Source: Candidatus Norongarragalinales archaeon (GTDB lineage Archaea > Micrarchaeota > Micrarchaeia > Norongarragalinales > DASYRB01). From it: 64,000 nucleotides of DNA. Position numbers and translations under genes: made by a program. Below are positions 1 through 64,000 of the stretch, in pieces. The notes under the pieces were generated by a model. That model had not been told where the DNA came from, ran no database searches, and worked only from the letters and a program-made list of their open reading frames with translations. The first letter of the stretch is position 1. Each line of letters starts with the position of its first letter. The stretch is taken from positions 4,938 to 68,937 of the forward strand of contig DASYRB010000026.1 in the NCBI GenBank assembly GCA_036004805.1, read 5' to 3'.

Positions 1-2596
1 ACGCGCTGGGCGATGGAGAGGGTGAAGGCGAAGGAGTCGCCGTAGGCGTAGGAATGGGTGTCGGTGAAGGCGTTGGTGTGGGTTGTCCGCTGCATGTTCC
101 GCCGATGCAGAAAGTTCCTGGATCGCAGTCTTGGTCTGACTGGCACTGGCCTCCCTGAGGCACTAGCGAGATTCTTTGAATGCGCGCTTGCGACGCGTTC
201 GCGCCTTTCGACGAGTCGAACGGCACTCTTCTGTACAAGTTCTGGTTTTGTCCGAACGAGCGGTAATGCAAGTCGAGCGGTGAAGAGCTTTGCGATTCTA
301 ACGCGATGTTTCCGAAGTTCACGGGGTTCGCGAGAACCTTCACTGGAAGAATCAGCGTGCCTGGTTGTGTGGTCTTGAATTCTGCCTCGATCCACTTGCG
401 CGGCTGCGAGAACGTCACGATATTTCCGCTCTTTGCGGTCAACGCGCCTCCGCAGTAGAACGCTTGCGTCGAGGCAATCTGATTCGTGCCTGTTCGCAAC
501 GCCCACAACTGCAAACCGACGTTGGAAAAGTCGATGCTCTCTAGTTGCAACGGGCTCGATTGCGCGTTGGCAGAAGTTCCGCTCTCCAAGAACACGCCAA
601 CCGTGTCCGTGCCAGTGTAACTGATCTTCAACTCGGCGACGTACTCTTCTCCTGCTTCAATCTGGGTAACTTGCTTCTTGAAGCCGTTGTAATAATTCTC
701 GAACAATTGCAAGTCATCTTGTCGCACGCAAATATTCTTGACGGGCGTAGACAACAGGCTCTGCGCAAAACCGCACTTCGCCGGATCGTTGCAACAAACA
801 CCGGCAGGACCAAGCAGGGTTACAGTGGCTACGTTGTTGCTCTTCGGCGTGACCGTAACAGATGTCGATCCAGAAACGAATCCAGTCTTCGAACCCGTGA
901 TCACGGCTGGAATGTTCGAGTGTATTTTTATTCCGCAGGAATTGCCAAAGCCAGTGTTGCACGTCGCGACCGTTTCGCCGTTCTGCGTGGCATTCATGAA
1001 CACGCCGGAAACTTGTCCACCCGCGCCGTCGACCGCGAGCATGGTGACATTGCCGAATGGCACGTCAATGTAAAGAACGATGTTTTGAATCGCTTGCGAC
1101 AAGTTCACGTCAAGCTCGCCAGCGAGCTCGTTTTGCGTCGCGACGATTTTTACTATTCTGTCGCGCCTTAGCGGTTTGATCGTGACTCTGCCTTGAGAAT
1201 CGGTTTTCTTGTTGTAATACAAAATCGCTCCATCGCTGCGATAAACGCTCACTGACGCGTTCGGCACCACTTCGCCGGAAGCATAGTCGCGTACGGTGAT
1301 GCGTGCTTCGGTTGCTTTTGATGCGTTGAAGCGTTCCATCGTCAAGTTCTTGCTTTGTCCGCCAGCGAATGGGAATGTCGCGCCGGGGAAGTAGCCGTCT
1401 TTGCTCGCGCTCGCATAGAAAGTGTAAAGCGTTGGAAGTTTTCTGAACAGCGCGACGCCGTTCGAATCGCTCGTCGTGCGGTTCGCGTAACTGTACTCGC
1501 TCATCTGTCCGCTCGGCAAGAGTCCCAAAGAAACGAACAGTAAAGTGTCAGCGCCTGAAACGATCGCGTCGCGTTCGTCGATCGTTCGCACGATGCTGTC
1601 TTCGAAAGTCGCCGTGCCAAGCACGACACGGAACGTAGTCCTTCCGATGACTTGTTTGGCTGCGGGTTTTCCTGCGCCGCTCGTTGCAACGAGTCCTGGA
1701 GAGTCGACCATTACGTAAACGAGCGCTTGAGGTAAGTCTAGGAACTCGATGCTGCCGACCTCCGCATCGCCTTCCGCAATCAAAGAGTCGTCGAACGCGT
1801 TCAGCAGTTGCACGTGTCCTTGTTCCACGATGTCGCCGGCGTCGTCAACGAGAACCACGTGAACAGTGCCGTTCTCGGGAGGCGCTTCGAACCTGATGAT
1901 GACTTTCTTCGTCATCGTGACCGTTGCGGAATAGTCGCTCGTTGGTTTTTCGATGAATGTGGTCGCTGTGTCGTATCCTTCCTTGCTCAAGCTTACCGTA
2001 ATGACCTGCAGCGGTGGAGCTTTGAATCGCGCGATTCCGGAATCGTCACTATAAACAGTTCCAGTCTGTCCATCGTCACTGGTCCACGTCACGCTCGCGC
2101 CGTTGACTAGTGCTTGTTTGTTGTCTTGCAGCGTGAGCTCGACGTTTATCACGTTCGGCTCGAGAGTCACGCGACGCGTCAAGGTTTGTCCGGTCGTTAT
2201 TTTCGTGGTGAAGTTCTTGAAACCTGATTTCGACACGGTAAGCGTTGCGAGCTTGCCTGAAGGCAAACTTTTGAACGCCGCGACTCCACTATCGTCCGTT
2301 TCCAGAGCAGTGCTGGCTTGCGTCCAATCGATCAAAACATTCGCGCCCGGCAACGGCTTTCCATTGGCAAGCGCGGTTATCGTTAGCGAAGTGGTTTGCG
2401 GCACGAAAATGGAATACAACGCCCAACCGATCAACGCCAACAAAAGCAGAAAAAGAATAGCGACGACCGGAAAACTTGGAATTCCACGCTTCTCGATCGG
2501 CGTAACGACGTAATCGTAAACAGGAACGTGCAGCTTGTCCTGCAAGTAATCCATCAAGCTGTAATAGCGATCTTCGAGTTGCGTGTAGAGAGACAT
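1..2596 (-). CDS. Giant cell-surface protein, partial (C-terminus beyond window start). Short cytoplasmic N-terminus, one TM anchor, then repeated carboxypeptidase-regulatory-like (CarbopepD_reg/PEGA-type) beta-sandwich domains. Paralog of the 2602..6798 gene.
   Basis: I translated the minus frame by hand from ATG at 2596-2594: MSLYTQLEDRYYSLMDYLQDKLHVPVYDYVVTPIEKRGIPSFPVVAILFLLLLALIGWALYSIFVPQTTSLTITALANGKPLPGANVLI... The frame stays open to position 1. It is absent from the ORF track because it has no in-window stop, and that minus frame (codon low ends = 2 mod 3) has no listed ORFs anywhere below 2600. The N-terminus has the same architecture as the downstream gene (TM followed by xVxVNSAGxPLPGAxV). 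Confidence 0.55.
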   Translation of the reverse strand, partial: MSLYTQLEDRYYSLMDYLQDKLHVPVYDYVVTPIEKRGIPSFPVVAILFLLLLALIGWALYSIFVPQTTSLTITALANGKPLPGANVLIDWTQASTALETDDSGVAAFKSLPSGKLATLTVSKSGFKNFTTKITTGQTLTRRVTLEPNVINVELTLQDNKQALVNGASVTWTSDDGQTGTVYSDDSGIARFKAPPLQVITVSLSKEGYDTATTFIEKPTSDYSATVTMTKKVIIRFEAPPENGTVHVVLVDDAGDIVEQGHVQLLNAFDDSLIAEGDAEVGSIEFLDLPQALVYVMVDSPGLVATSGAGKPAAKQVIGRTTFRVVLGTATFEDSIVRTIDERDAIVSGADTLLFVSLGLLPSGQMSEYSYANRTTSDSNGVALFRKLPTLYTFYASASKDGYFPGATFPFAGGQSKNLTMERFNASKATEARITVRDYASGEVVPNASVSVYRSDGAILYYNKKTDSQGRVTIKPLRRDRIVKIVATQNELAGELDVNLSQAIQNIVLYIDVPFGNVTMLAVDGAGGQVSGVFMNATQNGETVATCNTGFGNSCGIKIHSNIPAVITGSKTGFVSGSTSVTVTPKSNNVATVTLLGPAGVCCNDPAKCGFAQSLLSTPVKNICVRQDDLQLFENYYNGFKKQVTQIEAGEEYVAELKISYTGTDTVGVFLESGTSANAQSSPLQLESIDFSNVGLQLWALRTGTNQIASTQAFYCGGALTAKSGNIVTFSQPRKWIEAEFKTTQPGTLILPVKVLANPVNFGNIALESQSSSPLDLHYRSFGQNQNLYRRVPFDSSKGANASQARIQRISLVPQGGQCQSDQDCDPGTFCIGGTCSGQPTPTPSPTPIPTPTATPSPSPSPSPSA

Positions 2597-2601
2597 TTTT
2601 G

Positions 2602-5600
2602 TTATTGCACGTAAACGATGAAGCTTGAATCAACATCCGCGTCTTCTGCCAGCTCGATGTGTCCTGTTTTGCCGTAGGCGCTGAATTCGAATTTGTCCCC
2701 TTTGTCTTTGGGTTTTCCAGCGTGAGATACGAGGTTCGCGTCCCAGACAGTAAGGTCTGCGCCGCCAACGCTTCCGCTCTGGTAAGAGTTGAACCTGAAA
2801 ACTTCTCCAGTTCTCAATATCAAAACGAATCGGTTTTCGTGAGTTCTGAATTCGTAGAACCTGCTCTGCTGTCCTTTCTCGTTTGCGAGGAAGCATCCCT
2901 GTGGGCCGCTTCCAAGAATCTGATCGACTTCCGAACCGCCGTGCAGGCAGGAACTTCTGCCAGCTATGTAGAACAATGGCCCTTGCAAAGAAGCATCGTT
3001 GCCGCAAGAGCCATAATTGTCCAGGTAATGGTTCGATTGAACTGTTGCATACGATACTGTAAGGCCTGCGCCTTGAGAAAATCCTCCTTGTGGTGCAATA
3101 CCATTGTAAGTGTTGATACCTGTTAGCCCTGAAATTTCTCTGTAATTGAAATCAATTCCAGAAAACGCTTGTTTGATCGGCGAGTTCGCGCTATCGCCAC
3201 GCTTCCAGAACGAGTCATAACCGGCCTGGAATCCTGCGGGAGAAGTGACAGGAATGTTTGCCGGAGTTCCATTGATGAAGAATCCGGAAACAGGTCCGAC
3301 ATAGCCAAGAACTCCACGAATGAGCGAGTCAGAAATCACGCTCCCGCCCTTGTGTATCTGGTACGTCACTCCTGCGGAAGGCCATTGGCGGTTGTCGGCC
3401 AAAAGCCACACTTCCGGCATGTGCAAAAAGCTCGCTACTGGGCATGAGAAGCCGCAGCTGCTGCTTGTCGATATTCCGGTCATTGCTCCTTCGAGGCCGG
3501 AAAGGCATGCTGGAGAACCACTTTGTCCACTGCCACTCTGTGACGGACAAGACCAGATGTTGTTCTTGCACTCGGCTTCGGACTTATCCGAATCAGGAGC
3601 ATTAACGCAACGAATGGCCGGATTCAAATTGCATTTCGAATACTGCGCATTCCAGAACTCGTCCGGAGTGACATGCATCGCAGTAACTGCCGGAATTGCA
3701 TCATCCGCGAGAACTTTGATTGGAATGTCAAAAGTTCCGGTTGTTCCCGTGCATTGGACGTGCAACTTCACGTTCTGGTCCGTGATCCTGTTGGGGTCTC
3801 CGGTTCTGCAGGTCTGCGAGCTGCCGTCGTAACTCAACACGCTCAAGCCGTTCTGTAACGGAGTCTTGTCGAAGCAGGTTGTGTTGCCTTGGATGTAGTT
3901 GTAATTGAAAGTGCAAGAAACCGGCAAAGCCGTGCTGTTGAACAACACGCGCACCGCGTCGACTGGCGTGATGGGATCGGCTTTCATCACGATCTCGTTC
4001 GCTTGCGTGCCTTCAAGACTCGCGATCAAGCGCGCTCCGTTCAAGTCGTAATTGTAAACAACGTTGTTTCCGTGGAATAGCTTGAGCTGGAACTGTCCGC
4101 CAGATGTTTCCACAACGCGCACTTCGTAGTTCACAAGAGGAGCTTGCTGAATCGCGCCCACGGTCACTGGTCGCGTTACGCTGGTGCCTCCGAATGACAA
4201 TCGTTGCGTGGTTGCGCCGTTGTTTTGTGGCTGCAGCTTCACCCAAGCGAGCATGCGGTTGTTCGGAAAATCGTTCGGATCCGTTTGGTAGCTGTAAGAA
4301 GGCGATGATTGGTCGACGTTGCTGTAAGGATCGCTATCGGATCCGTGGTCTGCAGCGATGAGCGGCAAGATGTTGACAGAGCTCGTCAACCATCCCAGAG
4401 TCGCGGTGTTCTTGTGACTAAAGCGATCGACAACGATGTTCGCTTGTGTTTCGCCGTTTGCGATCTGCACGCTGTAAGGCTCGGCAATCGAAGTGCCTAG
4501 TGGCTGTTCGAGGCCGTAAGAAACGCAACCTTCAGCGCCGCATCCGATGTTTTGGTGCGCGTTGAACTGCCAGGAAGTAATGTTTTCCGTGTTCGCGCTG
4601 CACCAAACGCGGCCGCTCGCTTGGAACGCGGTTTGTAACTGCGCGTCGAAAGGCTCGCGAACATACTCGTTACCGATTACTTGGTAGGCGCGGAAGTTGA
4701 GCGCGGCTCGAGAAGTGATGTTCGTCACTGCGAACTCGACATCGAAACCAATCGTTCCCAGACTCTGGTTGAACACGTCAGCTTGAATGTCGATCCATTT
4801 CAACGCGCCGAACGCGCTCGTCGGTGGCTGCACGTTGCAAGAAGTCGGGTTGAAAGTAGTGGAAGCGTTGACGAACTCGGTCAACGCACCTCCGAGATAA
4901 TTGTCACTTCGCCTGACGATCGCGATCGAGTCGTTCGCAAAGTTTCCAGTGCGGTTGCCCGCGCGAACATACAGACCGACGCGAGAAGCGTTGTTCAAAA
5001 CCATCACGTCGAAGTGCGCGGTGTAAATGCTGCCGAAATCGAGACGCGAAACACCCGTCACGTCGACGCCGTTGCGGTCCGTGATCGAGAGAGTGATCAT
5101 TGGAGAATTGGTCGCGAACATTTTCACCGTAACGCTGGTCGGCGAGTCGTCGTCGATCTGGAAGCTCTGGAGTTTGTTCGCAAAGCCCGGCGAAGAAACA
5201 CGCACTTGAAGCGGAATGCCGACGAAAACCTGCCTCGAACAAGAACCCGAGGTAGTGGCGCAAGAAGAACCGTTCAGAAAACTGCCTTGCAAGAGCACGC
5301 TGAAGTTCGCCGTTTGCAGCGTCGCGTTGTTTGCATAGTTCACCGCGCGGAAAGTCACAGTGGTTGTTGGTGGATAGAGTAATACGGTGAGGTTGGGGCT
5401 TGACTCGTTGATGAACGCGTTGCCCTTGAGCGGACCCTTCGAAACACGAACCTCGGCATCACTTCCTAATGGAATGTCACTGATTGACGCTTTTCCGTTG
5501 TTGTTCGTCACCGCTTGTGCAGGAACCAGCAAGAATCCTTGGCTGTAAACGTTCGCGGTAGCGTTCGGCACGGCTTGTTGGTAGGCGAAATCTTTCGCCG

Positions 5601-6798
5601 TGAGCGACAACGTCAGGCTGTTGGAAGAGTTGGAAGCGTTAAGCGCAGCGTTCACGGTAACGCGTGCCTGGTCGAGAACAACGTTCGCGTTGCGGTAAGG
5701 CAGCTTGCCCTTTGAATAGACAACGACGCCAACGCTCTGTCCGCGCTCGAGCTGGTACTCGATCTTTGAAAGCGTGTTGTTGTTCGCGAGCACGTCGCCC
5801 GCAGCGTCCAGCACGTAAACTGAAGCGCTCGTGGTGGTGCCGAGAACGTTGATCGTTAATAGCGTCGTGTTTTCAGGAACCAAGCGACGCAGCGTGACGG
5901 ATTGGGACGTGCTTTCATCCACACTGAAGTCTTCAGTGGTTTCAGTAACGTATCCATCAGCCTGTACTGAGAGATAGACGCGCGAGTGCAGCTTTATCGT
6001 AGTGATCGCAGCGTCACCATTCGCGCCAGTAGTCGCGGTAGTGATTAGGTGCGCACGGTCGGTCGAGCTGTAGACCTTCACGGAAGCCACTTTGCCTCGG
6101 CCGTCTTCATCCTTTACCGAAACAGTCAACCTACCCTTCAGGTTCGCGAGACGCTGCAGGAACGCAGCACTGCGCGCGAGAGCGATCTTCTGAACGCCGA
6201 TGTCTTTCTGCAAACGAGTGATCGTGATCGTGCGAGGATCGTAATCCTCCTTCACGGCGATGATGGAAACGTCGCTCAGCTCTTGCGCCTCAACTTGAGC
6301 CATGCCCTGTGCGTCCGTCTCCAGTTGTGACGTCTTGCCCGCGGAAGTCACGGAGAGAGTAGCGCCAGAAAGGCCTTCGCCGGAATCTTCATCGACGACG
6401 CTGACCGAGAAACGAACAAGCGACTGTGCCAAAGTGATGCTCACGAGCGGACGCGAACCCGCGGTGAATTTCTGAGACTTCTCCTCAAAACCCTCCTTCT
6501 TCGCAGTAATAGTTACGGAAAGGCCCTTCGGAACTTCTTTGAAGAACGCCTTGCCATCGCTATCAGTATCGATGGATTGCGAAAAAGAACCGCCCGCGAC
6601 AGTCACGCTCGCGCCAGGCAAGGGAGCGCCCGCGCTGTTGACCGAAACCGTTAATGGCACCGATTGGGGCAGGACGAAAAAATAAACCAACGCGCCCAAC
6701 AACAAAACCACAAGCGCTGCTCCGGCGTAGAGATATTTTTTCGGCAGCTTGGCTAGCGCTGGAGGCAAAGACGGTATTTTGACCTCAGGAATAGCCAT
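2602..6798 (-). CDS. Giant membrane-anchored surface protein (about 1398 aa) with tandem CarbopepD_reg-like domains and a large Cys-containing central region.
   Basis: Track ORF 2602..7026. Start moved to internal Met (MAIPEVKIPSLPPALAKLPKKYLYAGAALVVLLLGALVYFFVLP) because the upstream 76 codons run into the argS promoter/5' region. cat at 6796-6798 verified. Signal-anchor TM, then repeated motifs of about 80 aa (PLPGASVTV...TDSDGKAFF...GxYxVxxxKEGF). Stop lies 5 nt from the start of the 1..2596 gene. Confidence 0.75.
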   Translation of the reverse strand: MAIPEVKIPSLPPALAKLPKKYLYAGAALVVLLLGALVYFFVLPQSVPLTVSVNSAGAPLPGASVTVAGGSFSQSIDTDSDGKAFFKEVPKGLSVTITAKKEGFEEKSQKFTAGSRPLVSITLAQSLVRFSVSVVDEDSGEGLSGATLSVTSAGKTSQLETDAQGMAQVEAQELSDVSIIAVKEDYDPRTITITRLQKDIGVQKIALARSAAFLQRLANLKGRLTVSVKDEDGRGKVASVKVYSSTDRAHLITTATTGANGDAAITTIKLHSRVYLSVQADGYVTETTEDFSVDESTSQSVTLRRLVPENTTLLTINVLGTTTSASVYVLDAAGDVLANNNTLSKIEYQLERGQSVGVVVYSKGKLPYRNANVVLDQARVTVNAALNASNSSNSLTLSLTAKDFAYQQAVPNATANVYSQGFLLVPAQAVTNNNGKASISDIPLGSDAEVRVSKGPLKGNAFINESSPNLTVLLYPPTTTVTFRAVNYANNATLQTANFSVLLQGSFLNGSSCATTSGSCSRQVFVGIPLQVRVSSPGFANKLQSFQIDDDSPTSVTVKMFATNSPMITLSITDRNGVDVTGVSRLDFGSIYTAHFDVMVLNNASRVGLYVRAGNRTGNFANDSIAIVRRSDNYLGGALTEFVNASTTFNPTSCNVQPPTSAFGALKWIDIQADVFNQSLGTIGFDVEFAVTNITSRAALNFRAYQVIGNEYVREPFDAQLQTAFQASGRVWCSANTENITSWQFNAHQNIGCGAEGCVSYGLEQPLGTSIAEPYSVQIANGETQANIVVDRFSHKNTATLGWLTSSVNILPLIAADHGSDSDPYSNVDQSSPSYSYQTDPNDFPNNRMLAWVKLQPQNNGATTQRLSFGGTSVTRPVTVGAIQQAPLVNYEVRVVETSGGQFQLKLFHGNNVVYNYDLNGARLIASLEGTQANEIVMKADPITPVDAVRVLFNSTALPVSCTFNYNYIQGNTTCFDKTPLQNGLSVLSYDGSSQTCRTGDPNRITDQNVKLHVQCTGTTGTFDIPIKVLADDAIPAVTAMHVTPDEFWNAQYSKCNLNPAIRCVNAPDSDKSEAECKNNIWSCPSQSGSGQSGSPACLSGLEGAMTGISTSSSCGFSCPVASFLHMPEVWLLADNRQWPSAGVTYQIHKGGSVISDSLIRGVLGYVGPVSGFFINGTPANIPVTSPAGFQAGYDSFWKRGDSANSPIKQAFSGIDFNYREISGLTGINTYNGIAPQGGFSQGAGLTVSYATVQSNHYLDNYGSCGNDASLQGPLFYIAGRSSCLHGGSEVDQILGSGPQGCFLANEKGQQSRFYEFRTHENRFVLILRTGEVFRFNSYQSGSVGGADLTVWDANLVSHAGKPKDKGDKFEFSAYGKTGHIELAEDADVDSSFIVYVQ

Positions 6799-6852
6799 TG
6801 TTCGCGAACTTTCGACGCAGAAAGAGCTAATAAAAACCACTCTTCTAACCAA
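6799..6852. promoter_or_regulatory. Short divergent intergenic region between the surface-protein gene and argS. AT-rich TATA-like element (taataaaaa, 6818-6826), probably a bidirectional archaeal promoter.
   Basis: 54-bp gap between divergent starts (6798 minus, 6853 plus). The A/T-rich hexamer lies about 27-35 nt from the argS ATG and reads ttttatta on the opposite strand. Confidence 0.3.
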
Positions 6853-8637
6853 TTGCGCCACCAAAAAATGACTATCCAGTACGCACTCGACAAAACAAGA
6901 AAAGACATCAGCACAGCTATAGCTGAAACCGTCAGGGAAGAGTACGACATCGACTTCGAAAACAGCGACGCGGAGCTCGAAGTGCCCAAGACGCAAAAAA
7001 TGGGCGAACTCGCCTTCGCCACGCAAAGCGCCGCACGCCGAGCCAAAACCACACCGCCAGACCTCGCATCACAACTAGCAGTCACTCTCGAAGACGAAGA
7101 GATCGCCATGCTATCGAAAGTCGAGCACGTCGGTCCATACGTCAACTTCAAGCTCTCCGACGAGTTCTACAACCAAGCCACCTCCGAAGCGCTCGCGATG
7201 GGCAACAACTACGGGCCGCGAGACACGAACAAAGGCAAAACCGCCATCGTAGAATACAGCGCGCCCAACACCGGCAAACCAATGCACTTCGGACACATCC
7301 GCAGCACCATCCTCGGCGACGCCGCAAAACGCTTGCTCGCATCGCAGGGCTACAAAACCATCGCCATGAACTATCTCGGCGACTCCGGCAGCCACGTCGC
7401 AGAACTACTCGTCGCGCTAAAAACATTCAAGGACCTGCCCGAGGTAAAAACGGAACAAGACCTCCTCCAATACTACATCAAAATAAAGAAAGAGATCGAT
7501 GCCAAACCCGAACTCAAAAAACAAGCCGAAGAACTACAAGCCGCCTTCGAAAAGGGCGACACTAGCGTCGCGAAAGAAATACAAAAAATCTGGGCACTAA
7601 GCACACCCGCGTTCAACGCCAACTACGAACTCCTCGGCGTCAAGTTCGACGAAACCCTCGGCGAAAGCGCATTCGTAAAACAGGCACTGGACATCGCGAA
7701 AGAAGCACAACAAAAAAAGGTCGCCGTCAAGGAAAAAGATGGTAGCGTCGTAGTCAAGCTCGAAAAACAAAAACTACAAGACAAAGTGTTACTACGCGCG
7801 AACGGCACGACCCTTTACTTCTCACGCGACCTCGCACTCGCCGATTACAAATGGAACAAGTACAAATTCGACACTAGCTACATCTTCACCGCGCAAGAAC
7901 AAAACCTGCACTTCAAACAATTACAAAAAACGCTCGAACTACTCGGCCGTCCATACTTTGCGAGATACAAGCACGTAGGATTCGGACTCATCAACCTGCC
8001 CGAAGGCAAAATGAGCACGCGCGAAGGACGCGTCGTACTCCTGCAAGAAGTGTTGTCGCAAACCATCGACGAAGCGAAACGCGAGCTCAAGAAAAGACAG
8101 AAGGAAGAAAAAAGCGCGGCAGCAAAAGAAGCGACATCGAAATACTCTGAGGAAGACCTGGACAAGATCGCTTTCGAAGTCGGACTCGGTTCGCTCAAGT
8201 TCGGCGTGCTGCGCGTCGCGGCCGAAAAAAACATTGTTTTCGACACGAAGAAAATCGTGAGCTTCGAAGGCGACACCGGCGCATACGTACAATACAGCGC
8301 CGTGCGATGCAGGAAAATAATCGCGAAATCCAAGCTCTCGAAAATACAAGTACCGAACGAAAGAAAGCTCAACGACTTCGAAAAAAGACTCTCATTCACG
8401 ATCGCACGATATCCGGAAGTGCTCGCGAGCGCCGCGAACAGCGTCACCGCGCACACGATCTGCGAATACGCGCTCGAACTCGCATCGGCGTTTTCGAGCT
8501 TTTACGAAAACTGTCCCGTTCTCCAAGCGCCTGACGATAAAACCAAGCTGGGAAGGCTCGCGCTCGTGAAAGCGACGCAGAACACTCTCGAGAACGCGCT
8601 CGACATCCTTGGAATAAGCGTTCCGGAAAAAATGTGA
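6853..8637 (+). CDS. argS: Arginyl-tRNA synthetase (class I).
   Basis: 594 aa. HIGH motif PNTGKPMHFGHIRST. ArgRS-type MSTR variant of KMSKS (GKMSTREGRVV). C-terminal DALR-like anticodon-binding region. Length is typical. Confidence 0.93.
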   Translation: MRHQKMTIQYALDKTRKDISTAIAETVREEYDIDFENSDAELEVPKTQKMGELAFATQSAARRAKTTPPDLASQLAVTLEDEEIAMLSKVEHVGPYVNFKLSDEFYNQATSEALAMGNNYGPRDTNKGKTAIVEYSAPNTGKPMHFGHIRSTILGDAAKRLLASQGYKTIAMNYLGDSGSHVAELLVALKTFKDLPEVKTEQDLLQYYIKIKKEIDAKPELKKQAEELQAAFEKGDTSVAKEIQKIWALSTPAFNANYELLGVKFDETLGESAFVKQALDIAKEAQQKKVAVKEKDGSVVVKLEKQKLQDKVLLRANGTTLYFSRDLALADYKWNKYKFDTSYIFTAQEQNLHFKQLQKTLELLGRPYFARYKHVGFGLINLPEGKMSTREGRVVLLQEVLSQTIDEAKRELKKRQKEEKSAAAKEATSKYSEEDLDKIAFEVGLGSLKFGVLRVAAEKNIVFDTKKIVSFEGDTGAYVQYSAVRCRKIIAKSKLSKIQVPNERKLNDFEKRLSFTIARYPEVLASAANSVTAHTICEYALELASAFSSFYENCPVLQAPDDKTKLGRLALVKATQNTLENALDILGISVPEKM

Positions 8638-9032
8638 AAACGATCACAAAAATGACTCAGAGAGGAAACCACAGGGCTTTCAGGATCGAGAAACAGATCC
8701 ACCAATTATCGCACGAGCTGCTTGGTGCACACATCAAAGATTTCGCGCAAATACTTAGAGACAATCAATACTGGCTTTCAGATTACCACGAGCCGCTATT
8801 GAAAATTCATGACCAACTTCACCGAGCGACGGAGCGCAAGTATTACGGAAGCGTCGCGAGAATTGTTCAAGCCAACGCGGCCGGCAAGGGTGTTTTCAAA
8901 TTCCCGGCAGCGATCATTCGCGCCGACAGGGAAGAACACAAGAAAAGAATCAGGCTCGTACACGACCAGCTCGAAAAGATCGAAAAACTCGCCACGACGC
9001 TACAAAACGTCAGCAAACGGCCTCTCAAATAA
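8634..9032 (+). CDS. Hypothetical protein (132 aa), GTG start overlapping the argS stop (GTGA). ATG at 8652 is an alternative start.
   Basis: Open frame in the short space between the convergent argS and tpiA genes. No recognisable motif. Overlaps the tpiA stop by 8 nt. Confidence 0.35.
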   Translation: MKTITKMTQRGNHRAFRIEKQIHQLSHELLGAHIKDFAQILRDNQYWLSDYHEPLLKIHDQLHRATERKYYGSVARIVQANAAGKGVFKFPAAIIRADREEHKKRIRLVHDQLEKIEKLATTLQNVSKRPLK

Positions 9033-9705
9033 CGCTCTGCGCCATTTCACGCAACAATTTTTCCGGATCACTGCTTTTCACGAACGCGCTAGCGAGAAGC
9101 ACTCCGCTTGCTCCAAGCTCAAAGCACTTTCTCACGTCTTTCGCGTTCGACACTCCAGCACCAACAAGGACGCGCACTTTCTTGTTCGCCTCAATAATTT
9201 CCGCAACCGCATCCCTCACAACTTCTGGCTTTGCCGTGCTTACAGAAATTCCACTACCAATAAGTTCTGGTGGCTCGACGGCGATCATTTCAGGAGAAGG
9301 ATCCATTTTGGCAATGTCTACACCTTCAGTCACGTCTTTTGCGCACGCGAGCACGCGCAACCCGGCATGCTTGCACCTGTCAAGCGTTTTCAAGATCGTT
9401 TCTTGCGGTAGTTTCTTTTCGGCGTGATTCAACAAAGTACCGCTAGCGCCGAGCTGCTTGACCGCCTCCGGAGTAACACTGCCCGTGAACGCGCCAAAAG
9501 AGTTAGCGTCGACGTGCTGTCCAAAAACCGTGGCTTTTTTCACCAACCACGTGAAGTGCTGCAATTCCCAAACGGGCGGGCAGAGAATGATCTCGACTCG
9601 CGAAAAGTCACCCGCAACGCTGTCAGCCGCTTTAGCTAGTTTTTCCGCGTGCTGTCCAGTGCTCTCCTGGTATGTTTTTAGGTTGAGGGCTATGACTCGC
9701 TTCAT
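9025..9705 (-). CDS. tpiA: Triosephosphate isomerase, archaeal short type (226 aa).
   Basis: Motifs GTLLNHAEKK, VEPPELIGSG, VLVGAGVS. Length is typical of archaeal TIM. Confidence 0.9.
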   Translation of the reverse strand: MKRVIALNLKTYQESTGQHAEKLAKAADSVAGDFSRVEIILCPPVWELQHFTWLVKKATVFGQHVDANSFGAFTGSVTPEAVKQLGASGTLLNHAEKKLPQETILKTLDRCKHAGLRVLACAKDVTEGVDIAKMDPSPEMIAVEPPELIGSGISVSTAKPEVVRDAVAEIIEANKKVRVLVGAGVSNAKDVRKCFELGASGVLLASAFVKSSDPEKLLREMAQSVI

Positions 9706-10370
9706 TGGATGTCGAATTTTTATTTGAGCGCCGCGATGTTTTAAACGGTGGGTTATCGCTCTTGCGCGTAGGAATCATCGGTACCGAACAATCCGGCAAA
9801 ACTACTCTAGCTTTTGCTTTTTCAAAACACTGCGAAAAGAAGGGATTCAGCGTCGCGGTTTGCAACATGGATCCATCACTGCGTACTTCCAAGTATCCGA
9901 TAGACTGGGACGTCCGCAAGATCATCAAGAGCAAGCACGCCGACGTCAAGACCTATGAAGCGATCGCGCAAGACAAGCAAACGCAGAAAGCGCTGGACTC
10001 GCTCAAGGCGCGTCTGGTTTTTCTCGAGTTCAAGGGCGGCCTCGACGACTTCCTCGTTGCAGACGCTGGCGTGGTGTTGAGGCGTTATTGCGACGCGTTG
10101 TTGTTCGTGATGGATTCTTCCTCGATCCGTGAAGGCAGGCACGATTTCGATGTTGCTGACGCGCTCGAACACTTGTCAAAAAGAACGGGGCTGCCGGTTG
10201 TCGGCGTGTTGAACAAGAACGACGTCGGCAGAAAGAAGCTCAAGGATGGTGGTCTTCACTCTTTCGAGAACGCGAGGTCCGGAAAAACAGACGGCGTGGT
10301 GTTGGTGAGCGCGCTGGAGCGTTACGGTTTCGAAGACTTGTTGAAAACGCTCAAGCCCGGATTTTTCTAA
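9705..10370 (+). CDS. P-loop NTPase, probably a small GTPase: G1 GTEQSGKTT and G4 NKND motifs. Uncharacterised family.
   Basis: Walker A IIGTEQSGKTTLA and LNKNDV motif. The annotated ATG shares a base with the divergent tpiA start, so the true start may be the internal TTG at about 9762 (LRVGIIG). Confidence 0.5.
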   Translation: MDVEFLFERRDVLNGGLSLLRVGIIGTEQSGKTTLAFAFSKHCEKKGFSVAVCNMDPSLRTSKYPIDWDVRKIIKSKHADVKTYEAIAQDKQTQKALDSLKARLVFLEFKGGLDDFLVADAGVVLRRYCDALLFVMDSSSIREGRHDFDVADALEHLSKRTGLPVVGVLNKNDVGRKKLKDGGLHSFENARSGKTDGVVLVSALERYGFEDLLKTLKPGFF

Positions 10371-10741
10371 CGTCTCTTTTTTGCGGATGTCACGGATTGC
10401 GTTGATCTTGCTGCACGCGCTGCGTGCGCGTGCCTCAATGCGACGCCTTTCATTCTGAAGTAGAACGCAAACACGAACGTGATCATGGCTGCGAACTTGA
10501 GCAGCACGCCGATGCTTTGTGCCGGAATGCCCGGATAGAGGCTGCTTAGCGCGATGAGCGCTTCGCTGAGCACGAAGAAAACTATTCCAAGATAGAACAA
10601 CAGCGACACTTTCCAGTTGCGCCTTTCCTGTCCTCTCTTGACCTGCTGGTAGAGCACGGTAATGTAGAACACGGCGTAGATGAGAACGATGATCGAAGTG
10701 ACGATGAGGAGGGCGCTTTCGAGTCCGGATAATTCAACCAT
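10367..10741 (-). CDS. Small integral membrane protein (3 predicted TM helices).
   Basis: Hydrophobic segments IVTSIIVLIYAVFYITVLY, LLFYLGIVFFVLSEALIALSSL and LLKFAAMITFVFAFYF. Basic C-tail. Confidence 0.5.
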   Translation of the reverse strand: MVELSGLESALLIVTSIIVLIYAVFYITVLYQQVKRGQERRNWKVSLLFYLGIVFFVLSEALIALSSLYPGIPAQSIGVLLKFAAMITFVFAFYFRMKGVALRHAHAARAARSTQSVTSAKKRR

Positions 10742-10774
10742 TTTGATTAAAAAGTATTGTTCGATTGGTCTTTT

Positions 10775-11863
10775 TTAATCGCGCTTTTCGGGAAACAACT
10801 CGAGAAGTGACTGTTCGCTCGCTTCACAAACGCCCCTTTCCGTGATGAGTCCGGTGATGAGTCTGGCGGGCGTGACGTCAAAACCGTGGTTTACCGCGGG
10901 CGATCCTTCCGGCGTGATACGGACTTTGCCGATCTTGCCGCCTTCACTAATGCCATGCACGAAAATCACTTCCGAAGGATCACGCTCTTCAATCGTGATT
11001 TCTCGGCCGCTTTTCATGCTCCAATCAATCGTCGAAGAAGGACAAGCCACGTAGAAAGGCACATTGTTGTCTTTCGCCGAGAGCGCCTTCAGATAAGTAC
11101 CGATCTTGTTCGCCACGTCTCCATTTCGTGTGACTCGATCGCAGCCAACAATCACCATGTCGACTTTGCCATGCTGCATCAAGTGTCCTCCAGAATTGTC
11201 GACAATGACATGGTGTGGTACGCGCGCTTGCAACAATTCCCAAGCCGTCAAAGAAGCGCCTTGGTTTCGCGGACGCGTCTCATCAACCCACACGTGAAGA
11301 GGAATCTTTTTTTCCTGCGCGAGATACATGGGCGCGGTTGCTGTTCCATAGTCGACGAATGCGAGCCAGCCAGCGTTGCAGTGCGTCAAGATGTTTACGG
11401 GCTGTCCTTGCTTGCGCGCAGCAATTTCTTCAATTATCGCGAGTCCGTGTTGTCCGATGCTTTTCGAAAACTCTGCGTCTTCGTCAGCAATCGCGTTCGC
11501 CTCTCTTACTGCGGCTTCTTTGGGCGATTTTGACTTCAGGGCGGTTTCGTAGACGCGTTTCGTGGCGTAAAACAAGTTCTGCGCAGTCGGTCGCGTGCGC
11601 TCGATGCGTCCTTTCGCTTCTGTAACGTACTCTTCAGAATTCTCGCCGGGATATTCCAGGAATGCTTGCGCCATTGCAAACGCGGCAGTTGCTCCTATCG
11701 CGCCAGCGCCGCGCACGATCATTTGCTTGATCGCGCTGCAAGTCTCGAGATGGTTCTTGCACTCGTGAATCTTGAACTCGAAAGGCAGCAGCGTTTGCTC
11801 AATCATGAACACGCTTTTGCCCTCCATCCAGACGGTTCGGTAGTGCTTGCCGTTAGCGATCAT
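10775..11863 (-). CDS. mtnA: eIF-2B alpha/beta/delta-family isomerase, most like methylthioribose-1-phosphate isomerase (MtnA-type).
   Basis: 362 aa. N-terminal MIEQTLLPFEF (compare MtnA IDQRLLP). VDETRPRNQGASLTAWEL (compare MtnA ADETRPxNQGARLTAFEL). GxGAIGA motif. Confidence 0.8.
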   Translation of the reverse strand: MIANGKHYRTVWMEGKSVFMIEQTLLPFEFKIHECKNHLETCSAIKQMIVRGAGAIGATAAFAMAQAFLEYPGENSEEYVTEAKGRIERTRPTAQNLFYATKRVYETALKSKSPKEAAVREANAIADEDAEFSKSIGQHGLAIIEEIAARKQGQPVNILTHCNAGWLAFVDYGTATAPMYLAQEKKIPLHVWVDETRPRNQGASLTAWELLQARVPHHVIVDNSGGHLMQHGKVDMVIVGCDRVTRNGDVANKIGTYLKALSAKDNNVPFYVACPSSTIDWSMKSGREITIEERDPSEVIFVHGISEGGKIGKVRITPEGSPAVNHGFDVTPARLITGLITERGVCEASEQSLLELFPEKRD

Positions 11864-11889
11864 TTGACCATCCTACTTTTTCAAGTTTT

Positions 11890-12117
11890 TTATCGCTTGT
11901 CGGAGTTGTACGTGCGAAGTGCTTTTTCTACAATGTCTTTCGTAAAGGGCGCTCCGCTCGCACCAATCATGCCCAGCGCTCGGACTGCTGCCCAGCGAAC
12001 TCCTGAGTCTTCATGTTCTAGTGCTTTCGCCGCGTTGGCAGGATTCCTGATCTTCGCCAAATGATTAATAACCATTTGCGGGTGCCCGCGTGTAAGGAAT
12101 TTTTCGAGTTTGCTCAT
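11890..12117 (-). CDS. HEAT-repeat (PBS-lyase-like) mini-protein of about 75 aa. Paralog of 48662..49027.
   Basis: Track ORF 11890..12306. Internal Met MSKLEKFLTRGHPQMVINHLAKIRNPANAAKALEHEDSGVRWAAVRALGMIGASGAP aligns with MSKIERFMKTAHPSVISKHLQKMRNPAFVRQVLE...DPEVRTIAGQAF of the paralog. Its ATG overlaps the TGA of the upstream micro-ORF (tcat at 12114-12117 verified). Confidence 0.6.
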   Translation of the reverse strand: MSKLEKFLTRGHPQMVINHLAKIRNPANAAKALEHEDSGVRWAAVRALGMIGASGAPFTKDIVEKALRTYNSDKR

Positions 12118-12254
12118 TTCGACTTTTTCCTGTGTTTGAAGAACTCGATTTGTCGCAATCGCTTCTTTGCCGCTTTGAGTGAAGTGTAGGTGCCGAACTT
12201 TCTGCCCGTGGTTTCGGACATGACGACGTATTTGCCCTTGATTTTCCTGATCAT
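12114..12254 (-). CDS. Candidate 46-aa basic micro-protein (MIRKIKGKYVVMSETTGRKFGTYTSLKAAKKRLRQIEFFKHRKKSK).
   Basis: The last 46 codons of track ORF 12114..12476 are bracketed by two ATGA overlaps: the start overlaps the stop of the FAD oxidoreductase gene (tcat at 12251-12254 verified) and the stop overlaps the start of the HEAT gene. The remainder of the track ORF is antisense shadow of the oxidoreductase gene. Confidence 0.4.
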   Translation of the reverse strand: MIRKIKGKYVVMSETTGRKFGTYTSLKAAKKRLRQIEFFKHRKKSK

Positions 12255-13444
12255 TTCGATTTGGTAATCTTGGTGCCGGTCCTTGAAAAATCGAATAGTC
12301 GCGCAAAATCGTTGGTTTTGCCGAGCGCGAGGTCGCTTATGATCATTCCGGCCATTGTTCCTTGCACCATTCCGTTGCCGTCGAAACCCATCGCCGTAAA
12401 CACCTTGCCCTTGTAGAGTGGGTGCGTGGCGATGAGGGGCAAGCCGTCGGGTGTTTCGAACTCGCTGCCGCTCCATGCGTTCGTCGTTTTGAACTTCTTG
12501 CCGAACGTGGTTTTGAGAAAGTTCTTGATCTCGCCGTGCGCTTCCGGCTTGCTCGGTTCTCGATCGCTTCCGATAATGATGGTTTTTTCGTCCAGCCTGC
12601 GGTAGTAATTGTAAGGATCGAGCATGTCGGAAAAAGTCGCGTCCGCGATGGGCGCTTTCTCGTCGAAGCGCGCCGCGATCGCGTAACCGATGCGTAGTGC
12701 CACTGCCGACTGCAGCTCCGCGAACGCGTCAATGGGCTTGCCGGTCGCGAGAATCGCTCTCTTCGCCGTCACGCTACCATCGTCTGTTTTCAGCGTGACG
12801 TCGTTGTTCACTTTCGCTTCGTTCACGCCCGACGATTCGAACACTTGGATGTTTTTGCCGGTCTTGGTCGCGAGGAGGCCGAATACGAACTTGCGGACGT
12901 TGAACCGTCCTTCTCCTTCGAACCTTATCGCTTCCTTGATCGGAGCAGCGGCTTGCCCGGCTTCTTTTCCCTTGATGAACTTGCTTTTCGTATCGACTTT
13001 CTGGAAAACTTGCCATTCTTTCGCGAGCTGTTCGTGGTTGTCGGAATACGAGCAAGTGAAGGATGGCGTTTCGGCAAAGTCGCAATCGATCTTTTCTTGA
13101 GTTATGGTGTTTTTGAGGAATTCCTGCGCTTTCGTGATTCCTGTTGAGAACTTTTGGCAGAAATCGAGGCCGTAGAGCTCCTGAAGCTGCGTCATGGGCG
13201 TGTCGATGAGTCGTGTGATGAACGCGGTCGTGTAGCCCGTGTCGCCGGTAGCTACGCCGTTCTTTTCTAGCAGCACGACTTTCGCGCCTTTCTTTGCGAG
13301 TGAATAGGCGGTCATTACGCCCGCGATTCCCCCGCCCACCACGCAATAATCAGTGTTTATTTTTCCGGAGAGTTTTGGGAAGCGCGGCTGGTCCGGAACG
13401 CTTTCTAGCCAGGGAGAGTCGTAACTGGGTTCCTGTTCAGCCAT
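12251..13444 (-). CDS. FAD-dependent oxidoreductase (DAO / glycine-oxidase-like family).
   Basis: 397 aa. Rossmann dinucleotide motif DYCVVGGGIAGVMTAYSLAKKGAKVVLLEK near the N-terminus. Typical size. Confidence 0.75.
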   Translation of the reverse strand: MAEQEPSYDSPWLESVPDQPRFPKLSGKINTDYCVVGGGIAGVMTAYSLAKKGAKVVLLEKNGVATGDTGYTTAFITRLIDTPMTQLQELYGLDFCQKFSTGITKAQEFLKNTITQEKIDCDFAETPSFTCSYSDNHEQLAKEWQVFQKVDTKSKFIKGKEAGQAAAPIKEAIRFEGEGRFNVRKFVFGLLATKTGKNIQVFESSGVNEAKVNNDVTLKTDDGSVTAKRAILATGKPIDAFAELQSAVALRIGYAIAARFDEKAPIADATFSDMLDPYNYYRRLDEKTIIIGSDREPSKPEAHGEIKNFLKTTFGKKFKTTNAWSGSEFETPDGLPLIATHPLYKGKVFTAMGFDGNGMVQGTMAGMIISDLALGKTNDFARLFDFSRTGTKITKSK

Positions 13445-13475
13445 TTTGGAATAAAGAGAGAAGTTGTGGGGGGTT

Positions 13476-13706
13476 TTATTCCATTCCGAGCTCTTTCAGC
13501 ACGTGGTGGTAGGTCTTGTACTTCTTCTTGAGCTCAAGAATGGCCTTCATGATCTTCACGTCAGTCGGCGAGATGCGGCATCCTTTGGGGCACTTTTGCG
13601 CGATGTCCTTTCCTTTCAAGGGCCACATGCCTTTGAAGTGTTTCGAAACGTGTTCGCCGAGCGGTTCGGCGCCTCGTTTTTTGTGAGTTGATAGTTTTTT
13701 CGCCAT
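13476..13706 (-). CDS. Small basic hypothetical protein (76 aa, Lys-rich, single CPKGC).
   Basis: Compact ORF between the oxidoreductase and speH. MAKKLSTHKKRGAEP... No identifiable domain. Confidence 0.4.
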   Translation of the reverse strand: MAKKLSTHKKRGAEPLGEHVSKHFKGMWPLKGKDIAQKCPKGCRISPTDVKIMKAILELKKKYKTYHHVLKELGME

Positions 13707-13716
13707 TTTTTAAAAT

Positions 13717-14124
13717 TCACCCGATTTTTTGCTTCGGTTTCAGCACCATCGCGCTTTGCATGGCCGGTAGCTTGCCTCGTGACAACTCGCGCACGTCATG
13801 CCTTGTGGGCTTCAGGAACTCGTTAAGCATTGGTATCGCTTTGTGCGGGTCTGCGTTGCCGCAAGTGAAGATGTCGACCGCTGCATAGCCGAACTCGGGC
13901 CACGTGTGAATACTCAAGTGGCTCTCGGAAAGAAGCACGAAGCCGGTGACGCCGTGTGGCGAGAACTTGTGCGTGCGTGCCGTGATGACGGTGAGGCCGG
14001 CGGCTCGCGATGCTGAAGTGATGTTTGAAAGAATTCCCTTCTCGTCGTCAAGCGCGGTGTAGGGACAGCCGAAAAACTCTACGATGAGGTGTTTTCCGAG
14101 TCCTCCCGTGTTAGCCAAACCCAT
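13717..14124 (-). CDS. speH: S-adenosylmethionine decarboxylase proenzyme, pyruvoyl-dependent archaeal/bacterial short type.
   Basis: Track ORF 13717..14241. Start moved to MGLANTGGLGKHLIVEFFGC. Hallmark self-cleavage/active-site motif LSESHLSIHTWPE. About 135 aa. Confidence 0.8.
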   Translation of the reverse strand: MGLANTGGLGKHLIVEFFGCPYTALDDEKGILSNITSASRAAGLTVITARTHKFSPHGVTGFVLLSESHLSIHTWPEFGYAAVDIFTCGNADPHKAIPMLNEFLKPTRHDVRELSRGKLPAMQSAMVLKPKQKIG

Positions 14125-14328
14125 CCTTGATTCAAGTTTCTCCGTGAAACGAACGCTACGATTTTTTTTTCTCTTTTCCAAAAAGAGAAAATTTTTCCCG
14201 AACAAGTGGAATAGTTTTTTGTTTAAAAAACTTTCTACCAAAAAATGCAGGGGCTAGAGGAAAAAATCATTGCACGATTTCGGGGCTCGGGTTGCGGTTT
14301 TTTTTTCGAAAAAAATTCCTTAAAGCGT

Positions 14329-15252
14329 TTACGGGCAGGGTCCGAAGTTGATGGAGGCGCTTTCTGATTCTTCGTTCTCTTGAGCAGTGTCCGTTTCTAC
14401 GATGTGTATGATGTTGGGCTTGTTCTGGATGCCGCAAGCGTCGTTGTTCTTTACGGTTTCAGTGAACGTGATCGTGGTAGTGCCGCTCACAGTGGCTTCT
14501 CCTACGTTATTGGCGGCGTCCCAGTGCAGGATTGATGCTGAAGGAGTGCAGGTCGCGCCGCTTGGGCATATCTGGTGGTCGGTTACTCTTGCAGAAGCAT
14601 CGGTCGTAACGGTCGTGGGTCTTTTTGGTACGGCGATGTTGACGCTGTCTTTGGCTTGTCTGACCGTACCGCGGCTGTCTTCATAGTTGACTTTCACGGT
14701 CGCGGTGAGTTTTTGTCCGGGCGTGACTGAAACGTCGATGGAGTCGCTGAAGCAGCGCGTCTCTTTGGGTTGCACGGTCTCGCCGGCAAAAACTTGCGTC
14801 CTGGTCGCTATCACTCTGTTCTTGCGGCGGTCCTCATCGCTGTCAATGTCGTCTTCTCTTTCACGCGTTCTGACAGTCGTTTCGGCGCTTATGAGAGTTA
14901 TCGGTTCTTTCCTGTGGTTCCTGAAGCAGAACTGTTCCTCGACCGCGCTGACTGTTGACGTGCTGACGATCCTGCGCGTGGCTTGAATGTTGTAATTCAA
15001 AATGCCGCTCTGTCCTTGCGGCACGTCGAGCGGGAAAGGCTGGCTGGAGTAACTGACGGTTTTCGTGATGTCCCAGTCGTAAATCGTCCTTTCTTCGTAA
15101 CGCATCACGGCGGTCTTGCGAACTGTCTTGGAGTCGTCCTCGAAACTTATCGCTTCCGTGAAAACCGCTAGCGCGCCCAACGCGAGCACGATCACTATGA
15201 GAATGATTAGTGGCTTGTGCTTTTCCAAGATGTTTCGGCTGCTCTTGCTCAT
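14329..15252 (-). CDS. Secreted/membrane-anchored hypothetical protein (307 aa).
   Basis: N-terminal signal-anchor KPLIILIVIVLALGALAVFTEA. No known domain. Confidence 0.5.
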   Translation of the reverse strand: MSKSSRNILEKHKPLIILIVIVLALGALAVFTEAISFEDDSKTVRKTAVMRYEERTIYDWDITKTVSYSSQPFPLDVPQGQSGILNYNIQATRRIVSTSTVSAVEEQFCFRNHRKEPITLISAETTVRTREREDDIDSDEDRRKNRVIATRTQVFAGETVQPKETRCFSDSIDVSVTPGQKLTATVKVNYEDSRGTVRQAKDSVNIAVPKRPTTVTTDASARVTDHQICPSGATCTPSASILHWDAANNVGEATVSGTTTITFTETVKNNDACGIQNKPNIIHIVETDTAQENEESESASINFGPCP

Positions 15253-15294
15253 TTATGTGAAGGGGCAAAAGAAAACGGGCTTTAATAACTTTCT

Positions 15295-18200
15295 TCACTG
15301 CGCCATCTTGACTTCGACGAGTTTGCTGCCTTCCTTGCTCATCGCCACTCCCACCAAGCAGTCGACGGCTCGGAAGAGCGTCTCGTTGTGCGTGACGACG
15401 ATGAACTGGCTGTCCTTGCTCAACTCGCGCAAGAGGTCGGCGAGTTTTTGGCTGTTTTCTTGGTCGAGCGCCGCGTCAGCCTCGTCGAGAATGTAAACGC
15501 TGGAGGGGTTGAAGCTCTGCATCGCGAAGAGGAACATCAAGGCGATGAGTGACTTTTCGCCTCCCGACATGAGTTCGAGGTATTTGACTTCCTTATTTTC
15601 GAGCTGTACCTCTATCGTGAGTCCGCCGTTGAAAGGATTTACTTTGTCCTCTAGGAAGAGAGAGCCGCGTCCTTTGAATATTTGAGAAAAGAGGCGCTGG
15701 AAGTTCGCGTTCACGTGGTCGAACGTCTGCATGAACGAGCCGATCTTCTTGCCCTCGATCTCAGTGATGAGAGTCAAGACAGCGGCTTTCTCGTTCTGGA
15801 GCTGCTTGACTCGTTCGATCTGTAGCGTGTATTCGGAGCGTTTGGTCTCGAACAGCTCGATCGCGCGCAAGTTGACTCCACCCAGCGCGTCAAGTTCCTG
15901 TTGCGATCGCTTGATTTCGGCATCGAGTTCTGGCTTGTCTTCCGCGGTCTTGTTGTGTATGGGTTCTACGTTTTGGAAGGCCATGAGTTCGGCCTTGAGG
16001 TTGGAGAGCTTGGTTTCGAGGATGGCTTTCTTGATTTGTTTGTCTTGCGAGCCGCGCTCCGTCTTTTCGCGCTCGAACTCCAACCTTCCTTTATCTTGAG
16101 CTGTTTTTTGGACTAGTTTTTCGAGGTTTTCGCGCTTCTCGATGAGGTCTTTTACGCGGCTCGAGAGTTGCTTTTGCTCTTCCGTTTTCTCTTTCAGCGC
16201 GCCTCGGGCTTTCTTGATGATGGCGTCATGTTCTTTGAACGCGTTCTGGACTTCCTGCCATTCGGACTCGATCGAGTCCTTGTCCTTCTTGAGGCCCTGT
16301 GCTTGCTTGTCGTAGACTGCTTTGCTTTTTTCGAGCGATTGTAACTGGTTGCTGTAATCAGAAATCTGGATTTTGAGGTCCATTATTTTGCGTTCTTTTT
16401 CTTTGACCGTGAGCCCAAAGTTTTTCTCTTTCTCGACGTCGATCGCTTCCTTGAGCTGCAACATGTCAATGTTCAATTCGGACAGTTTGCGAATGAGGTC
16501 GGATCGCGCTTCGTCGACTTGCGAGAGTTCTTTTTCGGCTTGTTTGACTTCTTTCTTCAGCGCGTCGGCCGCTGTCTTGATGTTAGCTTTTTTGGCTAGT
16601 TCGCGTTCTTGCGCGCCTCGCAGGTGTTCGATTTCTAGATCGAGGGTTTTGACTTTCAGTTCTGCCTCCGCGACGCTCTTGCGCACGGGCGTCATTTCTT
16701 CACGCAGCGAGCGCAGCTGCGTGATTATCGCTTCTTTTTCGGCTCTCGCGCTTTCGGCTTTTTTGTTAAACATTTCGAGGTCCGTTCTTTCCTTGAGCGC
16801 GTTGATTTTTTCTCTGAAGGTGCCGCCGACGAGCAGTCCGCCTGACTCTCCTAGTTCTCCCTCGAGAGTCACGAGACGTATTTTGCCGAGGATGGGTTTC
16901 GCGTGCGCGAGGTCCTTCACGACCAACGTGTTTCCGCAAGCCAGCCGGAATGCTTTCTCGTGCTTCGGCTCGAAATCCATCAGTTCATAGAGGAAGCCGA
17001 TCACGCCTTCGCGCTTCGCGATCTCTCTGTCGCCCGCGCTTATAGGTGGTGAATTTGCTTTGTCGAGTGGTACGAAGGAGACGCGTCCGAGTCTTTGTTT
17101 CTTGAGAAAATCAATGGCTTGCGATGCCGTGTCGGACGTTTCAACAACGACCCAATTGGTTCGCGCGCCCAGCGCTACTTGGACGGGCAGGCTGTATTTG
17201 GATTCGTAAGTGCCGAGTTGTGCTAGCGTGCCGTGCACGCCTTTGCTTTTCTTGCCCCATTCCAGCACGGCTTCGATGGGTCCGCCGCCTTCGAACTCTT
17301 TCGCGGTCCGCAGACGCGAACTGATCTCGGCAATTTTTTCTTTCGCGAGGAGGAGGAGGTCTTCGACGACGGGTATTTTTTCGTTCAGTTCTTTTTCCTC
17401 ACGGAACATTTCGTCGAGCTCGCGTTGCGCGGCCTTGATCGCTTTCTGTGCTTCGCCGCGTTGTTCTGTGGTTTCTTTTTCTTTCTTTTCGAAGTCTTCG
17501 AAAGCGCCTTGCAGGAGTCGTTGCAGCTCGTTCTCCTTGAGTTTCTTGACTTCTTGGTGTTGCACGGTCTGCGCTTGCAGCGCGTTGAGTTCTTCTTTCA
17601 GTTTTAGGATGTCGTTCTGTGCCGTTTCGTACTGCGCGCGTGCGTTGTAGAATTGGGCGCTGAACTGTTCGCTCTTCTTGAGCATCGCGTCGTAATCGCC
17701 CTGCGTCTCTCCAAGAATTTTGTTGAGTGATGCGAGCTCTTCGTTTACTTCGTGGATGCGTTGTTGTGCGCCCTTAACTTCGTCGAAGACGCGCGTGTAT
17801 TCGAGCGTTATTTCTTTGAGTCTCGAATCGCTTTTTTCGAGTTGTTGCTTGCGGTCCGCGATGAGTGCTTGTGATAGTGATATTTGCGCGTTGAGCTCGT
17901 CGATCTCGCGCTGCAATTCGACTTCGCGTCCTTGTCCGCGCGCGATGATTTCTTGGTTGACCGCGTCCTTTTCCTTCTGGAATGATTCGATTTTTGTTTC
18001 GAGGGCCTTGATGTCGTTCTGGATGTTTTGCGTCTTTTCGCTCGTATCCAGCAGTTCCTTGACGACGTTGTCGAACTCTTTCTCGATGTTTCGCGCGTCG
18101 ATGGATAAGAGGGTGACTTTGAGTTGGTCGACTCTTTGTTTGAGCGAGATGTGTTTTTCGGCGTCCTTTTTTTCTTGTTCGAGTTCCTTGAGGTAGCCTT

Positions 18201-18750
18201 CGCGTTCCGCGAGCACGGTTGCGGCTTCTTTCAGCCGGTCATCTACCTTGTCGAGTTCGGAGAGGGCTTCGCGTTTTTTCGTTTCGTATTCGGATACGTT
18301 CGCGACGGCGTCGATGAGTGTGCGTCGGTCTTTCGAGTTCATTTCGACGATCTGTTGCACTTCGCCCTGCTTGATCGCGTGTTCCAGGGACACGTGGTTG
18401 CTGGCTAAGTATTCGTCGATGACGTATTTTTTCTGGATTTTGTTGTTGAGCGTGTATCGCGTTTTTCCGTCGCGGCGAACCGCGCGCCCGACGGTCGTGG
18501 TCGTTCCGTCTTTGTTTTCGAAAACGACGGCTGCGTCGGCGATGCTGGAGTTGCTGAAGATGAGGTCGGGTGTTTTGCGCACGCGCATGTTCTTGAGTCG
18601 GTTTTCTCCAAAACAAAACATTAGGGCGTCAACGATGTTCGACTTGCCGCTGCCGTTGGGTCCGATGACTGCGTTTAGTCCTGGCTGGAATTCTACGGTG
18701 GCGTTCTTGAAGCTCTTGAAGTTCTTGAGCTGTATCTTGCTGACGTGCAT
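15295..18750 (-). CDS. smc: Chromosome segregation protein SMC.
   Basis: 1151 aa. N-terminal Walker A GPNGSGKSNIVDA. Long coiled coils. C-terminal signature LSGGEKSLIALMFLFA and Walker B ILDEADAALD. Confidence 0.95.
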   Translation of the reverse strand: MHVSKIQLKNFKSFKNATVEFQPGLNAVIGPNGSGKSNIVDALMFCFGENRLKNMRVRKTPDLIFSNSSIADAAVVFENKDGTTTTVGRAVRRDGKTRYTLNNKIQKKYVIDEYLASNHVSLEHAIKQGEVQQIVEMNSKDRRTLIDAVANVSEYETKKREALSELDKVDDRLKEAATVLAEREGYLKELEQEKKDAEKHISLKQRVDQLKVTLLSIDARNIEKEFDNVVKELLDTSEKTQNIQNDIKALETKIESFQKEKDAVNQEIIARGQGREVELQREIDELNAQISLSQALIADRKQQLEKSDSRLKEITLEYTRVFDEVKGAQQRIHEVNEELASLNKILGETQGDYDAMLKKSEQFSAQFYNARAQYETAQNDILKLKEELNALQAQTVQHQEVKKLKENELQRLLQGAFEDFEKKEKETTEQRGEAQKAIKAAQRELDEMFREEKELNEKIPVVEDLLLLAKEKIAEISSRLRTAKEFEGGGPIEAVLEWGKKSKGVHGTLAQLGTYESKYSLPVQVALGARTNWVVVETSDTASQAIDFLKKQRLGRVSFVPLDKANSPPISAGDREIAKREGVIGFLYELMDFEPKHEKAFRLACGNTLVVKDLAHAKPILGKIRLVTLEGELGESGGLLVGGTFREKINALKERTDLEMFNKKAESARAEKEAIITQLRSLREEMTPVRKSVAEAELKVKTLDLEIEHLRGAQERELAKKANIKTAADALKKEVKQAEKELSQVDEARSDLIRKLSELNIDMLQLKEAIDVEKEKNFGLTVKEKERKIMDLKIQISDYSNQLQSLEKSKAVYDKQAQGLKKDKDSIESEWQEVQNAFKEHDAIIKKARGALKEKTEEQKQLSSRVKDLIEKRENLEKLVQKTAQDKGRLEFEREKTERGSQDKQIKKAILETKLSNLKAELMAFQNVEPIHNKTAEDKPELDAEIKRSQQELDALGGVNLRAIELFETKRSEYTLQIERVKQLQNEKAAVLTLITEIEGKKIGSFMQTFDHVNANFQRLFSQIFKGRGSLFLEDKVNPFNGGLTIEVQLENKEVKYLELMSGGEKSLIALMFLFAMQSFNPSSVYILDEADAALDQENSQKLADLLRELSKDSQFIVVTHNETLFRAVDCLVGVAMSKEGSKLVEVKMAQ

Positions 18751-18800
18751 TGCTGAATATCGATGATTGCTGCTTTAAAAACAATGCGAGGGAAAAACGC

Positions 18801-18841
18801 TCGAAAAAAGAAAAGATGGCGGGGTTTTTTCGAAACCCCGC
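18801..18841 (-). terminator. Hairpin (9-bp perfect stem gcggggttt/aaaccccgc, loop tttcg) followed on the minus strand by a T-rich tract. Candidate terminator of the 18884..19153 gene, sitting in the smc upstream region.
   Basis: Stem 18819-18827/18833-18841. Minus-strand downstream sequence is catcttttcttttttcga. Archaeal termination is oligo-T dependent. Confidence 0.35.
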
Positions 18842-18883
18842 GGGGAGTTGTTGTGGGTTGTCAGGAATCGTTATCGGAAATTT

Positions 18884-19153
18884 TTATCCGAGTTCGACCT
18901 TGACTCCGCCGAGTTGTCCAGCGATCAGGTTGTAGACGAAAGCGCCTACTGCCGCTGTGATTGCTCCGCCGACGAGTCCACCGACTATGGTTCCCAAAAT
19001 TGCTATGGGCAGCATGCCGGCGATCTGGCTGGCGAGCGTGGTTCCGGCGAATCCGGCTAGAGAGCCCAGCAAGGGAAGTAAGATTCCCAAACCGATTGCT
19101 CCAAGGATTCCGAACACGAGGCCAATTATGGCTCCCATTCTTCCGGCTGTCAT
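18884..19153 (-). CDS. Small Gly/Ala-rich integral membrane protein (about 90 aa).
   Basis: Track ORF starts at a TTG at 19180. The likely real start is ATG at 19153 (MTAGRMGAIIGLVFGILG...). Entirely hydrophobic, glycine-zipper-like repeats. Confidence 0.45.
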   Translation of the reverse strand: MTAGRMGAIIGLVFGILGAIGLGILLPLLGSLAGFAGTTLASQIAGMLPIAILGTIVGGLVGGAITAAVGAFVYNLIAGQLGGVKVELG

Positions 19154-19330
19154 TACGTCAATACTTTTCAGAGTCTGCAAATAGACTCACCTCTAAACAA
19201 TCCAGCGGAAAACCGTTAAAAAACCTAATTCAAAACGACAATCGACGAACCGTACTGGTTTTTGGTTGGGTTTCGTAGTTGGGCGTTTTTGGGGGTTGCG
19301 TTCGAGAGGGCTTCAGGAAAAGTTGGTAGT

Positions 19331-19672
19331 TTAGATGTCGGTGCTGGCTACTGGTTGCTTCAATTTCCTAGGGTACAAGTACAGCGTGCTGCCTTTCTGT
19401 ACGTCGTCGCTGAGTTTGACGCTGATGTAGGGTCCGTACTTGCCCTGGTTCAACCATCCACGACCGGCGTAGCCTTCGTGTCCTTTGATTTTTACGTTGT
19501 AGTTGGGTTGTGCTTTGTTTTCGATTTTTTCGACCATTTCCACTAGTCCTTCGTTCATTCTTGTCCACCTTTTTTGGTTTTTTTGGGCGGGGGTTGCTAA
19601 AAACGCGAGAACGATTTTGCCGCCGAAAGGTGAGGGGCTGCAGAGCCAAAAATGAAAGGATTTTTCCTCCAC
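19331..19672 (-). CDS. Hypothetical protein. Probable real start at internal Met about 19558 (MNEGLVEMVEKIENKAQPNYNVKIKGHEGYAGRGWLNQGKYGPYISVKLSDD...).
   Basis: Open frame with a possible small beta-rich nucleic-acid-binding-like core. No confident family assignment. Confidence 0.35.
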   Translation of the reverse strand: MEEKSFHFWLCSPSPFGGKIVLAFLATPAQKNQKRWTRMNEGLVEMVEKIENKAQPNYNVKIKGHEGYAGRGWLNQGKYGPYISVKLSDDVQKGSTLYLYPRKLKQPVASTDI

Positions 19673-19727
19673 GGGGTTTGCTCTGCACTCCTCGCCTTCC
19701 GAGCGTGCCTCTTTGGGCGAGCAGATC

Positions 19728-19928
19728 TTAGACTCTAGGGGTTAGGCCTTTCAGCGTGATGGGCGCAGCGAATTCGAGGAACACTCTTCCTCCGTGCATG
19801 ACCATGCCTGAAACGTCGGTTCGTGCGCATTGCGCGATTCGTTCGATTTCGATGTACGGAATTTTTGAAACATCCATCCTCATGTGAAACACCTCTGTTT
19901 TTCTTGCGGGTCTTTCCTGCTCCTGCAT
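19728..19928 (-). CDS. Small hypothetical protein (51-66 aa).
   Basis: MRMDVSKIPYIEIERIAQCARTDVSGMVMHGGRVFLEFAAPI. No identifiable family. Confidence 0.3.
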   Translation of the reverse strand: MQEQERPARKTEVFHMRMDVSKIPYIEIERIAQCARTDVSGMVMHGGRVFLEFAAPITLKGLTPRV

Positions 19929-20175
19929 TCGTTTGCGGTTTTTTCGTGCGTTTTTGAAGAGTGAGGGGAAAGTGGTGGCTTTCCTCGCCTCTTCCGGGTG
20001 CGGGTTTCAGGATTGAAGGTGCGCGGAGTTCGCGAAAATCCGCGGCGGTCCCTTGTTTTCCTGCGAAGGTGGTTTAATTCTTCGAGTCTCGGAACGATCC
20101 GAGTTTGGAATCTAGCCGTGCGTTTTTGCGTTTAAAAAGAAAAGTAGACCCGTGCTCGCCGGTGGCTTTTGGAAG

Positions 20176-20463
20176 TTATTTTTTCTTTTGGAGCTTGCGG
20201 TATTGTTCGAGCAGTCTGATTCTTTCGCCTGCGGGTAGTTGGCTGATTCTTTTCATCTTGGCGCGCACGACCTTCATCCGTAGAGCGTCGGCGAGGCCTG
20301 GCGTCATTATTAGTGGTTGTTTTCCTGGCTCTGGGCGGTCGCGTGCTCTTGGGAATAGCTTGGTGTTTTGTGGTAGTTGTTCGGGCTTTTTGATGAAAGT
20401 CTTTCGCCGAGTAAAGACGTCGAGAATGCCCATTTTTATTTGCGAGTGACGGTCCAGTTCCAA
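20176..20463 (-). CDS. Small basic hypothetical protein (85-95 aa).
   Basis: Lys/Arg-rich, KKK C-terminus. Possible RNA/ribosome-associated protein, unassigned. Confidence 0.4.
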   Translation of the reverse strand: MELDRHSQIKMGILDVFTRRKTFIKKPEQLPQNTKLFPRARDRPEPGKQPLIMTPGLADALRMKVVRAKMKRISQLPAGERIRLLEQYRKLQKKK

Positions 20464-20744
20464 GCTTTTGCGAGTACGAATCCGAAGAAGTATCCGGCCG
20501 CGAAGGTAACGACGAGCAGTAGTGCCGCGTCAACGAGTCCTGGGAACGTGATCGTGAGTCCGCTTATCGTGAATCCGTGCAGCGCGAGCATCCATCTGGC
20601 TAGTGGTGCGCCGATTCCTATAGCGAGAAGAATGAGCCACACTAAGTGCAGTGCGGAGACGAAGATTCCGAAAGCGAGCGCTACCGTGCCCTCGGGAGCC
20701 TTTTGTAATGCTGTTTTGGTTTTGGCCATCTTGTTTTCAGTCAC
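20436..20744 (-). CDS. Small membrane protein (2-3 TM).
   Basis: ALAFGIFVSALHLVWLILLAIGIGAPLARWMLALHGFTISGLTI... Overlaps the downstream ORF by 28 nt. The start may be MAKTKTALQ. Confidence 0.45.
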   Translation of the reverse strand: MTENKMAKTKTALQKAPEGTVALAFGIFVSALHLVWLILLAIGIGAPLARWMLALHGFTISGLTITFPGLVDAALLLVVTFAAGYFFGFVLAKAWNWTVTRK

Positions 20745-20747
20745 GGT

Positions 20748-21548
20748 TTAGCGCTTTTTCTTCTTTGCGCTCTTGCCCTTCGGTTTGGGCGCGGCTTTCT
20801 TTTTGGCGGGTGGTTTTCTTTTCACTGTTTTTCGCGCTTTTTTCGTTTCGGTTTCTTCCTCTTCTTCTCCCGATTCTTTTTCTTCTTCGTCGTCTTCGTC
20901 TGCGGTTTTTTGTTCTTTGAAGGATTTTTCGCGCTCGTCTTCACCTTCTTCGGCCTCTTCACCGAGCTCGTCTTCGTCACTTTCCGCGTCGTCGGACGAG
21001 AGTTTGGCTTGCACGCCCGCAGGCTCTTCCACTTCCTCTGTCTCTTCAGTTTCGTTTTCTTCTTGCGTGGTGGCGGGGTTGTTTTCTTCGTGGTAGTGCG
21101 CAGCGTCAGAGAGTTGTTCGACGCGGTCTTTGAAGTGCTGCATATCGGGATTGCTGGTTTCGAAGTCTTCCAGCTTGGTTCGTAGGTCAGTGACTTCGTC
21201 GTTGAGTCTAGAAATGTGTCGCGCGTGCCTCTCGAGCAGCTCGGTCACCTTGTCGATCTTTGTGGAGAGGGCGGCGATGTTTTGAGCGAGCTGCGGCTCG
21301 GGTGTTTGCGTTTTGGCGGCTTGTGGGTTTTTGTGCGTCTCGAGCGCGTCCTCAAAAGCTTTCAGCGCGGTGTCGAAGCCTTGCTGGTAGGCTTGTCGCT
21401 TGTTTTCCGCGATGTCCTTGATCACGTCTTCGACGAACTCGTCGAGCTCGCTGCTCGTTTCTGGCTCGGCCTTGATGATTCGTTCTTGAGAAGGAGTTGC
21501 TGTCGTGTTTTTGCGTTGCTCTTTCCAGTTCGCCATTTTTGTTCCCAC
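20748..21548 (-). CDS. Acidic coiled-coil protein with an extreme Glu/Asp-rich segment and a poly-Lys C-terminal tail.
   Basis: 266 aa, ending ...EEEEETETKKARKTVKRKPPAKKKAAPKPKGKSAKKKKR. Central heptad-like region. Confidence 0.55.
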   Translation of the reverse strand: MGTKMANWKEQRKNTTATPSQERIIKAEPETSSELDEFVEDVIKDIAENKRQAYQQGFDTALKAFEDALETHKNPQAAKTQTPEPQLAQNIAALSTKIDKVTELLERHARHISRLNDEVTDLRTKLEDFETSNPDMQHFKDRVEQLSDAAHYHEENNPATTQEENETEETEEVEEPAGVQAKLSSDDAESDEDELGEEAEEGEDEREKSFKEQKTADEDDEEEKESGEEEEETETKKARKTVKRKPPAKKKAAPKPKGKSAKKKKR

Positions 21549-21596
21549 CCGTGTTGAATCGTGAAATCGTTTTCGGAAACTCGTTGGTCGGGCGGT

Positions 21597-22994
21597 TTAA
21601 AACACCTTTCCCGAAGCGCCCACCAGCGCCGCCATCGCTAGAGCGGCCTTGTTCGGGTCGTCATAATCAGGGATGCCATTCTTCTGCAAGTACCGAATAG
21701 CTTCGGCGATGGTCTTGCCTCCCAAAAACACCGCAATCACGGGCTTTTCGGGGTGTTTCCGGCTCGCCTTGATGATCGCGTCAGCATTGCCTACCGGGTC
21801 GGTAATGTTCTGCAGCACCTGAATCACGATCAAGCCTTGAATGTACGGCTCGGAAAGCACGGCGTCCATTGCTACCTCGTAACGCTTTTGCGTCGAGTCG
21901 CCAATGATGTCGAGCGGGTTGCTCCTGCTCCAAGCCGGATGCATCACGCCACTCGCATCAAGCTTCTTGATCGTTTGCGGCTGCAGAGGCACGATATTTA
22001 CTCCGTTCTCTTCGCACGCGTCAGCGCACAACACGCCAGCACCGCCACCGTTAGTGATGATCGCTACCGCATTCTGCCTTGCCCTCGGCAAGTAAGCGAG
22101 TGCTCTTGCTTTGTCGAACATTTCCTCCAATGAGCTCGCCAAAATTACGCCGCTTTGTTTGCACGCGGCTTTCAGCACGGCGTAATCGCTCGCGAGCGCC
22201 GCGGTGTGACTTATAGCGGCTTTTGTGCCGGCGTTGGTTCTTCCTCCTTTCAGCAGCACGATGGGTTTGGTTTTCGTGACTTTTTTGGCGGTTTCGAGGA
22301 AGCGCTTGCCATTCTTGACATCCTCGAGATAGAGCGTGATGGCTTTCGTGTCCTTGTCCTGCAAGCACCACTCGAGAAAATCGTTCTCGTCCAAGTCGGC
22401 CTTGTTTCCGAGCGAAACCATCGTGCTGAACGCGTAACCCTCCTTGATCGCCCAGTCGATAACGCTGTCAGCAAGTGCACCGCTCTGAGTGATCATCGCG
22501 ACGCCGCCAGCGGGTGGAACTGAATAGGCGAATGTTGCGTTGAGGTGAATTGATGGACGAATGATTCCTAAGTTGTTGGGTCCGAGTAGCGGGATGCCGG
22601 CCTTTTTGCAGATGGCCGTGATTTCGTCTTGCAGTTTTTTGCCTTGCGGTCCCGCTTCGGCAAAACCGGCAGAGATGAGCGTGATGGCTTTGACTTTTTT
22701 CTTGACGCAATCACGCACGACGTTCGCAACTACTTTAGCGGGTACCGCGATGACTGCGAGGTCGACGCTTCCCGGAATCGCGTTAACGTTCTTGTAGCTC
22801 TGCTTTCCAAGAATGCGCACCGCGAACGGATTGACCGGATACACCTCACCGGGGAACGGCTTGCAGTACTTGTTATCGTAAACACAACCATGAACCAGAC
22901 TCTTGAGCAAGGCCCAGCCTACGCTCTTCTCTTCCCTGCTAGCGCCGATTACGGCGACGCTCTTGGGATTCATCAAGCCTTCAAGGTTTCTCAT
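21597..22994 (-). CDS. acdA: ADP-forming acyl-CoA (acetyl-CoA) synthetase, alpha subunit (CoA-binding plus succinyl-CoA-ligase-like domains).
   Basis: Track ORF to 23042. Start moved to MRNLEGLMNPKSVAVIGAS because the first 16 codons are the alternate frame of the 3' end of the upstream GNAT gene. Rossmann/CoA-binding VAVIGASREEKSVG. About 465 aa. Confidence 0.85.
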   Translation of the reverse strand: MRNLEGLMNPKSVAVIGASREEKSVGWALLKSLVHGCVYDNKYCKPFPGEVYPVNPFAVRILGKQSYKNVNAIPGSVDLAVIAVPAKVVANVVRDCVKKKVKAITLISAGFAEAGPQGKKLQDEITAICKKAGIPLLGPNNLGIIRPSIHLNATFAYSVPPAGGVAMITQSGALADSVIDWAIKEGYAFSTMVSLGNKADLDENDFLEWCLQDKDTKAITLYLEDVKNGKRFLETAKKVTKTKPIVLLKGGRTNAGTKAAISHTAALASDYAVLKAACKQSGVILASSLEEMFDKARALAYLPRARQNAVAIITNGGGAGVLCADACEENGVNIVPLQPQTIKKLDASGVMHPAWSRSNPLDIIGDSTQKRYEVAMDAVLSEPYIQGLIVIQVLQNITDPVGNADAIIKASRKHPEKPVIAVFLGGKTIAEAIRYLQKNGIPDYDDPNKAALAMAALVGASGKVF

Positions 22995-23554
22995 TTCTTC
23001 ACTCTCAGCAATCGTTCGAGCTTTTTCTTTGCTGCGGGCCACTCTTTTCGCAGTATTCCGTACCAGTACTCGTCGTGGAGCTTGCCTGCAGCGAACGTGT
23101 GCTTTCTTAGGCGTGCTTCTTGCTTGAAACCGATGCTTTCAACCAATCCTTTTGATTTTTGGTTTTCAGCAAGTCGTCTTTCCCATATTCTAGCGAGGTG
23201 GAATTTTTCAAATCCGAGACGCATCAGTAACAACATTATTTCCTTCCCGATGCCCAAGCCTTGCACTTCCCTCTTCAGCCAGATCGCTATTTCCGCGTTC
23301 TTGTGTCTCTCGTAAATAGCCAAGTAGCAATAACCTATTGGCTTGCGCGCTCGTTTGTCGAGAATTATCCATGAAAACTTTTTGTCTTTGACTGCTTTGA
23401 GTTGTTTTGCGACCCATTTTCGCATTTCTTTCTCCGAAAACGGTTTCGGAAGGCCCGGGTGGAATCTTTGGATTTCTGGATCCTTGAAAAGACTGTAGAG
23501 AAAAACATAGTCATTTTTGCGCGTTGGATGCAGTTCCGTCAATCTTGTATTCAT
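22991..23554 (-). CDS. GNAT family N-acetyltransferase (RimJ/RimL-like, Acetyltransf_3 type).
   Basis: Start moved to MNTRLTELHPTRKNDYVFLYSL. GNAT core WLKREVQGLGIGKEIMLLLMRLGFEKFHLARIWERRLAENQKSKGLVESIGFKQEARL. Stop adjacent to the acdA start (22991-22993 / 22994). Confidence 0.8.
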   Translation of the reverse strand: MNTRLTELHPTRKNDYVFLYSLFKDPEIQRFHPGLPKPFSEKEMRKWVAKQLKAVKDKKFSWIILDKRARKPIGYCYLAIYERHKNAEIAIWLKREVQGLGIGKEIMLLLMRLGFEKFHLARIWERRLAENQKSKGLVESIGFKQEARLRKHTFAAGKLHDEYWYGILRKEWPAAKKKLERLLRVKK

Positions 23555-24123
23555 TTTCTGATTCTCAGCAGCCGTTCTTGCTTTTTCTTCGATGCGGGCC
23601 ATTCCTTATCGAGCATTCCGTAAATGATGTCGTCCTGATACTTTCCGAGACGCCAGTTATGTTGTCTCTGTATGCCTTCTTGTCGAAAGCCGGCTCTGAC
23701 TATCAATTTTCTCGAGCCTTCGTTGTGCGCGAAGTGGACGATGAAAATTTTGTGTATTTTGAGCTTTTCGAAAGCAAATTTCATGACTAGGTAAAGTGCT
23801 TCGGTTCCGAGTCCTCTTCCTTGCCAGTTTCTAGCAACCCAATAGCCGATTTCGCTCCTTCGATGTTCTCGATGGAGTGTTAGTCCTATCACGCCCACCA
23901 GGTTCCGTTCGCCTTTCGGTATGATTGCGAATTCGAACCCGAGTCCTTTTCGTTGCCTTTCCATTGATTTGCGTACGAAAGCTTTAGAGTGTTTGAGCTG
24001 GTAGGGAAATGGCGGTCCTAGTAAGTACTGAATTATTTTTTTGAAACGTATTTGGGCGTGAATGATTGGCGCGTCTTTCGCTTGAATAGGCCTGAGAATT
24101 AACTTTCGTCCCTTGATTATCAA
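23551..24123 (-). CDS. GNAT family N-acetyltransferase (RimJ/RimL-like). Paralog of 22991..23554.
   Basis: IGYWVARNWQGRGLGTEALYLVMKFAFEKLKIHKIFIVHFAHNEGSRKLIVRAGFRQEG. C-terminus KEWPASKKKQERLLRIRK nearly identical to the paralog's KEWPAAKKKLERLLRVKK. Confidence 0.8.
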   Translation of the reverse strand: MIIKGRKLILRPIQAKDAPIIHAQIRFKKIIQYLLGPPFPYQLKHSKAFVRKSMERQRKGLGFEFAIIPKGERNLVGVIGLTLHREHRRSEIGYWVARNWQGRGLGTEALYLVMKFAFEKLKIHKIFIVHFAHNEGSRKLIVRAGFRQEGIQRQHNWRLGKYQDDIIYGMLDKEWPASKKKQERLLRIRK

Positions 24124-24126
24124 TTT

Positions 24127-24765
24127 TTACGCAGTCACCACTCGTGCATCCACTACTCGCGCTCTTTGTTCGTCGCAAATTATTGGGTTGAAGTCGAGTT
24201 CCATGATTTTCGGGTTGGCGAGCATGATTTTCTGCGCTTTCATTATCGCATCGACGACCGCGTTCTCACTAACTTTCTTGCCTCGGAAGCCTTGGACGAA
24301 TTTTCGCGCTCTCGTTTCCTGAATCATTGCGGTGGCTTCGTTCTTGTCGAAAGGCGCGATGCGCAGACTCGTTTCTTGGAGCAGTTCGACGAGGATGCCG
24401 CCGAGTCCGAACGCGATCACGGGCCCGAAGGAAGGGTCGCGTTTGGCGCCGACGAAGAGTTCTACGCCTTTCGCTTGTTCTTGTACGAGGAACGCTTCGA
24501 GTGGCAGTTTTTGTTTTTTCGCCGACGCTTCGATCTCGTGATAGGCTTGCGCGAGTTGTGACTCGTTAGGGATGTTGAGGCGCAGCAGGCCGGCTTCGGT
24601 TTTGTGAGTGGCTTGCGGACTGATCGCTTTAACGACTACGGGATAGGAGAGTTTTTTCTCGAACTCGTGCAGCTGCTTGGGGTTTTTAGCGAGCAACTGC
24701 CTGGGCATGTCGAGGCGGAATCGCTGCAGTAGCGCGAGCGTTTGCTGTTGAGGCATTACGGGCAT
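24127..24765 (-). CDS. acdB: ADP-forming acyl-CoA synthetase, beta subunit (ATP-grasp domain).
   Basis: Track ORF 24127..25212. Start moved to MPVMPQQQ... (212 aa). YPVVVKAISPQATHKTEAGLLRLNI aligns with AcdB [25 protein letters not shown]. The long upstream extension is antisense to the thioredoxin gene and its promoter. Confidence 0.75.
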   Translation of the reverse strand: MPVMPQQQTLALLQRFRLDMPRQLLAKNPKQLHEFEKKLSYPVVVKAISPQATHKTEAGLLRLNIPNESQLAQAYHEIEASAKKQKLPLEAFLVQEQAKGVELFVGAKRDPSFGPVIAFGLGGILVELLQETSLRIAPFDKNEATAMIQETRARKFVQGFRGKKVSENAVVDAIMKAQKIMLANPKIMELDFNPIICDEQRARVVDARVVTA

Positions 24766-24828
24766 GGTTTTGGAATTCTGCACGGGGGCATTATCTTTAA
24801 ATCTGTCTTCTGGGTTCCAGTTTTTCAA

Positions 24829-25143
24829 ATGGCAGCAAAGAATGGCAAGACAGTTTCTGGCGGAGACCTCATCGAGTTCTACGGCACCGAGTGTCCACAC
24901 TGCATCACCATGGCGCCACTCATCGAGAAATTGGAGAAAGAGCTCGGCGTGAAGGTGACTCGTTTCGAGGTTTGGCACAATAGTGCGAACGCGAAGAAGA
25001 TGATGGAACACGCTGACCTGCTCATGGCGGCTTGTGGCGGTGGTATTGGCGTTCCCAACTTTATCAATTTGAAGACGAAGAAAGCGCTTTGCGGCGCCGT
25101 GCCTTACAACGTGCTCAAGGACTGGGCGCTCGGAAAGGGCTGA
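24829..25143 (+). CDS. Thioredoxin/glutaredoxin-fold protein (CPHC active site).
   Basis: Start at MAAKNGKTVSGGDLIEFYGTECPHCITMAPLIEKL. About 104 aa. Divergent from acdB (63-bp spacer). Confidence 0.65.
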   Translation: MAAKNGKTVSGGDLIEFYGTECPHCITMAPLIEKLEKELGVKVTRFEVWHNSANAKKMMEHADLLMAACGGGIGVPNFINLKTKKALCGAVPYNVLKDWALGKG

Positions 25144-25147
25144 GCAC

Positions 25148-26404
25148 TTGCGAATCGAGTTCTTAGGAGCTTGTCGCGAGGTCGGCAGAAGCGCCTTTGT
25201 CATCGACGACAACGATTACCGCTTCCAGCTCGACAGTGGCGTGAAGGTTCACGACCATTTCGAAGCGCATCAAGAACCGAAAAACCCGGTAAAGTCAATA
25301 ATCACGACGCACGCGCACTTGGATCACAGCGGCGCGTTGCCGAAAAGCTTCAAACACCACCCAGCAATCGCGTTCACCACCTTCCCTACTATTCCGTTGA
25401 TCGATTTGCTTGTTGAGGATTCGATAAAGATCGCGAGACAGGAAGGAAAAACGTTGCCGATTTCGCGTGCGGAAGTGAAGAGCATGCAGAAGAACCTGAT
25501 TCCTCTGCCCTACAACAAGCGCGTACCCTTGACGAAGAAGAGCGAGTTCGAGTTGTTCGACGCGGGGCACATTCTCGGAAGCGCGCAAGTCATGTATCGC
25601 GGCGGAAAGAACGTTTTCTATACCGGCGATTTTCGTTCCTCGCCCTCGCGTCTGCATGCAGGGGCTTCGTTTCCCAAGGAGAGCGTGGATGCGTTGATCA
25701 TTGAGAGCAGTTACGCGATGCGCGCGCAGCCCAAGCGCGACGAGGTGGAACAGCGCTTTGCGGACGCGGTGCAGTCAGCGGTGGAGGAAGGGCGTACGGT
25801 TTTGATTCCTTGTTTTGCGATCGGCAGAACGCAGGAAGTGTTGATGGTTCTCAAGTCGCGCGGAGTGAAAGCCAATATTCACCTCGACGGAATGGGTCGC
25901 GAAGTGAACAAGATCTATCACGATTATCCGACATACCTGAAGAACGCGGAAGCGCTGACCGCAGCGATAGAGGATTCCACGACAGTGATCGATCGTGCTG
26001 AGCGGAAGAAGATCGTGAAAGAGCCTGGCGTAATCATCGCCGGCAGTGGCATGCTCGAGGGCGGTACTGCTTTGAGTTACATTCAGAAGTTGAACGAGTT
26101 GGGGAAGGGCGCGGTTATGCTGACGGGTTTTCAAGTGAATGGCTGCAATGGCGACACGCTGCTGCGCCAAGGTTTTGTGAAGGACCGCGGAAAGACGGTC
26201 AAGATCAAGCTGCCGGTGCAGCTGCATAACTTCAGCGCGCACGCGACTCCTGAAGACCTGCGTGATGCGGTGAAGCGTTTGGGCCCTGAGAAAGTGTTTT
26301 GCGTGCACGGCGAGCCCGAGGGTTGTGACGCGTTCGCGAAGGAGTTGCGCGAGCAGGGTTTTGACGCGAGCGCGCCGCGAGCCGGTACCGCGGTAGAGTT
26401 CTGA
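25148..26404 (+). CDS. Metallo-beta-lactamase fold / beta-CASP ribonuclease (aCPSF2 / RNase J-like).
   Basis: 418 aa. Motif II THAHLDHSG. Later D/H motifs. Begins 5 nt after the thioredoxin gene. Confidence 0.75.
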   Translation: MRIEFLGACREVGRSAFVIDDNDYRFQLDSGVKVHDHFEAHQEPKNPVKSIITTHAHLDHSGALPKSFKHHPAIAFTTFPTIPLIDLLVEDSIKIARQEGKTLPISRAEVKSMQKNLIPLPYNKRVPLTKKSEFELFDAGHILGSAQVMYRGGKNVFYTGDFRSSPSRLHAGASFPKESVDALIIESSYAMRAQPKRDEVEQRFADAVQSAVEEGRTVLIPCFAIGRTQEVLMVLKSRGVKANIHLDGMGREVNKIYHDYPTYLKNAEALTAAIEDSTTVIDRAERKKIVKEPGVIIAGSGMLEGGTALSYIQKLNELGKGAVMLTGFQVNGCNGDTLLRQGFVKDRGKTVKIKLPVQLHNFSAHATPEDLRDAVKRLGPEKVFCVHGEPEGCDAFAKELREQGFDASAPRAGTAVEF

Positions 26405-26476
26405 AAAAAGCGTCCTCGCGTCCGTCTTTATTACTGTCTTTCTGCACAATTTTTCCTAAGGTAAAGAACAGGAAAA

Positions 26477-26902
26477 ATGCTTCAGACGTTGACGGCTCTT
26501 TTTGAAGAGCGTGAATTGATTCACACGAAGGGTTTGCAGCTGCGCTTCGACCCGTTGCATCGCGCGTTGACATTGAACGGTTACATTTCTTTGTCCCGTT
26601 ACGAAGGTCTTGGTACTGGCGATGAGCGTTACAAGGGTGGCGAGAGCAGGCAGGTGAAGAGCGCGTTGGCGAAGGTCATGGAGCATGGCAACATGGTGAT
26701 TGAAGTGTCATTGGAGCCGAGCATGAACGCGCGCACTGTCGGAGCTTATCACTTCCACATTACTGAAACTCTTGATTCCCTCGAGGATCTCGTTGCTGAA
26801 GTGGATCGCGTGCGTGCCGCGGGCTTCATTGATGCTTGCTATTATCCCGTGCACGGGCCCGAGGAAGAGCACCTGCATAAAGAGTTCCGCTTACAGGGCT
26901 AG
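26477..26902 (+). CDS. Hypothetical protein (141 aa).
   Basis: Clean ORF after the RNase gene. No recognisable motif. Confidence 0.4.
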   Translation: MLQTLTALFEERELIHTKGLQLRFDPLHRALTLNGYISLSRYEGLGTGDERYKGGESRQVKSALAKVMEHGNMVIEVSLEPSMNARTVGAYHFHITETLDSLEDLVAEVDRVRAAGFIDACYYPVHGPEEEHLHKEFRLQG

Positions 26903-26913
26903 TTTTTTTTTTG

Positions 26914-29082
26914 CTAGGCGCGTTTCCATTCTTGCCCCGTGTGCGCTGGTGGTATGATGGCGACGGTTTCGAGTTCTTTTTTGCGCATGTAGAATGCTAT
27001 GACCGCGAGACCGGCGAGGACCGCGATTGCGGAGAGAATGTAGCCGGTGCAGACGCCAGCGGTTTTTGATTTGAACACGGGGCAGGCGGCGAGTTCGGCT
27101 TCTTGTTGTTGCAGTTGTGCCTGTGTTAAGTTGATGGGAGAGACGACTCCGCCTTGATCTGTTTGGTTGTAGTTGGTCGCGACGCTCTCGATGAGTAACG
27201 GCTCGCCCATGAGTCCTTGAATCGTGATCTTGTAAGTGCCCGCTTCTTCCGCGATGAACGTGATCCTTCCGTCGATCTTGGATTTTGTCGTGAATTGTCT
27301 GCCGCTCGGGAACTGAACGACCACCTGCACGTTGTACATGGGGTTGCCGTTCTGGTCGCGGATCACGATCTCGATGGTTTGTCCTTGAGTGACTGTTTGC
27401 GGCGCGGTGATCCTTGGCTGCTGCGTGACGCTCGCGGTGGGTTGCGGGGTCGGCGTTGGTGTCGGCGTCGCGGTCGTTGTGGGCGTGGGTGTCGGTGTGG
27501 GCGTGCTGCCGCCGCTGCCGAACGTCTGGTTGGAAGCGTTGAGCGTTAGCGTGATGAACGTCGTGTCGTTGATGAAGTAGAACAAGTCGGGGTTGCTGTA
27601 GTAGCCTTCAGCACCGACGAATAACTGGTGGCTCGTGTACATGATGACGGCGCTGTTGTTGTAGTTCGTGTTCCACGTCGCGCTCGCGTTCTGCAAGTAT
27701 TCGGTGAGGAATTGTTTTGGTATTTGTCCGTTGCTCGCGGTTTGTCCGCTGAACGCGGTCGTGGTGCGATTATCTTTTATTGTTATGACGGTGTTGGCGA
27801 TGGGCGTGCCGTTCTGTGCTTGCGTCTTGACGTCCGTGCCCCATTGCACCGTGAGGTTGCTGTTGTCGAAGAAGTTTTGGCGCGAGCGGTTGAACGTTAC
27901 CGACAAGAACTTGATGCTAGAGTTGCTTGAAGCGTTCGTTTCTGTAGTGGCGTTCGAGAAGCTGGAAGCGTCGATAATTATTTGCGATTGTGACGTTGCG
28001 CGCATTCCTTCGTTCAGGTTTTGGAACGACTCGCTTGAAAAGTTCGCGTTGCTGGCGTAAACCAGCACGCCGACGATGGTGGCGTTCTTGATGGTGTCGC
28101 CCGTGGTTTTGGCGCTGGCGTTGGTGAAGTTCATCGCGATGGAAGAGTTCGTGATCGTGAGTCCGGAGAGCGTCTGGTTCGTGCCCGTGATGCTTATTCC
28201 TTGCGTGTTGTTCGTGAGCGTTGCGGACTGCAGTATGTGTCCGTGTTGGTATAGCGCAACGCCGTAACGCGTGTTGCCGAGCGCGGTTATCGAGTTGAAA
28301 TAAGTCCAGTTCGTGTTCGTCCTGAAGCCGTCCTGATTGTTGTTCGAGAATGAAGACGAAATTATGACGTACCTGTCCTCGATGAGCATTCCGTACTGCG
28401 TGTTTTGACGCGTCGTGACGTTGTTCAGGCCGTGCGAGCCGCTGCCGTTCGTGTGCAGCCCGTAAAGGTTTTGGTAGATGTCAGTGTGCTGTATTGTGGC
28501 GTTGAAATCGTCCAGCAGCAATCCTTCCGCGCTGTTGTTGTTCGCGACACTTCCTGAAATGACCGCTTTCGGCGCCGTGAGGTGAATACCCGTTCCGCCG
28601 TTGCTTGACGCGGTGATGCCCCAAGCTTGCAGGAAAGAGCCGCCCGTCAGGCTGAATCCTTCTCCCGTGTTGTTTTGCGCGTAGGATTGCGTTATGGTGG
28701 AATAGTTTGAACTGCCGAGGATGACGATGCCGTTCGTGCCGCTGTTCGCGGTGTTGTTCGTGAGGTTGGTTTTTTGTGAGTCGAGCGCGCGGATAGCGTT
28801 CGCAAAGTTCTGGACGAAACAGTTCGTGACCGTGACGTTGCTCGAGGAACTGACGAATATGCCGTCGCCGGTGTAAGAGCCGTTGATCTTGAAGCCGGCA
28901 CAGTCGAGCGTGACGTTCGCGGCGGTGATCGTGATGCACGTGCCCGTGTTGAACAAGGTCGCGTTGAGCGCGTAGCTTTCTCCCGGAGTCGAGAGCGTGG
29001 TGCACGTGCCGACGTTCGTCTGTGCAAACGCACGGCTGGCGAGAATCGTGACGAGAACGAGAAGGATTGCTAACTTTTTCAT
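26914..29082 (-). CDS. Secreted parallel-beta-helix (PbH1 / NosD-like) surface glycoprotein with a Thr/Pro linker, an Ig-like domain and a C-terminal TM anchor.
   Basis: 722 aa. N-terminal signal peptide MKKLAILLVLVTILASRAFA. Dense N-x-S/T sequons and beta-helix repeats (NNTANSGTNGIVILGSS...). Linker TPTPTPTPTTTATPTPTPTPQPT. C-terminal YILSAIAVLAGLAVIAFYMRKK. Confidence 0.75.
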   Translation of the reverse strand: MKKLAILLVLVTILASRAFAQTNVGTCTTLSTPGESYALNATLFNTGTCITITAANVTLDCAGFKINGSYTGDGIFVSSSSNVTVTNCFVQNFANAIRALDSQKTNLTNNTANSGTNGIVILGSSNYSTITQSYAQNNTGEGFSLTGGSFLQAWGITASSNGGTGIHLTAPKAVISGSVANNNSAEGLLLDDFNATIQHTDIYQNLYGLHTNGSGSHGLNNVTTRQNTQYGMLIEDRYVIISSSFSNNNQDGFRTNTNWTYFNSITALGNTRYGVALYQHGHILQSATLTNNTQGISITGTNQTLSGLTITNSSIAMNFTNASAKTTGDTIKNATIVGVLVYASNANFSSESFQNLNEGMRATSQSQIIIDASSFSNATTETNASSNSSIKFLSVTFNRSRQNFFDNSNLTVQWGTDVKTQAQNGTPIANTVITIKDNRTTTAFSGQTASNGQIPKQFLTEYLQNASATWNTNYNNSAVIMYTSHQLFVGAEGYYSNPDLFYFINDTTFITLTLNASNQTFGSGGSTPTPTPTPTTTATPTPTPTPQPTASVTQQPRITAPQTVTQGQTIEIVIRDQNGNPMYNVQVVVQFPSGRQFTTKSKIDGRITFIAEEAGTYKITIQGLMGEPLLIESVATNYNQTDQGGVVSPINLTQAQLQQQEAELAACPVFKSKTAGVCTGYILSAIAVLAGLAVIAFYMRKKELETVAIIPPAHTGQEWKRA

Positions 29083-29182
29083 TGCGCCCTAAGCACGCTT
29101 TTTTCTTTTTTTTGTGCAGATTGTGGAGGTCTTGTGGGTTTAGAAGAGTTTGGTGCAAAGTAGCCAACGGGCTCGTTTTGGG

Positions 29183-30481
29183 CTAGTCGCTGGCGATTAT
29201 TTCGTTGCGCTGGTAGCCGTGTTGTTTTTCGAACTCCGATTCTTCAATGATGTCCTTGATCATCAACGCGTAGTGCTTGAGGTTTGCCGAGTCGATCGCG
29301 TGGCCGCCCGGCATCTCGTTGACGTAGACTCCGGCTTCGTCGAGAGTGTCGCCGTATTTTCGCAGGTATTGCTTGTCCTTTGTGCCGATGACGCTGTCGT
29401 TCGTGCGCAGGAACGCGGTGATGGGCGCGACTCTCGAGGGTATTTTTGAGAACGCGAGCAGCATTTTTTGGTCGTGCGGCCTGCCCTTGAGCGCCGAGAG
29501 CCGCTCGTTGAGGATTTGTTTTTGGATGTCTTGTATTTTTTGCGCGATCTCTCTTCTCTTGTAGACTTTTGTTGTCGCTGTGCGCTTGAGGGCTTCGATG
29601 CTTTTTTCGAGCCGCTGGACTTTTTCCGTTCGTGTCTCTTTCTCGATGGTCGTGCGCAGGAGGCTGGCGGTCTTGATGAGTTGTTCGTAGTGGTCGACCG
29701 CGTCGGGGAATCTTGGCACATGCTTGGCTTCTTTGGGTATCGCGTGGATCTTGACTCGCGTGAGGCTGCCGAGCTTGACGCTGCTCTTCCTGCCGCGCAC
29801 GAGGTTCGCGATGATGACTTTTATTTTTCTTTTCCAGTTGCCAGGAATGTCGGTCAGCACGAAGTGCGTGGAGAGAACGTTGCGAAGGAAGTAGCGCCAT
29901 GGCAGGTTCTTGTGCCTGATCGCGCTGTACAACAGCTTCATGTGTCTGGCGTTCTTGAAGTCTTCGACGGGAGCGAGCGTGATGATTTGCGGGATTTCGG
30001 GCAGCTCGTGGAGCGGGTGTTTGCCGTACGCGTGCGTGAGTCCGTCGACGACGATTGGCGCGGCGAAGCTGTGCGCGTGTATGTAGGCGCGGTCGATGCC
30101 TTTCTCTTTCTTGAGGTAGTGGAGGGTTTTTCCTACGTCGCGGATCATTTGAGGCACGTTCAACGGCAGCAACGTTTTGCCATGTCCGCGTTGGTCCACG
30201 ACCGCCACGTTCATGCCGTCATCGTTCAGGGCACGGATGAATTTCCGCGTGCCAGCGCTCTCCATCGACGTCGTGATTCCAGGAAAGTGGACGACGAATG
30301 GCGCGTTGTCATTTTCTTCCACCGTGACCGTTTTCTTGTTCCCGTCCTTGTCCGTCACTTCGTGCTTCGTGACCTTGACGCGTCGGAAGATCCTGCCTTG
30401 CAGGAATCCCTTGCTGCCTAGCGCTACGGGAATCTTGATGTCTTCTTGGCGTATGTCGACGCGTTGTTCAGCTCTAGCCAT
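29183..30481 (-). CDS. Alpha/beta-hydrolase-fold protein with a long helical insertion.
   Basis: Start moved to MARAEQRVDIRQ. HG-type oxyanion region FVVHFPGITTSMES...VVDQRGHGKT. Nucleophile elbow IHAHSFAAP. C-terminal PGGHAIDS. The 62-codon upstream extension overlaps the divergent 30580 gene. Confidence 0.5.
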   Translation of the reverse strand: MARAEQRVDIRQEDIKIPVALGSKGFLQGRIFRRVKVTKHEVTDKDGNKKTVTVEENDNAPFVVHFPGITTSMESAGTRKFIRALNDDGMNVAVVDQRGHGKTLLPLNVPQMIRDVGKTLHYLKKEKGIDRAYIHAHSFAAPIVVDGLTHAYGKHPLHELPEIPQIITLAPVEDFKNARHMKLLYSAIRHKNLPWRYFLRNVLSTHFVLTDIPGNWKRKIKVIIANLVRGRKSSVKLGSLTRVKIHAIPKEAKHVPRFPDAVDHYEQLIKTASLLRTTIEKETRTEKVQRLEKSIEALKRTATTKVYKRREIAQKIQDIQKQILNERLSALKGRPHDQKMLLAFSKIPSRVAPITAFLRTNDSVIGTKDKQYLRKYGDTLDEAGVYVNEMPGGHAIDSANLKHYALMIKDIIEESEFEKQHGYQRNEIIASD

Positions 30482-30579
30482 TTTTGCGCTTGCTTCCTCT
30501 TGCAGGAATTGTTTAGCGCGGTGGCTCGTTTTTATTGTGTCGCTAGTTAAAAATTTCTCAAAAGAAAAAAGTTTTTCCC

Positions 30580-31362
30580 ATGTTACAAAATACTTTTTTG
30601 TTGTTGCTTTTCGCGCTCCTGTGCGCTGGCTGTGTTCAGGGCGCGCAGTTCTCAAAGCCCGCGCCATCGCCCACGCCGCAGGGCCTGGAAGCGAGCGTCG
30701 CTCTTTTTCACTCCTCGGCCGTCGATTTCACCAAGCGGCATCCCGATTACGCGGTGTCGCTCCACTACTTTACGGCGGAAGAGTTCAGTGATAACTATCG
30801 CACGATACAGGCACAGTGCGGACCGCTGCCCTTGAGGAACTATACGCAGGTCGCGCTGCGAGGAGGTAATGAGAACTTGTTCCTAATCGTCGATGCGCAA
30901 GCGAGGAGCGTGGTTTGCAGCAGCGCGCAGCCCTACGCGCCGTCTTATCCGCCGGCGCCTCTCGTCGAGAACACGACCACCGCGAGTTCTTGCGTGCCAC
31001 TGCTTTTGCCTTATTCTCAAGAAGGGCGGGTTTTTGCGAGGCAGTTGTTCTTCAACGCGATCGCTTCCGGGTTTTGCGCGTGCGCTTCTCGTTTCGATGA
31101 TGACATCGAGAGCTTCCGTTATCAGCAATTGTTGAAATTCGAGCCTTCCATCGCGGCTGCAGCGGAAAAGACGAACGCTTCAAGGAGTAACGCGCAGCGT
31201 GAGTTGCGGTTGTTGTCTGGTTCATTGAACTCGAGCAATTTGAACAGTTCTGCGAGTACGGTTTCTTCTTTCAAGAGCGATTTTGCCGATTTCTATAGAG
31301 AGGATTGCGCGATCGAGGATGCGTGGTTCAGTCAGTTGCGTTTCGAGCTATCCGAACGTTAG
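30580..31362 (+). CDS. Secreted (lipoprotein-like signal) hypothetical protein.
   Basis: MLQNTFLLLLFALLCAGCVQGA signal with a Cys near the cleavage site. 260 aa. No known domain. Confidence 0.5.
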   Translation: MLQNTFLLLLFALLCAGCVQGAQFSKPAPSPTPQGLEASVALFHSSAVDFTKRHPDYAVSLHYFTAEEFSDNYRTIQAQCGPLPLRNYTQVALRGGNENLFLIVDAQARSVVCSSAQPYAPSYPPAPLVENTTTASSCVPLLLPYSQEGRVFARQLFFNAIASGFCACASRFDDDIESFRYQQLLKFEPSIAAAAEKTNASRSNAQRELRLLSGSLNSSNLNSSASTVSSFKSDFADFYREDCAIEDAWFSQLRFELSER

Positions 31363-32262
31363 CGCGAATGCGCGGATGGCGGTTTTTGGAAGGATTCTCA
31401 GTTCCGCCTCACGCGGTTTTTTCGAGCGGAACACGTTGTACATGCGTCTCGAGTCGAGCGCGAGCTTGCCGTTCTTGACGTCGCTTCCACCGTCGCTGTC
31501 AGCGATGGGTTTGCCGTCGATCGTGACATCGACGCTTTTGGTCTTGAGCGGGTCGATCACGATGTTGACTTCTTTTGCGAAGAACTTGTACGCGAAATGA
31601 CCCGTGCCCTCGACGTGTTCTTTTTCTTGGTGCCATTCGCCTTGGAGATAGATGATGTCGCGTTCGTGCTTGCCTTGGTCGAGGTAGCGACAAGCGCCGC
31701 CGGGCAGGCAAACGCCACTCGAGCCTATCTCGCCTCGCGCAGAGCCGGCGTATGTTTCGGGGGATTGTCCAGCGGTGTATGACGGCTGGGTCTCTTCACC
31801 GAGCGATTCTTTGATGCCGAGTAGTTGTTGTATTTGTCGCTCGGTTTCTTTGTAGCCGCCTTCGCCGAAGTGCGTGTAGCGAATCACGCCGTTCTTGTCC
31901 ACTAGGTATTTCGCGGGCCAGTAGTGGTTGCTGAAAGCGTTCCAAGTCGCCATGTCGCTGTCGAGAGCCACCGGCCATTTGACGTTCAAGCGTTTGACCG
32001 CGTCTTTCACGTTCTCGAGCTTGCCTTCGAACTCGAACTCTGGCGCGTGTACGCCGACGATGACGAGTCCTTTTTTCGCGTATTTTTCGTGCCACGCGCG
32101 AATGTACGGCAGCGTGCGCAAGCAGTTGATGCAGGTGTACGTCCAGAAATCGACGAGGACGACTTTGCCCTTGAGCTCGCTCATCGTCAAGGGCTTGGTG
32201 TTGAGCCACGCGTTGATTCCTGTGAAGTCGGGCGCTTTGCGGTTGGCAGAAAAAAGCTCCAT
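31348..32262 (-). CDS. Thioredoxin-fold thiol:disulfide oxidoreductase (TlpA/ResA/DipZ C-terminal-like) with an additional C-terminal beta-sandwich domain.
   Basis: Start moved to MELFSANRKAPDFTGINAW. Redoxin motif VLVDFWTYTCINCLRTLPYI. About 180 extra C-terminal residues, as in the DipZ C-terminal soluble region. Confidence 0.65.
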   Translation of the reverse strand: MELFSANRKAPDFTGINAWLNTKPLTMSELKGKVVLVDFWTYTCINCLRTLPYIRAWHEKYAKKGLVIVGVHAPEFEFEGKLENVKDAVKRLNVKWPVALDSDMATWNAFSNHYWPAKYLVDKNGVIRYTHFGEGGYKETERQIQQLLGIKESLGEETQPSYTAGQSPETYAGSARGEIGSSGVCLPGGACRYLDQGKHERDIIYLQGEWHQEKEHVEGTGHFAYKFFAKEVNIVIDPLKTKSVDVTIDGKPIADSDGGSDVKNGKLALDSRRMYNVFRSKKPREAELRILPKTAIRAFALTFG

Positions 32263-32343
32263 TGTTTCTCGGGACGGGTTTTCTTTGAGGACGGTTTTAA
32301 AACAACGCTTTACCCAACGCTCTTTCGGAGAATCAAAAACAAA

Positions 32344-34587
32344 ATGCATGAGCAAGTACCGGTAGACGAGACGCTCGCAAAACAAGGCGTCAGGGCGATC
32401 AGGCACGGCTCCTTCAAACACCCATTGCTCATCGCGCAGCACGGTTCTCACATCGACATCGTCGGCATGCTCGCGTTCTCAGACGCGGAAAGACAGAACA
32501 TGCTGAACAAGAGAATCGCGGAACTGGGCAGTTACAAGGACAAAGCGAAACAACTCGCGGACCGAGACCGCAACCTGAAAGCCGCCAAGCCCAGCATCGA
32601 GCGCTTGCAGACCCTCGAAAAAGTGGAAATGCTCGAAGGACAGATTAAAGCCATCGCCAACGCCGCGTTCTCCGCAGGCATTCCCGACGACAGCGCGGAC
32701 AAGGTGTCGCGCGCGATCTCTCAAGAAATGAACGGCGTGCCCGTGCGCGTGCTGCGACAATCAAGTGCCACGAGCGACATTCGCGCGAAAAAAATCAAGT
32801 CGGAAGTCCACACACACACTTTCGAAGAGCTTCATGCGAGCCTCGACAGCCAAGAAGAAAAAGCCCAACCCGCCGCCGCGGCGCCTGGAGAACTGCCCGC
32901 AATAGTCATTCCCGAATCCACCACGCCCGAACGCAAGGTAAGGATCGGTCCGCCGGGTCGCTTGATGCAGCCGCCGCCTGAAGCGTTCGCGGTTTCAAGC
33001 AGAAAAGAGCCGAGAGTGGTGACGACGGTCACTGGTGGCCGCGGGGTGAAGAGCGAGAGCGACGCCTGGTTCGACCTCATCGACCGATCTCTCGACGCCA
33101 CGAACTCTCTCAGGGAAGAGATAACATCACTGCAAGAAAAACTGAAGCACACCGAAGACGCGCGCGTGAGTGAAAAAAGAGCACTCGACGATCGCTTGAG
33201 ACATGCGGAAGAAAGAGCCAAGCTGGGCGACACTGAAGCGAAGCGAGAGATCGCGTCACTCAAGAACGACCTCGAAGGACTCAAAGCCAAAACTAATGGA
33301 GAAATAACGCAGCTCAAGAGCCACATCCTCACACTGCAGGAACAACTCCGCGATTCCCACACGCACCTGCAAGAAGCCCGTGAATTCATCGAAAAACAAG
33401 AACGCGACATCTCCTCCAAACAAACCGAGATCAACCGCCTCGGCGAACAACTCAAAGAACTCGACCGAGAAAGACAAGAATACTTCTCGCAAGGCGCCAA
33501 GAGCGAAGCGGACAAGGAACGCGCGCGTCAAGAGTTCGCGAGAAGACGCGACGAACTCGTGCGCCAGATGAACGCAAAACAAGAACAGCTCGACCGCACG
33601 CAAGCCAACCTCTCCGCGCTGGACTCGAAAATCAGACAGTTCAAACAAGAACTCGAAGAAGCACGCCTCGCCGCGAGAGAAGGAGAAGAGAGCTTTGACG
33701 ATTACCGCAAAAAAGCGATGGGCTGGGTAGGCAAGCTGCGTGATACGCGCACCGAACTACGCGAAGCACTTCGCCACGCCGGCACACAGCTCGGCGCTTT
33801 CCAATCACAACTCGAACGCTCCGAAGATCTTCGAAGAATGGCCGAGAAGAACTTGAACGCGATGAAGCGCAAAGAGCAAGAATTGTCCTCGCTCTTGACC
33901 TCGCGCGAGAAAAAACTCGCACAACTCGAACAATCACTCAAAACGGCACAGGCGGAACTCGAGCAAGCAAGAACGCGTGCCACGAGCGAATACGATCATG
34001 GCAAACAACTCGAAAACGAGCTCGCTGCCGCGCAGAAGCGCGGCGAAGACGTGTCAAGCATCCGTGGACAGCTCTTCGAGAGCAAAGCGCTCATCGAGGC
34101 TTCTCTCAAGAACGCGCGCCGAGCGGAAGAACAGCTCAAAAAAGCGCTCGCTGAAAAAGAAAAACTGGGCAAGGATTTCGAAAAGCTCTCACAACAACAC
34201 GCCAAAAGCAAGCAGGAACTAGAACACGCTCACAACAAGCTCGAAGAAACGTTGGGAGAACAGGAACGCCTGAAACGCGCGTTGGAAGAGAAAGCAGTCG
34301 CGGCAGTGCCTGAAGCGATCTCTCGCGCGTCCGCACCTTACTCCGAACCTGCGCAAGTCTCGCGCATCTCTGCAAGACCTACGACTAGCATAACGTTCCA
34401 AACCACTACTGCCGCTGCGGCGAAGCGCGCGGAAGAAAAACCGAAAGGCGGCGGTAGTGATGAGAAAGAGAAAAGCAAGCCGGTCTCGCTCGGTGGTGTG
34501 AAGATCAACGAGGAAGAGCTATGGGTGCTCGTGATATTCATTCTGGTAGTGATGGCGATATTTTTCGCGCTCGCAGCCTTTCGCTAA
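32344..34587 (+). CDS. Tail-anchored long coiled-coil protein (about 747 aa, C-terminal TM helix).
   Basis: Track ORF 31924..34587. Start moved to ATG at 32344 (MHEQVPVDETLAKQG...) because the upstream part is antisense to the redoxin gene. Hundreds of residues of heptad-rich E/K/R/L/Q sequence. C-terminal LWVLVIFILVVMAIFFALAAFR. Confidence 0.65.
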   Translation: MHEQVPVDETLAKQGVRAIRHGSFKHPLLIAQHGSHIDIVGMLAFSDAERQNMLNKRIAELGSYKDKAKQLADRDRNLKAAKPSIERLQTLEKVEMLEGQIKAIANAAFSAGIPDDSADKVSRAISQEMNGVPVRVLRQSSATSDIRAKKIKSEVHTHTFEELHASLDSQEEKAQPAAAAPGELPAIVIPESTTPERKVRIGPPGRLMQPPPEAFAVSSRKEPRVVTTVTGGRGVKSESDAWFDLIDRSLDATNSLREEITSLQEKLKHTEDARVSEKRALDDRLRHAEERAKLGDTEAKREIASLKNDLEGLKAKTNGEITQLKSHILTLQEQLRDSHTHLQEAREFIEKQERDISSKQTEINRLGEQLKELDRERQEYFSQGAKSEADKERARQEFARRRDELVRQMNAKQEQLDRTQANLSALDSKIRQFKQELEEARLAAREGEESFDDYRKKAMGWVGKLRDTRTELREALRHAGTQLGAFQSQLERSEDLRRMAEKNLNAMKRKEQELSSLLTSREKKLAQLEQSLKTAQAELEQARTRATSEYDHGKQLENELAAAQKRGEDVSSIRGQLFESKALIEASLKNARRAEEQLKKALAEKEKLGKDFEKLSQQHAKSKQELEHAHNKLEETLGEQERLKRALEEKAVAAVPEAISRASAPYSEPAQVSRISARPTTSITFQTTTAAAAKRAEEKPKGGGSDEKEKSKPVSLGGVKINEEELWVLVIFILVVMAIFFALAAFR

Positions 34588-34596
34588 AAAACTTTT

Positions 34597-35802
34597 CTAG
34601 CGCGATCTTTTTTCGGCTATGACTTTCTTGTAGAACGCGAGGATCTTGTCGGCCTGGTTTTTCCAGTCGAATTCTTTCACCGCGCGCTTCCTCGCGCTGC
34701 GACCCATTTTGCGAGCGAGGGATGGTTTTTGTGCAAGCTTGAGCATCGCGTTCACGAGCGCCTTAGTATCTCGTTTTGGAACGACGAATCCGTCCTTGCC
34801 GTTCCTTACCGCTTCCGCGTCTCCTCCCGCGTCGCTGCACACGCAAGGCAGGCCGCTCGACATCGCTTCCAACAGCGCGATGGGAAAAACTTCCCACAGT
34901 GAGGGAAGAACGAACGCGTCCGCCGCGTTCAACGCTTGCAAGAGTTGCGGTCCGTGGCGTGGCCCGGCGAACCATACGTGCTTGTCGACATGTAGGCTCT
35001 TGGCGAGTTTTTCAAGCTTCTTTCTTTCACTGCCTTCGCCGACGAGCACGATCTTGATGTTGGGCGATTTTTTGAGCGCTTCCGGCAGTCCGCGTATTAG
35101 ATAGTCGAGTCCTTTTTGCTTGATGACGCGTCCGACCCAGAAGAACGCGAAATCGCCGGGCGCGAGGTGGAATGCCGCGCGTGCTTTTTGTCGTTGTTGC
35201 GCGTTGGGCGGGTGGTAGTCGTGGGTCTCGACGCCGTTGTGTATTGTGAACATCTTGTTTTTCGAAATGCCGTATTTTGCGATGTCTTGGCGTGCGAACT
35301 CGCTGGTCGCGATGATGCGGTCGGCGCATCGGAAGATCATTTGTCCGATGGGCAGGTCGTACATGTAGCCGAAAACCGTGTATGCGGTAGAGATGCCGGA
35401 GGGTCGCGCGTTGTGTATCGAGATGACCATGGGTTTGCGCGAGAGCTTGCTGTAAGCGCAGAGCGCGAGCGCCCAGTCGGCGAACCAGCGGTTGTGCAAG
35501 TGGAACAAGTCGAAGTCGTACTTTTCGTCTAGCTTTTTGAGCGCGAGAAGCACGCCAGGCGTAATCGTCGTGGGTGGCGGGTAGAGAAGCGGTGCTTTGA
35601 CGATTGTTGTGGGTATGCGGTGTACTTCGAAGCCGTGCATCGTTTCATGCACCGGTGTGCCGGGCAGCCTGCTCGTTAGCACGTGTACTTTCACGCCGCG
35701 CGCAGCGAGTCGCTTGGCGAGTTCGAACATATGTTTCTCGATACCGCCGCTGAACGGGTGGAACAAGGCGTTGACGAGACAGACTCGCAATTGTTTCTTC
35801 AT
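34597..35802 (-). CDS. Glycosyltransferase family 4 (GT-B, glycosyl transferase group 1).
   Basis: 401 aa. N-terminal LVNALFHPFSGGIEKH. C-terminal EX7E-type region (PSLWEVFPIALLEAMSSGLPCVCSD). Confidence 0.85.
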   Translation of the reverse strand: MKKQLRVCLVNALFHPFSGGIEKHMFELAKRLAARGVKVHVLTSRLPGTPVHETMHGFEVHRIPTTIVKAPLLYPPPTTITPGVLLALKKLDEKYDFDLFHLHNRWFADWALALCAYSKLSRKPMVISIHNARPSGISTAYTVFGYMYDLPIGQMIFRCADRIIATSEFARQDIAKYGISKNKMFTIHNGVETHDYHPPNAQQRQKARAAFHLAPGDFAFFWVGRVIKQKGLDYLIRGLPEALKKSPNIKIVLVGEGSERKKLEKLAKSLHVDKHVWFAGPRHGPQLLQALNAADAFVLPSLWEVFPIALLEAMSSGLPCVCSDAGGDAEAVRNGKDGFVVPKRDTKALVNAMLKLAQKPSLARKMGRSARKRAVKEFDWKNQADKILAFYKKVIAEKRSR

Positions 35803-35806
35803 TTTT

Positions 35807-36859
35807 TCACGCGATTTTTTCGTAAATGTTGAGTAGTTTTTCTACGGAAGCGTTTATGTCGCGCTTTTTGACTTGTGTGAGCGCGCGTTGGCTCATTTCT
35901 TGGCGCATTGCTGGGTTTTCGAACAGCGTCCTCGTGGCGATCGCCATTTTGGAGGGCGTGCTGCATGCTTCTCCGCCTCTGCCTACGACTTCAGTGAGCA
36001 CTTTCAGTGGCGTGTAGAGCACTGGCGTGCCACAGGCTTGGCTTTCTTGCGCGACGAGTCCTTCCGTCTCTATTTTCGAGGGCATTAGCGTTACTGTCGC
36101 GCCTTTGTAAGCGCTGAGTACTTGTTCGCGTGGAATGCGTGGAAGCATTTTCACGTTGGGTGGAGCTTTGCGGGCGAGTTTTTTGGTCTGCATGCCGGCG
36201 CCGATCATTACGAACTGTCTCGTTGGCAGGGCGCGTGCGCATTGCAGCACCCATTCGGGTTGTTTCGACGAGTCATAGCGGCCGACGAATACCGCGTAGT
36301 CTTTCTTGATGCCGTATTTTTTGCGAAATAGATTATCACTGACTTTTTTGAACTCTTCAAGATTGACGCCGTTCGGCACAACGTCGATGGGTTTCTTGAC
36401 GCCGTTTCTTCGGAATATCGCGGCGCCGTTGTTGGTCTGGCTTATCACGCGGTCGAAGCGGTTCAGGAACCAGCTTTCGTATTTCCATACGGCGTTGGTG
36501 ATCGTGCCGGGTTGTTTGCTGCCGAATATCGACTCGATGAAGTGGTAGGGCAGGAAGTGTGCCGTGACGACTTTAGGCAGGTCGAGCGCTGACGCGTAAA
36601 GTCCTAGCGTGTATGGCGAGTGAGCGTGTACGACGTCGACTTGCGGAATTTTTCCCGGAGGAATCACGATGTCGTAGTCCGGAATCATTGGATACCTGAC
36701 GAACGGTAGCGCGCGTGTCTGGAAAGGATAGGATCCGTTAACGCGTCCCGTGTAGAGCACGACGCTGGTTTTTTTCGCGAGGAACGGAAGTACTTGCTTG
36801 ATGGCGGTTGCGACGCCGTTGTTTTGTTCGAACGTGTCACTGAACCATGCTGTCTTCAT
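35807..36859 (-). CDS. Glycosyltransferase family 4.
   Basis: 350 aa, GT-B. ...TEGLVAQESQACGTPVL. Stop 5 nt from the upstream GT4. Confidence 0.8.
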   Translation of the reverse strand: MKTAWFSDTFEQNNGVATAIKQVLPFLAKKTSVVLYTGRVNGSYPFQTRALPFVRYPMIPDYDIVIPPGKIPQVDVVHAHSPYTLGLYASALDLPKVVTAHFLPYHFIESIFGSKQPGTITNAVWKYESWFLNRFDRVISQTNNGAAIFRRNGVKKPIDVVPNGVNLEEFKKVSDNLFRKKYGIKKDYAVFVGRYDSSKQPEWVLQCARALPTRQFVMIGAGMQTKKLARKAPPNVKMLPRIPREQVLSAYKGATVTLMPSKIETEGLVAQESQACGTPVLYTPLKVLTEVVGRGGEACSTPSKMAIATRTLFENPAMRQEMSQRALTQVKKRDINASVEKLLNIYEKIA

Positions 36860-36883
36860 TCTTTTTCCCGTTCTCCGCTTTTT

Positions 36884-37273
36884 TTACAAGTAGGCCTTGA
36901 GGGCGGTCTTTGCTTTCGGCACGTCTTCGCACCGCACGGCGACGAGCGTCTGGTCTCCGTGCTTGCTTAGGATGTAAGTGCTTTCGATGTTGATTTTTTT
37001 GTCCGCTAGCGCGCGCGTGATCTTCGCGAGTTCTCCCGGTCTGTCCTTGAGTCTTACGACGAGCACGTCGCTCGGGACGACCTTGAAGCCGGCGGTTTCT
37101 AGCGCGTGTCTCGCTTTGCGCTCGTCGCTCACTAACAAGCGTGTGACGGCGGTCTGGTTGCTCGTTTCCAGCGCGATGTTTTCAATGTTGACTTTCGCGT
37201 TGGCGAGGGCTTCGCTCACGTCGGCCAGTAGGCCGATGCGGTCTTTAGCGATCACGGTAAGCTCGACGGTCAC
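36884..37273 (-). CDS. Tandem ACT-domain protein.
   Basis: 129 aa. Two repeats of the DRIGLLADVSEALA / DRPGELAKITRALA type. Confidence 0.7.
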   Translation of the reverse strand: MTVELTVIAKDRIGLLADVSEALANAKVNIENIALETSNQTAVTRLLVSDERKARHALETAGFKVVPSDVLVVRLKDRPGELAKITRALADKKINIESTYILSKHGDQTLVAVRCEDVPKAKTALKAYL

Positions 37274-37363
37274 TTGAAAATTCCCACCCTTTTTCTAGAG
37301 GTAATACGTCTGTGGGCATTTTAAAGACTTCACAGACCATCAACTGATACGTAGATTTTCCTT

Positions 37364-38566
37364 ATGGCCAGTATCCCTATCATAGAGTACGCTATCGGTT
37401 TTTTTACGCTCTACATTACCGTGTTCTTTTTGCTCGTCTATTTGGAGAACCGGAGTGAAGTGAAGAGGCACCCGCAGCCGCCCAAAAAGCTCCCCTCGTT
37501 CACTATCATCATTCCGGCTTACAACGAACAGGACTCGATCGAACGCACGGTGCAGAGCGTGCTCGACAGCGGCTATCCGCGAGCCAAAATGCAAGTGATC
37601 GTGGTCGATGATGGCAGCAGGGACGCGACGTGGCAGCGCATGCAGAAGTTCAAGCGCACGAAAGGCGTGTTGTTGCTGCGCAAGCCCAATGGCGGAAAAG
37701 CCGCCGCGCTCAATTTCGCTTTGAAGCGCGCGAAGGGAGAATTCATCGCGACTCTCGACAGCGACTGCTTCGTGGAAAAAGGCGCGATCCAGAAAATGCT
37801 GGGCTATTTCTGGGAAGACGACAAGATCATGGCAGTCACGAGCGTGACCAAGGTCGAGAATCCACGCAACGCGGTTGAGAAGTTGCAGCGCATCGAGTAC
37901 CTCGTCAGCGTTTTCGCGAGGCGCGTGCAGCAATTCATCGACGCGATCGCCGTGACTCCCGGACCGTTGAGCGTTTATCGCGCGCGAGTGTTCAAAGAGC
38001 TGGGCGGTTTTGACGAGAAAAGCGTGCTCGAAGACCAAGAAATGGGTTTCCGCATTCAGAGCAACCATTACAAGATTCGTGGCAGTATGGATGCGGTCGT
38101 GCACACCACGGTGCCGCCGACGTTCAAGATGTTGTTGCTGCAGCGCGTGCGTTGGTATCGCGGCGGTTTGAGGAACGTCGCGAAATACAAACACATGCTA
38201 TCGCGCGATTACGGAGATTTGGGAATGTTCGTCATGCCACTAGGTATCGTTTCGATGTTGATGATGTTCGTGATTTTCGGCCTTTCACTGCTGCAGTACA
38301 GTCATGGCGCGAGCGCGATCGACCTCATCACGAGGCCGAGCGTCGCGTGGCTGGGCATTCAAGCGACCCACATAATCGCGGTCGTGATTTTCGCGTTGAG
38401 CGCGTTCTGGGTGTACCTGGGAATGAAGCACTTCGAGGGCGAAGCACTCACGCCGTTATACCTGCTGCTCTATCTCATAATTTACGCGCCGATGGTGACG
38501 CTTTTCTGGATCGCCACGCTCATTTATGAAGCCAAGGGAGGAAAACCAACCTGGCTCACTCGCTGA
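37364..38566 (+). CDS. Membrane-embedded processive family-2 glycosyltransferase (cellulose/chitin/PNAG-synthase-like).
   Basis: 400 aa. N-terminal TM. GT-A motifs IIIPAYNE, DDGSRD, LDSDC. Processivity motif QRVRW (LLLQRVRWYRGG). C-terminal TM helices. Confidence 0.85.
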   Translation: MASIPIIEYAIGFFTLYITVFFLLVYLENRSEVKRHPQPPKKLPSFTIIIPAYNEQDSIERTVQSVLDSGYPRAKMQVIVVDDGSRDATWQRMQKFKRTKGVLLLRKPNGGKAAALNFALKRAKGEFIATLDSDCFVEKGAIQKMLGYFWEDDKIMAVTSVTKVENPRNAVEKLQRIEYLVSVFARRVQQFIDAIAVTPGPLSVYRARVFKELGGFDEKSVLEDQEMGFRIQSNHYKIRGSMDAVVHTTVPPTFKMLLLQRVRWYRGGLRNVAKYKHMLSRDYGDLGMFVMPLGIVSMLMMFVIFGLSLLQYSHGASAIDLITRPSVAWLGIQATHIIAVVIFALSAFWVYLGMKHFEGEALTPLYLLLYLIIYAPMVTLFWIATLIYEAKGGKPTWLTR

Positions 38567-38575
38567 TCTAAAAAC

Positions 38576-39244
38576 ATGGACAATCAACAACCACCGCATC
38601 GCAGGATCAATTGGCACACTTACATCGTCGCGCTAGTCATTACAGTGCTGGTTTTTGGTGTCGGCATTCTTCTCGGCGCCGAGTTCGCGCGCGCGGGCAG
38701 CAGCGCGTTGGCGAGCGATCTTGAGCGGCTCACGACCGAAAGCACGACGCTTGAGTTGTTGTTGGCGTTGAACGTTTCTGAAGAAAAAACTTGCCCGTTG
38801 CTGGTTTCGCAGGTCGCGCGCTTCGACAAGGAAACCGCGACTTTCGGCGAAAAACTGGATTTCTTGGAGCGCAGCAACGGCCGACAGGACGATACAGTCG
38901 TGTCCTTGAAGCGCCAGTACAGCTTGAAAGAAATCCGCGATTACTTGCTGCTTTTGAAGATCAATAACGCGTGCGGTCACAAGTTCGACACGGTGCTTTA
39001 TTTCTACAGCAACAAGGAATGCAGTGATTGCGCGTCGCAGGGCGAAGCGCTCACGCAGTTGAAACAGGCCGCGCCTGACCGCGTGATGATCTACAGCTTC
39101 GACGCTGACATTGGTGGCGACGCGCCCGACTCGTTGCGACAGGTTTATGGCATTTCGTCATACCCGGCGCTCGTAGTGAATGGCAGGGTGTTGCAGGGTT
39201 ATCGTTCGGCGCAGGAAGTTGCGGGCGTCATCCGCGAGTCCTGA
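38576..39244 (+). CDS. Membrane-anchored thioredoxin-like protein (CxxC).
   Basis: N-terminal TM (YIVALVITVLVFGVGILLGA), soluble domain with CSDC and ...YPALVVNG. Starts 10 nt after the GT2 gene. Confidence 0.55.
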   Translation: MDNQQPPHRRINWHTYIVALVITVLVFGVGILLGAEFARAGSSALASDLERLTTESTTLELLLALNVSEEKTCPLLVSQVARFDKETATFGEKLDFLERSNGRQDDTVVSLKRQYSLKEIRDYLLLLKINNACGHKFDTVLYFYSNKECSDCASQGEALTQLKQAAPDRVMIYSFDADIGGDAPDSLRQVYGISSYPALVVNGRVLQGYRSAQEVAGVIRES

Positions 39245-40415
39245 GCGCGGCTTTGTAGACGCTTTCGAGTTTTCGCGTGCTCGCTTCTATGCTGTATTTT
39301 TCGGTCGCGTTCCGTGCTGACGTCATGAACTTTTCTTTTTGTTGTTGCGGCAGTGCGAGTGCGCGCATGATTTTTTGAGCGCATTGCGTCGCGTTGCCGG
39401 GTTCGAACAGGAAGCCGTTCTTTCCTTCAGTGATCGCGTCGGGTATCGCTAGCGCGTTGGCGCCGATGCATATTTTTCCGCAAGCCATCGCTTCCATGAG
39501 TGAGAGGCTCTGTGTTTCGAACGTGCTGGCCGTGACGTAGAGGTCGCTCGCTTTGTAGTACAGAGGTAGTTGTTGGTTGGGAATGAAACCGGCGAAGCGC
39601 GTGACGTCGAGCAGTCCCAAGCGCTTGGCCTGTCTCTCTAGTGACGAACGCGTGGGTCCGTCGCCTCCGATGAGGAGCTTGAAGCGTAGTCCTTGGTGCT
39701 TGAGTATTCGCGCGGCTTTCAGCACGACGTCGACGTTTTTCTCCTTGCTCAACCTGCCAACGCACGCGATGAGTGGCTCGTCGTCGCCCACGCCGATTTT
39801 TTTCTTCAACTCGTCGGCTTGTTGTTGCGTGAACGTCGCGGGTGAGAAGTGTTTCGTGTCGATGCCATTAGGCACCACCTCGACGTGTCTCAGTCCGTTC
39901 TTTTTCAAGAGTTTCGCGACGGAAGCGCCGGGAGTGGTGACGATGTCGAACTTTTTGTAGAACGGCACGATGGCGCGCCATGCGATCTTGCCTGCAAAAT
40001 TCTTGAAGCGCTGAGGGCCTGGCAGCAGCTTTTCGGCGGCGATTGGTATCATGGTGTGGAAAGTCGCGATCTTTGGTAAATGTAGAGAGCGTCCAGTCTG
40101 TAGCGCGGCGATACCCATTCCCGCGATGCCGTGGCAGTGCACGATGTCGATGCCGTCCGTTCTTGCTTGTCGCGCGGCTTTGAAGGGCTTGAGCGCGAGT
40201 TGGTATTGCTTGTAGAGCGGGAACTTGATGCCTTTGTAGTAATGCACGCTCGGGTTTTTTTCGGCGCCTTTGGTTTTCGCATCGCCGGCAGTGTAGATGA
40301 ATACTTTGTGTCCTCCTTTCTCGAGTTCGCGTCGATAGTTGAGGAGCGAGAACACTACGCCGTCGACGTTCGGCAGCCACGTGTCCGTAAAGAATCCTAT
40401 TCGCAAGCGCTTCAT
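39228..40415 (-). CDS. Glycosyltransferase family 4.
   Basis: 395 aa. RIGFFTDTWLPNVDGVV N-terminus. GT-B C-terminal E..E region. Confidence 0.8.
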   Translation of the reverse strand: MKRLRIGFFTDTWLPNVDGVVFSLLNYRRELEKGGHKVFIYTAGDAKTKGAEKNPSVHYYKGIKFPLYKQYQLALKPFKAARQARTDGIDIVHCHGIAGMGIAALQTGRSLHLPKIATFHTMIPIAAEKLLPGPQRFKNFAGKIAWRAIVPFYKKFDIVTTPGASVAKLLKKNGLRHVEVVPNGIDTKHFSPATFTQQQADELKKKIGVGDDEPLIACVGRLSKEKNVDVVLKAARILKHQGLRFKLLIGGDGPTRSSLERQAKRLGLLDVTRFAGFIPNQQLPLYYKASDLYVTASTFETQSLSLMEAMACGKICIGANALAIPDAITEGKNGFLFEPGNATQCAQKIMRALALPQQQKEKFMTSARNATEKYSIEASTRKLESVYKAALRTRG

Positions 40416-40423
40416 TGACGAAT

Positions 40424-42235
40424 TCAGAATATCACTACGATTGATAAAAGCGCTAGCGCGAGTGCCGCGAGGAACATGGCCGGCGCGACTATCTTCGCGA
40501 CGCTCACTATCGCTCCCACCGTGCTGAGGAGTTCGCTGGAGCGTCTCGAGCCCATGACGTCGATCTTGACGCGTCGCGTGCCCATTCCAACGCGCACGGG
40601 CTCTACGTCACGCAGTGCTTTCGCGACGGTTTCTTCGATGACGTTGACGAGCGCGTGGCTGTTGGGTTGCGAGCCGAGCGGGTTGTGCACGCCGCTTATC
40701 GAGTTGACGGCGTGCGTGTCCGTGGTGAAAATGTCGCAGTGCGTGAATCGGAATTTTTTGAGGCGCTGCAGGACGCTTTCGCGGAATTGCGGCGTCGAGT
40801 TGTTCGCGTCTAGCAGCACCATGCACGCGCGCGCCTTGCCTATCTGTAGCACGGCGATCTTTAGTCCGGCCTTGCCGATGCCTTGGCTCGCGGTGAATTG
40901 TTTGAGCGGGTCGGTCGCGATGCCGAGCTCGATCCTGCCTTTTTGTTGTTGCGTTAGCGCGTTGACGGAGTCGAGCGCTTGGAAGAACTCTTCACTGCCG
41001 GCAGCCATTGAGGGAACTTCGAAGGCCGAGTTGTGCCTGTCGATTATTGTCGAGTCGTTGAATCCTTTCGCGAGTATCGCGTTGCGCAGCGCGACGCCGA
41101 GCGCTGCGTCGATGTCGTCGGTGTGTTCAGGAGCGCGTGAAATGGAGACGAATGACTTGTTGTCGAACTCGAGGCCGAACGCTTCACAAGGTCCGGCGTT
41201 GCCTTTGATGAATGACGCGTTGCTGGTTTTGCGCGTGGCTTGTTTGAGGCATTGTTCGAGCTCTCTCGCGATCATTTGCGCGTCACTGCTGTAGACCGGG
41301 TTGTAGTCGTGTCCTGCTGTGCCTTTGAACACGAGCGCGGGGCAGTCGTGTTTTTCTTGAAAAATTTTCGACAACAGGTGCGGCCATTCGCTTCCTCCCA
41401 TGTTGCCGACGGGTCCGTAGTGTACGTGCGGCACGAGGAAGAACGCCTTGTTTTTTCCTTTCGCGTTCTCGAAAGCGACGGCCGATACGAACGTCTCGAC
41501 TTTTTCGCCCATTTCCGCCATGACTTCCTCGAGTCCCTTGCTGCCCTTGATCCATTGCGCCGAGAAGAGCGTCGCGGCTTGTATCGCGTTCACGCCAAGG
41601 TTGCGCTTGGCCGGCGCGTTCAGGATGTAGAACAACAACCATAACCCTGCGAGGAAAATTGTTGCAGCGACCGCGAGTTCGAGCGCGAGCAGTGTTGGGC
41701 TTGGCGGGCTGACGATGCCGAAACCGCGCCAAAAAACAAGCGCCGCGATGTTCAGTGCCGGTTGCACGAAGCTGACTGGAAGCGCGCGGGCGGCGTTGTA
41801 ACCGAGCGCGACGTAAGCGCCTACGAACCATACGAGCACGAGTGCGGCGTTGACGAGCAGCGCTGGCAGTATGAAGGAAGTGCCCGTGATCTTGGTTGCG
41901 AAAATGCCCGCGCCATAACCGACAGCGGCGACCGCGGCAGTGATCAGCGCGAGAAAAATGAAGTATTTGAACGCCCATTTGAAGTGCGTCCTTTCAAGGC
42001 CCGTGGTTGCGAGCAGCGCTGCGCACATCGCCGGCAGTGACAACACGAGCACGCCTTGAATACCGCCGAACAGCAAAATGTCGATCAAGGACTGTCGTGG
42101 GTCAAAGAGGAATGACAACGCGATTCCGGCAAGGAAGCCGAAGACCGCGAGGTAGACGATGGTTCTGTTCGCTGAAGGCAGTTTGAAAATGAAGCGCGTG
42201 AGGCCGGTGGTGCTCTCGCGCAAGCTAGACGCCAT
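40424..42235 (-). CDS. Large polytopic membrane protein (about 8 N-terminal TM, soluble domain, C-terminal TM), DUF2070-like archaeal family.
   Basis: 603 aa. Architecture and size are typical of archaeal DUF2070 proteins. Family assignment from memory only. Confidence 0.5.
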   Translation of the reverse strand: MASSLRESTTGLTRFIFKLPSANRTIVYLAVFGFLAGIALSFLFDPRQSLIDILLFGGIQGVLVLSLPAMCAALLATTGLERTHFKWAFKYFIFLALITAAVAAVGYGAGIFATKITGTSFILPALLVNAALVLVWFVGAYVALGYNAARALPVSFVQPALNIAALVFWRGFGIVSPPSPTLLALELAVAATIFLAGLWLLFYILNAPAKRNLGVNAIQAATLFSAQWIKGSKGLEEVMAEMGEKVETFVSAVAFENAKGKNKAFFLVPHVHYGPVGNMGGSEWPHLLSKIFQEKHDCPALVFKGTAGHDYNPVYSSDAQMIARELEQCLKQATRKTSNASFIKGNAGPCEAFGLEFDNKSFVSISRAPEHTDDIDAALGVALRNAILAKGFNDSTIIDRHNSAFEVPSMAAGSEEFFQALDSVNALTQQQKGRIELGIATDPLKQFTASQGIGKAGLKIAVLQIGKARACMVLLDANNSTPQFRESVLQRLKKFRFTHCDIFTTDTHAVNSISGVHNPLGSQPNSHALVNVIEETVAKALRDVEPVRVGMGTRRVKIDVMGSRRSSELLSTVGAIVSVAKIVAPAMFLAALALALLSIVVIF

Positions 42236-42286
42236 TGATAAAAGACTTAGTTATTATTCGCCGAGCGCCCTTAAAATAGCGTAGAA

Positions 42287-42976
42287 ATGACAAGCCAATC
42301 GAAGATTTGTCCGCGGTGCGGCCACGACTCGAGCGACCGCAGGTTCATCGGCAGTTTTTGCGAAAAATGCTTCCAAGAAACCCAAATCATCGCAGAGGTG
42401 CCGAAAGCGTTGGAGATCGACCTGTGCAAGACCTGCGGACGCGTCAAGCTCAAGAACGAATGGACGACTTTTACTGGCAAGTCGATCGCGATATGGCTAG
42501 ACGAGAAGATCAAGCACCAATTCAAGGTCGAGAAGAAATTCATCAAGGTCGCCCAACACCCGAAAGAACTCGAATGCGACATCGATTACACTTACATCGT
42601 TCACGGCGTGCCCATCGATTGGAAAGCAGGCACACGCATCCCACTGCACAGAACGTATTGTCCGGACGACATGAAAATGGCCGGTGGTTATTATGAAGCG
42701 ATCGTGCAGTTGCGAGGCGATCCTAAGGATGTTGCGAAGGAAGAGAGAGAACTCGCGCGACACCTGCACAGCTATACGTACATCGCGAAAACCGAGCACA
42801 AGAAGGAAGGACCCGACATCTACATCGGCAACAAGACCATGCTCCAGCGATTTTTCGAAGACAACCACGTTCGCTTCGAAGCCAGCCGTCGCTTGATGGG
42901 ACAAAAACAAGGCAAACGCCTATTCCTCACGACCTATCTAATTCGACTCTCTGAAAAAGAAACAGACGCCGCCTAA
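42287..42976 (+). CDS. NMD3-family protein (ribosomal large-subunit export/biogenesis factor homolog).
   Basis: N-terminal CxxC zinc-binding clusters (CPRCG...CEKC...CKTCGR) followed by the NMD3-like core. 229 aa. Confidence 0.55.
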   Translation: MTSQSKICPRCGHDSSDRRFIGSFCEKCFQETQIIAEVPKALEIDLCKTCGRVKLKNEWTTFTGKSIAIWLDEKIKHQFKVEKKFIKVAQHPKELECDIDYTYIVHGVPIDWKAGTRIPLHRTYCPDDMKMAGGYYEAIVQLRGDPKDVAKEERELARHLHSYTYIAKTEHKKEGPDIYIGNKTMLQRFFEDNHVRFEASRRLMGQKQGKRLFLTTYLIRLSEKETDAA

Positions 42977-42986
42977 AAGCAACGCA

Positions 42987-43673
42987 TTAGCCTTTTACGT
43001 CTTTCAGTTTTTTCTTCAACTCTTCCAGCGTCGCCATGGTGGCGAGTAGTGGGATGCCTTCGCTGTCCGCGATCTTGATCGCGAGCTTGTCGACTTCTTT
43101 CACTCCATGCAGCACGATTACCGCAGGCTTGATGGGCGCGATGCGCACCGCAACGAGCGGGCTTCTGCCAGTGCTGACGCCCGTGAAGATCAGCGCGCGT
43201 TGATTAGTGCTTCCATAAATTTTCACGAAGCTCTCGTAAGGAAGTTCCAAGATGACTTTTTGGCTGTCGAGAATCGTCGCGCCGTAGATGGTTTTCTCTT
43301 CCAGCTTTTCTTGTCCCGCGACCACTTCAGCACCGATGATTTTCGCGAAGTCGCTCGCGTTGATGGGTTTCGGGAAGTCTATCGCGTCGAAGAACTCTTT
43401 GCTTTCTTCTGCTTCCTTGAAGCGCTTCACGAGCTCGCCGCCCTTCTGAATGTCGATGTCCACTAGCGCGTCGACGAAGCGTCGAATAACGGCTATTCCG
43501 GGGCTCTTTCGGCGGTTGCTCTCGTAATCACTGATCGTCGATGGCGTAATTTTCAAGTGCTCGCTGAGCTCGGTCTGCGAGACGCCGAACACTTCACGCC
43601 ATTTCTTCATGGCTTTGCCTGGATCGTTGCTTAACGCAATCTCGCCGGCAATCTTGACTTTGAGTTGTTCCAT
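42987..43673 (-). CDS. HTH (XRE/Cro-C1-type) transcriptional regulator with a C-terminal uncharacterised domain.
   Basis: WREVFGVSQTELSEHLKITPSTISDYESNRR helix-turn-helix. 228 aa. Confidence 0.6.
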   Translation of the reverse strand: MEQLKVKIAGEIALSNDPGKAMKKWREVFGVSQTELSEHLKITPSTISDYESNRRKSPGIAVIRRFVDALVDIDIQKGGELVKRFKEAEESKEFFDAIDFPKPINASDFAKIIGAEVVAGQEKLEEKTIYGATILDSQKVILELPYESFVKIYGSTNQRALIFTGVSTGRSPLVAVRIAPIKPAVIVLHGVKEVDKLAIKIADSEGIPLLATMATLEELKKKLKDVKG

Positions 43674-43741
43674 CGAATTGGTTTAGGGCCGCGTCGAGTT
43701 TAAAAGGTTCTTTTCGACAAGTCCCTTGCGTAAAAACAGAA

Positions 43742-44368
43742 ATGATCAAGGCACTGCTCTTCGACATGGACGGCACTTTACTCGACAATGACAAGTACGA
43801 GCGACAGTTCTGGGACAAGGACCTCGTCGAACAAGCCGTGAAAGAAACGGGAAAGCCGAGGAATAAGGTCGCGCGCGATGCCGCACGCTTCATCATTGAG
43901 AACAAGGGCACGCCGAAATACTTCTACCCACAAGCCTACCTCGACCACCTCGGCGCGCGCGACTACGATCTGAAGTCGCTCGTGCGTAAGAACTTGAAAA
44001 TGGTCAAAGCTTGGAACTGGGTAAAGCCCGCGTTATTGAAGACGCGCAAGAAATACGTCAACATCATTTTCACGAACGCGATCGAAGAAGTCGCCAGCGC
44101 CAAGCTCGAAGCCGCCGGCATCTCTTCCTGTTTTCACTTGATCAACAGTACGCACGCGCGCACCAAGCTCGAGGAAGAACGCTTCGACGAGTTGTTCCTC
44201 ATTCTAGAACGCTTGTTCGGCATTGACGGCAGACGGGAGAGCGTTTTTTTCAGTGACGACCTCGACTATGCACCGGTCGCGCGCACGTTCGGACTCCGCA
44301 TCGAGCGCGTCGAGAAGGGCAAAAAACCCGCGGTCCTGGACAAGCTGCTCGACCAAGCGCAGCATTAA
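43742..44368 (+). CDS. HAD-superfamily hydrolase.
   Basis: Motif I LLFDMDGTLLD at the N-terminus. 208 aa. Confidence 0.75.
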   Translation: MIKALLFDMDGTLLDNDKYERQFWDKDLVEQAVKETGKPRNKVARDAARFIIENKGTPKYFYPQAYLDHLGARDYDLKSLVRKNLKMVKAWNWVKPALLKTRKKYVNIIFTNAIEEVASAKLEAAGISSCFHLINSTHARTKLEEERFDELFLILERLFGIDGRRESVFFSDDLDYAPVARTFGLRIERVEKGKKPAVLDKLLDQAQH

Positions 44369-44423
44369 AACACCCGCGACGCGAAAAAGATTGTAACAAA
44401 AAACAAAGGTGGATCGATAAGCA

Positions 44424-44993
44424 ATGGCTCTTTTGGAATGGATAATTCTCGGCATCATCGGACTCGTTCTAGTCGTCGTCATTTATTTCTACAACAAGCT
44501 AGTCTCGCTCAACAACCTCGCGCAAGCGGACTGGAAGAACATCGACACCTACCTGCAGCAGAGGTTGGACACGATTCCGAACCTCGTGGCGATCGCGAAG
44601 CGCGTCATGAAACAAGAAACGGAACTATTCACGGGATTGGCGAAGGCTCGAGAGAGCGCGCAGCAAGCCACGGACGCGAAGGGACGTATCGCGGCGAACA
44701 CGAAGCTCGACAATCTTCTCGCTAACTTTTACGCACGCGCCGAAGCATACCCACAAATGCGCAGTAATGAAGCGATGCAGCGCGTCATGGAAGACCTTCG
44801 AGGCATCGAGGACAAGATCCGCAGCGCGCGCGGCGCTTACAACAACAGCGTGCTGGCCTACATCAACGCCGTCACCATGTTTCCGAGCAGTGCGTTTGCG
44901 AACGTTTTCGGTTTCAAGAGCGACAAGTGGAACTATTACGAAGCGGATGCCGCGGCTCGTTCCAGCTTGAAACTCGACAAGCTCCTCAAGTGA
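44424..44993 (+). CDS. lemA: LemA family membrane protein.
   Basis: N-terminal TM followed by the conserved LemA core (NxDxYLQQRxDxIPNLV...AEAYPxxxSNE). 189 aa. Confidence 0.85.
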   Translation: MALLEWIILGIIGLVLVVVIYFYNKLVSLNNLAQADWKNIDTYLQQRLDTIPNLVAIAKRVMKQETELFTGLAKARESAQQATDAKGRIAANTKLDNLLANFYARAEAYPQMRSNEAMQRVMEDLRGIEDKIRSARGAYNNSVLAYINAVTMFPSSAFANVFGFKSDKWNYYEADAAARSSLKLDKLLK

Positions 44994-44999
44994 AGATAA

Positions 45000-45935
45000 T
45001 TGGCGGAAAAAGACGGACAGCTTGAAGAGCTCCGTACCACTTTTCACGAGCAAGCCAGTCGCAACAAGCTCCGCAGTTATCTCTTAGCCGCCGCGGTTGT
45101 CGTGGTCATTTCGGTTCTGGTTTTCGTGATTTGGCAGGTGCTCGACCCGTTCGCGGGCGTGGGCGTGTTGTTTTACGCGGGAATCATTTCGATCATTTAC
45201 GGACTCACTACGTACTACGCTGGCGATAAGATCGTTCTCGCGACGACGCACGCGCGTCCATTGCAGCCGGACAAGAGCACGAAGGAATTGATGGTGAAGA
45301 ACCTTGTCGAATCGCTCGCGATTTCTGCACACATGCCCGTTCCAAAACTCTACGTCGTGGAGAGCAGGGAGATGAACGCGTTCGCGACCGGCAGGGATCC
45401 TGAACACGCGAGCTTGGCGGTGACGACTGGTTTGTTGGAGCGTTTGAATCGTGACGAGCTCGAGGGCGTGCTTGGCCATGAAATGAGCCACATTGCGAAT
45501 TACGACGTGCGCTTCAACACGGTGGTCGCGGTGATGGTGGGCATTGCGGCTATTTTGAGTGATTTCTTTTTGCGCTCGATGATGTGGGGTGGCGGCCGCA
45601 ACAGGGATGATCGTGGCGGCAATTTCGGCTTGCTCGTGATTGTTGGCTTGATTCTTGCGATAGTTGCGCCCATCGTGACGCGTGTGGCTCAGGCCGCGGT
45701 TTCGAGGAAGCGCGAGGGCTTGGCGGATGCTTATGGCGCGAAGCTTTGTGGCAATCCTGACGCGCTGGCTGACGCGCTCGAGAAAATAAGCAGGACGAAC
45801 AAGGGCGACATGCCTGTCGACGAGGCCGTTTCACACCTTTTCTTCGTCGATCCTCTCGTGAGTAGTCTGGACAAGTTGTTTGCGACGCACCCGCCGGTCA
45901 AGGAACGCATTGCGGTGCTGCGCGCAATGAGCTAA
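45000..45935 (+). CDS. htpX: Zinc metalloprotease HtpX (peptidase M48).
   Basis: HEMSHIANYD (HExxH), TM helices. 311 aa. Confidence 0.9.
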   Translation: MAEKDGQLEELRTTFHEQASRNKLRSYLLAAAVVVVISVLVFVIWQVLDPFAGVGVLFYAGIISIIYGLTTYYAGDKIVLATTHARPLQPDKSTKELMVKNLVESLAISAHMPVPKLYVVESREMNAFATGRDPEHASLAVTTGLLERLNRDELEGVLGHEMSHIANYDVRFNTVVAVMVGIAAILSDFFLRSMMWGGGRNRDDRGGNFGLLVIVGLILAIVAPIVTRVAQAAVSRKREGLADAYGAKLCGNPDALADALEKISRTNKGDMPVDEAVSHLFFVDPLVSSLDKLFATHPPVKERIAVLRAMS

Positions 45936-45953
45936 GAGCGCCTTTTTCTGGTT

Positions 45954-46673
45954 TTATTTTTTGGCGCGTTTTCTTTGTACTTCGAGCGGGATGAAGCTGA
46001 CGGGTATTGCGCCTTTGTTGATTACGAGCTTGCCGCCGCGTTTCGTCATTGACATGAGTAATTGAATGCCTTGGCGGATACTGATGGGTGCGACGAGGTT
46101 GCCGCCTTCTTTGAGTTGTCTGCCTACGAGGCGCGCTACGGGTGCGGGCGTTTGTGCTGCGAACACGATCGCGTCGTATGGCGCGCTGGCTTTCCATCCT
46201 CTGGAGCCGTCGGCGTGTACGAGTTCGACATTGCCTCTGAATTCTTCAGGCACTCGCTTGAGTGCTTCACGCACTGCTTTTTTCGCGAGCTCGTGGACGA
46301 GTTTGTTGTTTTCGATGCTGGTGACTTTGCCTTTCGGTCCCGCGACGAACGATATTAGTGATGCTTGGTAGCCGGTGCCCGTGCCTATTTCGAGAATTTT
46401 TGCGCCGGGCTTGATGTCGAGGAGTTTGATCGTCGAGGCTATGACTGATGGTTGTGAAATGATGATTCCGGATGGGTGGTGTAGTGGTATGTCACAGTAG
46501 GCGTGTGGTTGTAATTGCCGCGGCACGAAAAAACGGCGGTCGGTGTGTACGAACGCGGAATAAGTTTCTGACGTTAGGTGGCCGTGGATGGAGAGGTGTG
46601 CTACTAAAGAGCTGTTGCCTGGGAAGTGTTCGTCGTGCGGTGTCGTTTCGAGAGGGCGCAGTGTTCTTGGCAT
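45954..46673 (-). CDS. pcm: Protein-L-isoaspartate O-methyltransferase.
   Basis: SQPSVIASTIKLLDIKPGAKILEIGTGTGYQASL SAM-binding motif. 239 aa. Confidence 0.85.
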   Translation of the reverse strand: MPRTLRPLETTPHDEHFPGNSSLVAHLSIHGHLTSETYSAFVHTDRRFFVPRQLQPHAYCDIPLHHPSGIIISQPSVIASTIKLLDIKPGAKILEIGTGTGYQASLISFVAGPKGKVTSIENNKLVHELAKKAVREALKRVPEEFRGNVELVHADGSRGWKASAPYDAIVFAAQTPAPVARLVGRQLKEGGNLVAPISIRQGIQLLMSMTKRGGKLVINKGAIPVSFIPLEVQRKRAKK

Positions 46674-47186
46674 TTACTCGACTTTGATCGCGTTGCCTTT
46701 ATTTTTGGGTTTCGACGCGTTCTTTTTCTGCAGCAACACTTCAAGGATGCCGTTCTTGTAGGTCGCTTTCGCGCTCGTGCTCAAGACTTCCGCGGGCAGT
46801 TTCGTGATTTTCGAGAATGAAGGTTCGTCCACGCTGATTTCCAGTATGGTGGGCGTGGCGTTGAGCTTGATTTTTTGCTTGTCAGCGACTCCTGGCAGTT
46901 CTGCAATTATGCGCACGTGTTTTTCTTCCTCTATCACGTCAACGAGTGGTTCGCGTTCCTTGGTGACTTTGCGTTCTTGCACGTCGACGTTGCCGAACTT
47001 TTCAACTACGGGCTTGCCTTCGGGTCCGATGCGTATGTTGACGCCGTAAACGATGGGCTCGCCTGGCCTGGTGGGCGCGTGTCCTTGTTCTAGTTGCTTT
47101 ACCAGTTCATTCATCATGCCTTCTAGCTCGGTGAAGTCTGGGAACATGTCGTCGAACAGTCCGAAACGCTTTCTTCTGGGATTCAT
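46674..47186 (-). CDS. hsp20: Small heat-shock protein (Hsp20 / alpha-crystallin domain).
   Basis: DVIEEEKHVRIIAELPGV...ATYKNGILEV alpha-crystallin signature. 170 aa. Immediately upstream of pcm. Confidence 0.85.
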   Translation of the reverse strand: MNPRRKRFGLFDDMFPDFTELEGMMNELVKQLEQGHAPTRPGEPIVYGVNIRIGPEGKPVVEKFGNVDVQERKVTKEREPLVDVIEEEKHVRIIAELPGVADKQKIKLNATPTILEISVDEPSFSKITKLPAEVLSTSAKATYKNGILEVLLQKKNASKPKNKGNAIKVE

Positions 47187-47202
47187 GGGCTTTACTCGGT
47201 TG

Positions 47203-47832
47203 TTAGAAGTATTTCAAGTTTGTCTCTACGAGCTTCGCGAACGTTCTCGCTTGAGGCGTGGGGTCGCTGGCTACCTTGGCTCTGCCAGCGTCGGGATTAG
47301 CAGCGACGGGCGCGTAGATCTTGATGGCGAGGAAGGGTTCGCGCGACATGATGATGTATGGCAGTTGTGTGTGGATGGTGAACTTGAGGAAGTTAAGCCA
47401 GAGCCTTTCGCTCTTGCTGAGCTGGCTTTCAAGCGTGAAAAGTTCCAATTGTCTCTCGGCGAGGACGCGGTTGACCTTCGCCCTGCCTTTTTCTGGCGCG
47501 TAATTGAGGTCGAGCGATAGGTCGGGTTGCGTCGTGAGCGCGTAATCGAAACTGTAGAAGAGAACGAGGATGAGTAGTTTGAGTAGAATGATCGGAATGG
47601 CGGCGATTACGACGACCTCGATTGCTAAAATCGCGGCGTTCTCGACGACCGGCTGTTCCAGGTATAGAGCGACGAAGGCGGCCGCGGCGCCGACGAGGAA
47701 GAGCGCGATCACGAACAGGCGGTTCGAGAGGGCATTCATGAGTCCGAGGAAGCGTTTGAGATACTCTGCTGAAGCCATGGTGGGTTGAACCAGTTTCGAG
47801 GACTGAACTTTAAAATGCCTCTCTCGCCACAA
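47203..47832 (-). CDS. Hypothetical membrane protein (2 TM). Probable start at MASAEYLKRF.
   Basis: Hydrophobic LFVIALFLVGAAAAFVALYL and AAILAIEVVVIAAIPIILLKLLILVLFY. Confidence 0.45.
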   Translation of the reverse strand: MWRERHFKVQSSKLVQPTMASAEYLKRFLGLMNALSNRLFVIALFLVGAAAAFVALYLEQPVVENAAILAIEVVVIAAIPIILLKLLILVLFYSFDYALTTQPDLSLDLNYAPEKGRAKVNRVLAERQLELFTLESQLSKSERLWLNFLKFTIHTQLPYIIMSREPFLAIKIYAPVAANPDAGRAKVASDPTPQARTFAKLVETNLKYF

Positions 47833-47842
47833 TTATAGTGAT

Positions 47843-47952
47843 AGCCCCGTCGTCTAGAATGCAGTATCGAGAATTTTTGATGCTGTGTGGACTATGGACA
47901 AGGACGCCAGGCTTTGAACCTGAAAACGGCAGTTCGAATCTGCCCGGGGCTA
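47843..47952 (+). tRNA. tRNA-Gln (anticodon UUG) candidate with a roughly 35-nt non-canonical intron in the D-loop.
   Basis: Acceptor stem AGCCCCG (47843-49) / CGGGGCU (47945-51), discriminator A. These are the same acceptor-stem and discriminator bases as Methanocaldococcus tRNA-Gln, as I recall it. T-arm GGCAG-UUCGAAU-CUGCC (47928-44). Anticodon arm CCAGG-CUUUGAA-CCUGA (47907-23), U33/A37 flanking UUG. D-stem GUCU (47852-55) / GGAC (47902-05) encloses 46 nt instead of 8-11. An internal 7-bp hairpin cagtatc/gatgctg is a possible intron helix. Not run through tRNAscan. Confidence 0.55.
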
Positions 47953-48019
47953 TCCCGTTTAAATTACCCCTGCGACCCAATAATTTCACTAATTTCCACT
48001 CTAAAGGTGCATGATTTTT

Positions 48020-48241
48020 ATGGGAAGAACTAAAGGAGTCCACATTCACTCGACCGCCAAAGCGCTAGTCAAAAAAGCGCCACAAATCTTTGGCACTACT
48101 TTCGACAAGAACAAAGACTCCCTCCGCAAACTCGGTCTTTTGAAGGAAGGAAAGGAAGAACGCAACAAGCTAGCCGGCGAAGTCACCGTATTGATGAAGA
48201 AGAGACAGCGCGAAATCGAAGCCGAAGCCGCCCGCGGATAA
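48020..48241 (+). CDS. rps17e: 30S ribosomal protein S17e.
   Basis: MGRTKGVHIHSTAKALVKKAPQIFGTTFDKNKDSLRKLGLL aligns with the S17e consensus MGxIRTKxVKRxAxxIIEKYxxxFTxDFExNK. Confidence 0.8.
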   Translation: MGRTKGVHIHSTAKALVKKAPQIFGTTFDKNKDSLRKLGLLKEGKEERNKLAGEVTVLMKKRQREIEAEAARG

Positions 48242-48244
48242 GCC

Positions 48245-48628
48245 ATGAGAGTGGCGATCAATGCAGCGATCATTCACGATGGAAGAATTCTTTTAGTCCG
48301 GAAAAAACAGATTTGGATACTTCCCGGCGGGAAGCCTGAACCGAACGAATCGGATTTTGACAGTTTACGTAGGGAAGTAAGGGAAGAACTTTCTGGAACT
48401 GAATTGGAAAACTTCAGGTTTTACCGAGAATTCGAGGGAATAACCCCTCATAAACAAGATCTGCTAAAGGCAAGAGTTTATTTCGCGGACATAAGCGGGC
48501 AACTTGGCCGACCTTCTGGAGAAATCGATGACAGTGATTGGATTGCACACTTGGGTGAACAATCTCTTTCTAACATTACTTCCAAGATCGTGGATTCTCT
48601 TGCAAGAGACGGATATCTGCGACGCTGA
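48245..48628 (+). CDS. NUDIX hydrolase.
   Basis: Nudix box GGKPEPNESDFDSLRREVREELSG. 127 aa. Starts 4 nt after rps17e. Confidence 0.85.
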   Translation: MRVAINAAIIHDGRILLVRKKQIWILPGGKPEPNESDFDSLRREVREELSGTELENFRFYREFEGITPHKQDLLKARVYFADISGQLGRPSGEIDDSDWIAHLGEQSLSNITSKIVDSLARDGYLRR

Positions 48629-48661
48629 TTAGTATTGTCGCGCGCGGATAAAAAGTTCTTT

Positions 48662-49027
48662 TTAGCGTTTTAGTTTTCGCAGCAGGCTTATTGCCCTTTC
48701 CATTTTTCTACCGGCCATGAAGCCCTTTTCTTTTGCGAGTGCTTTTTCTAGTGCTGGCAACGCGCTTGGATCACCAATATCTCCTAGTGCGTGGGCTGCT
48801 ATCATGCGAACATACGTATCTTTGTGTCCGAGGGCTTGTGCTGCGTGAGGAACGGCGCTTGGACCGATTCTAACAAAAGCTTGTCCTGCTATCGTACGAA
48901 CCTCCGGGTCACGATCGCCTTCTAGTACTTGGCGAACAAATGCAGGATTGCGCATTTTTTGCAAATGCTTGGATATCACGCTAGGGTGCGCGGTTTTCAT
49001 GAATCTTTCGATTTTTGACATTTTCAA
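48662..49027 (-). CDS. HEAT-repeat (PBS-lyase-like) mini-protein. Paralog of 11890..12117.
   Basis: DPEVRTIAGQAFVRIG / DTYVRMIAAHALGDIGDPSALPAL HEAT-type repeats. Start overlaps the proS stop (ATGA-type overlap at 49024-49027). Confidence 0.6.
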   Translation of the reverse strand: MKMSKIERFMKTAHPSVISKHLQKMRNPAFVRQVLEGDRDPEVRTIAGQAFVRIGPSAVPHAAQALGHKDTYVRMIAAHALGDIGDPSALPALEKALAKEKGFMAGRKMERAISLLRKLKR

Positions 49028-50499
49028 TATTGCCTCGCTATGTAAACAGTCTGCTTAGCAGGCTTGCCACAAACAACACACTTCGCGTTTGATGAGGGTT
49101 TTTCGTTCATTCCAAAACGCGTTCCTCTGACTTTGCCGCCTTTCGTGAAGGTTTGCAGCTCTTCAGCACATTTTGCTCCATCATCGTCGGTTGAGTGGAA
49201 TGGCGCTCGAGCGACTCCCTTCTTTTCTAGAATTTTCAACACTTCTTGTTTCGTGTCGGCATCTTCGATGCGTTTCGAAAGGTCATTTTGCGTTTTTTCC
49301 TTCATCGAGTCAAGCATTTCCGCGGAGAGCTTTGTGAGTGCGCCGACGATTTGCGCCTGTGGAATGGTAAGGCGAGTTCCCGTGTCTCTGCGGGCGAGCG
49401 TGACGTTGTTTTCCTTGACTTCCTTCGCGCCAATCTCGACGCGCGCGGGCGTGCCGATCAACTCCCATTTGGAATACTTGTATCCTGGCGTCTTGTCGCT
49501 GTCGTCGAGCGCAGCACGGAAACCAGCGCGCTTCAATACCGCGAACAGGCTTTTGGCTGTGTCAAGAATTTTCGCGTTCTCCGGCGCTCCTGTCTTCATG
49601 ATCGGCACGATCACGACTTGAGTCGGCGCGATGCTCATGGGCCACAAGAGTCCCTTGTTGTCGCCGTGCACGCCGATGAGCGCGCCCATCATTCGCCAAG
49701 TGCCCGGACCGTAACACGTTTGCCATGCGAACTGGTCCTTTCCGTTTTCGTCTTGGAACTTGACGCCGAACGCTTTCGCGAATCGTTGTCCAAGCATGTG
49801 TGTCGTGGCGATTTGCAGCGCTTTGCCATCGGGAAGGATTACGTCTGCGCCGTAAGTGTCATCCGCTCCTGGAAACTTGTCCCACTGCGGCCTCTTGATT
49901 GCAAGAAGGGCAAGACCGAGCTGGTCTGTGAGGACTTTGTGTGTGATGGCCATGTCTTCCTCGATTTGTCGCGCAGCGTGATCTTTTGAATCAAAAACGT
50001 CGTGTGCTTCGATCCAACTGAATTCACGGCCGCGTAGGAACGGATTGGTTTCGCTTTCGTTGCGGTAAACGTTGCATGACTGGTAGAGCTTCAGGGGCAG
50101 TTGTGATTTGCTCTGTATCCATAGCGAGTACATCTGGTACATTGCCGTTTCGCTGGTTGGTCGCAGTGCTAAGCGTCGAGCGAGTTTTTCGTTGCCGGCG
50201 TGCGTGACCCAGAACACTTCCAGCTTGAAGCCTTGTGCGTGTTCTTTTTCTTTCTCAAAGTTTTCTTCTGGAATTACGACTGGAAACATTACTGGTGAGT
50301 GTCCTTTGTCTTCGAGTTCGCGTTCGATCATTTCCGTGACTTTGCGTAACGGGATGGCGGCGTTGGGTTTGTGGACGATGAAGCCTTGCACGTTGTAGCG
50401 GTTGTCGACGAGGTCGGCGGCGTAGAGGATGGTGTTGTACCATTCGCTGTAGTCCTTGTTTTTGTCTTTGTCGAACTCGCGTGAAGCCATCATTGCCAT
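49024..50499 (-). CDS. proS: Prolyl-tRNA synthetase, archaeal/eukaryotic type (class II).
   Basis: 491 aa. Class II motifs (FRGREFSWIEAHD). C-terminal zinc-binding CVVCGKPAKQTVYIARQY typical of archaeal-type ProRS. Confidence 0.9.
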   Translation of the reverse strand: MAMMASREFDKDKNKDYSEWYNTILYAADLVDNRYNVQGFIVHKPNAAIPLRKVTEMIERELEDKGHSPVMFPVVIPEENFEKEKEHAQGFKLEVFWVTHAGNEKLARRLALRPTSETAMYQMYSLWIQSKSQLPLKLYQSCNVYRNESETNPFLRGREFSWIEAHDVFDSKDHAARQIEEDMAITHKVLTDQLGLALLAIKRPQWDKFPGADDTYGADVILPDGKALQIATTHMLGQRFAKAFGVKFQDENGKDQFAWQTCYGPGTWRMMGALIGVHGDNKGLLWPMSIAPTQVVIVPIMKTGAPENAKILDTAKSLFAVLKRAGFRAALDDSDKTPGYKYSKWELIGTPARVEIGAKEVKENNVTLARRDTGTRLTIPQAQIVGALTKLSAEMLDSMKEKTQNDLSKRIEDADTKQEVLKILEKKGVARAPFHSTDDDGAKCAEELQTFTKGGKVRGTRFGMNEKPSSNAKCVVCGKPAKQTVYIARQY

Positions 50500-50556
50500 T
50501 AGTGTTGTTTTCAGCTCGTTGTCTTTAGGGAAATGTTAAGGTGTTTTGGTGGTTTT

Positions 50557-53500
50557 TTAGGCTGTGTCTTTCTCGTTTTTGCGTTTGCGTTTCTTTTTGC
50601 CCGGGAACAATGCGAGGATGAGTGCGTATCCTAGCGCGATAATTATAGTGATGATGAAAAGTGTTATTGTGAGCTCGCCGGCTGCGAGTTGCGTTTCTCC
50701 CGGCACGCATATTTCTTGTTCCTTGATGAGCGTGCGTTGCAGTCCTTTCCTCTCGAAGAATTTCGCGTTGTAGCATCCTGGCTTGAGGAGTTTGAGAGTG
50801 GCGCGGTACGTTTCGCCGCCGCCGAACACGTTCGCGTAGACGAGGGCGTTTTGTTTGTATATTTCGAACTCTCCCGAAGCCGCGGGGTCGAGTATCGTTA
50901 TCGTGAAGGTGACTTCGTCGCCTGGCTTGAGTTTTTCGGGTGCGTCGATGCAAACGAAGCTCGTTCCAGGCGCTGGGCTGATCGTGCGTGTGGATACGAG
51001 TGGCGAGCCTTCGAATGGTCCGTCGACGTGCGTGAGGATGCGCAGTGTAGTGTATGGGTCGATGGGCTTGATGAAGAACGTGACTGTGACTCGTTGTCCG
51101 GGTGGTATGGGTTGCACGGGTAGTGTTTGGCTGTTCATGGTGACGGTGATTCCTGTGAGGTATTCGTCGCCCGTGTTTTCCAGGAGTACGGGTATTGCGA
51201 AAGAGTCGCACGTGGTGAACGTGTTGGGCGCGAGCACTAGCATTGATAGGTGTGGTCCGGCGATCACGCTCGGCGGTTGTGGTGTGGTGGTCGGCGAGGG
51301 TTGTGGCGTTGGTGCGGGTTGTTTCTGCACTATCACGACCTGCACTTCTTCAGGCATGACTGTTGGCGTGGGTGTGGGGTATGGTGTGGGCGTGTATTGC
51401 GTGCCTGGTGGTCCTCCTCCTGGTTGTGGTTGTGCGGCTTGTCCGAGTGCCCAGCTTGAGAAGTTTGTAACCATGAATGTGTATTCTGGCGGGTTGAGGT
51501 TTGAGTAGGAAGGCGTGTAGATTGTTCCTGTGCTTAACACCAGCGCGCGGGACGTGGTGAATGTTGATAGCGTGTATACGTTGCCTGCAGTGAATGAAAG
51601 TGAGTAGAAGGTGATGTTGGTGGCGGTGTTGAAGAGCTCGTTCATGCTTGCATCAAGTGCAGCAATCCAAGCTCCTTGGAACAGGTTGGTAGAGTTGAGG
51701 AAGTTGTTGCTTGCGTTGTTGAGGTTTATGCTTGCGAATTGTACGGAGCCGTTTCCGGAGACGTAGTTTGTAAAGTTGGTCAGGTTTGAGTTGAGCACGT
51801 TGGTCGTGTTCATCACTGCGAGAGAGTCGATGATTTTCGTGTTCGAGATTGAAGCGTTTTTGATGGTTTTGAGGAATATGGCGATGTTCGTGGCGTTTCT
51901 GATCGTGTTGTTTTCGAGTGTTGTGCGGTTAGAGTTTTGTATGTTGATCGCGATGGTCGCGTTGGTGATGGTGTTGTTCGAGAAAGTGAAGTCTTGTTGC
52001 GTGTCTGTCCACAAGCCGCTGGCGCAGTTGTTCAGGTTGTTGTCGTGTATTTTTACTCGCGACATGGCTGGTCCGCTAGCAACTTCATTGCCTATGGAGA
52101 AGCAGTCGGTAAAGTTGGATAGTGTTATGTTGTTGTTGGCGACTTCTAGGTCTTGAAGAGTTACGGAATAGGCAAAAATGCCTATGCCCCAGGGCGAATA
52201 ACTGTTGCCGTAGTTGTTGTTGGGCCACTTGAATGGCAGTACGGTGTTGTTCGATATTGTCAAGTTTGTTAGAGTGCCGCTGCCCAAGTCTAGGAACTCG
52301 ATTCCGTACGTGCCGTACTCTGCAATGTTGTTTTGCACGGTGACGTTGCTCGCACTGTGCTCTAGTTGTATTGCGCCGCCAAGCCGGTCGTAACCAGTGT
52401 CGTTGATGTAGTTCGAAGTTACGTTCACGAGAGAGCTGCGCGTGACGAAGATGCCGTTACTCCAGCTATTGCGTATGGTGTTGTTATTGGCGGTCACGTT
52501 TTGGGTGCCGCGGACCTCGATGTTTGCAGTGTTTCCGGTAGTAGAGTTGAACATTGTCGAGTGCGCAATGACGGAGTTGTTCGTGCTGCTTAGATAGACT
52601 CTTCCTGAAGAGCTGAAGTTCGAGTTGTAAACATAGAGCCAGTTTGATTGCGTGGCGTTGATCGCCATGCTTGAAGAGTTGACAATACTTGCGCCAGTGA
52701 TTACGGTGTTGTTTGAGAGATAGACTTGTATCCCTTGATACGTGCCAGTAATGTTTGCATTGTTTACTGTTGTATAGTTCGATGAGTAGATGTAAATTCC
52801 ATAGTTAGTTTGGTTGCCGTTGCCGCGCACCATGTTGTTCGTGACTGTAGTGCCTATTGCGGTTTCGATGTCGATGCCCCAGTTGTCAGTCGAGCCAAAC
52901 GTAGTGATGTTGTTGTTCGTGGCGGTGTTGTTGTTTCCTGGAGTTCCAAAAATGGATATTCCGATGTTGAATACGGTCGTGCCGCGCGCAGTGATGTTGT
53001 TGTTGTTGACAGTGTTGTTGTTGCCCGTTACGAGCAGTCCGTAGTTGTTGTCCGTGCCGTTAGTGATTATTTGGTTTCCAGTTATCGTGTTGTTTGACGT
53101 GGAGGTTTTGAGTTCGATGCCTGTGTTGAAGTTGCCAGTTGCTCGAGAAATCGTGATGTTGTTTTGTGTGACTGTGTTGTTGTTGGAGTTGTCTTCGATT
53201 TTTACGCCGTCGTTGAGATTTACGCCATTGGTGGTGATGTTGTTTCCAATTATTGTGTTGTTGGAGTTGCGTGAGAAGAGAAAGATGCCGAAGTTGTTGT
53301 CGCCAGTTCCAGTGGCGATGATGGTGTTGTTTTCGATGCGATTTCTGCAAGAACCCCCGCTCAGAATTATTCCGTATGAGTCTGTCGAACCATTTGTGCG
53401 AATCGTGTTGTTGTAGATGTAAGAGTCGTTGGCATTGCTGAAGTTGATGCTGTTCGTAAACGCAAAGCTCGTAGAGTTTTTCGTGAATAGACAGTTCTTG

Positions 53501-53775
53501 ACTGTGATGTTGTTGAAGCCGGTGTTTCCTACTCCGAACTTGTTTGCTGCGCCGTATCCGTAAGTAATGTTCCAGCCTGCGCAGTCGATGACTATGTTGT
53601 TGGCATTTATCGTGAGACAGGTGCCACTGCTAACGATTGAAGTGTTGAGGAGGTACGTTTCGCTTGTAGAATTGAGCGTAGTGCAGTCTGTGACGTTTGT
53701 GTAAGCGTTCGCGTTGCTAGTGAGAAAGAGCAGGCCAGCTACTAGTATGATTGGGAATAGCGCGCTTCGTTTCAT
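50557..53775 (-). CDS. Giant secreted parallel-beta-helix surface glycoprotein (1072 aa) with PT linker, C-terminal Ig-like region, TM anchor and poly-basic tail.
   Basis: Signal peptide MKRSALFPIILVAGLLFLTSNANA. Dozens of beta-helix rungs rich in N-x-T (NNNTVTQNNITISRATGNFNTGIEL...). Linker YTPTPYPTPTPTV...PAPTPQPSPTTTPQPP. C-terminal LTITLFIITIIIALGYALILALFPGKKKRKRKN. Confidence 0.8.
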   Translation of the reverse strand: MKRSALFPIILVAGLLFLTSNANAYTNVTDCTTLNSTSETYLLNTSIVSSGTCLTINANNIVIDCAGWNITYGYGAANKFGVGNTGFNNITVKNCLFTKNSTSFAFTNSINFSNANDSYIYNNTIRTNGSTDSYGIILSGGSCRNRIENNTIIATGTGDNNFGIFLFSRNSNNTIIGNNITTNGVNLNDGVKIEDNSNNNTVTQNNITISRATGNFNTGIELKTSTSNNTITGNQIITNGTDNNYGLLVTGNNNTVNNNNITARGTTVFNIGISIFGTPGNNNTATNNNITTFGSTDNWGIDIETAIGTTVTNNMVRGNGNQTNYGIYIYSSNYTTVNNANITGTYQGIQVYLSNNTVITGASIVNSSSMAINATQSNWLYVYNSNFSSSGRVYLSSTNNSVIAHSTMFNSTTGNTANIEVRGTQNVTANNNTIRNSWSNGIFVTRSSLVNVTSNYINDTGYDRLGGAIQLEHSASNVTVQNNIAEYGTYGIEFLDLGSGTLTNLTISNNTVLPFKWPNNNYGNSYSPWGIGIFAYSVTLQDLEVANNNITLSNFTDCFSIGNEVASGPAMSRVKIHDNNLNNCASGLWTDTQQDFTFSNNTITNATIAINIQNSNRTTLENNTIRNATNIAIFLKTIKNASISNTKIIDSLAVMNTTNVLNSNLTNFTNYVSGNGSVQFASINLNNASNNFLNSTNLFQGAWIAALDASMNELFNTATNITFYSLSFTAGNVYTLSTFTTSRALVLSTGTIYTPSYSNLNPPEYTFMVTNFSSWALGQAAQPQPGGGPPGTQYTPTPYPTPTPTVMPEEVQVVIVQKQPAPTPQPSPTTTPQPPSVIAGPHLSMLVLAPNTFTTCDSFAIPVLLENTGDEYLTGITVTMNSQTLPVQPIPPGQRVTVTFFIKPIDPYTTLRILTHVDGPFEGSPLVSTRTISPAPGTSFVCIDAPEKLKPGDEVTFTITILDPAASGEFEIYKQNALVYANVFGGGETYRATLKLLKPGCYNAKFFERKGLQRTLIKEQEICVPGETQLAAGELTITLFIITIIIALGYALILALFPGKKKRKRKNEKDTA

Positions 53776-53859
53776 TAGCGCAAAAACTGCGTACTAGGAG
53801 CTTAAAAAACTGCAGAATACGGCGTAAAAAATGGGAAAACCAGAAAAAGAGGGGGAGTT

Positions 53860-55287
53860 TTAGTCTTTCTTCTTGCTGCGTAGCGCTTTGCGTTCGTCGG
53901 CGAGCTTGTCTTCGAGCGCTTCGCGTTGCGCTTCCAGCTCGGCGATCTTCGCTTTGCGCGCGTCCTTCGCGGCTTGCTTAGCGGCCTTCTCGTCGACTAC
54001 TGGCGCTTGCACTTCTACGGCTCCTTTGCGTGAGAGGTAGTACGCGCTGGCGATCGCGAGAATGATGGCGATGGCGAGTCCTGCGAGTAGTGGCGTGTTG
54101 CTTGCGGTGAAGAATCCTGCGAATCCGCTAGCGTTCCTGGTCGCGTTGCCGGTCGTGTTGCGCGTGCCGTTCGCTACGGGCAGTACGCCGCCGCGAGTGA
54201 ATATTTTCGTGACGGGCTGGTTTATTGCGCGTCCTGGGACGTCGAACTTGTACAGTCCTGCGGTTTCCGCTACGAAGCGCACTTGTCCCTGCTCGTCAGA
54301 CGGCAGTTGGAATACGCGGTCGTCTGGGAACTTGACGTTCAATCCTATTCCCTTGACTGGCTGTTTGGTTTGCGCGTCGACGATCGTGACCGTGATGAAG
54401 TCTCCTTGCGTGCCGCGTTCTGGCGCGCGGATCTCTACAGGGCTTCCTTGAGCGACGGGCGTTGGTGATGGTGCTGGTCCGCCTCCCGTGTTGCCTTCAG
54501 CGATGCAGATGTTGTTGCGGAAGTCGCAGTAGTATCCAGTGCCGCATACCGGATTGGCGTACAAACATCCTTGCGCGCTGCCACCAGGGCTGCCGCCTCC
54601 GCTTCCAGGGTTACCGCCGCTTCCAGGTGGTGAAGGCGTTGGCGTCGGTGAAGGAGTCGGCGTTGGGGTTGGCGAGGGCGTGACGCTAGCGTTGCTCGTG
54701 AGCGCGAAGTCGGCTTGCGTAGAGCTGCCGGCGACAATCACGACGCCGGTGCGCATTTGTGAATTGTATCCAGCAGCGCTTGCGGTAACTGTGAGCGTGC
54801 TTGGGTTCGGGCTGAACACGTAAGCTCCTGAAGCGTTCGTGAATCCGCTCGCTCCATTGCTCAATGCCACGAGTGCGCCACTGATCGGCGCGCCGCTGGT
54901 CGCGTTGGTAACGACGCCCCACAACACTGCCGGAGCAGGGTTGGGTTGCATCGTGAAGTTGAAGTATGCAGGGTTGAAGTTGAACACTGAGGTGTTCGTG
55001 ACTTGTCTCTGCGTGTCGTTCGTGTAGTCGTAGACGTGCGTGAAGTAAGACGCGTTTGTGAAAGTAATCGTGTAGTTTCCATCGGCAAGCCCGGTGGCGT
55101 TGAAGAATCCGCTCGCGTTGCTCGTGGTGTTGAACAATGCGCCGGTGCCGCTGTTTTGGAATACGACGTTCGCGACGATTCCTTGCGCGTTGTTGCTGTC
55201 GACGACGTATCCGCTCCATGATCCAGCATCCGCTAGAGGAGCGAGCGCGAAGAGCGCGACGAAAACTGCGAGGATTTTTTGATTCAT
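53860..55287 (-). CDS. Secreted surface protein: CarbopepD_reg-like domains, PT/Gly linker, small Cys-rich module, Ig-like domain, TM anchor and charged coiled C-tail.
   Basis: Signal MNQKILAVFVALFALAPLADA. TPSPTPTPTPSPTPTPSPPGSGG linker. CLYANPVCGTGYYCDFRNNIC. C-terminal LLAGLAIAIILAIASAYYL then KAAKQAAKDARKAKIAELE... Confidence 0.75.
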   Translation of the reverse strand: MNQKILAVFVALFALAPLADAGSWSGYVVDSNNAQGIVANVVFQNSGTGALFNTTSNASGFFNATGLADGNYTITFTNASYFTHVYDYTNDTQRQVTNTSVFNFNPAYFNFTMQPNPAPAVLWGVVTNATSGAPISGALVALSNGASGFTNASGAYVFSPNPSTLTVTASAAGYNSQMRTGVVIVAGSSTQADFALTSNASVTPSPTPTPTPSPTPTPSPPGSGGNPGSGGGSPGGSAQGCLYANPVCGTGYYCDFRNNICIAEGNTGGGPAPSPTPVAQGSPVEIRAPERGTQGDFITVTIVDAQTKQPVKGIGLNVKFPDDRVFQLPSDEQGQVRFVAETAGLYKFDVPGRAINQPVTKIFTRGGVLPVANGTRNTTGNATRNASGFAGFFTASNTPLLAGLAIAIILAIASAYYLSRKGAVEVQAPVVDEKAAKQAAKDARKAKIAELEAQREALEDKLADERKALRSKKKD

Positions 55288-55305
55288 TTTGAGTGTGACA
55301 CCGTT

Positions 55306-58300
55306 TTACATGCCGAAGTTTACGATCGTGACTTGTCCCGCTTGGAGCAAGTTGTTGTAGATGCTCACGCTGCCGTAACCCGTCGCGGTGGCGGTCAAGT
55401 TGTACGTGCCTGGTGCGAGGTCGTTGAGCCAGTAGACTCCGCTTCCGTTCGTGGTGTTGCTGGCGATGAGCGTGCCGCTTTGGAACGCTTGCACGAGCGC
55501 GCCGCTGAGCATCGTGCCGTTTACCGCGTCAATCACGGTTCCAGAGAACGCGCCGGCGCGTCCGAGCGCGAAGTTCAGCATCAAAGATTGGTTCGCGTTA
55601 ATGACGATTGGCGATGCGGTTTGCGTGACGTATCCCGCGTTGCTCGCGCTTACGCTGTAAGTTCCTGCAGGAAGCGTGATGTTGTAGAATCCGCTCGCGT
55701 TAGTGAGCGCGCTGTAATTGTATCCAACGATCTGTACGAGCGCGCCGTTGAGCGGTCCGCCCGAGCTGTTCGTTACGAATCCGTAAAGGTTTCCAGTGGC
55801 GTTGCTCGCTGGAGCGCCGACGGTAATGTTGAATGAAGTCGCGTTGCTGGCTCCCAGCGCGTCAGTGACAATCATGGTTGCGGTGTAGACTCCCGTCGCG
55901 GTGTAAGCGTGCGTAACGACCGCGTTCGTGGTCAAGCTGGTCGTGTTGGTCGCGTCGCCGTAGAACCATTGGTATGAAAGTGGCGTGTTGTTGTCAGGGT
56001 CGTACGAGGCGCTCGCGTTGAGCGTCACTATTTGTCCAACTACTGGCGTGTAGTTGTCCGCGGTCGCGTAAGCGACTGGCGGAATGTTGCTGACGTTCGC
56101 GCTTGCGCTCGTGTTGACCGTAAAGGTAACAGTGTCAGTGCCAACGTTTCCTGCAGCGTCGCTCGCGAAAGCGTTCAACGTGTAGGTTCCATTAGATGGA
56201 ACAGTAATGTTCGTGATTCCTGCGAAAGTCTGGTTCGTGCCGTTCCAGTTGAACCACGTGCTCGTAACCGCGACGTTGTCGGTCGCGAAAATGTCTACCG
56301 GGATCGTGGTGACGTTGTATGTCGCGTTCAACGGGCTGAGAATGATCACGGTAGGTGCGACGGTGTCGATGAAAGGCGTGCTCACGTTGATGAGCAGAGT
56401 CGTGCTGTTGCTGGCGGTGCCGTTGTCCGTAACGGTGAGCGTTGCGGTGTACAATCCACCGATGCTGTAAGAGTGGTTCGCAGTTACTCCCGTAGCGTTG
56501 CTGGCGTCGCCGAAGTCCCAGAAGTAACTCACGATGAAGCCGTCAGGGTCGTAAGACGCGCTAGCATTGAAAGTAATGAGTTGTCCGGTGACGGGCGTGC
56601 TGTTGTCGACGCTCGCGTAAGCAACCGGAGGCACGTTTACCGTCGCGTTGCTGAGCACGGTGAAAGTTACTGGAGCTGCGGTTCCGACGTTTCCGCTCGT
56701 GTCGTTCGCCCAGGCGTTGATAGTGTAAGTGCCCGGTCCTGGAACGACGAAGCTGGTCGGTCCGACGAATGACAAGTTTCCACCAAGAACGTTGTACCAG
56801 ACGCTAGCGACCGCGACGTTGTCGACCGCGTTGATGTCAACAGGAATCGTGGTCGTGTTGTAAGTAATGTTCATTGGCTGAACGATCGTGACGTTGGGCG
56901 CGATCGTGTCGTTCGTGGGCGTGGTGACGTTGATGAAAGTGGTGTTGCTCAATCCGCTGTAGAAACCGTTCAAGTTTCCAGTGCCCGCGGCGGTAGCGTT
57001 GAACAAGCAGTCATAATTGTATGAAGCTCCCGTGAAGACGCAAGCGTAGAAACCGATCGCGTTCGTTAGCACCATTCCCGGCGTGCTCGTGAAAGTGAGC
57101 GGGTTGCCTGCAGCGTCGAAAACGTTCCAGCGAATCAAGCTGTTCAAAGTTCCAACTGTAGTGTTGAGCAATACTGGGTTGACGGTCAAGAGCGCGGGTC
57201 CGCCGAGCGCGACAGTAACACCAGTCGTGTTCGTAAAGCTTCCAGAAACTGCAGTGATGGTCGCGTTTCCGATAGTGTTCGCGGTAAAGTTGGTGTTCTG
57301 CGTGTTTTGTGCAGGAACAAAGTTTCCGAGAGTTGGAGCGATGGTCCAGTTGGCGTTGACAGCGACGGCAGTGCCGTTCGTGTCGTAACCAGTGACAGTG
57401 TATTGCGTGACGCTGTTGTTGAGCACGACCAAGTTCTTCGGCGTGATGTCGATGTATGAAAGTGGGAATGCAGTGACCGTGACGGTAGCGTTTGCGCTTA
57501 GAGATCCCGCGTTAGCGACTAGCGTAGTCGTTCCAGGCGCGAGTGCAGTGAACAATCCACCGCTCGAAACAACTCCAACGGTCGTGTTGACGACGCTCCA
57601 TGCAGGAATCACGACGACAGGGTTGTTGTATTGGTCGAACGCGATAACGTTGAATTGGTAGTTTCCGCCGAGAGGCAAAGTCGCGACGCTCGGCACGACG
57701 TACATTTGCGTCGCAGCTCCCGGAAGCACTTGAATCACAGTAGTGTTCGTTACGGTTCCGCTCGTTGCGGTGATCGTAGCGTTTCCGGCGAGCGTGCTGT
57801 TGAAAATGGTGCTCGCGATTCCGCCGACAGTGTTGGCAGAGAGCGGGTTGACGATTCCAATGCTCGTGCTGAACGAGACGAGGGTTCCGTCAACGACCGG
57901 GTTGTTGAGAATGTCGAAAACGTTGGCGTCGACGCGCGCGCTCTGTCCCGCAGTGATCGTGGTCGCGTTCGGATAAAGGTAAAGCGTGTATGGGCTGCCG
58001 AGAGTGCCGTTAGCGACGTTCAAGAAAGTGCTCCCGTTAACGGTCAAATAGCTCGCTTGGATCGTGGCGGTTCCAGGATTGCCTGCGGTAGCGAGTCCAG
58101 CCGGCGAAGTGATGGTTGCGATGCTCGGGTTGCTCGTGCTCCACGCAGGGTTGTAAATCGGGAACAAGTATCCGCCAGCGTCGCGACCGATCGCAGTGTA
58201 TTGAATAGTGTCGTTTTGGTAAACAGTAAGGTTCGCAGGAACTACTTGAACGCTGACGAGCTGGCGAGGCGCAACGAGTGGCGTGTGAGATTGTCCACCG

Positions 58301-59397
58301 TATCCAGTTCCACCGTCTCCACCGTAATCACCGTCGAGCTCGCAATACCAGTAAGTGTCGTGCGGTCCGCCTTGTCCACCGCTTCCACCAAGTCCCCAGA
58401 CCGCTCCAGAGACCTGTGAAGTGACTGCATAGATGCTGGTTTGTCCCGCGTTTCCACCGTTTCCACCAGTGCCACCGTGCGCGTCGCAACCCTTCGCGGC
58501 CTGACCGTTTCCACCAACGCCACCATTAGCGAAGATAGAACCGGTGAGCACGAAGTCGTTCGACAAGAAGTTCAAGTTTTGCGCGTTTCCACCATTTCCA
58601 CCCCACGTTCCGTAAGCAGGGCTGTAAGGGTGGTCGACCGCGCCGTTCCATCCATTCCATGATGGTTGTCCGGCGTCGCCGTTAGCGTCAATGTTTCCAT
58701 AAATATAGATGTGGTTCGCGAAAACGTTCAACGTTCCGCTGCGCACGTAAAGAGTCGTGCCGGCAGGAATCACGAAAGTGTCATAATAGAAAGATCCACC
58801 GTAAACCGTCTGCGTCGAAACCGTGCACGTGCCGTTCGCTCCGTTATTGCAGTTCGTTCCTTGCAACGCGCCTGCCGGAATCGCGCCCGTCGGAGGCTGC
58901 ATCGGTCCAGCATATCCGCCATTGTTTCCAGAAACGTTCGCGTTACCAAGCCCAGGGAAAGACGCGTCGGGAGTAGGCTCGTCCGAAGCCAATTGCTGCA
59001 CTAGTTGAACAGGTGCTGGCGTAGCGCTTGGCTGTGGAATCACTTGCGGCAACTGAATGAAAGAAGGCTTCGCTTTCACGATGCCGATTTGAGCCTGAAC
59101 CGTCACCTGAGGCAGTGTTTTGACGCTCGGGTCGGTAGCTACTATATTAGAAAGAACAGGAGAAACCGCGGCGTGAACGCCGCCGATATTCGCAACAGCG
59201 AATGGGCTGTCAGAAGCATCAGAAACGCCAATAGTTGGTTGAAGTGGCTTGAAGGCGTACGCGCTTGCGATTGGAGAAATCGCGATAGCTACGAAGGCAA
59301 GGATCGCGATGCCGAAAATCGCGTAAGAGGTTTGTTTATTCAATTTTGTTGAAATCACAAAAAGCGCAGAAAGCCCCACGGTTCCCACCGGGACCAA
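55306..59397 (-). CDS. Giant adhesin-like protein (1363 aa): N-terminal TM, Gly-rich repeat region, Big_2-like and PKD domains, C-terminal CarbopepD_reg-like domains.
   Basis: PKD signatures (YFWDFGDASNATGVTANHSYSIGGLYTATLTVTD, YQWFYGDATNTTSL...YTATGVYTATMIVTD). Gly-rich GGVGGNGQAAKGCDAHGGTGGNGGNAGQ. C-terminal LNGALVQIVGYNYSALTNASGFYNITLPAGTYSVSASNAGY. Confidence 0.8.
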   Translation of the reverse strand: MVPVGTVGLSALFVISTKLNKQTSYAIFGIAILAFVAIAISPIASAYAFKPLQPTIGVSDASDSPFAVANIGGVHAAVSPVLSNIVATDPSVKTLPQVTVQAQIGIVKAKPSFIQLPQVIPQPSATPAPVQLVQQLASDEPTPDASFPGLGNANVSGNNGGYAGPMQPPTGAIPAGALQGTNCNNGANGTCTVSTQTVYGGSFYYDTFVIPAGTTLYVRSGTLNVFANHIYIYGNIDANGDAGQPSWNGWNGAVDHPYSPAYGTWGGNGGNAQNLNFLSNDFVLTGSIFANGGVGGNGQAAKGCDAHGGTGGNGGNAGQTSIYAVTSQVSGAVWGLGGSGGQGGPHDTYWYCELDGDYGGDGGTGYGGQSHTPLVAPRQLVSVQVVPANLTVYQNDTIQYTAIGRDAGGYLFPIYNPAWSTSNPSIATITSPAGLATAGNPGTATIQASYLTVNGSTFLNVANGTLGSPYTLYLYPNATTITAGQSARVDANVFDILNNPVVDGTLVSFSTSIGIVNPLSANTVGGIASTIFNSTLAGNATITATSGTVTNTTVIQVLPGAATQMYVVPSVATLPLGGNYQFNVIAFDQYNNPVVVIPAWSVVNTTVGVVSSGGLFTALAPGTTTLVANAGSLSANATVTVTAFPLSYIDITPKNLVVLNNSVTQYTVTGYDTNGTAVAVNANWTIAPTLGNFVPAQNTQNTNFTANTIGNATITAVSGSFTNTTGVTVALGGPALLTVNPVLLNTTVGTLNSLIRWNVFDAAGNPLTFTSTPGMVLTNAIGFYACVFTGASYNYDCLFNATAAGTGNLNGFYSGLSNTTFINVTTPTNDTIAPNVTIVQPMNITYNTTTIPVDINAVDNVAVASVWYNVLGGNLSFVGPTSFVVPGPGTYTINAWANDTSGNVGTAAPVTFTVLSNATVNVPPVAYASVDNSTPVTGQLITFNASASYDPDGFIVSYFWDFGDASNATGVTANHSYSIGGLYTATLTVTDNGTASNSTTLLINVSTPFIDTVAPTVIILSPLNATYNVTTIPVDIFATDNVAVTSTWFNWNGTNQTFAGITNITVPSNGTYTLNAFASDAAGNVGTDTVTFTVNTSASANVSNIPPVAYATADNYTPVVGQIVTLNASASYDPDNNTPLSYQWFYGDATNTTSLTTNAVVTHAYTATGVYTATMIVTDALGASNATSFNITVGAPASNATGNLYGFVTNSSGGPLNGALVQIVGYNYSALTNASGFYNITLPAGTYSVSASNAGYVTQTASPIVINANQSLMLNFALGRAGAFSGTVIDAVNGTMLSGALVQAFQSGTLIASNTTNGSGVYWLNDLAPGTYNLTATATGYGSVSIYNNLLQAGQVTIVNFGM

Positions 59398-59474
59398 CCA
59401 CGCTGATACAATTAGTTATCTAATCAGCCAAAACACCTATATAAGCCTTTTCCCCACTGGCCAGTAGTTACAAA

Positions 59475-60575
59475 CTAACTGGCTGATGGTGGTGGTCCGT
59501 AAGTACGTCTTAATGCCTTGAAAGCGTTCTTGAGACCGAAGTGGTGAATCATTGTCGGATAGGCAGCTCTGCCACCAATGCCGAGCTCTTGCAAATGACG
59601 AGCGACGATGAAGGGATCAGTTCCAACGGCCTTCAGTTTCTGTGTTATTTCGTCTGCGGCCTTCATCTGTAATTCGCGCGTTTCGATACCACGCGCTTTT
59701 CGAAGCTCCTCGAAAACTTGCTCCATCGGAACGAGCGCGCCAGTCCTTCTTGCAAAAATGATGTGGTGCAGAGGCGCTCTTGATTTGTAGAGAATCTCGC
59801 GTGATTCAGGAAGCGAAAAAAGTGACTGCCGAGAACGCATCACCTTGTAAGTCGCGATCGCATGAATGGGCGAAACGCTGCCATTCAGCTCGTGAGTGAA
59901 AAACTTTTCAGCCGCGGATTTCGATTGTTTAACTCGAGAAAGTCTTTGCCGCAAATCTCTCTCGAACGCGATGCGCACCATGTTCGGCGCGTGGCTGGGA
60001 TCGATTCCGAGGTGTTGCAATAGCGAATACTTGTTTCTTTCCGGAATCTCTTTGCGACTCAAAACGTGCATGAGCTGTTCTTTGAGCGAGGGAAAAGCGG
60101 GTTGCGCGAACGCGAAAAAAGCGGTCTGCGTCGCGGGATCACCGTCTTTCGCGAGTGTTTCTACGAGGGCGGTTTTTCGGATCTCGTTCTTTTCGCTCCT
60201 CGGCATGCCGCGATAGCGTTCATCGAACCAGGAGTGAATGTGTTCGGCATTCGCATTGCGAACAAAGTCCTTGAGAGAGCGCGAGGCTTTTCGGAACGCG
60301 GTTCTCGTCTTCTGGTTTTTAACGCGTTCTTCGATCTCTCTTCGAAGCGCTCTGGCTCTGGGTTTCGTTCTCTGCCTTGGCACGAGAGAGAAAATGCTTT
60401 TGGAAAGCTTTAAATTGCGACGGTCAGGCAATCTGTTCAACACACACGGGTGATGCTTAGAAAAATGGCTCGAGAAGAATTCAGAAATCCGTTCAGGAAA
60501 GCGAAAAACGTCATCGCAGGCGTATTCGCAGGAAGCGCGGCCCTTGCGGCACTCGGCGCTGCCCACAAAGTTCAC
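59475..60575 (-). CDS. Hypothetical basic protein (up to 366 aa, start uncertain), possible helix-hairpin-helix element.
   Basis: No catalytic motif recognised. LQELGIGGRAAYPTMIHHFG is HhH-like. The 5' 125 nt overlap the divergent 60450 gene, so the real start is probably downstream of 60575 (first internal ATG at about 60203). Confidence 0.4.
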   Translation of the reverse strand: MNFVGSAECRKGRASCEYACDDVFRFPERISEFFSSHFSKHHPCVLNRLPDRRNLKLSKSIFSLVPRQRTKPRARALRREIEERVKNQKTRTAFRKASRSLKDFVRNANAEHIHSWFDERYRGMPRSEKNEIRKTALVETLAKDGDPATQTAFFAFAQPAFPSLKEQLMHVLSRKEIPERNKYSLLQHLGIDPSHAPNMVRIAFERDLRQRLSRVKQSKSAAEKFFTHELNGSVSPIHAIATYKVMRSRQSLFSLPESREILYKSRAPLHHIIFARRTGALVPMEQVFEELRKARGIETRELQMKAADEITQKLKAVGTDPFIVARHLQELGIGGRAAYPTMIHHFGLKNAFKALRRTYGPPPSAS

Positions 60576-61820
60576 GCTAACATCAACCCCAACGAGCTCT
60601 CCAGACTACCCAACCCTGGAGAAGGAATCCACGGACCAAGCATCACCGACGCCGGACAAACCTCACTCGCTCTACAGGCAAACACGAGCGGCTACATGGG
60701 AACCATCCACTTCACGGCGGGCGGCAACAAACGCGGCTTCGGACTATTGTTCCACGACGCGATGCGCCTCTACATGCTCGAAAACACTCCTCAAGGCGGC
60801 AAAGTGCACGAAGTAAGCAACTTCCTCGGCCTCACCACATCGACGCACGCGTTCGGACTGCGACCAATGCTCGGCGCAACCGTCGGCGTAGTAAGGGACG
60901 CTCAAGGAAAACTCAAGCCAGACAACCTCGGACACATCGGCATTTCATACAAAGACCCAGAAAAAGGATTCCCGATCGCCAGCGCCGAAGCAGTGCTCGG
61001 AGGCTCGAAGGGTGTTAAGGACTTCAACGCTTACCTAGCCCTCGGAAACGCCGTGAACGCCACGGAGTTCTTCGCGAACAGGAAGGAAGTGCTCGCACGC
61101 ATCCACCGCGGACTCACGCTCGACGGCAGCGTCTACGCAGGCGCAGGATTCAGGCCCGGCGTCATCATCAGCGGCAAGCCAGCACAAGGATTCTTCGAAC
61201 TCGGAGGCCTTTGGAAGAAGCTCGGCTTCGGCGTGCGTCTAACCGCCGGCAGCAAGTCACGTGGACCCGACGTCTCACTCGCACTCACAGTCAAGCCCTG
61301 GGTAGGACCGCTAGCCACTCAAGAACAGCTCCTGGAAGAACGCGACTTCATCCACGGACTCTACAAAGCCGCTTCCGGCGTCCAACGCGCTCGACTGACC
61401 GCGCTCAAGAGCATCGCCAAGGAACAAATACCCGGACACCTGACGAGACTGCAAGAAATCCAAGACTCGCTCATCGCACAAGCCGCAATCCTGAACACGG
61501 GACAAGCGACCTCAGCGGATCGCGACAAGTACGTCGACCTCAAACAAAAATACAAACTGGTAGTCACTGAAGCCAATGACACGCTGCAACAAGGACTCTC
61601 GCAACTGCCTCTCGGCGAAAGACTCGAAATTCCGAGACTCCGCAAGAGACTCAACGAGCTCGAAAAGTCACTGCCGCCAATGTCGCGACTGCCGGAAAGC
61701 TTCCCAGAAAACGTCAACGACGAACTCGGAGACCTCCTGAGACGCGCGGCCACGCTGCAAAAGAGCCTTGACGGCTTCAAGAAAGCCATCGACGAACTGC
61801 CCGCACCAAAGAAAGACTAA
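60450..61820 (+). CDS. Secreted hypothetical protein with a beta-rich amphipathic central region and a C-terminal coiled coil.
   Basis: Signal/anchor VIAGVFAGSAALAALGAAHKVHA. Alternating-hydrophobic beta-strand-like segments (GFGLLF, HIGISY, GVRLTAGS, VSLALTVKPW). C-terminal 150 aa helical. Confidence 0.5.
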   Translation: MMLRKMAREEFRNPFRKAKNVIAGVFAGSAALAALGAAHKVHANINPNELSRLPNPGEGIHGPSITDAGQTSLALQANTSGYMGTIHFTAGGNKRGFGLLFHDAMRLYMLENTPQGGKVHEVSNFLGLTTSTHAFGLRPMLGATVGVVRDAQGKLKPDNLGHIGISYKDPEKGFPIASAEAVLGGSKGVKDFNAYLALGNAVNATEFFANRKEVLARIHRGLTLDGSVYAGAGFRPGVIISGKPAQGFFELGGLWKKLGFGVRLTAGSKSRGPDVSLALTVKPWVGPLATQEQLLEERDFIHGLYKAASGVQRARLTALKSIAKEQIPGHLTRLQEIQDSLIAQAAILNTGQATSADRDKYVDLKQKYKLVVTEANDTLQQGLSQLPLGERLEIPRLRKRLNELEKSLPPMSRLPESFPENVNDELGDLLRRAATLQKSLDGFKKAIDELPAPKKD

Positions 61821-61844
61821 AAACGAAAAAAAAAAGATTTTTTT

Positions 61845-64000
61845 TTAGTCCTTCGAGAAGCGCGCCTTAACTCCCTTGCTTTCTAATTCTGCCGAAGCTT
61901 CAAAATCTCCCTTCAATGGTGCGATTCTTGCCAAGGAGGCGCCGACTTCTTGTTCGAGCTCTTTCAACTTCTTCTCGAACAAGCCGCGGTCAGCCTTTAC
62001 CATTTCGAGAGTTAGGGTTATTTTGTCGTGAACGTTGAGACCGTTCTTCTTGCGTGATTCTTGCACGGCGCGCACGAGCTCGCGGAACAACGCGACGTTC
62101 ATCATTTCCTCATCCAGCTTGCGAGGCACCAACACTACGCCTCCATCGAGTTCTTTCTTCAGCCAGTCGCCAGGAATTTTCTGCTTCGAAGGCACGAACT
62201 CGACACTCTCGCAATTCAGCGAGCGCTGCAGCACCGACTGCAAGTCTTTTACGACGGGCGCGAACTGTTCTCCCGTAATGAGCACTTTCTTCAAAGGCCA
62301 TCGCAGTTTCAAGTTCGCTTCCTGCCTCGCGCTGCCGACCGCTTCCGTCAACGCGCGGGCGAGCTTCATTTCTTGTTCTAGCTTTTCTTTCATCCGCTTC
62401 TTTTCCGGCTCGGGCCATGTTTCGAAATGCACGCTCTCCTCATCTTTCGCGCTGCGCATTTTTTGGAAAACGTATTCGCTCATGAACGGCGTGACCGGCG
62501 CGAGCATTTTCAGTATCTCGAAAAGCGCGTGACGCATCGTCGCGAGCACCGCTTTCTTGCTCGACGCATCTCCCGAGAGAGAAGCGCGGTCGCGGATGAG
62601 CTTGATGTACCATCTCGAAAAGTCGTCGGTCACGAACTCGAGCATCTCACGTCCGGCCATGTGGAACTCGAAGTTTTCCAGGTGCGCGGTCGCGCTTTGT
62701 TTGACGTGCTGAAGGCGAGAAAGCAGCCACTCGTCCTCGACCTCGAGCTTGACTTTCGATAGTTCGGGAGCGGTTTCTTTGTACGTCTGGTAGAACGCGA
62801 ATGTGTTGTAAAGGATCGTGAGCGCGCGCTGCACTTCCTGCGCCGTCTTGAAACTGAATTTTTGTACTTCCCAAGGCGCGACTTCCCAACAGTAATACGC
62901 GCGAACCGCGTCGGCGCTCGCTGAATCGATGGATTGGTCGGCGTCGACGATGTTGCCGAGGCTCTTGCTCATTTTTTCTCCCTTCTCGTCCAACACCCAG
63001 CCCATGAGCGACACGGCTTTGTATGAAGAGTGTCCGAACGCGCCCACGCCGCAAAGCAGTAGGGAGTCGAACCAGCCTCGCACTTGGTCTTGCGACTCGC
63101 AAATCATGTCGCAGGGCTTCATTTCTTCGAACAATTCCTTGTTAGTATTTGGATAGCCCATGCTGGCCCAGGGCGCGATGCCGCTGTCGAACCATACGGT
63201 GAAAATGTGTGGCACGCGCTTCATCGCGCTGTCGCACTTGCTGCATTTGAGCTCGATCTTGTCGACCGTGTGCCTGTGCAGGTCTTGCAGTGACTTTTCG
63301 TCGAGTTTTTTGATCGATTTTTCTTTGAGTTCTTTGCGGCTGCCGATGACGGTCTTGTTGTCGCATTTCGTGCATTCCCATATCGGCATCGGGATTCCCC
63401 AGTAGCGTTGTTGTGACAGTCCCCAGTCTTCACGGTCGGCGATCCAGTTCTGCATCTTTACTTTTCCGAACGAGGGCAGCCATCTCGTTTTCTCGTTCTC
63501 TTCCATCATTTTTTCCTTGATGGGGTCGACTTTCATGAACCACTGTTTCGAAACGCGGAAAATGAGCGGCGTCTTGCATCTCCAACAGACCGCGGCGCGG
63601 TGCACGAACGTGCTCGCGTTCAACACCTTGCCTTCTTTTTCTAATATTTCGAGGACGAGCTTGTTCGCTTCGTCAGTGGATTTGCCTTCGAGTTCGCCGG
63701 CTTCCTGCGTGTAGCGGCCTTTCTCGTTCACGGGCGAGAGAATGGGCATGTTGTAGTGTTTGCCGAAAAAGTTGTCCGTTTGTCCGTGGCCGGGCGCGAC
63801 GTGCACGAGGCCGCTTCCTGCGTCCATCGTGACGAAGTGTTCGTATTCTTCGCTCTCAGCGAGCGATTGTTTCTCGCCGCTAGCGCTGCCCGGTTTTTCA
63901 CTCTCGCTTTTCATGACGTGTTTCTTGTACTTCTTGTTCGTCATGATCACGATGCTTGCGTAGACCTTGTGCGCTTTGCCGTTCTTCGCCGCTTCTTTTT
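61845..64000 (-). CDS. ileS: Isoleucyl-tRNA synthetase (class I), C-terminal about 715 aa. Partial: N-terminus beyond window end.
   Basis: KMSKSLGN motif. DREDWGLSQQRYWGIPMPIW (compare DWCISRQRYWG). GSGLVHVAPGHGQTD. Track start at 63950 is a GTG, and the frame remains open through 64000. Confidence 0.8.
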   Translation of the reverse strand, partial: KEAAKNGKAHKVYASIVIMTNKKYKKHVMKSESEKPGSASGEKQSLAESEEYEHFVTMDAGSGLVHVAPGHGQTDNFFGKHYNMPILSPVNEKGRYTQEAGELEGKSTDEANKLVLEILEKEGKVLNASTFVHRAAVCWRCKTPLIFRVSKQWFMKVDPIKEKMMEENEKTRWLPSFGKVKMQNWIADREDWGLSQQRYWGIPMPIWECTKCDNKTVIGSRKELKEKSIKKLDEKSLQDLHRHTVDKIELKCSKCDSAMKRVPHIFTVWFDSGIAPWASMGYPNTNKELFEEMKPCDMICESQDQVRGWFDSLLLCGVGAFGHSSYKAVSLMGWVLDEKGEKMSKSLGNIVDADQSIDSASADAVRAYYCWEVAPWEVQKFSFKTAQEVQRALTILYNTFAFYQTYKETAPELSKVKLEVEDEWLLSRLQHVKQSATAHLENFEFHMAGREMLEFVTDDFSRWYIKLIRDRASLSGDASSKKAVLATMRHALFEILKMLAPVTPFMSEYVFQKMRSAKDEESVHFETWPEPEKKRMKEKLEQEMKLARALTEAVGSARQEANLKLRWPLKKVLITGEQFAPVVKDLQSVLQRSLNCESVEFVPSKQKIPGDWLKKELDGGVVLVPRKLDEEMMNVALFRELVRAVQESRKKNGLNVHDKITLTLEMVKADRGLFEKKLKELEQEVGASLARIAPLKGDFEASAELESKGVKARFSKD

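Follow-up and report, generated by a model that had tools for sequence, protein, structure and literature searches.

In Aeropyrum pernix, pre-tRNA-Thr carries a bulge-helix-bulge (BHB) intron in its D-loop that is removed in vivo and cut by the endonuclease EndA in vitro, and EndA without its specificity loop cuts this intron poorly (PMC3241643). The pre-tRNA-Glu(UUC) of Methanopyrus kandleri has an intron at position 20b/21 (PMC5829648). In the Thermoproteales, BHB introns occur at seemingly arbitrary tRNA positions, with up to three per gene (PMC4090602, PMC8450103). A review gives positions 20/21, 22/23, 25/26, 29/30, 30/31, 45/46, 53/54, 56/57, 59/60 and 3/4, and 15/16 is not named in this list, which ends with 'etc.' (PMC4090602). 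In Candidatus Micrarchaeum acidiphilum ARMAN-2, 56% of the tRNA genes are disrupted and many of the introns are non-canonical (PMC3239211), and the epsilon2 EndA of this organism has a broad specificity, cutting strict as well as relaxed BHB motifs (PMC3239211, PMC3488258). The BHB models of tRNAscan-SE 2.0 were trained on introns of Crenarchaeota/Euryarchaeota and of Thaumarchaeota (PMC8450103).

Here we analyzed a tRNA locus within a stretch of 64,000 nucleotides (the window) of a contig from JGI metagenome 3300036860 (Ga0376048_0000093), assigned to a Candidatus Norongarragalinales MAG (Micrarchaeota, DPANN). The ProRS encoded on this contig is 100% identical to a protein of the 'Candidatus Norongarragalinales archaeon' MAG, and its next relatives, at about 58%, are from Micrarchaeota. 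A preliminary description of the DNA had proposed a tRNA-Gln(UUG) whose D-loop is interrupted by a BHB intron and had pointed to lineages in which non-canonical introns occur; the host, a DPANN archaeon, belongs to such a lineage. Our analysis indicates that positions 47843-47952 are very probably a functional Micrarchaeota tRNA-Gln(UUG) gene interrupted by a 37-nt intron of the protein-spliced type (47858-47894), predicted to be spliced out between tRNA positions 15 and 16.

Gene anatomy and the bulge-helix-bulge motif

The gene and the elements predicted in and around it are the following.

47810-47817, + strand: TATA-box-like element TTTAAAAT, putative archaeal pre-tRNA promoter, about 26-33 nt upstream of the mature 5' end
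47843-47952, + strand: complete pre-tRNA-Gln(UUG) gene, 110 nt, no encoded CCA (sequence, fold and a scan for acceptor plus T arm)
47843-47857, + strand: 5' exon, tRNA positions 1-15, AGCCCCGUCGUCUAG (matches intron-less homologues)
47852-47855, + strand: exon strand of the central 4-bp BHB helix, G10-U13, which is the mature D-stem 5' strand (pairs with 47889-47892)
47856-47858, + strand: 5' bulge, A14 G15 / A, predicted cut between 47857 and 47858 (BHB geometry)
47858-47894, + strand: predicted BHB intron, 37 nt, between tRNA positions 15 and 16 (strict 3-4-3 BHB, p=15/q=52)
47859-47888, + strand: inner helix h', a 13-bp intron hairpin, 47859-47871 with 47876-47888, loop AAUU at 47872-47875
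47889-47892, + strand: intron strand of the central BHB helix, GGAC (BHB scan and homologues)
47893-47895, + strand: 3' bulge, U A / U16, predicted cut between 47894 and 47895 (BHB geometry)
47895-47952, + strand: 3' exon, tRNA positions 16-73, UGGACAAGGACG...CGGGGCUA
47914-47916, + strand: anticodon UUG, positions 34-36 (sequence and ARAGORN)

The gene reads AGCCCCG-UC-GUCU-(46 nt)-GGAC-G-CCAGG-CUUUGAA-CCUGA-AAAC-GGCAG-UUCGAAU-CUGCC-CGGGGCU-A (47843-47952, + strand). The acceptor stem is formed by AGCCCCG (47843-47849) and CGGGGCU (47945-47951), with seven of seven Watson-Crick pairs, A1-U72 as the first pair and A (47952) as the discriminator base; A1-U72 and an A73 discriminator are identity features of archaeal tRNA-Gln. 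The T arm, GGCAG-UUCGAAU-CUGCC (47928-47944), has all five stem pairs, and the 7-nt anticodon loop, CUUUGAA (47912-47918), contains U33. Four pairs of the anticodon stem are good and the fifth, 27:43, is a C·A mismatch, so the earlier statement that the arms were fully canonical applies to the acceptor and the T arm and not to the anticodon stem. Of 53 distinct intron-less homologues, 5 likewise lack pairing at 27:43, and the mismatch thus lies within the variation of the family. The conserved positions checked in the spliced form (U8, A14, G18, G19, A21, G53-C61, T loop, U33 and A73) are all intact, and the fold z-score is -3.9. A custom scan of the 64-kb window for the combination of acceptor and T arm returned a single locus, 47843-47952. 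The exons are in order and contiguous within 110 nt, so the locus is neither a split nor a permuted tRNA gene.

The D stem, GUCU (47852-47855) with GGAC (47902-47905), encloses 47856-47901; the 46 nt given for this region in the preliminary description are exact, and the region is about 37 nt longer than a normal D-loop. The locus was scanned for BHB motifs over all junction pairs, each strand being composed of outer helix, 4-bp helix, 3-nt bulge and outer helix, and cleavage was placed after the second bulge nucleotide, which is where archaeal EndA cuts. Two neighbouring registers stood out. The first (X, intron 47858-47894) removes 37 nt at 15/16, with an inner helix h' of 13 bp, an outer helix h of 2 bp, an energy of -39.1 kcal/mol and a 73-nt product. 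The second (Y, intron 47859-47893) removes 35 nt at 16/17; its central helix is shifted by one, h' has 12 bp and h has 3 bp, the evaluated energy is -36.9 kcal/mol and the product is 75 nt long. Another register (p=15, q=59), with an intron of 44 nt, was discarded since it would leave a D-loop of 2 nt.

In the 15/16 register the motif is a strict hBHBh', with two 3-nt bulges on opposite strands and between them a 4-bp helix of the pairs G-C, U-A, C-G and U·G. Both flanking helices have at least 2 bp: h' reaches 13 bp with G·U pairs counted, and h is at the minimum of 2 bp and weak, consisting of the exon-exon pairs U8·G and C9-G. An internal hairpin of 7 bp had been described previously; its core, CAGUAUC/GAUGCUG, is present, and the full hairpin extends to 13 bp with G·U pairs. 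The intron bounds suggested at that time, about 47862-47895, were close to the best-supported 47858-47894, differing by 4 nt at one end and 1 nt at the other. When the insert was shuffled 200,000 times, the central helix together with an inner helix of at least 3 bp appeared at the right junctions in 0.33% of the shuffles, and the longest inner helix among them had 9 bp, compared with the 13 bp observed; a chance origin of the motif is therefore improbable.

In the unconstrained minimum free energy (MFE) fold, at -43.1 kcal/mol compared with -39.1 for the BHB, GUCUA is paired instead with the UGGAC copy of the D-loop. A stretch of 17 nt contains three copies of GGAC, one in the intron (47889-47892), one in the D-loop (47896-47899) and one in the D-stem 3' strand (47902-47905), and each of them can pair with the exon GUCU, giving three competing folds. 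The absence of the BHB from the MFE prediction is explained by this competition. Folding of 47843-47952 in search of a BHB-like motif had been put forward as a check on the intron, and it yields the strict motif, albeit with another pairing preferred in the unconstrained fold.

The more stable competing fold, the weak 2-bp outer helix and the C·A at 27:43 would also be expected of a decaying copy, that is, a tRNA-Gln gene disrupted by an insertion and no longer, or only inefficiently, spliced. We consider this very improbable: the checked positions from U8 to A73 have all been retained, the acceptor is perfect, a promoter-like box is present, the BHB is strict with the longest inner helix among the 35 same-site precursors described below, and the 27:43 mismatch is shared with 5 of the 53 intact homologues.

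Some archaeal tRNA-Trp introns encode a C/D box sRNA, with the boxes RUGAUGA and CUGA and an intron of about 50 nt or more. The 37-nt intron of the tRNA-Gln gene contains only UUGAUGC and no CUGA, so that no C/D box sRNA was recognized in it. An Rfam scan of the locus found nothing besides tRNA, and no second copy of the intron sequence is present elsewhere in the 64-kb window.

The TATA-like box TTTAAAAT is, to judge by its sequence, a putative promoter of the pre-tRNA. Most of the 35 same-site precursors are preceded by a similar A/T box, at about -26 to -36. The genes around the tRNA locus encode common archaeal housekeeping proteins (S17e, NUDIX, ProRS, Hsp20, PCMT and M48 protease). Two other features of the neighbourhood were recorded. 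The minus strand at 50557-53775 carries an ORF of 1072 aa, extremely rich in Asn, Thr and Ser and with many N-x-T/S motifs, which has Beta_helix and faint NosD Pfam matches, a Pro/Thr-rich linker and a C-terminal hydrophobic segment; its product is probably a large, heavily glycosylated surface protein. On the plus strand, 49500-49639 gave a sub-threshold Rfam match to the eukaryotic IRES_Bip (25.7 bits, gathering threshold 40), within the coding region of ProRS on the opposite strand, which is almost certainly due to chance.

Predicted spliced product and calls by tRNA finders

Splicing in silico in the 15/16 register produced a full-length 73-nt tRNA-Gln(UUG) that ARAGORN calls end to end, in support of the D-loop BHB intron proposed originally. 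Its D-loop, AGUGGACAA, is also found in intron-less homologues, and its near-minimum-energy fold is essentially the cloverleaf. The product is identical at 67 of 73 positions to L061, an intron-less gene of Ca. Iainarchaeum sp., and nhmmer gave E = 4.7e-22 for the spliced form. Two independent Logan assemblies (L002 and L003) break off within the tRNA and so give no confirmation of the intron.

All 87 intron-less homologues are 73 nt long with a 9-nt D-loop of the form AG[UCA]GG[UCA]CAA, and several read AGCCCCGUCGUCUAG-UGGACAAGGAY. The 5' exon is identical to the first 15 nt of many of them (for example L040, L061 and L072). A1-U72 and A73 are common to the 87, the retrieval pattern itself having required ...CGGGGCTA, and the acceptor and discriminator match about 100 archaeal tRNA-Gln(UUG) genes. 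In the homologue family the cloverleaf is paired in 99% of cells, with strong covariation. Three DPANN tRNA-Gln(UUG) genes (L009, L059 and L087) have the 5' acceptor strand AGUCCCG or AGCCCUG instead of AGCCCCG, which opposite CGGGGCU gives G·U pairs in the acceptor stem.

A family profile was built from 53 distinct intron-less homologues, and on it the product of the 15/16 register scored 65.6 bits, that of the 16/17 register 58.2 and the unspliced precursor 47.7. The same gene and mechanism with an intron at 47859-47893 (35 nt, 16/17), leaving a 75-nt tRNA with the 11-nt D-loop AGAAUGGACAA, is an improbable alternative on these grounds. This register too forms a strict 3-4-3 BHB, with one more pair in h (3 bp, h' 12 bp), its 75-nt product is accepted by ARAGORN, and 11-nt D-loops do occur in a few homologues (L057 and the predicted product of L006). 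Its score is lower by the figures above and its energy is worse (-36.9 versus -39.1), and the 87 intron-less 73-mers as well as 17 genes with a single insert fit splicing at 15/16 with a central helix of G10-U13. The predicted exon junction is GUCUAG-UGGACAAGGAC (47857 joined to 47895) for 15/16 splicing and GUCUAGAAUGGAC for 16/17 splicing, and the mature junctions expected are CUAG-UGGAC and CUAGAAUGGAC, respectively.

The unspliced gene was misplaced by every finder applied to it, as had been anticipated. ARAGORN called 47881-47952 only, and its intron options (-i and -i0,60) gave the same call, since ARAGORN handles introns of the anticodon loop only. The Rfam tRNA model also placed the gene at 47881-47952, with 35.4 bits, so that the locus passes the gathering threshold of 29 in the wrong position. 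A custom covariance model made from the 53 intron-less homologues (R1) gave 53.2 bits to 47881-47952; it could not place the intron because this contiguous alignment was preferred to opening a 37-nt insert. The 5' acceptor strand of the 47881-47952 reading is drawn from within the insert. In that reading the acceptor has two non-pairs, and more non-standard pairs are found in the D and anticodon stems.

The agreement of ARAGORN, Rfam and R1 would be explained if they were right and 47881-47952 were an intron-less tRNA-Gln, with the upstream AGCCCCGUCGUCUAG a chance match or a leftover fragment. We give this almost no credence. Besides the two non-pairs in the acceptor and the further irregular pairs in the D and anticodon stems, intron-less orthologues score higher in Rfam (55-61 bits), the upstream 15-mer is the exact 5' exon of the family and pairs 7/7 with the 3' acceptor strand, and the TATA-like box is spaced for a start near 47843 and not 47881. 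The same tools also misplace or miss other intron-bearing homologues: Rfam did so with those tested, its scores for intron-less ones being the 55-61 bits just given. An Rfam scan at relaxed threshold and the acceptor-plus-T-arm scan revealed no other hidden tRNA in the window.

Viral contigs were scanned with the T-arm/acceptor 21-mer of the window tRNA. The single match, L146 (1-110, minus strand, contig IMGVR_UViG_3300035696_000233), ends in a tRNA-Arg(CCU)-like 3' fragment with an encoded CCA. It was rejected as a relative, being an unrelated tRNA-Arg(CCU)-like 3' fragment in which ARAGORN finds no full tRNA, and looks like the remnant of an attachment site.

Recurrence of the 15/16 insertion site

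Metagenomes were scanned for the 5' exon followed by a gap of 14-44 nt and YGGNCAAGGA, which returned 39 loci. A genome scan found eight other DPANN tRNA-Gln(UUG) genes with inserts in the D region, of which L050 (Micrarchaeota) has its insert at the same site as the window gene and L006 (Aenigmatarchaeota) at about the same site. An insert at the same site is thus present in 34 further distinct tRNA-Gln genes, 33 metagenomic and one (L050) from a Micrarchaeota genome. Together with the window gene these make up 35 distinct precursors with the insert directly after G15.

In 34 of the 35 precursors, all four intron nucleotides from -6 to -3 are paired with exon G10-U13, and five different intron tetranucleotides (GGAC, AGAC, GGAU, GGGC and AGGC) serve this central helix, indicating that structure has been kept over sequence in related genes. 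In controls with the partner slid by 1-4 nt, 4/4 pairing was found in 0-1 of 35. The 3' bulge is mostly AA/Y (the slash marks the cut); the UA/U of the window gene is also found in L132, and L131 has UA/C. The inner helix of the window gene is the longest of the 35. In 17 genes the 15/16 insert is the only one, and its removal leaves exactly 73 nt.

The metagenomic genes that have an insert at 15/16 include both UUG and CUG anticodons. Additional inserts, one or two per gene, are carried by L108, L110, L112, L115, L121, L122, L125-L127 and L130, and also by L132, L133, L140, L143 and L145. The extra inserts are located after the anticodon (37/38-like), near 25/26 and inside the T loop after GTTCGAA, and multi-insert metagenomic precursors reach about 190-300 nt with up to three inserts per gene. 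A second recurrent D-region site of DPANN tRNA-Gln(UUG) genes lies at about 21/22, where inserts of 51-60 nt follow ...GGCCAA in L034, L042, L065 and L084 (Micrarchaeota), L062 (Woesearchaeota) and L060; a strict BHB restores a 73-nt product in L034, L065 and L084.

It is possible, although we hold it only tentatively, that 15/16 of tRNA-Gln is a conserved intron site throughout the DPANN lineage, shared by the UUG and CUG isoacceptors and with introns ending in (G/A)G(A/G)(C/U)-AA. The site could go back to one ancient insertion or be the target of a mobile intron homing there. None of the papers covered names 15/16 among the non-canonical intron positions, the search not extending to Sugahara et al. 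2008, SPLITSdb and GtRNAdb. The recurrence and conservation of this site in DPANN tRNA-Gln genes is the mildly novel part of the present results.

Predicted splicing and comparison with known systems

In the BHB of the precursor, the future D-stem 5' strand (G10-U13) pairs with the GGAC near the 3' end of the intron to form the central helix. Established knowledge of archaeal tRNA splicing suggests that EndA would then cut in both bulges and that an RtcB-type ligase would join the exons, held together by the acceptor stem. After splicing, the D stem would re-pair with its true 3' strand, GGAC at 47902-47905. Since no CCA is encoded, CCA would be added to the spliced tRNA, and the 73-nt tRNA would enter the archaeal Glu-tRNA-Gln / GatDE pathway. 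As the intron pairs with the D-stem 5' strand, formation of the BHB and of the D arm are mutually exclusive in the precursor, and because this strand is sequestered the L-shaped core would be blocked until the intron is removed. No EndA-like gene was detected in the 64-kb window by tblastn with an approximate M. jannaschii EndA query and by a regular expression for the catalytic motif, together a weak test.

We recommend that the locus be annotated as a tRNA-Gln(UUG) gene of 110 nt that contains an intron and has its exons at 47843-47857 and 47895-47952; the gene of 72 nt that ARAGORN and Rfam report, defective in its acceptor, is wrong. Such misplacement matters when the completeness of the tRNA set of DPANN genomes is judged: general tRNA finders overlook such genes or put them in the wrong place, and a tRNA-Gln that seems to be lacking from a DPANN genome could owe its absence to the annotation. 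The 35 same-site genes, many of them with one or two further introns, could serve as training material for BHB models of DPANN introns and as a basis for deciding between inheritance and mobility of the introns.

The tRNA-Gln precursor resembles Aeropyrum pernix pre-tRNA-Thr2(UGU) and the M. kandleri precursor in having a short D-loop BHB intron whose helices use nucleotides of the D arm. It differs from both in the isoacceptor (Gln), in the position (15/16) and in its origin from a DPANN Micrarchaeota member in an apparently mesophilic metagenome. Moreover, the motif in the window is a strict hBHBh', whereas that of M. kandleri is a relaxed HBh'. The genes with the 15/16 insert are similar to the multi-intron genes of the Thermoproteales in carrying up to three inserts. 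ARMAN-2 and the host of the window belong to the same phylum-level lineage; the intron sites described for ARMAN-2 are 37/38, 53/54 and 59/60, with no mention of 15/16 in tRNA-Gln (PMC3239211). BHB introns of the D-loop are on record, as are intron-rich tRNAs of Micrarchaeota, so the intron represents nothing new in kind: it is of the usual archaeal BHB type and occupies a non-canonical position, and introns of this sort were known from its lineage before.

Follow-up and report, generated by a model that had tools for sequence, protein, structure and literature searches.

Is a run of three surface-protein genes in an archaeal contig an accessory island for attachment to a host, or a lasting part of the cell envelope? 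A first-pass annotation of the 64,000-nucleotide stretch analysed here (referred to as the window in the following) had read this locus as a cell-envelope or attachment locus and had expected its content to be hypervariable between strains. We consider it likely that the locus encodes three exported surface proteins, predicted to be heavily N-glycosylated, which belong to the vertically inherited envelope of a Norongarragalinales micrarchaeote and do not constitute an accessory island. In silico evidence supports their cell-envelope role well; for the way in which they would act together, we weigh several interpretations below.

The locus comprises three ORFs, framed by the genes of two aminoacyl-tRNA synthetases:

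49024..50499, minus strand: proS (prolyl-tRNA synthetase), the downstream frame gene, with Pfam tRNA-synt_2b, HGTP_anticodon and ProRS-C_1
50557..53775, minus strand: gene of the 1072-aa beta-helix protein
53860..55287, minus strand: gene of the 475-aa protein
55306..59397, minus strand: gene of the giant surface protein, 1363 aa from a TTG start
61845..64000, minus strand: ileS (isoleucyl-tRNA synthetase), the upstream frame gene, with Pfam tRNA-synt_1 and Anticodon_1

The ileS gene runs off the window, its frame staying open to the edge, and only its C-terminal ~700 aa are covered. Because the genes lie on the minus strand, transcription proceeds from the giant through the 475-aa and 1072-aa genes to proS; the three genes thus precede proS and do not lie downstream of it, as the first-pass annotation had placed them. 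Its three co-directional ORFs at 50557-59397 (1363, 475 and 1072 aa) are present, all on the minus strand, although it counted three giant proteins and a protein of 475 aa is no giant. Its guess of a DPANN origin agrees with the NCBI name, Candidatus Norongarragalinales (Micrarchaeota), and with the closest ProRS relatives of the source organism, which are Micrarchaeota (57-58% identity). Likewise, its estimate that 27% of the window encodes surface proteins matches our count of six large surface-type genes (17,692 nt, 27.6% of 64,000), and the domains it named were recovered by Pfam: Big_2, PKD and CarboxypepD_reg in the giant, CarboxypepD_reg in the 475-aa protein and Beta_helix in the 1072-aa protein.

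The signal or anchor sequences and dense sequons that it had ascribed to all three proteins are also found. A Kyte-Doolittle scan reveals a hydrophobic N-terminal signal segment in each, and C-terminal transmembrane (TM) segments in two of the three, the 1072-aa (residues 1028-1060) and the 475-aa protein (394-419), in which TP-rich linkers are also seen. These C-termini are plain TM segments with a basic tail; for an archaeosortase sorting motif (PGF-CTERM and related), no CTERM model matched at NCBIfam E<=0.1. N-x-S/T sequons number 53 in the 1072-aa protein, 15 in the 475-aa protein and 60 in the giant (49, 32 and 44 per 1000 residues), compared with 32.2+-4.6, 5.2+-2.0 and 26.7+-4.3 in 300 composition-preserving shuffles, which corresponds to z = 4.5, 5.0 and 7.7. 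Nearly all other window proteins have 0-12 sequons per 1000 residues; two reach 16 and 19. Three GT4 and a GT2 glycosyltransferase gene are located 10-16 kb from the locus; no AglB gene lies within the 64-kb window. Topology and composition support the prediction that the three products are exported, N-glycosylated archaeal surface proteins.

For comparison, we used L151-L154, which comprise three further genome assemblies and a single assembled contig and fall into two other Micrarchaeota lineages. In L151, L152/L153 and L154, ileS is followed by one or two small ORFs, a giant Gly-rich/Ig/CarboxypepD_reg protein (with PKD in L151 and L154) and a CarboxypepD_reg TM protein, and in L151 and L153 proS is reached at the far end. 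The IleRS of the window is 46-55% identical to those at the same relative position in L151-L154, and the orthologous flank genes are ileS, proS, S17e, HSP20 and PCMT. Giant and partner are separated by 18 nt here and by 26, 1, 1 and 7 nt in L151, L152, L153 and L154, respectively. As for topology, the giants of the relatives, one of which is annotated as adhesin/invasin by JGI, carry nothing beyond a signal peptide. Their small partners, where complete (L151, L153), combine a signal peptide with a C-terminal TM segment and a charged tail; the contig ends within the L154 partner, and that of L152 is shorter, with no TM segment. L151 and L154 are closer to each other, sharing 76% identity in IleRS, 62% in the giant and 65% in the anchor, and we therefore regard these as retained orthologues. 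Since the pair keeps its position even in distant relatives, it appears to be a lasting component of the envelope. This conservation is lineage-restricted, given that the locus is absent beside proS in L004-L009, the closest ProRS relatives in GTDB (57-58%), and the third slot, occupied here by the beta-helix gene, is not positionally conserved and varies between lineages.

Could the locus nevertheless be an accessory, strain-variable adhesion island, with which an episymbiotic DPANN cell attaches to its host? The source organism does belong to DPANN, Ig/PKD/beta-helix architectures of this kind have been proposed to serve in DPANN host interaction, and the surface proteins diverge faster from their relatives (29-40% identity over single domains) than the flanking synthetases (46-55% for IleRS). 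The beta-helix slot, too, is unlike between lineages, and strain-level variation is hardly sampled, since the nearest relative in the searched collections is no closer than ~60% ProRS identity. On the other hand, the three genes have an ordinary codon usage (synonymous-codon distance 0.146-0.172, inside the 0.086-0.26 range of the other window genes; GC3 0.64-0.67), and where Logan contigs of two other sequencing runs overlap the window, they match it at 100% identity. Clusters at 90% identity contain no variant of the 1072-aa protein and only two members for the giant, including its 1345-aa NCBI form, and for the order Norongarragalinales, a weakly host-dependent or free-living life has been proposed (PMC12892359). 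The first-pass annotation had itself named a conserved, syntenic locus in distant relatives as an argument against an accessory role, and this is what we find for the frame and two of the three genes in two other lineages. The accessory island is therefore unsupported, and we consider this reading improbable: the envelope role stands on domains, topology and sequon composition, whereas synteny, codon usage and identical copies speak against hypervariability, and of the three gene slots only that of the beta-helix gene varies between lineages.

Turning to the stable envelope component that we favour, the giant is a modular protein with the following features:

59438..59444, minus strand: putative TATA-like element TTATATA upstream of the gene, with a purine-rich stretch before it (read by eye)
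59251..59334, minus strand: hydrophobic core of the signal peptide, AIFGIAILAFVAIAISPIASAYA (Kyte-Doolittle scan)
58258..58887, minus strand: glycine-rich beta-solenoid domain (AF2 model, alignment, homologue search)
56878..58257, minus strand: array of Big_2-like Ig domains, the stalk (Pfam Big_2, three stretches in a sub-sequence scan)
55798..56877, minus strand: tandem duplication of an [Ig (OmpL47-type) + PKD] module, ~180 aa each (Pfam PKD_4 x2, NCBIfam OmpL47-type x2)
55309..55797, minus strand: C-terminal pair of CarboxypepD_reg beta-sandwiches (Pfam)

Listed in NCBI as 'PKD domain-containing protein [Candidatus Norongarragalinales archaeon]', it has an uncertain start, with candidates at 59397 (1363 aa, TTG), 59388 (JGI call, 1360 aa) and 59343 (NCBI, 1345 aa). 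From the last of these, MNKQTSY, the hydrophobic core and SAYA make up a classical Sec signal, which contains the sole hydrophobic segment of this anchorless protein. Its two PKD_4 (117.5 bits, cut-off 27) and two CarboxypepD_reg domains (102 bits, cut-off 32.3) are clear matches, while Big_2 is marginal (24.8 bits, gathering score 22.8). The Ig array finds its best homology in bacterial Big_2 proteins and in the L151/L154 orthologues (40% over 318-338 aa), and the two [Ig + PKD] modules are 56% identical to each other (E 7e-58).

The glycine-rich domain carries conserved Cys/His motifs (CxxGxxC, CDxHGG and HDTxWxCxxDG) and has no Pfam match even at E<=10. Among 1.84 billion representatives, only five homologue clusters were found, three of which (P0233-P0235) are located N-terminally in the orthologous giants of the Micrarchaeota loci L151, L152/L153 and L154. 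Its AF2 model (pLDDT 80.8, pTM 0.76) consists of beta-solenoid strands; it has no significant match in the PDB and only weakly resembles glycine-rich or collagen-like fibre proteins of viruses (TM<=0.48). As a domain outside any Pfam family, it is one new element of the locus, if a modest one.

The 475-aa gene begins 18 nt past the stop of the giant gene. Its product contains two CarboxypepD_reg domains (88.3 bits, gathering score 32.3) and has a type-I membrane topology, with a signal peptide at residues 4-23 and the TM segment at 394-419 in the hydropathy profile. Further features are:

54193..54447, minus strand: membrane-proximal Ig-like beta-sandwich (AF2 single-sequence model)
53863..54108, minus strand: TM helix (54031-54108) and charged, helical 56-residue cytoplasmic tail (53863-54030) (hydropathy, AF2)
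53823..53850, minus strand: oligo-T runs 3' of the gene, a possible archaeal terminator (read by eye)

The beta-sandwich (pLDDT 74-90) is 38% identical to residues 557-623 of a 722-aa beta-helix paralogue and has weak fold matches to the MG domains of alpha2-macroglobulin. Helices are modelled at residues 398-421 and 433-474, with a tail pLDDT of 82-89, and similar charged tails are found in L151_607 and L153_714.

From their adjacency, complementary topology and shared domains, we infer that giant and 475-aa protein work as fibre and anchor. The two would be made from one transcript and form a two-part surface fibre with the 475-aa protein as its membrane-anchored base. On this base, the anchorless giant would dock via homologous CarboxypepD_reg pairs, its own C-terminal one and the N-terminal one of the anchor, which are 32-36% identical. 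It would then extend its Ig-like/PKD domains as a stalk, with the glycine-rich beta-solenoid, stabilised by disulfides, at the tip. In functional terms, such a layout would parallel the canopy-and-stalk arrangement of SlaA/SlaB in the S-layers of Sulfolobales. That it represents a Micrarchaeota-specific, vertically inherited two-gene fibre module, with base, Ig/PKD stalk and a previously undescribed cysteine-stabilised glycine-rich beta-solenoid tip, is a tentative proposal; if true, Norongarragalinales, which are putatively free-living, may use the module as their chief structure for contact or as an alternative S-layer.

A related possibility is that the pair forms the S-layer proper, with the giant as a lattice-forming canopy and the 475-aa protein as its membrane stalk. 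The gene of a large anchorless glycoprotein does lie directly upstream of that of a smaller, TM-anchored one, this pair is kept in relatives, and the SlaA- and SlaB-like proteins of Nanobdella were nominated by the same logic; an acidic, Thr/Asn-rich composition with few charged residues would fit as well. We nevertheless regard this as unlikely, as an elongated Ig array with a solenoid tip resembles a fibre more than a lattice unit. Moreover, the single experimentally supported S-layer protein of Micrarchaeota, Micr_00292, has domains of the PF05123/TIGR01564 type and homologues in 38 of 49 Micrarchaeota genomes, whereas none of the large proteins of the window matches such models; in the three locus proteins, PF05123 (S_layer_N) was absent at Pfam E<=0.01 and TIGR01564 and TIGR01567 at NCBIfam E<=0.1.

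The 1072-aa protein appears to be transcribed separately; one further feature lies upstream of its gene:

53802..53808, minus strand: TATA-like TTTTTAA, 27-33 nt 5' of the ATG (read by eye), suggesting an own promoter and a leaderless mRNA

It matches Pfam Beta_helix (PF13229) in five stretches (91.3 bits, cut-off 25.9), along with NosD-like repeats, and has a type-I membrane topology, with a signal peptide, the TM segment at 1028-1060 and a KKKRKRK tail; Pfam has no match for its C-terminal Ig-like pair. The copper-maturation family NosD (TIGR04247) was considered and rejected (13.6 bits, curated cut-off 300), and the Pfam NosD match thus reflects shared beta-helix repeats only. Its 116 homologues are mostly beta-helix proteins of 860-1870 aa, nearly all with a Beta_helix domain, and those with a name come from Woese-, Pace-, Nano-, Aenigm- and Micrarchaeota. 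The homologue search returned no close orthologue outside the source population, any other protein being 26-43% identical over 7-50% of the length. The protein is thus a member of a DPANN-wide family of membrane-anchored pectin-lyase-fold glycoproteins, and it probably binds, and possibly cleaves, glycans, with a host cell, a mineral, a polymer or a neighbouring subunit as candidate ligand. A mainly enzymatic role, as a polysaccharide lyase or hydrolase tethered to the surface and active on glycans of the host or the environment, in place of a structural or adhesive one, is quite doubtful: the right-handed parallel beta-helix is the pectate-lyase/GH28 fold, a weak Pect-lyase_RHGA_epim match exists (E 0.0067) and the same idea has been raised for pectin-lyase-like proteins of Nanobdella, but this match (16.7 bits) remains under the curated cut-off of 27, neither Pfam nor NCBIfam yielded a catalytic family, and the 53 sequons along the helix would put glycans over much of its surface.

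How, then, do these proteins compare with known systems? Many bacterial Big_2/Big_1 Ig-array adhesins (invasin/intimin-like, annotated as 'YjdB' or 'adhesin/invasin') are 26-32% identical to the Ig array of the giant, which, in its archaeal context, differs from them in having no outer-membrane beta-barrel or autotransporter part and in its unique glycine-rich N-terminal domain and CarboxypepD_reg C-terminus. Promiscuous extracellular modules of the same kind (PKD, beta-helix, CARDB, beta-propeller) recur in surface-layer proteins from 'ARMAN' Mia14 and Methanosarcina mazei, which likewise occupy a large genome share and for which a role in cell-cell interaction has been proposed; those of Mia14, however, are described as strain-specific and horizontally acquired, whereas the core pair here is positionally conserved across lineages. 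SLP_Mh (Micr_00292) of Micrarchaeum harzensis, from the same phylum, is similar in its size (~100 kDa), heavy glycosylation and N-terminal signal or anchor, but has the PF05123/TIGR01564/TIGR01567 S-layer domains that the three locus proteins lack.

A closer parallel in architecture is offered by SlaA/SlaB of Sulfolobales and the SlaA-like MJ1_0160 and SlaB-like MJ1_0707 of Nanobdella, which also pair a large anchorless glycoprotein with a smaller partner. The 475-aa protein shares with SlaB-type partners its signal peptide, its beta-sandwich domains and its C-terminal TM helix. Here and in L151-L154, the gene of a large protein with no anchor stands next to that of a smaller, TM-anchored one, the partner being incomplete in L152 and L154. 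By contrast, the pair has no detected relationship to SlaA or SlaB in sequence, and the helical segment of the 475-aa protein is predicted to be cytoplasmic, not an extracellular coiled-coil stalk as in SlaB.

Finally, the 1072-aa protein resembles the DPANN proteins annotated as 'right-handed parallel beta-helix repeat-containing', among which its homologues are spread across phyla, albeit at the low identities given above. In particular, the pectin-lyase-like proteins MJ1_0451, MJ1_0701 and MJ1_0776 of Nanobdella aerobiophila MJ1 also combine a parallel beta-helix with Ig-like domains and, with 908-1320 aa and 36-52 predicted N-glycosylation sites, are comparable to it in length and sequon number. 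The proteins of this locus are ordinary members of the already familiar DPANN surface-glycoprotein repertoire.

The locus of the three surface-protein genes is no variable island, but a positionally conserved envelope module in one Micrarchaeota clade. The three open reading frames reported in the first-pass annotation are confirmed, all on the minus strand, and the gaps from the giant through the 475-aa and 1072-aa genes to proS measure 18, 84 and 57 nt. Their placement 'downstream of proS' is right as to adjacency but not as to direction, as the trio comes before proS in transcription order. Promoter TATA-like boxes were identified by eye from the sequence, the organism being archaeal.

Features of the trio in the window
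59438-59444, minus strand: TATA-like box ahead of the giant gene, read by eye
59397..55306, minus strand: giant ORF, 1363 aa from a TTG start
Start 59388, minus strand: giant ORF in the JGI gene call, 1360 aa
Start 59343, minus strand: giant ORF in the NCBI gene call, 1345 aa
58258-58887, minus strand: glycine-rich domain of the giant, 210 aa
55287..53860, minus strand: 475-aa ORF
53823-53850, minus strand: oligo-T runs behind the 475-aa gene, read by eye
53775..50557, minus strand: 1072-aa ORF
50499..49024, minus strand: proS, same direction as the trio, after the 1072-aa gene

Between ileS and the giant gene (59475-61820) lie two ORFs of 322 aa (minus strand) and 456 aa (plus strand) that matched no Pfam family; unrelated small ORFs occupy this interval in relatives. 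A tRNA-Gln(TTG) gene at 47881-47952 was the only RNA gene found in the window.

The domain calls for all three proteins are borne out by Pfam. The 1072-aa protein, with Beta_helix and NosD-like repeats, opens with a signal peptide and a ~750-residue beta-helix; a TP linker then leads to a pair of unrecognised beta-rich domains, and the chain ends in a TM helix with a KKKRKRK tail. In the 475-aa protein, the signal peptide is followed by two CarboxypepD_reg domains, a TP/Gly linker, a four-Cys knot, an Ig-like sandwich and a TM helix, and the cytoplasmic part is a charged helix of 56 residues. In the giant (Big_2, two PKD_4 and two CarboxypepD_reg matches), a low-complexity stretch of ~120 aa, rich in P/Q/V, separates the signal peptide from the glycine-rich domain; a Big_2-like Ig array, a duplicated Ig + PKD module and two CarboxypepD_reg sandwiches follow, with no anchor at the chain end. 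Self-BLAST gave no internal repeats in the giant; direct pairwise comparison revealed the module duplication, its tandem copies being 56% identical. The CarboxypepD_reg pair of the 475-aa protein shares 32-36% identity with the C-terminal pair of the giant. AF2, run on the single sequence of the 475-aa protein, gives a model with a mean pLDDT of 48 that is usable solely for residues 280-360 and the helices; the membrane-proximal Ig-like sandwich reaches pLDDT 74-90, and a PDB fold search with the model gave just generic Ig-like matches (E at least 0.012). A homologue search with this protein yielded 7 weak domain-level matches alone and failed to recover the query itself.

The earlier statement that all three proteins carry signal or anchor sequences is borne out: the N-terminal hydrophobic signal segment is present in 3/3, and a C-terminal anchor, a TM helix with charged tail, in 2/3, the 475- and 1072-aa proteins only. 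The dense N-x-S/T sequons likewise stood up to scrutiny: their number exceeds the composition-matched expectation from shuffled sequences in each protein, and the enrichment therefore does not merely follow from Asn/Ser/Thr-rich composition. Nearly all remaining window proteins have 0-12 sequons per 1000 (two exceptions, 16 and 19).

Sequons in the trio
1072 aa: 53 sequons, 49 per 1000 aa; shuffled 32.2 +- 4.6
475 aa: 15 sequons, 32 per 1000 aa; shuffled 5.2 +- 2.0
Giant (1360 aa): 60 sequons, 44 per 1000 aa; shuffled 26.7 +- 4.3

Six large surface-type genes total 17.7 kb or 27.6% of the window, in line with the 27% first estimated. A mosaic paralogue, the 722-aa beta-helix protein, is encoded at 26914-29082: over its first 350 aa it is 29% identical to the 1072-aa protein, while residues 557-623 resemble the membrane-proximal Ig-like sandwich of the 475-aa protein (38%). 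Its topology, signal peptide plus C-terminal TM helix, matches that of both these proteins, and its sequon density is 47 per 1000. The tandem paralogues at 1-6798 (1398 aa, 2602-6798, minus strand, and 1280 aa, running past the window start) are a class distinct from the trio, with only an N-terminal TM helix and CarboxypepD_reg domains and no sequon enrichment (20 observed vs 15.5 +- 3.7 shuffled). The 747-aa protein at 32344-34587 is no surface protein; it has no Pfam match and is an SMC-like coiled-coil by NCBIfam (SMC_prok_B, 2.2e-9; archaea-specific SMC-related protein, 5e-6). A canonical SMC is encoded at 15295-18750.

The window lies within JGI contig Ga0376048_0000093 (107 kb, sample 3300036860), and locus-covering fragments from two Logan runs are 100% identical to it; a second JGI sample contains the same genes as the window, outside the locus. 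In the Logan contig L002, 100% identical to window 47926-56276, a 322-aa gene directly before the 475-aa gene suggested a deletion of the giant gene, which we rejected: the '322 aa' are a C-terminal fragment at the contig end. NCBI already holds proteins of the locus as 'right-handed parallel beta-helix repeat-containing protein' and 'PKD domain-containing protein', both assigned to Candidatus Norongarragalinales archaeon, and the ProRS most similar to that of the window, among GTDB and JGI metagenome sequences, belong to Micrarchaeota and share only 57-59% identity along their whole length. The initial guess of a DPANN source was thus correct; the lineage is poorly sampled.

When ProRS-seeded loci (63 from GTDB, 80 from JGI metagenomes) were searched by tblastn with the trio and 17 flanking proteins, essentially nothing was found, which initially pointed to a complete lack of synteny. 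These scans missed the syntenic loci L151-L154 of other Micrarchaeota, which we found via homologues of the glycine-rich domain and the 475-aa protein.

Syntenic loci in other Micrarchaeota ('anchor', orthologue of the 475-aa protein)
L151, GCA_026396285.1: ileS, hyp(-), 489 aa (Gly-rich + Ig), 1351 aa (Ig, PKD x2, CarboxypepD_reg x2), 607 aa (CarboxypepD_reg, TM), hyp(-), proS, S17e(-), 585-aa beta-helix protein, ..., HSP20, PCMT
L152, GCA_049969435.1: species of L153; contig end soon after the gene pair
L153, GCA_049972335.1: ileS, two small ORFs, 2158-aa giant, 714-aa anchor, 518 aa, 1735 aa, 125-aa cupredoxin-like, proS
L154, GCA_900174565.1: related to L151; contig end inside the anchor gene

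Orthology is supported by BLASTP for the ileS, proS, S17e, HSP20, PCMT, giant and anchor genes, with an IleRS identity of 46-55% among the three lineages. The gap between giant and anchor is 1-26 nt at every locus, and where the genes are complete the topology is kept, the giant having a signal peptide only and its partner a signal peptide, a C-terminal TM helix and a charged tail. L151 and L154, the closer pair, share 76% identity in IleRS, 62% in the giant and 65% in the anchor; as judged by this comparison, giant and anchor are orthologues that have been kept while changing more quickly than housekeeping genes. Codon usage and GC3 gave no sign of a foreign origin of the trio, codon usage being unremarkable. 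Conservation and synteny in distant relatives, which the first-pass annotation had itself named as counter-evidence, contradict its reading of an accessory, hypervariable locus.

The third slot does vary: it holds the beta-helix gene in the window and unrelated ORFs in L153, and in L151 a beta-helix gene is shifted beyond S17e; the domain number of the giant also varies among lineages (1360, about 1840 and 2158 aa). At L153 18831-26057, the slot is taken by the 518-aa, 1735-aa and 125-aa cupredoxin-like proteins, of which the 1735-aa protein has a signal peptide, few sequons and no Pfam domain. The giant orthologue at L151 4349-9974 is in two ORFs, 489 aa (signal peptide, Gly-rich domain, first Ig domain) and 1351 aa, which could be a true split, a frameshift or an assembly error. 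Next to proS, the locus is absent in the L004-L009 group of Micrarchaeota. In a Micrarchaeia MAG (SO_2017_LW4_162, L040 1-9839), three sequon-rich ORFs (2163+, 566 and 534 aa; 30-51 sequons per 1000) adjoin proS in divergent orientation; they have no BLAST-detectable similarity to the trio, and surface genes may have come to adjoin proS independently in this genome.

Only one part of the giant, the glycine-rich domain, lacks a known family; it has no Pfam match even at E<=10. When 1.84 billion representatives were searched exhaustively with HMMER, no more than five other clusters with this domain came up, three of which (P0233, P0234 and P0235) lie at the N-terminus of the orthologous giants in L151, L152/L153 and L154. 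Its conserved motifs are CxxGxxC, CDxHGG and HDTxWxCxxDG. The 4014-aa repeat protein P0232 was not counted as a homologue: its match (8e-46 with the glycine-rich query) falls on residues 14-61 and was put down to repeats or low complexity. With a small alignment, AF2 confidently predicts a beta-solenoid (pLDDT 80.8, pTM 0.76), which has no significant PDB neighbour; the only resemblance is weak (TM<=0.48), to viral fibre proteins of the glycine-rich or collagen-like kind.

The locus is characterized by export signals, the membrane topology of its products, enriched sequons, a conserved gene pairing and nearby glycosyltransferase genes. The envelope role originally proposed is reasonable. The giant and 475-aa genes would form one bicistronic unit, with the TATA-like box at 59438-59444 and the oligo-T runs at 53823-53850. 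The 475-aa protein may hold the anchorless giant on the cell via the homologous CarboxypepD_reg pairs, with the Ig/PKD stalk and glycine-rich solenoid pointing outward. The 1072-aa gene appears to have its own TATA-like box, 27-33 nt ahead of the ATG, and its membrane-tethered beta-helix product would bind, and possibly cleave, glycans. Four glycosyltransferase genes cluster at 34597-40415, a plausible glycan source for the sequon-rich surface proteins.

Glycosyltransferase cluster
34597-35802: GT4 gene
35807-36859: GT4 gene
37364-38566: GT2 gene
39228-40415: GT4 gene
40424-42235: DUF2070 membrane protein, adjoining the cluster

DPANN archaea have tiny genomes, an unusual share of which encodes large surface proteins. 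Such proteins are leading candidates for contact with hosts; to our knowledge, almost none have been characterized. Judging from their metabolic repertoire, the Norongarragalinales have been proposed to be little host-dependent, even free-living (PMC12892359), which makes a dedicated role in host adhesion less likely a priori. A conserved module in such a clade weakens the assumption that giant Ig/PKD/beta-helix proteins of DPANN archaea are host-attachment factors. It also offers two targets for structural work, the conserved giant-anchor pair and the lineage-restricted glycine-rich solenoid domain.

These are also the only two new things here, the gene pair being conserved in a poorly known clade; the remainder is routine annotation of proteins that NCBI has under generic domain names. 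No PGF-CTERM-type sorting signal was detected in the trio, and the 1072-aa protein failed NosD membership (13.6 vs 300 bits). The S-layer protein of Micrarchaeum harzensis has PF05123-type domains; these are absent from the trio, which therefore does not belong to that S-layer family. This kind of protein is already well known. The family of the 1072-aa protein consists mostly of 860-1870-aa beta-helix proteins across Woese-, Pace-, Nano-, Aenigm- and Micrarchaeota, and Mia14 has surface proteins with PKD/CARDB. In Nanobdella aerobiophila, pectin-lyase-like proteins measure 908-1320 aa and carry 36-52 sequons, and the paper on this organism also nominates an anchorless SlaA-like and a TM-anchored SlaB-like protein.
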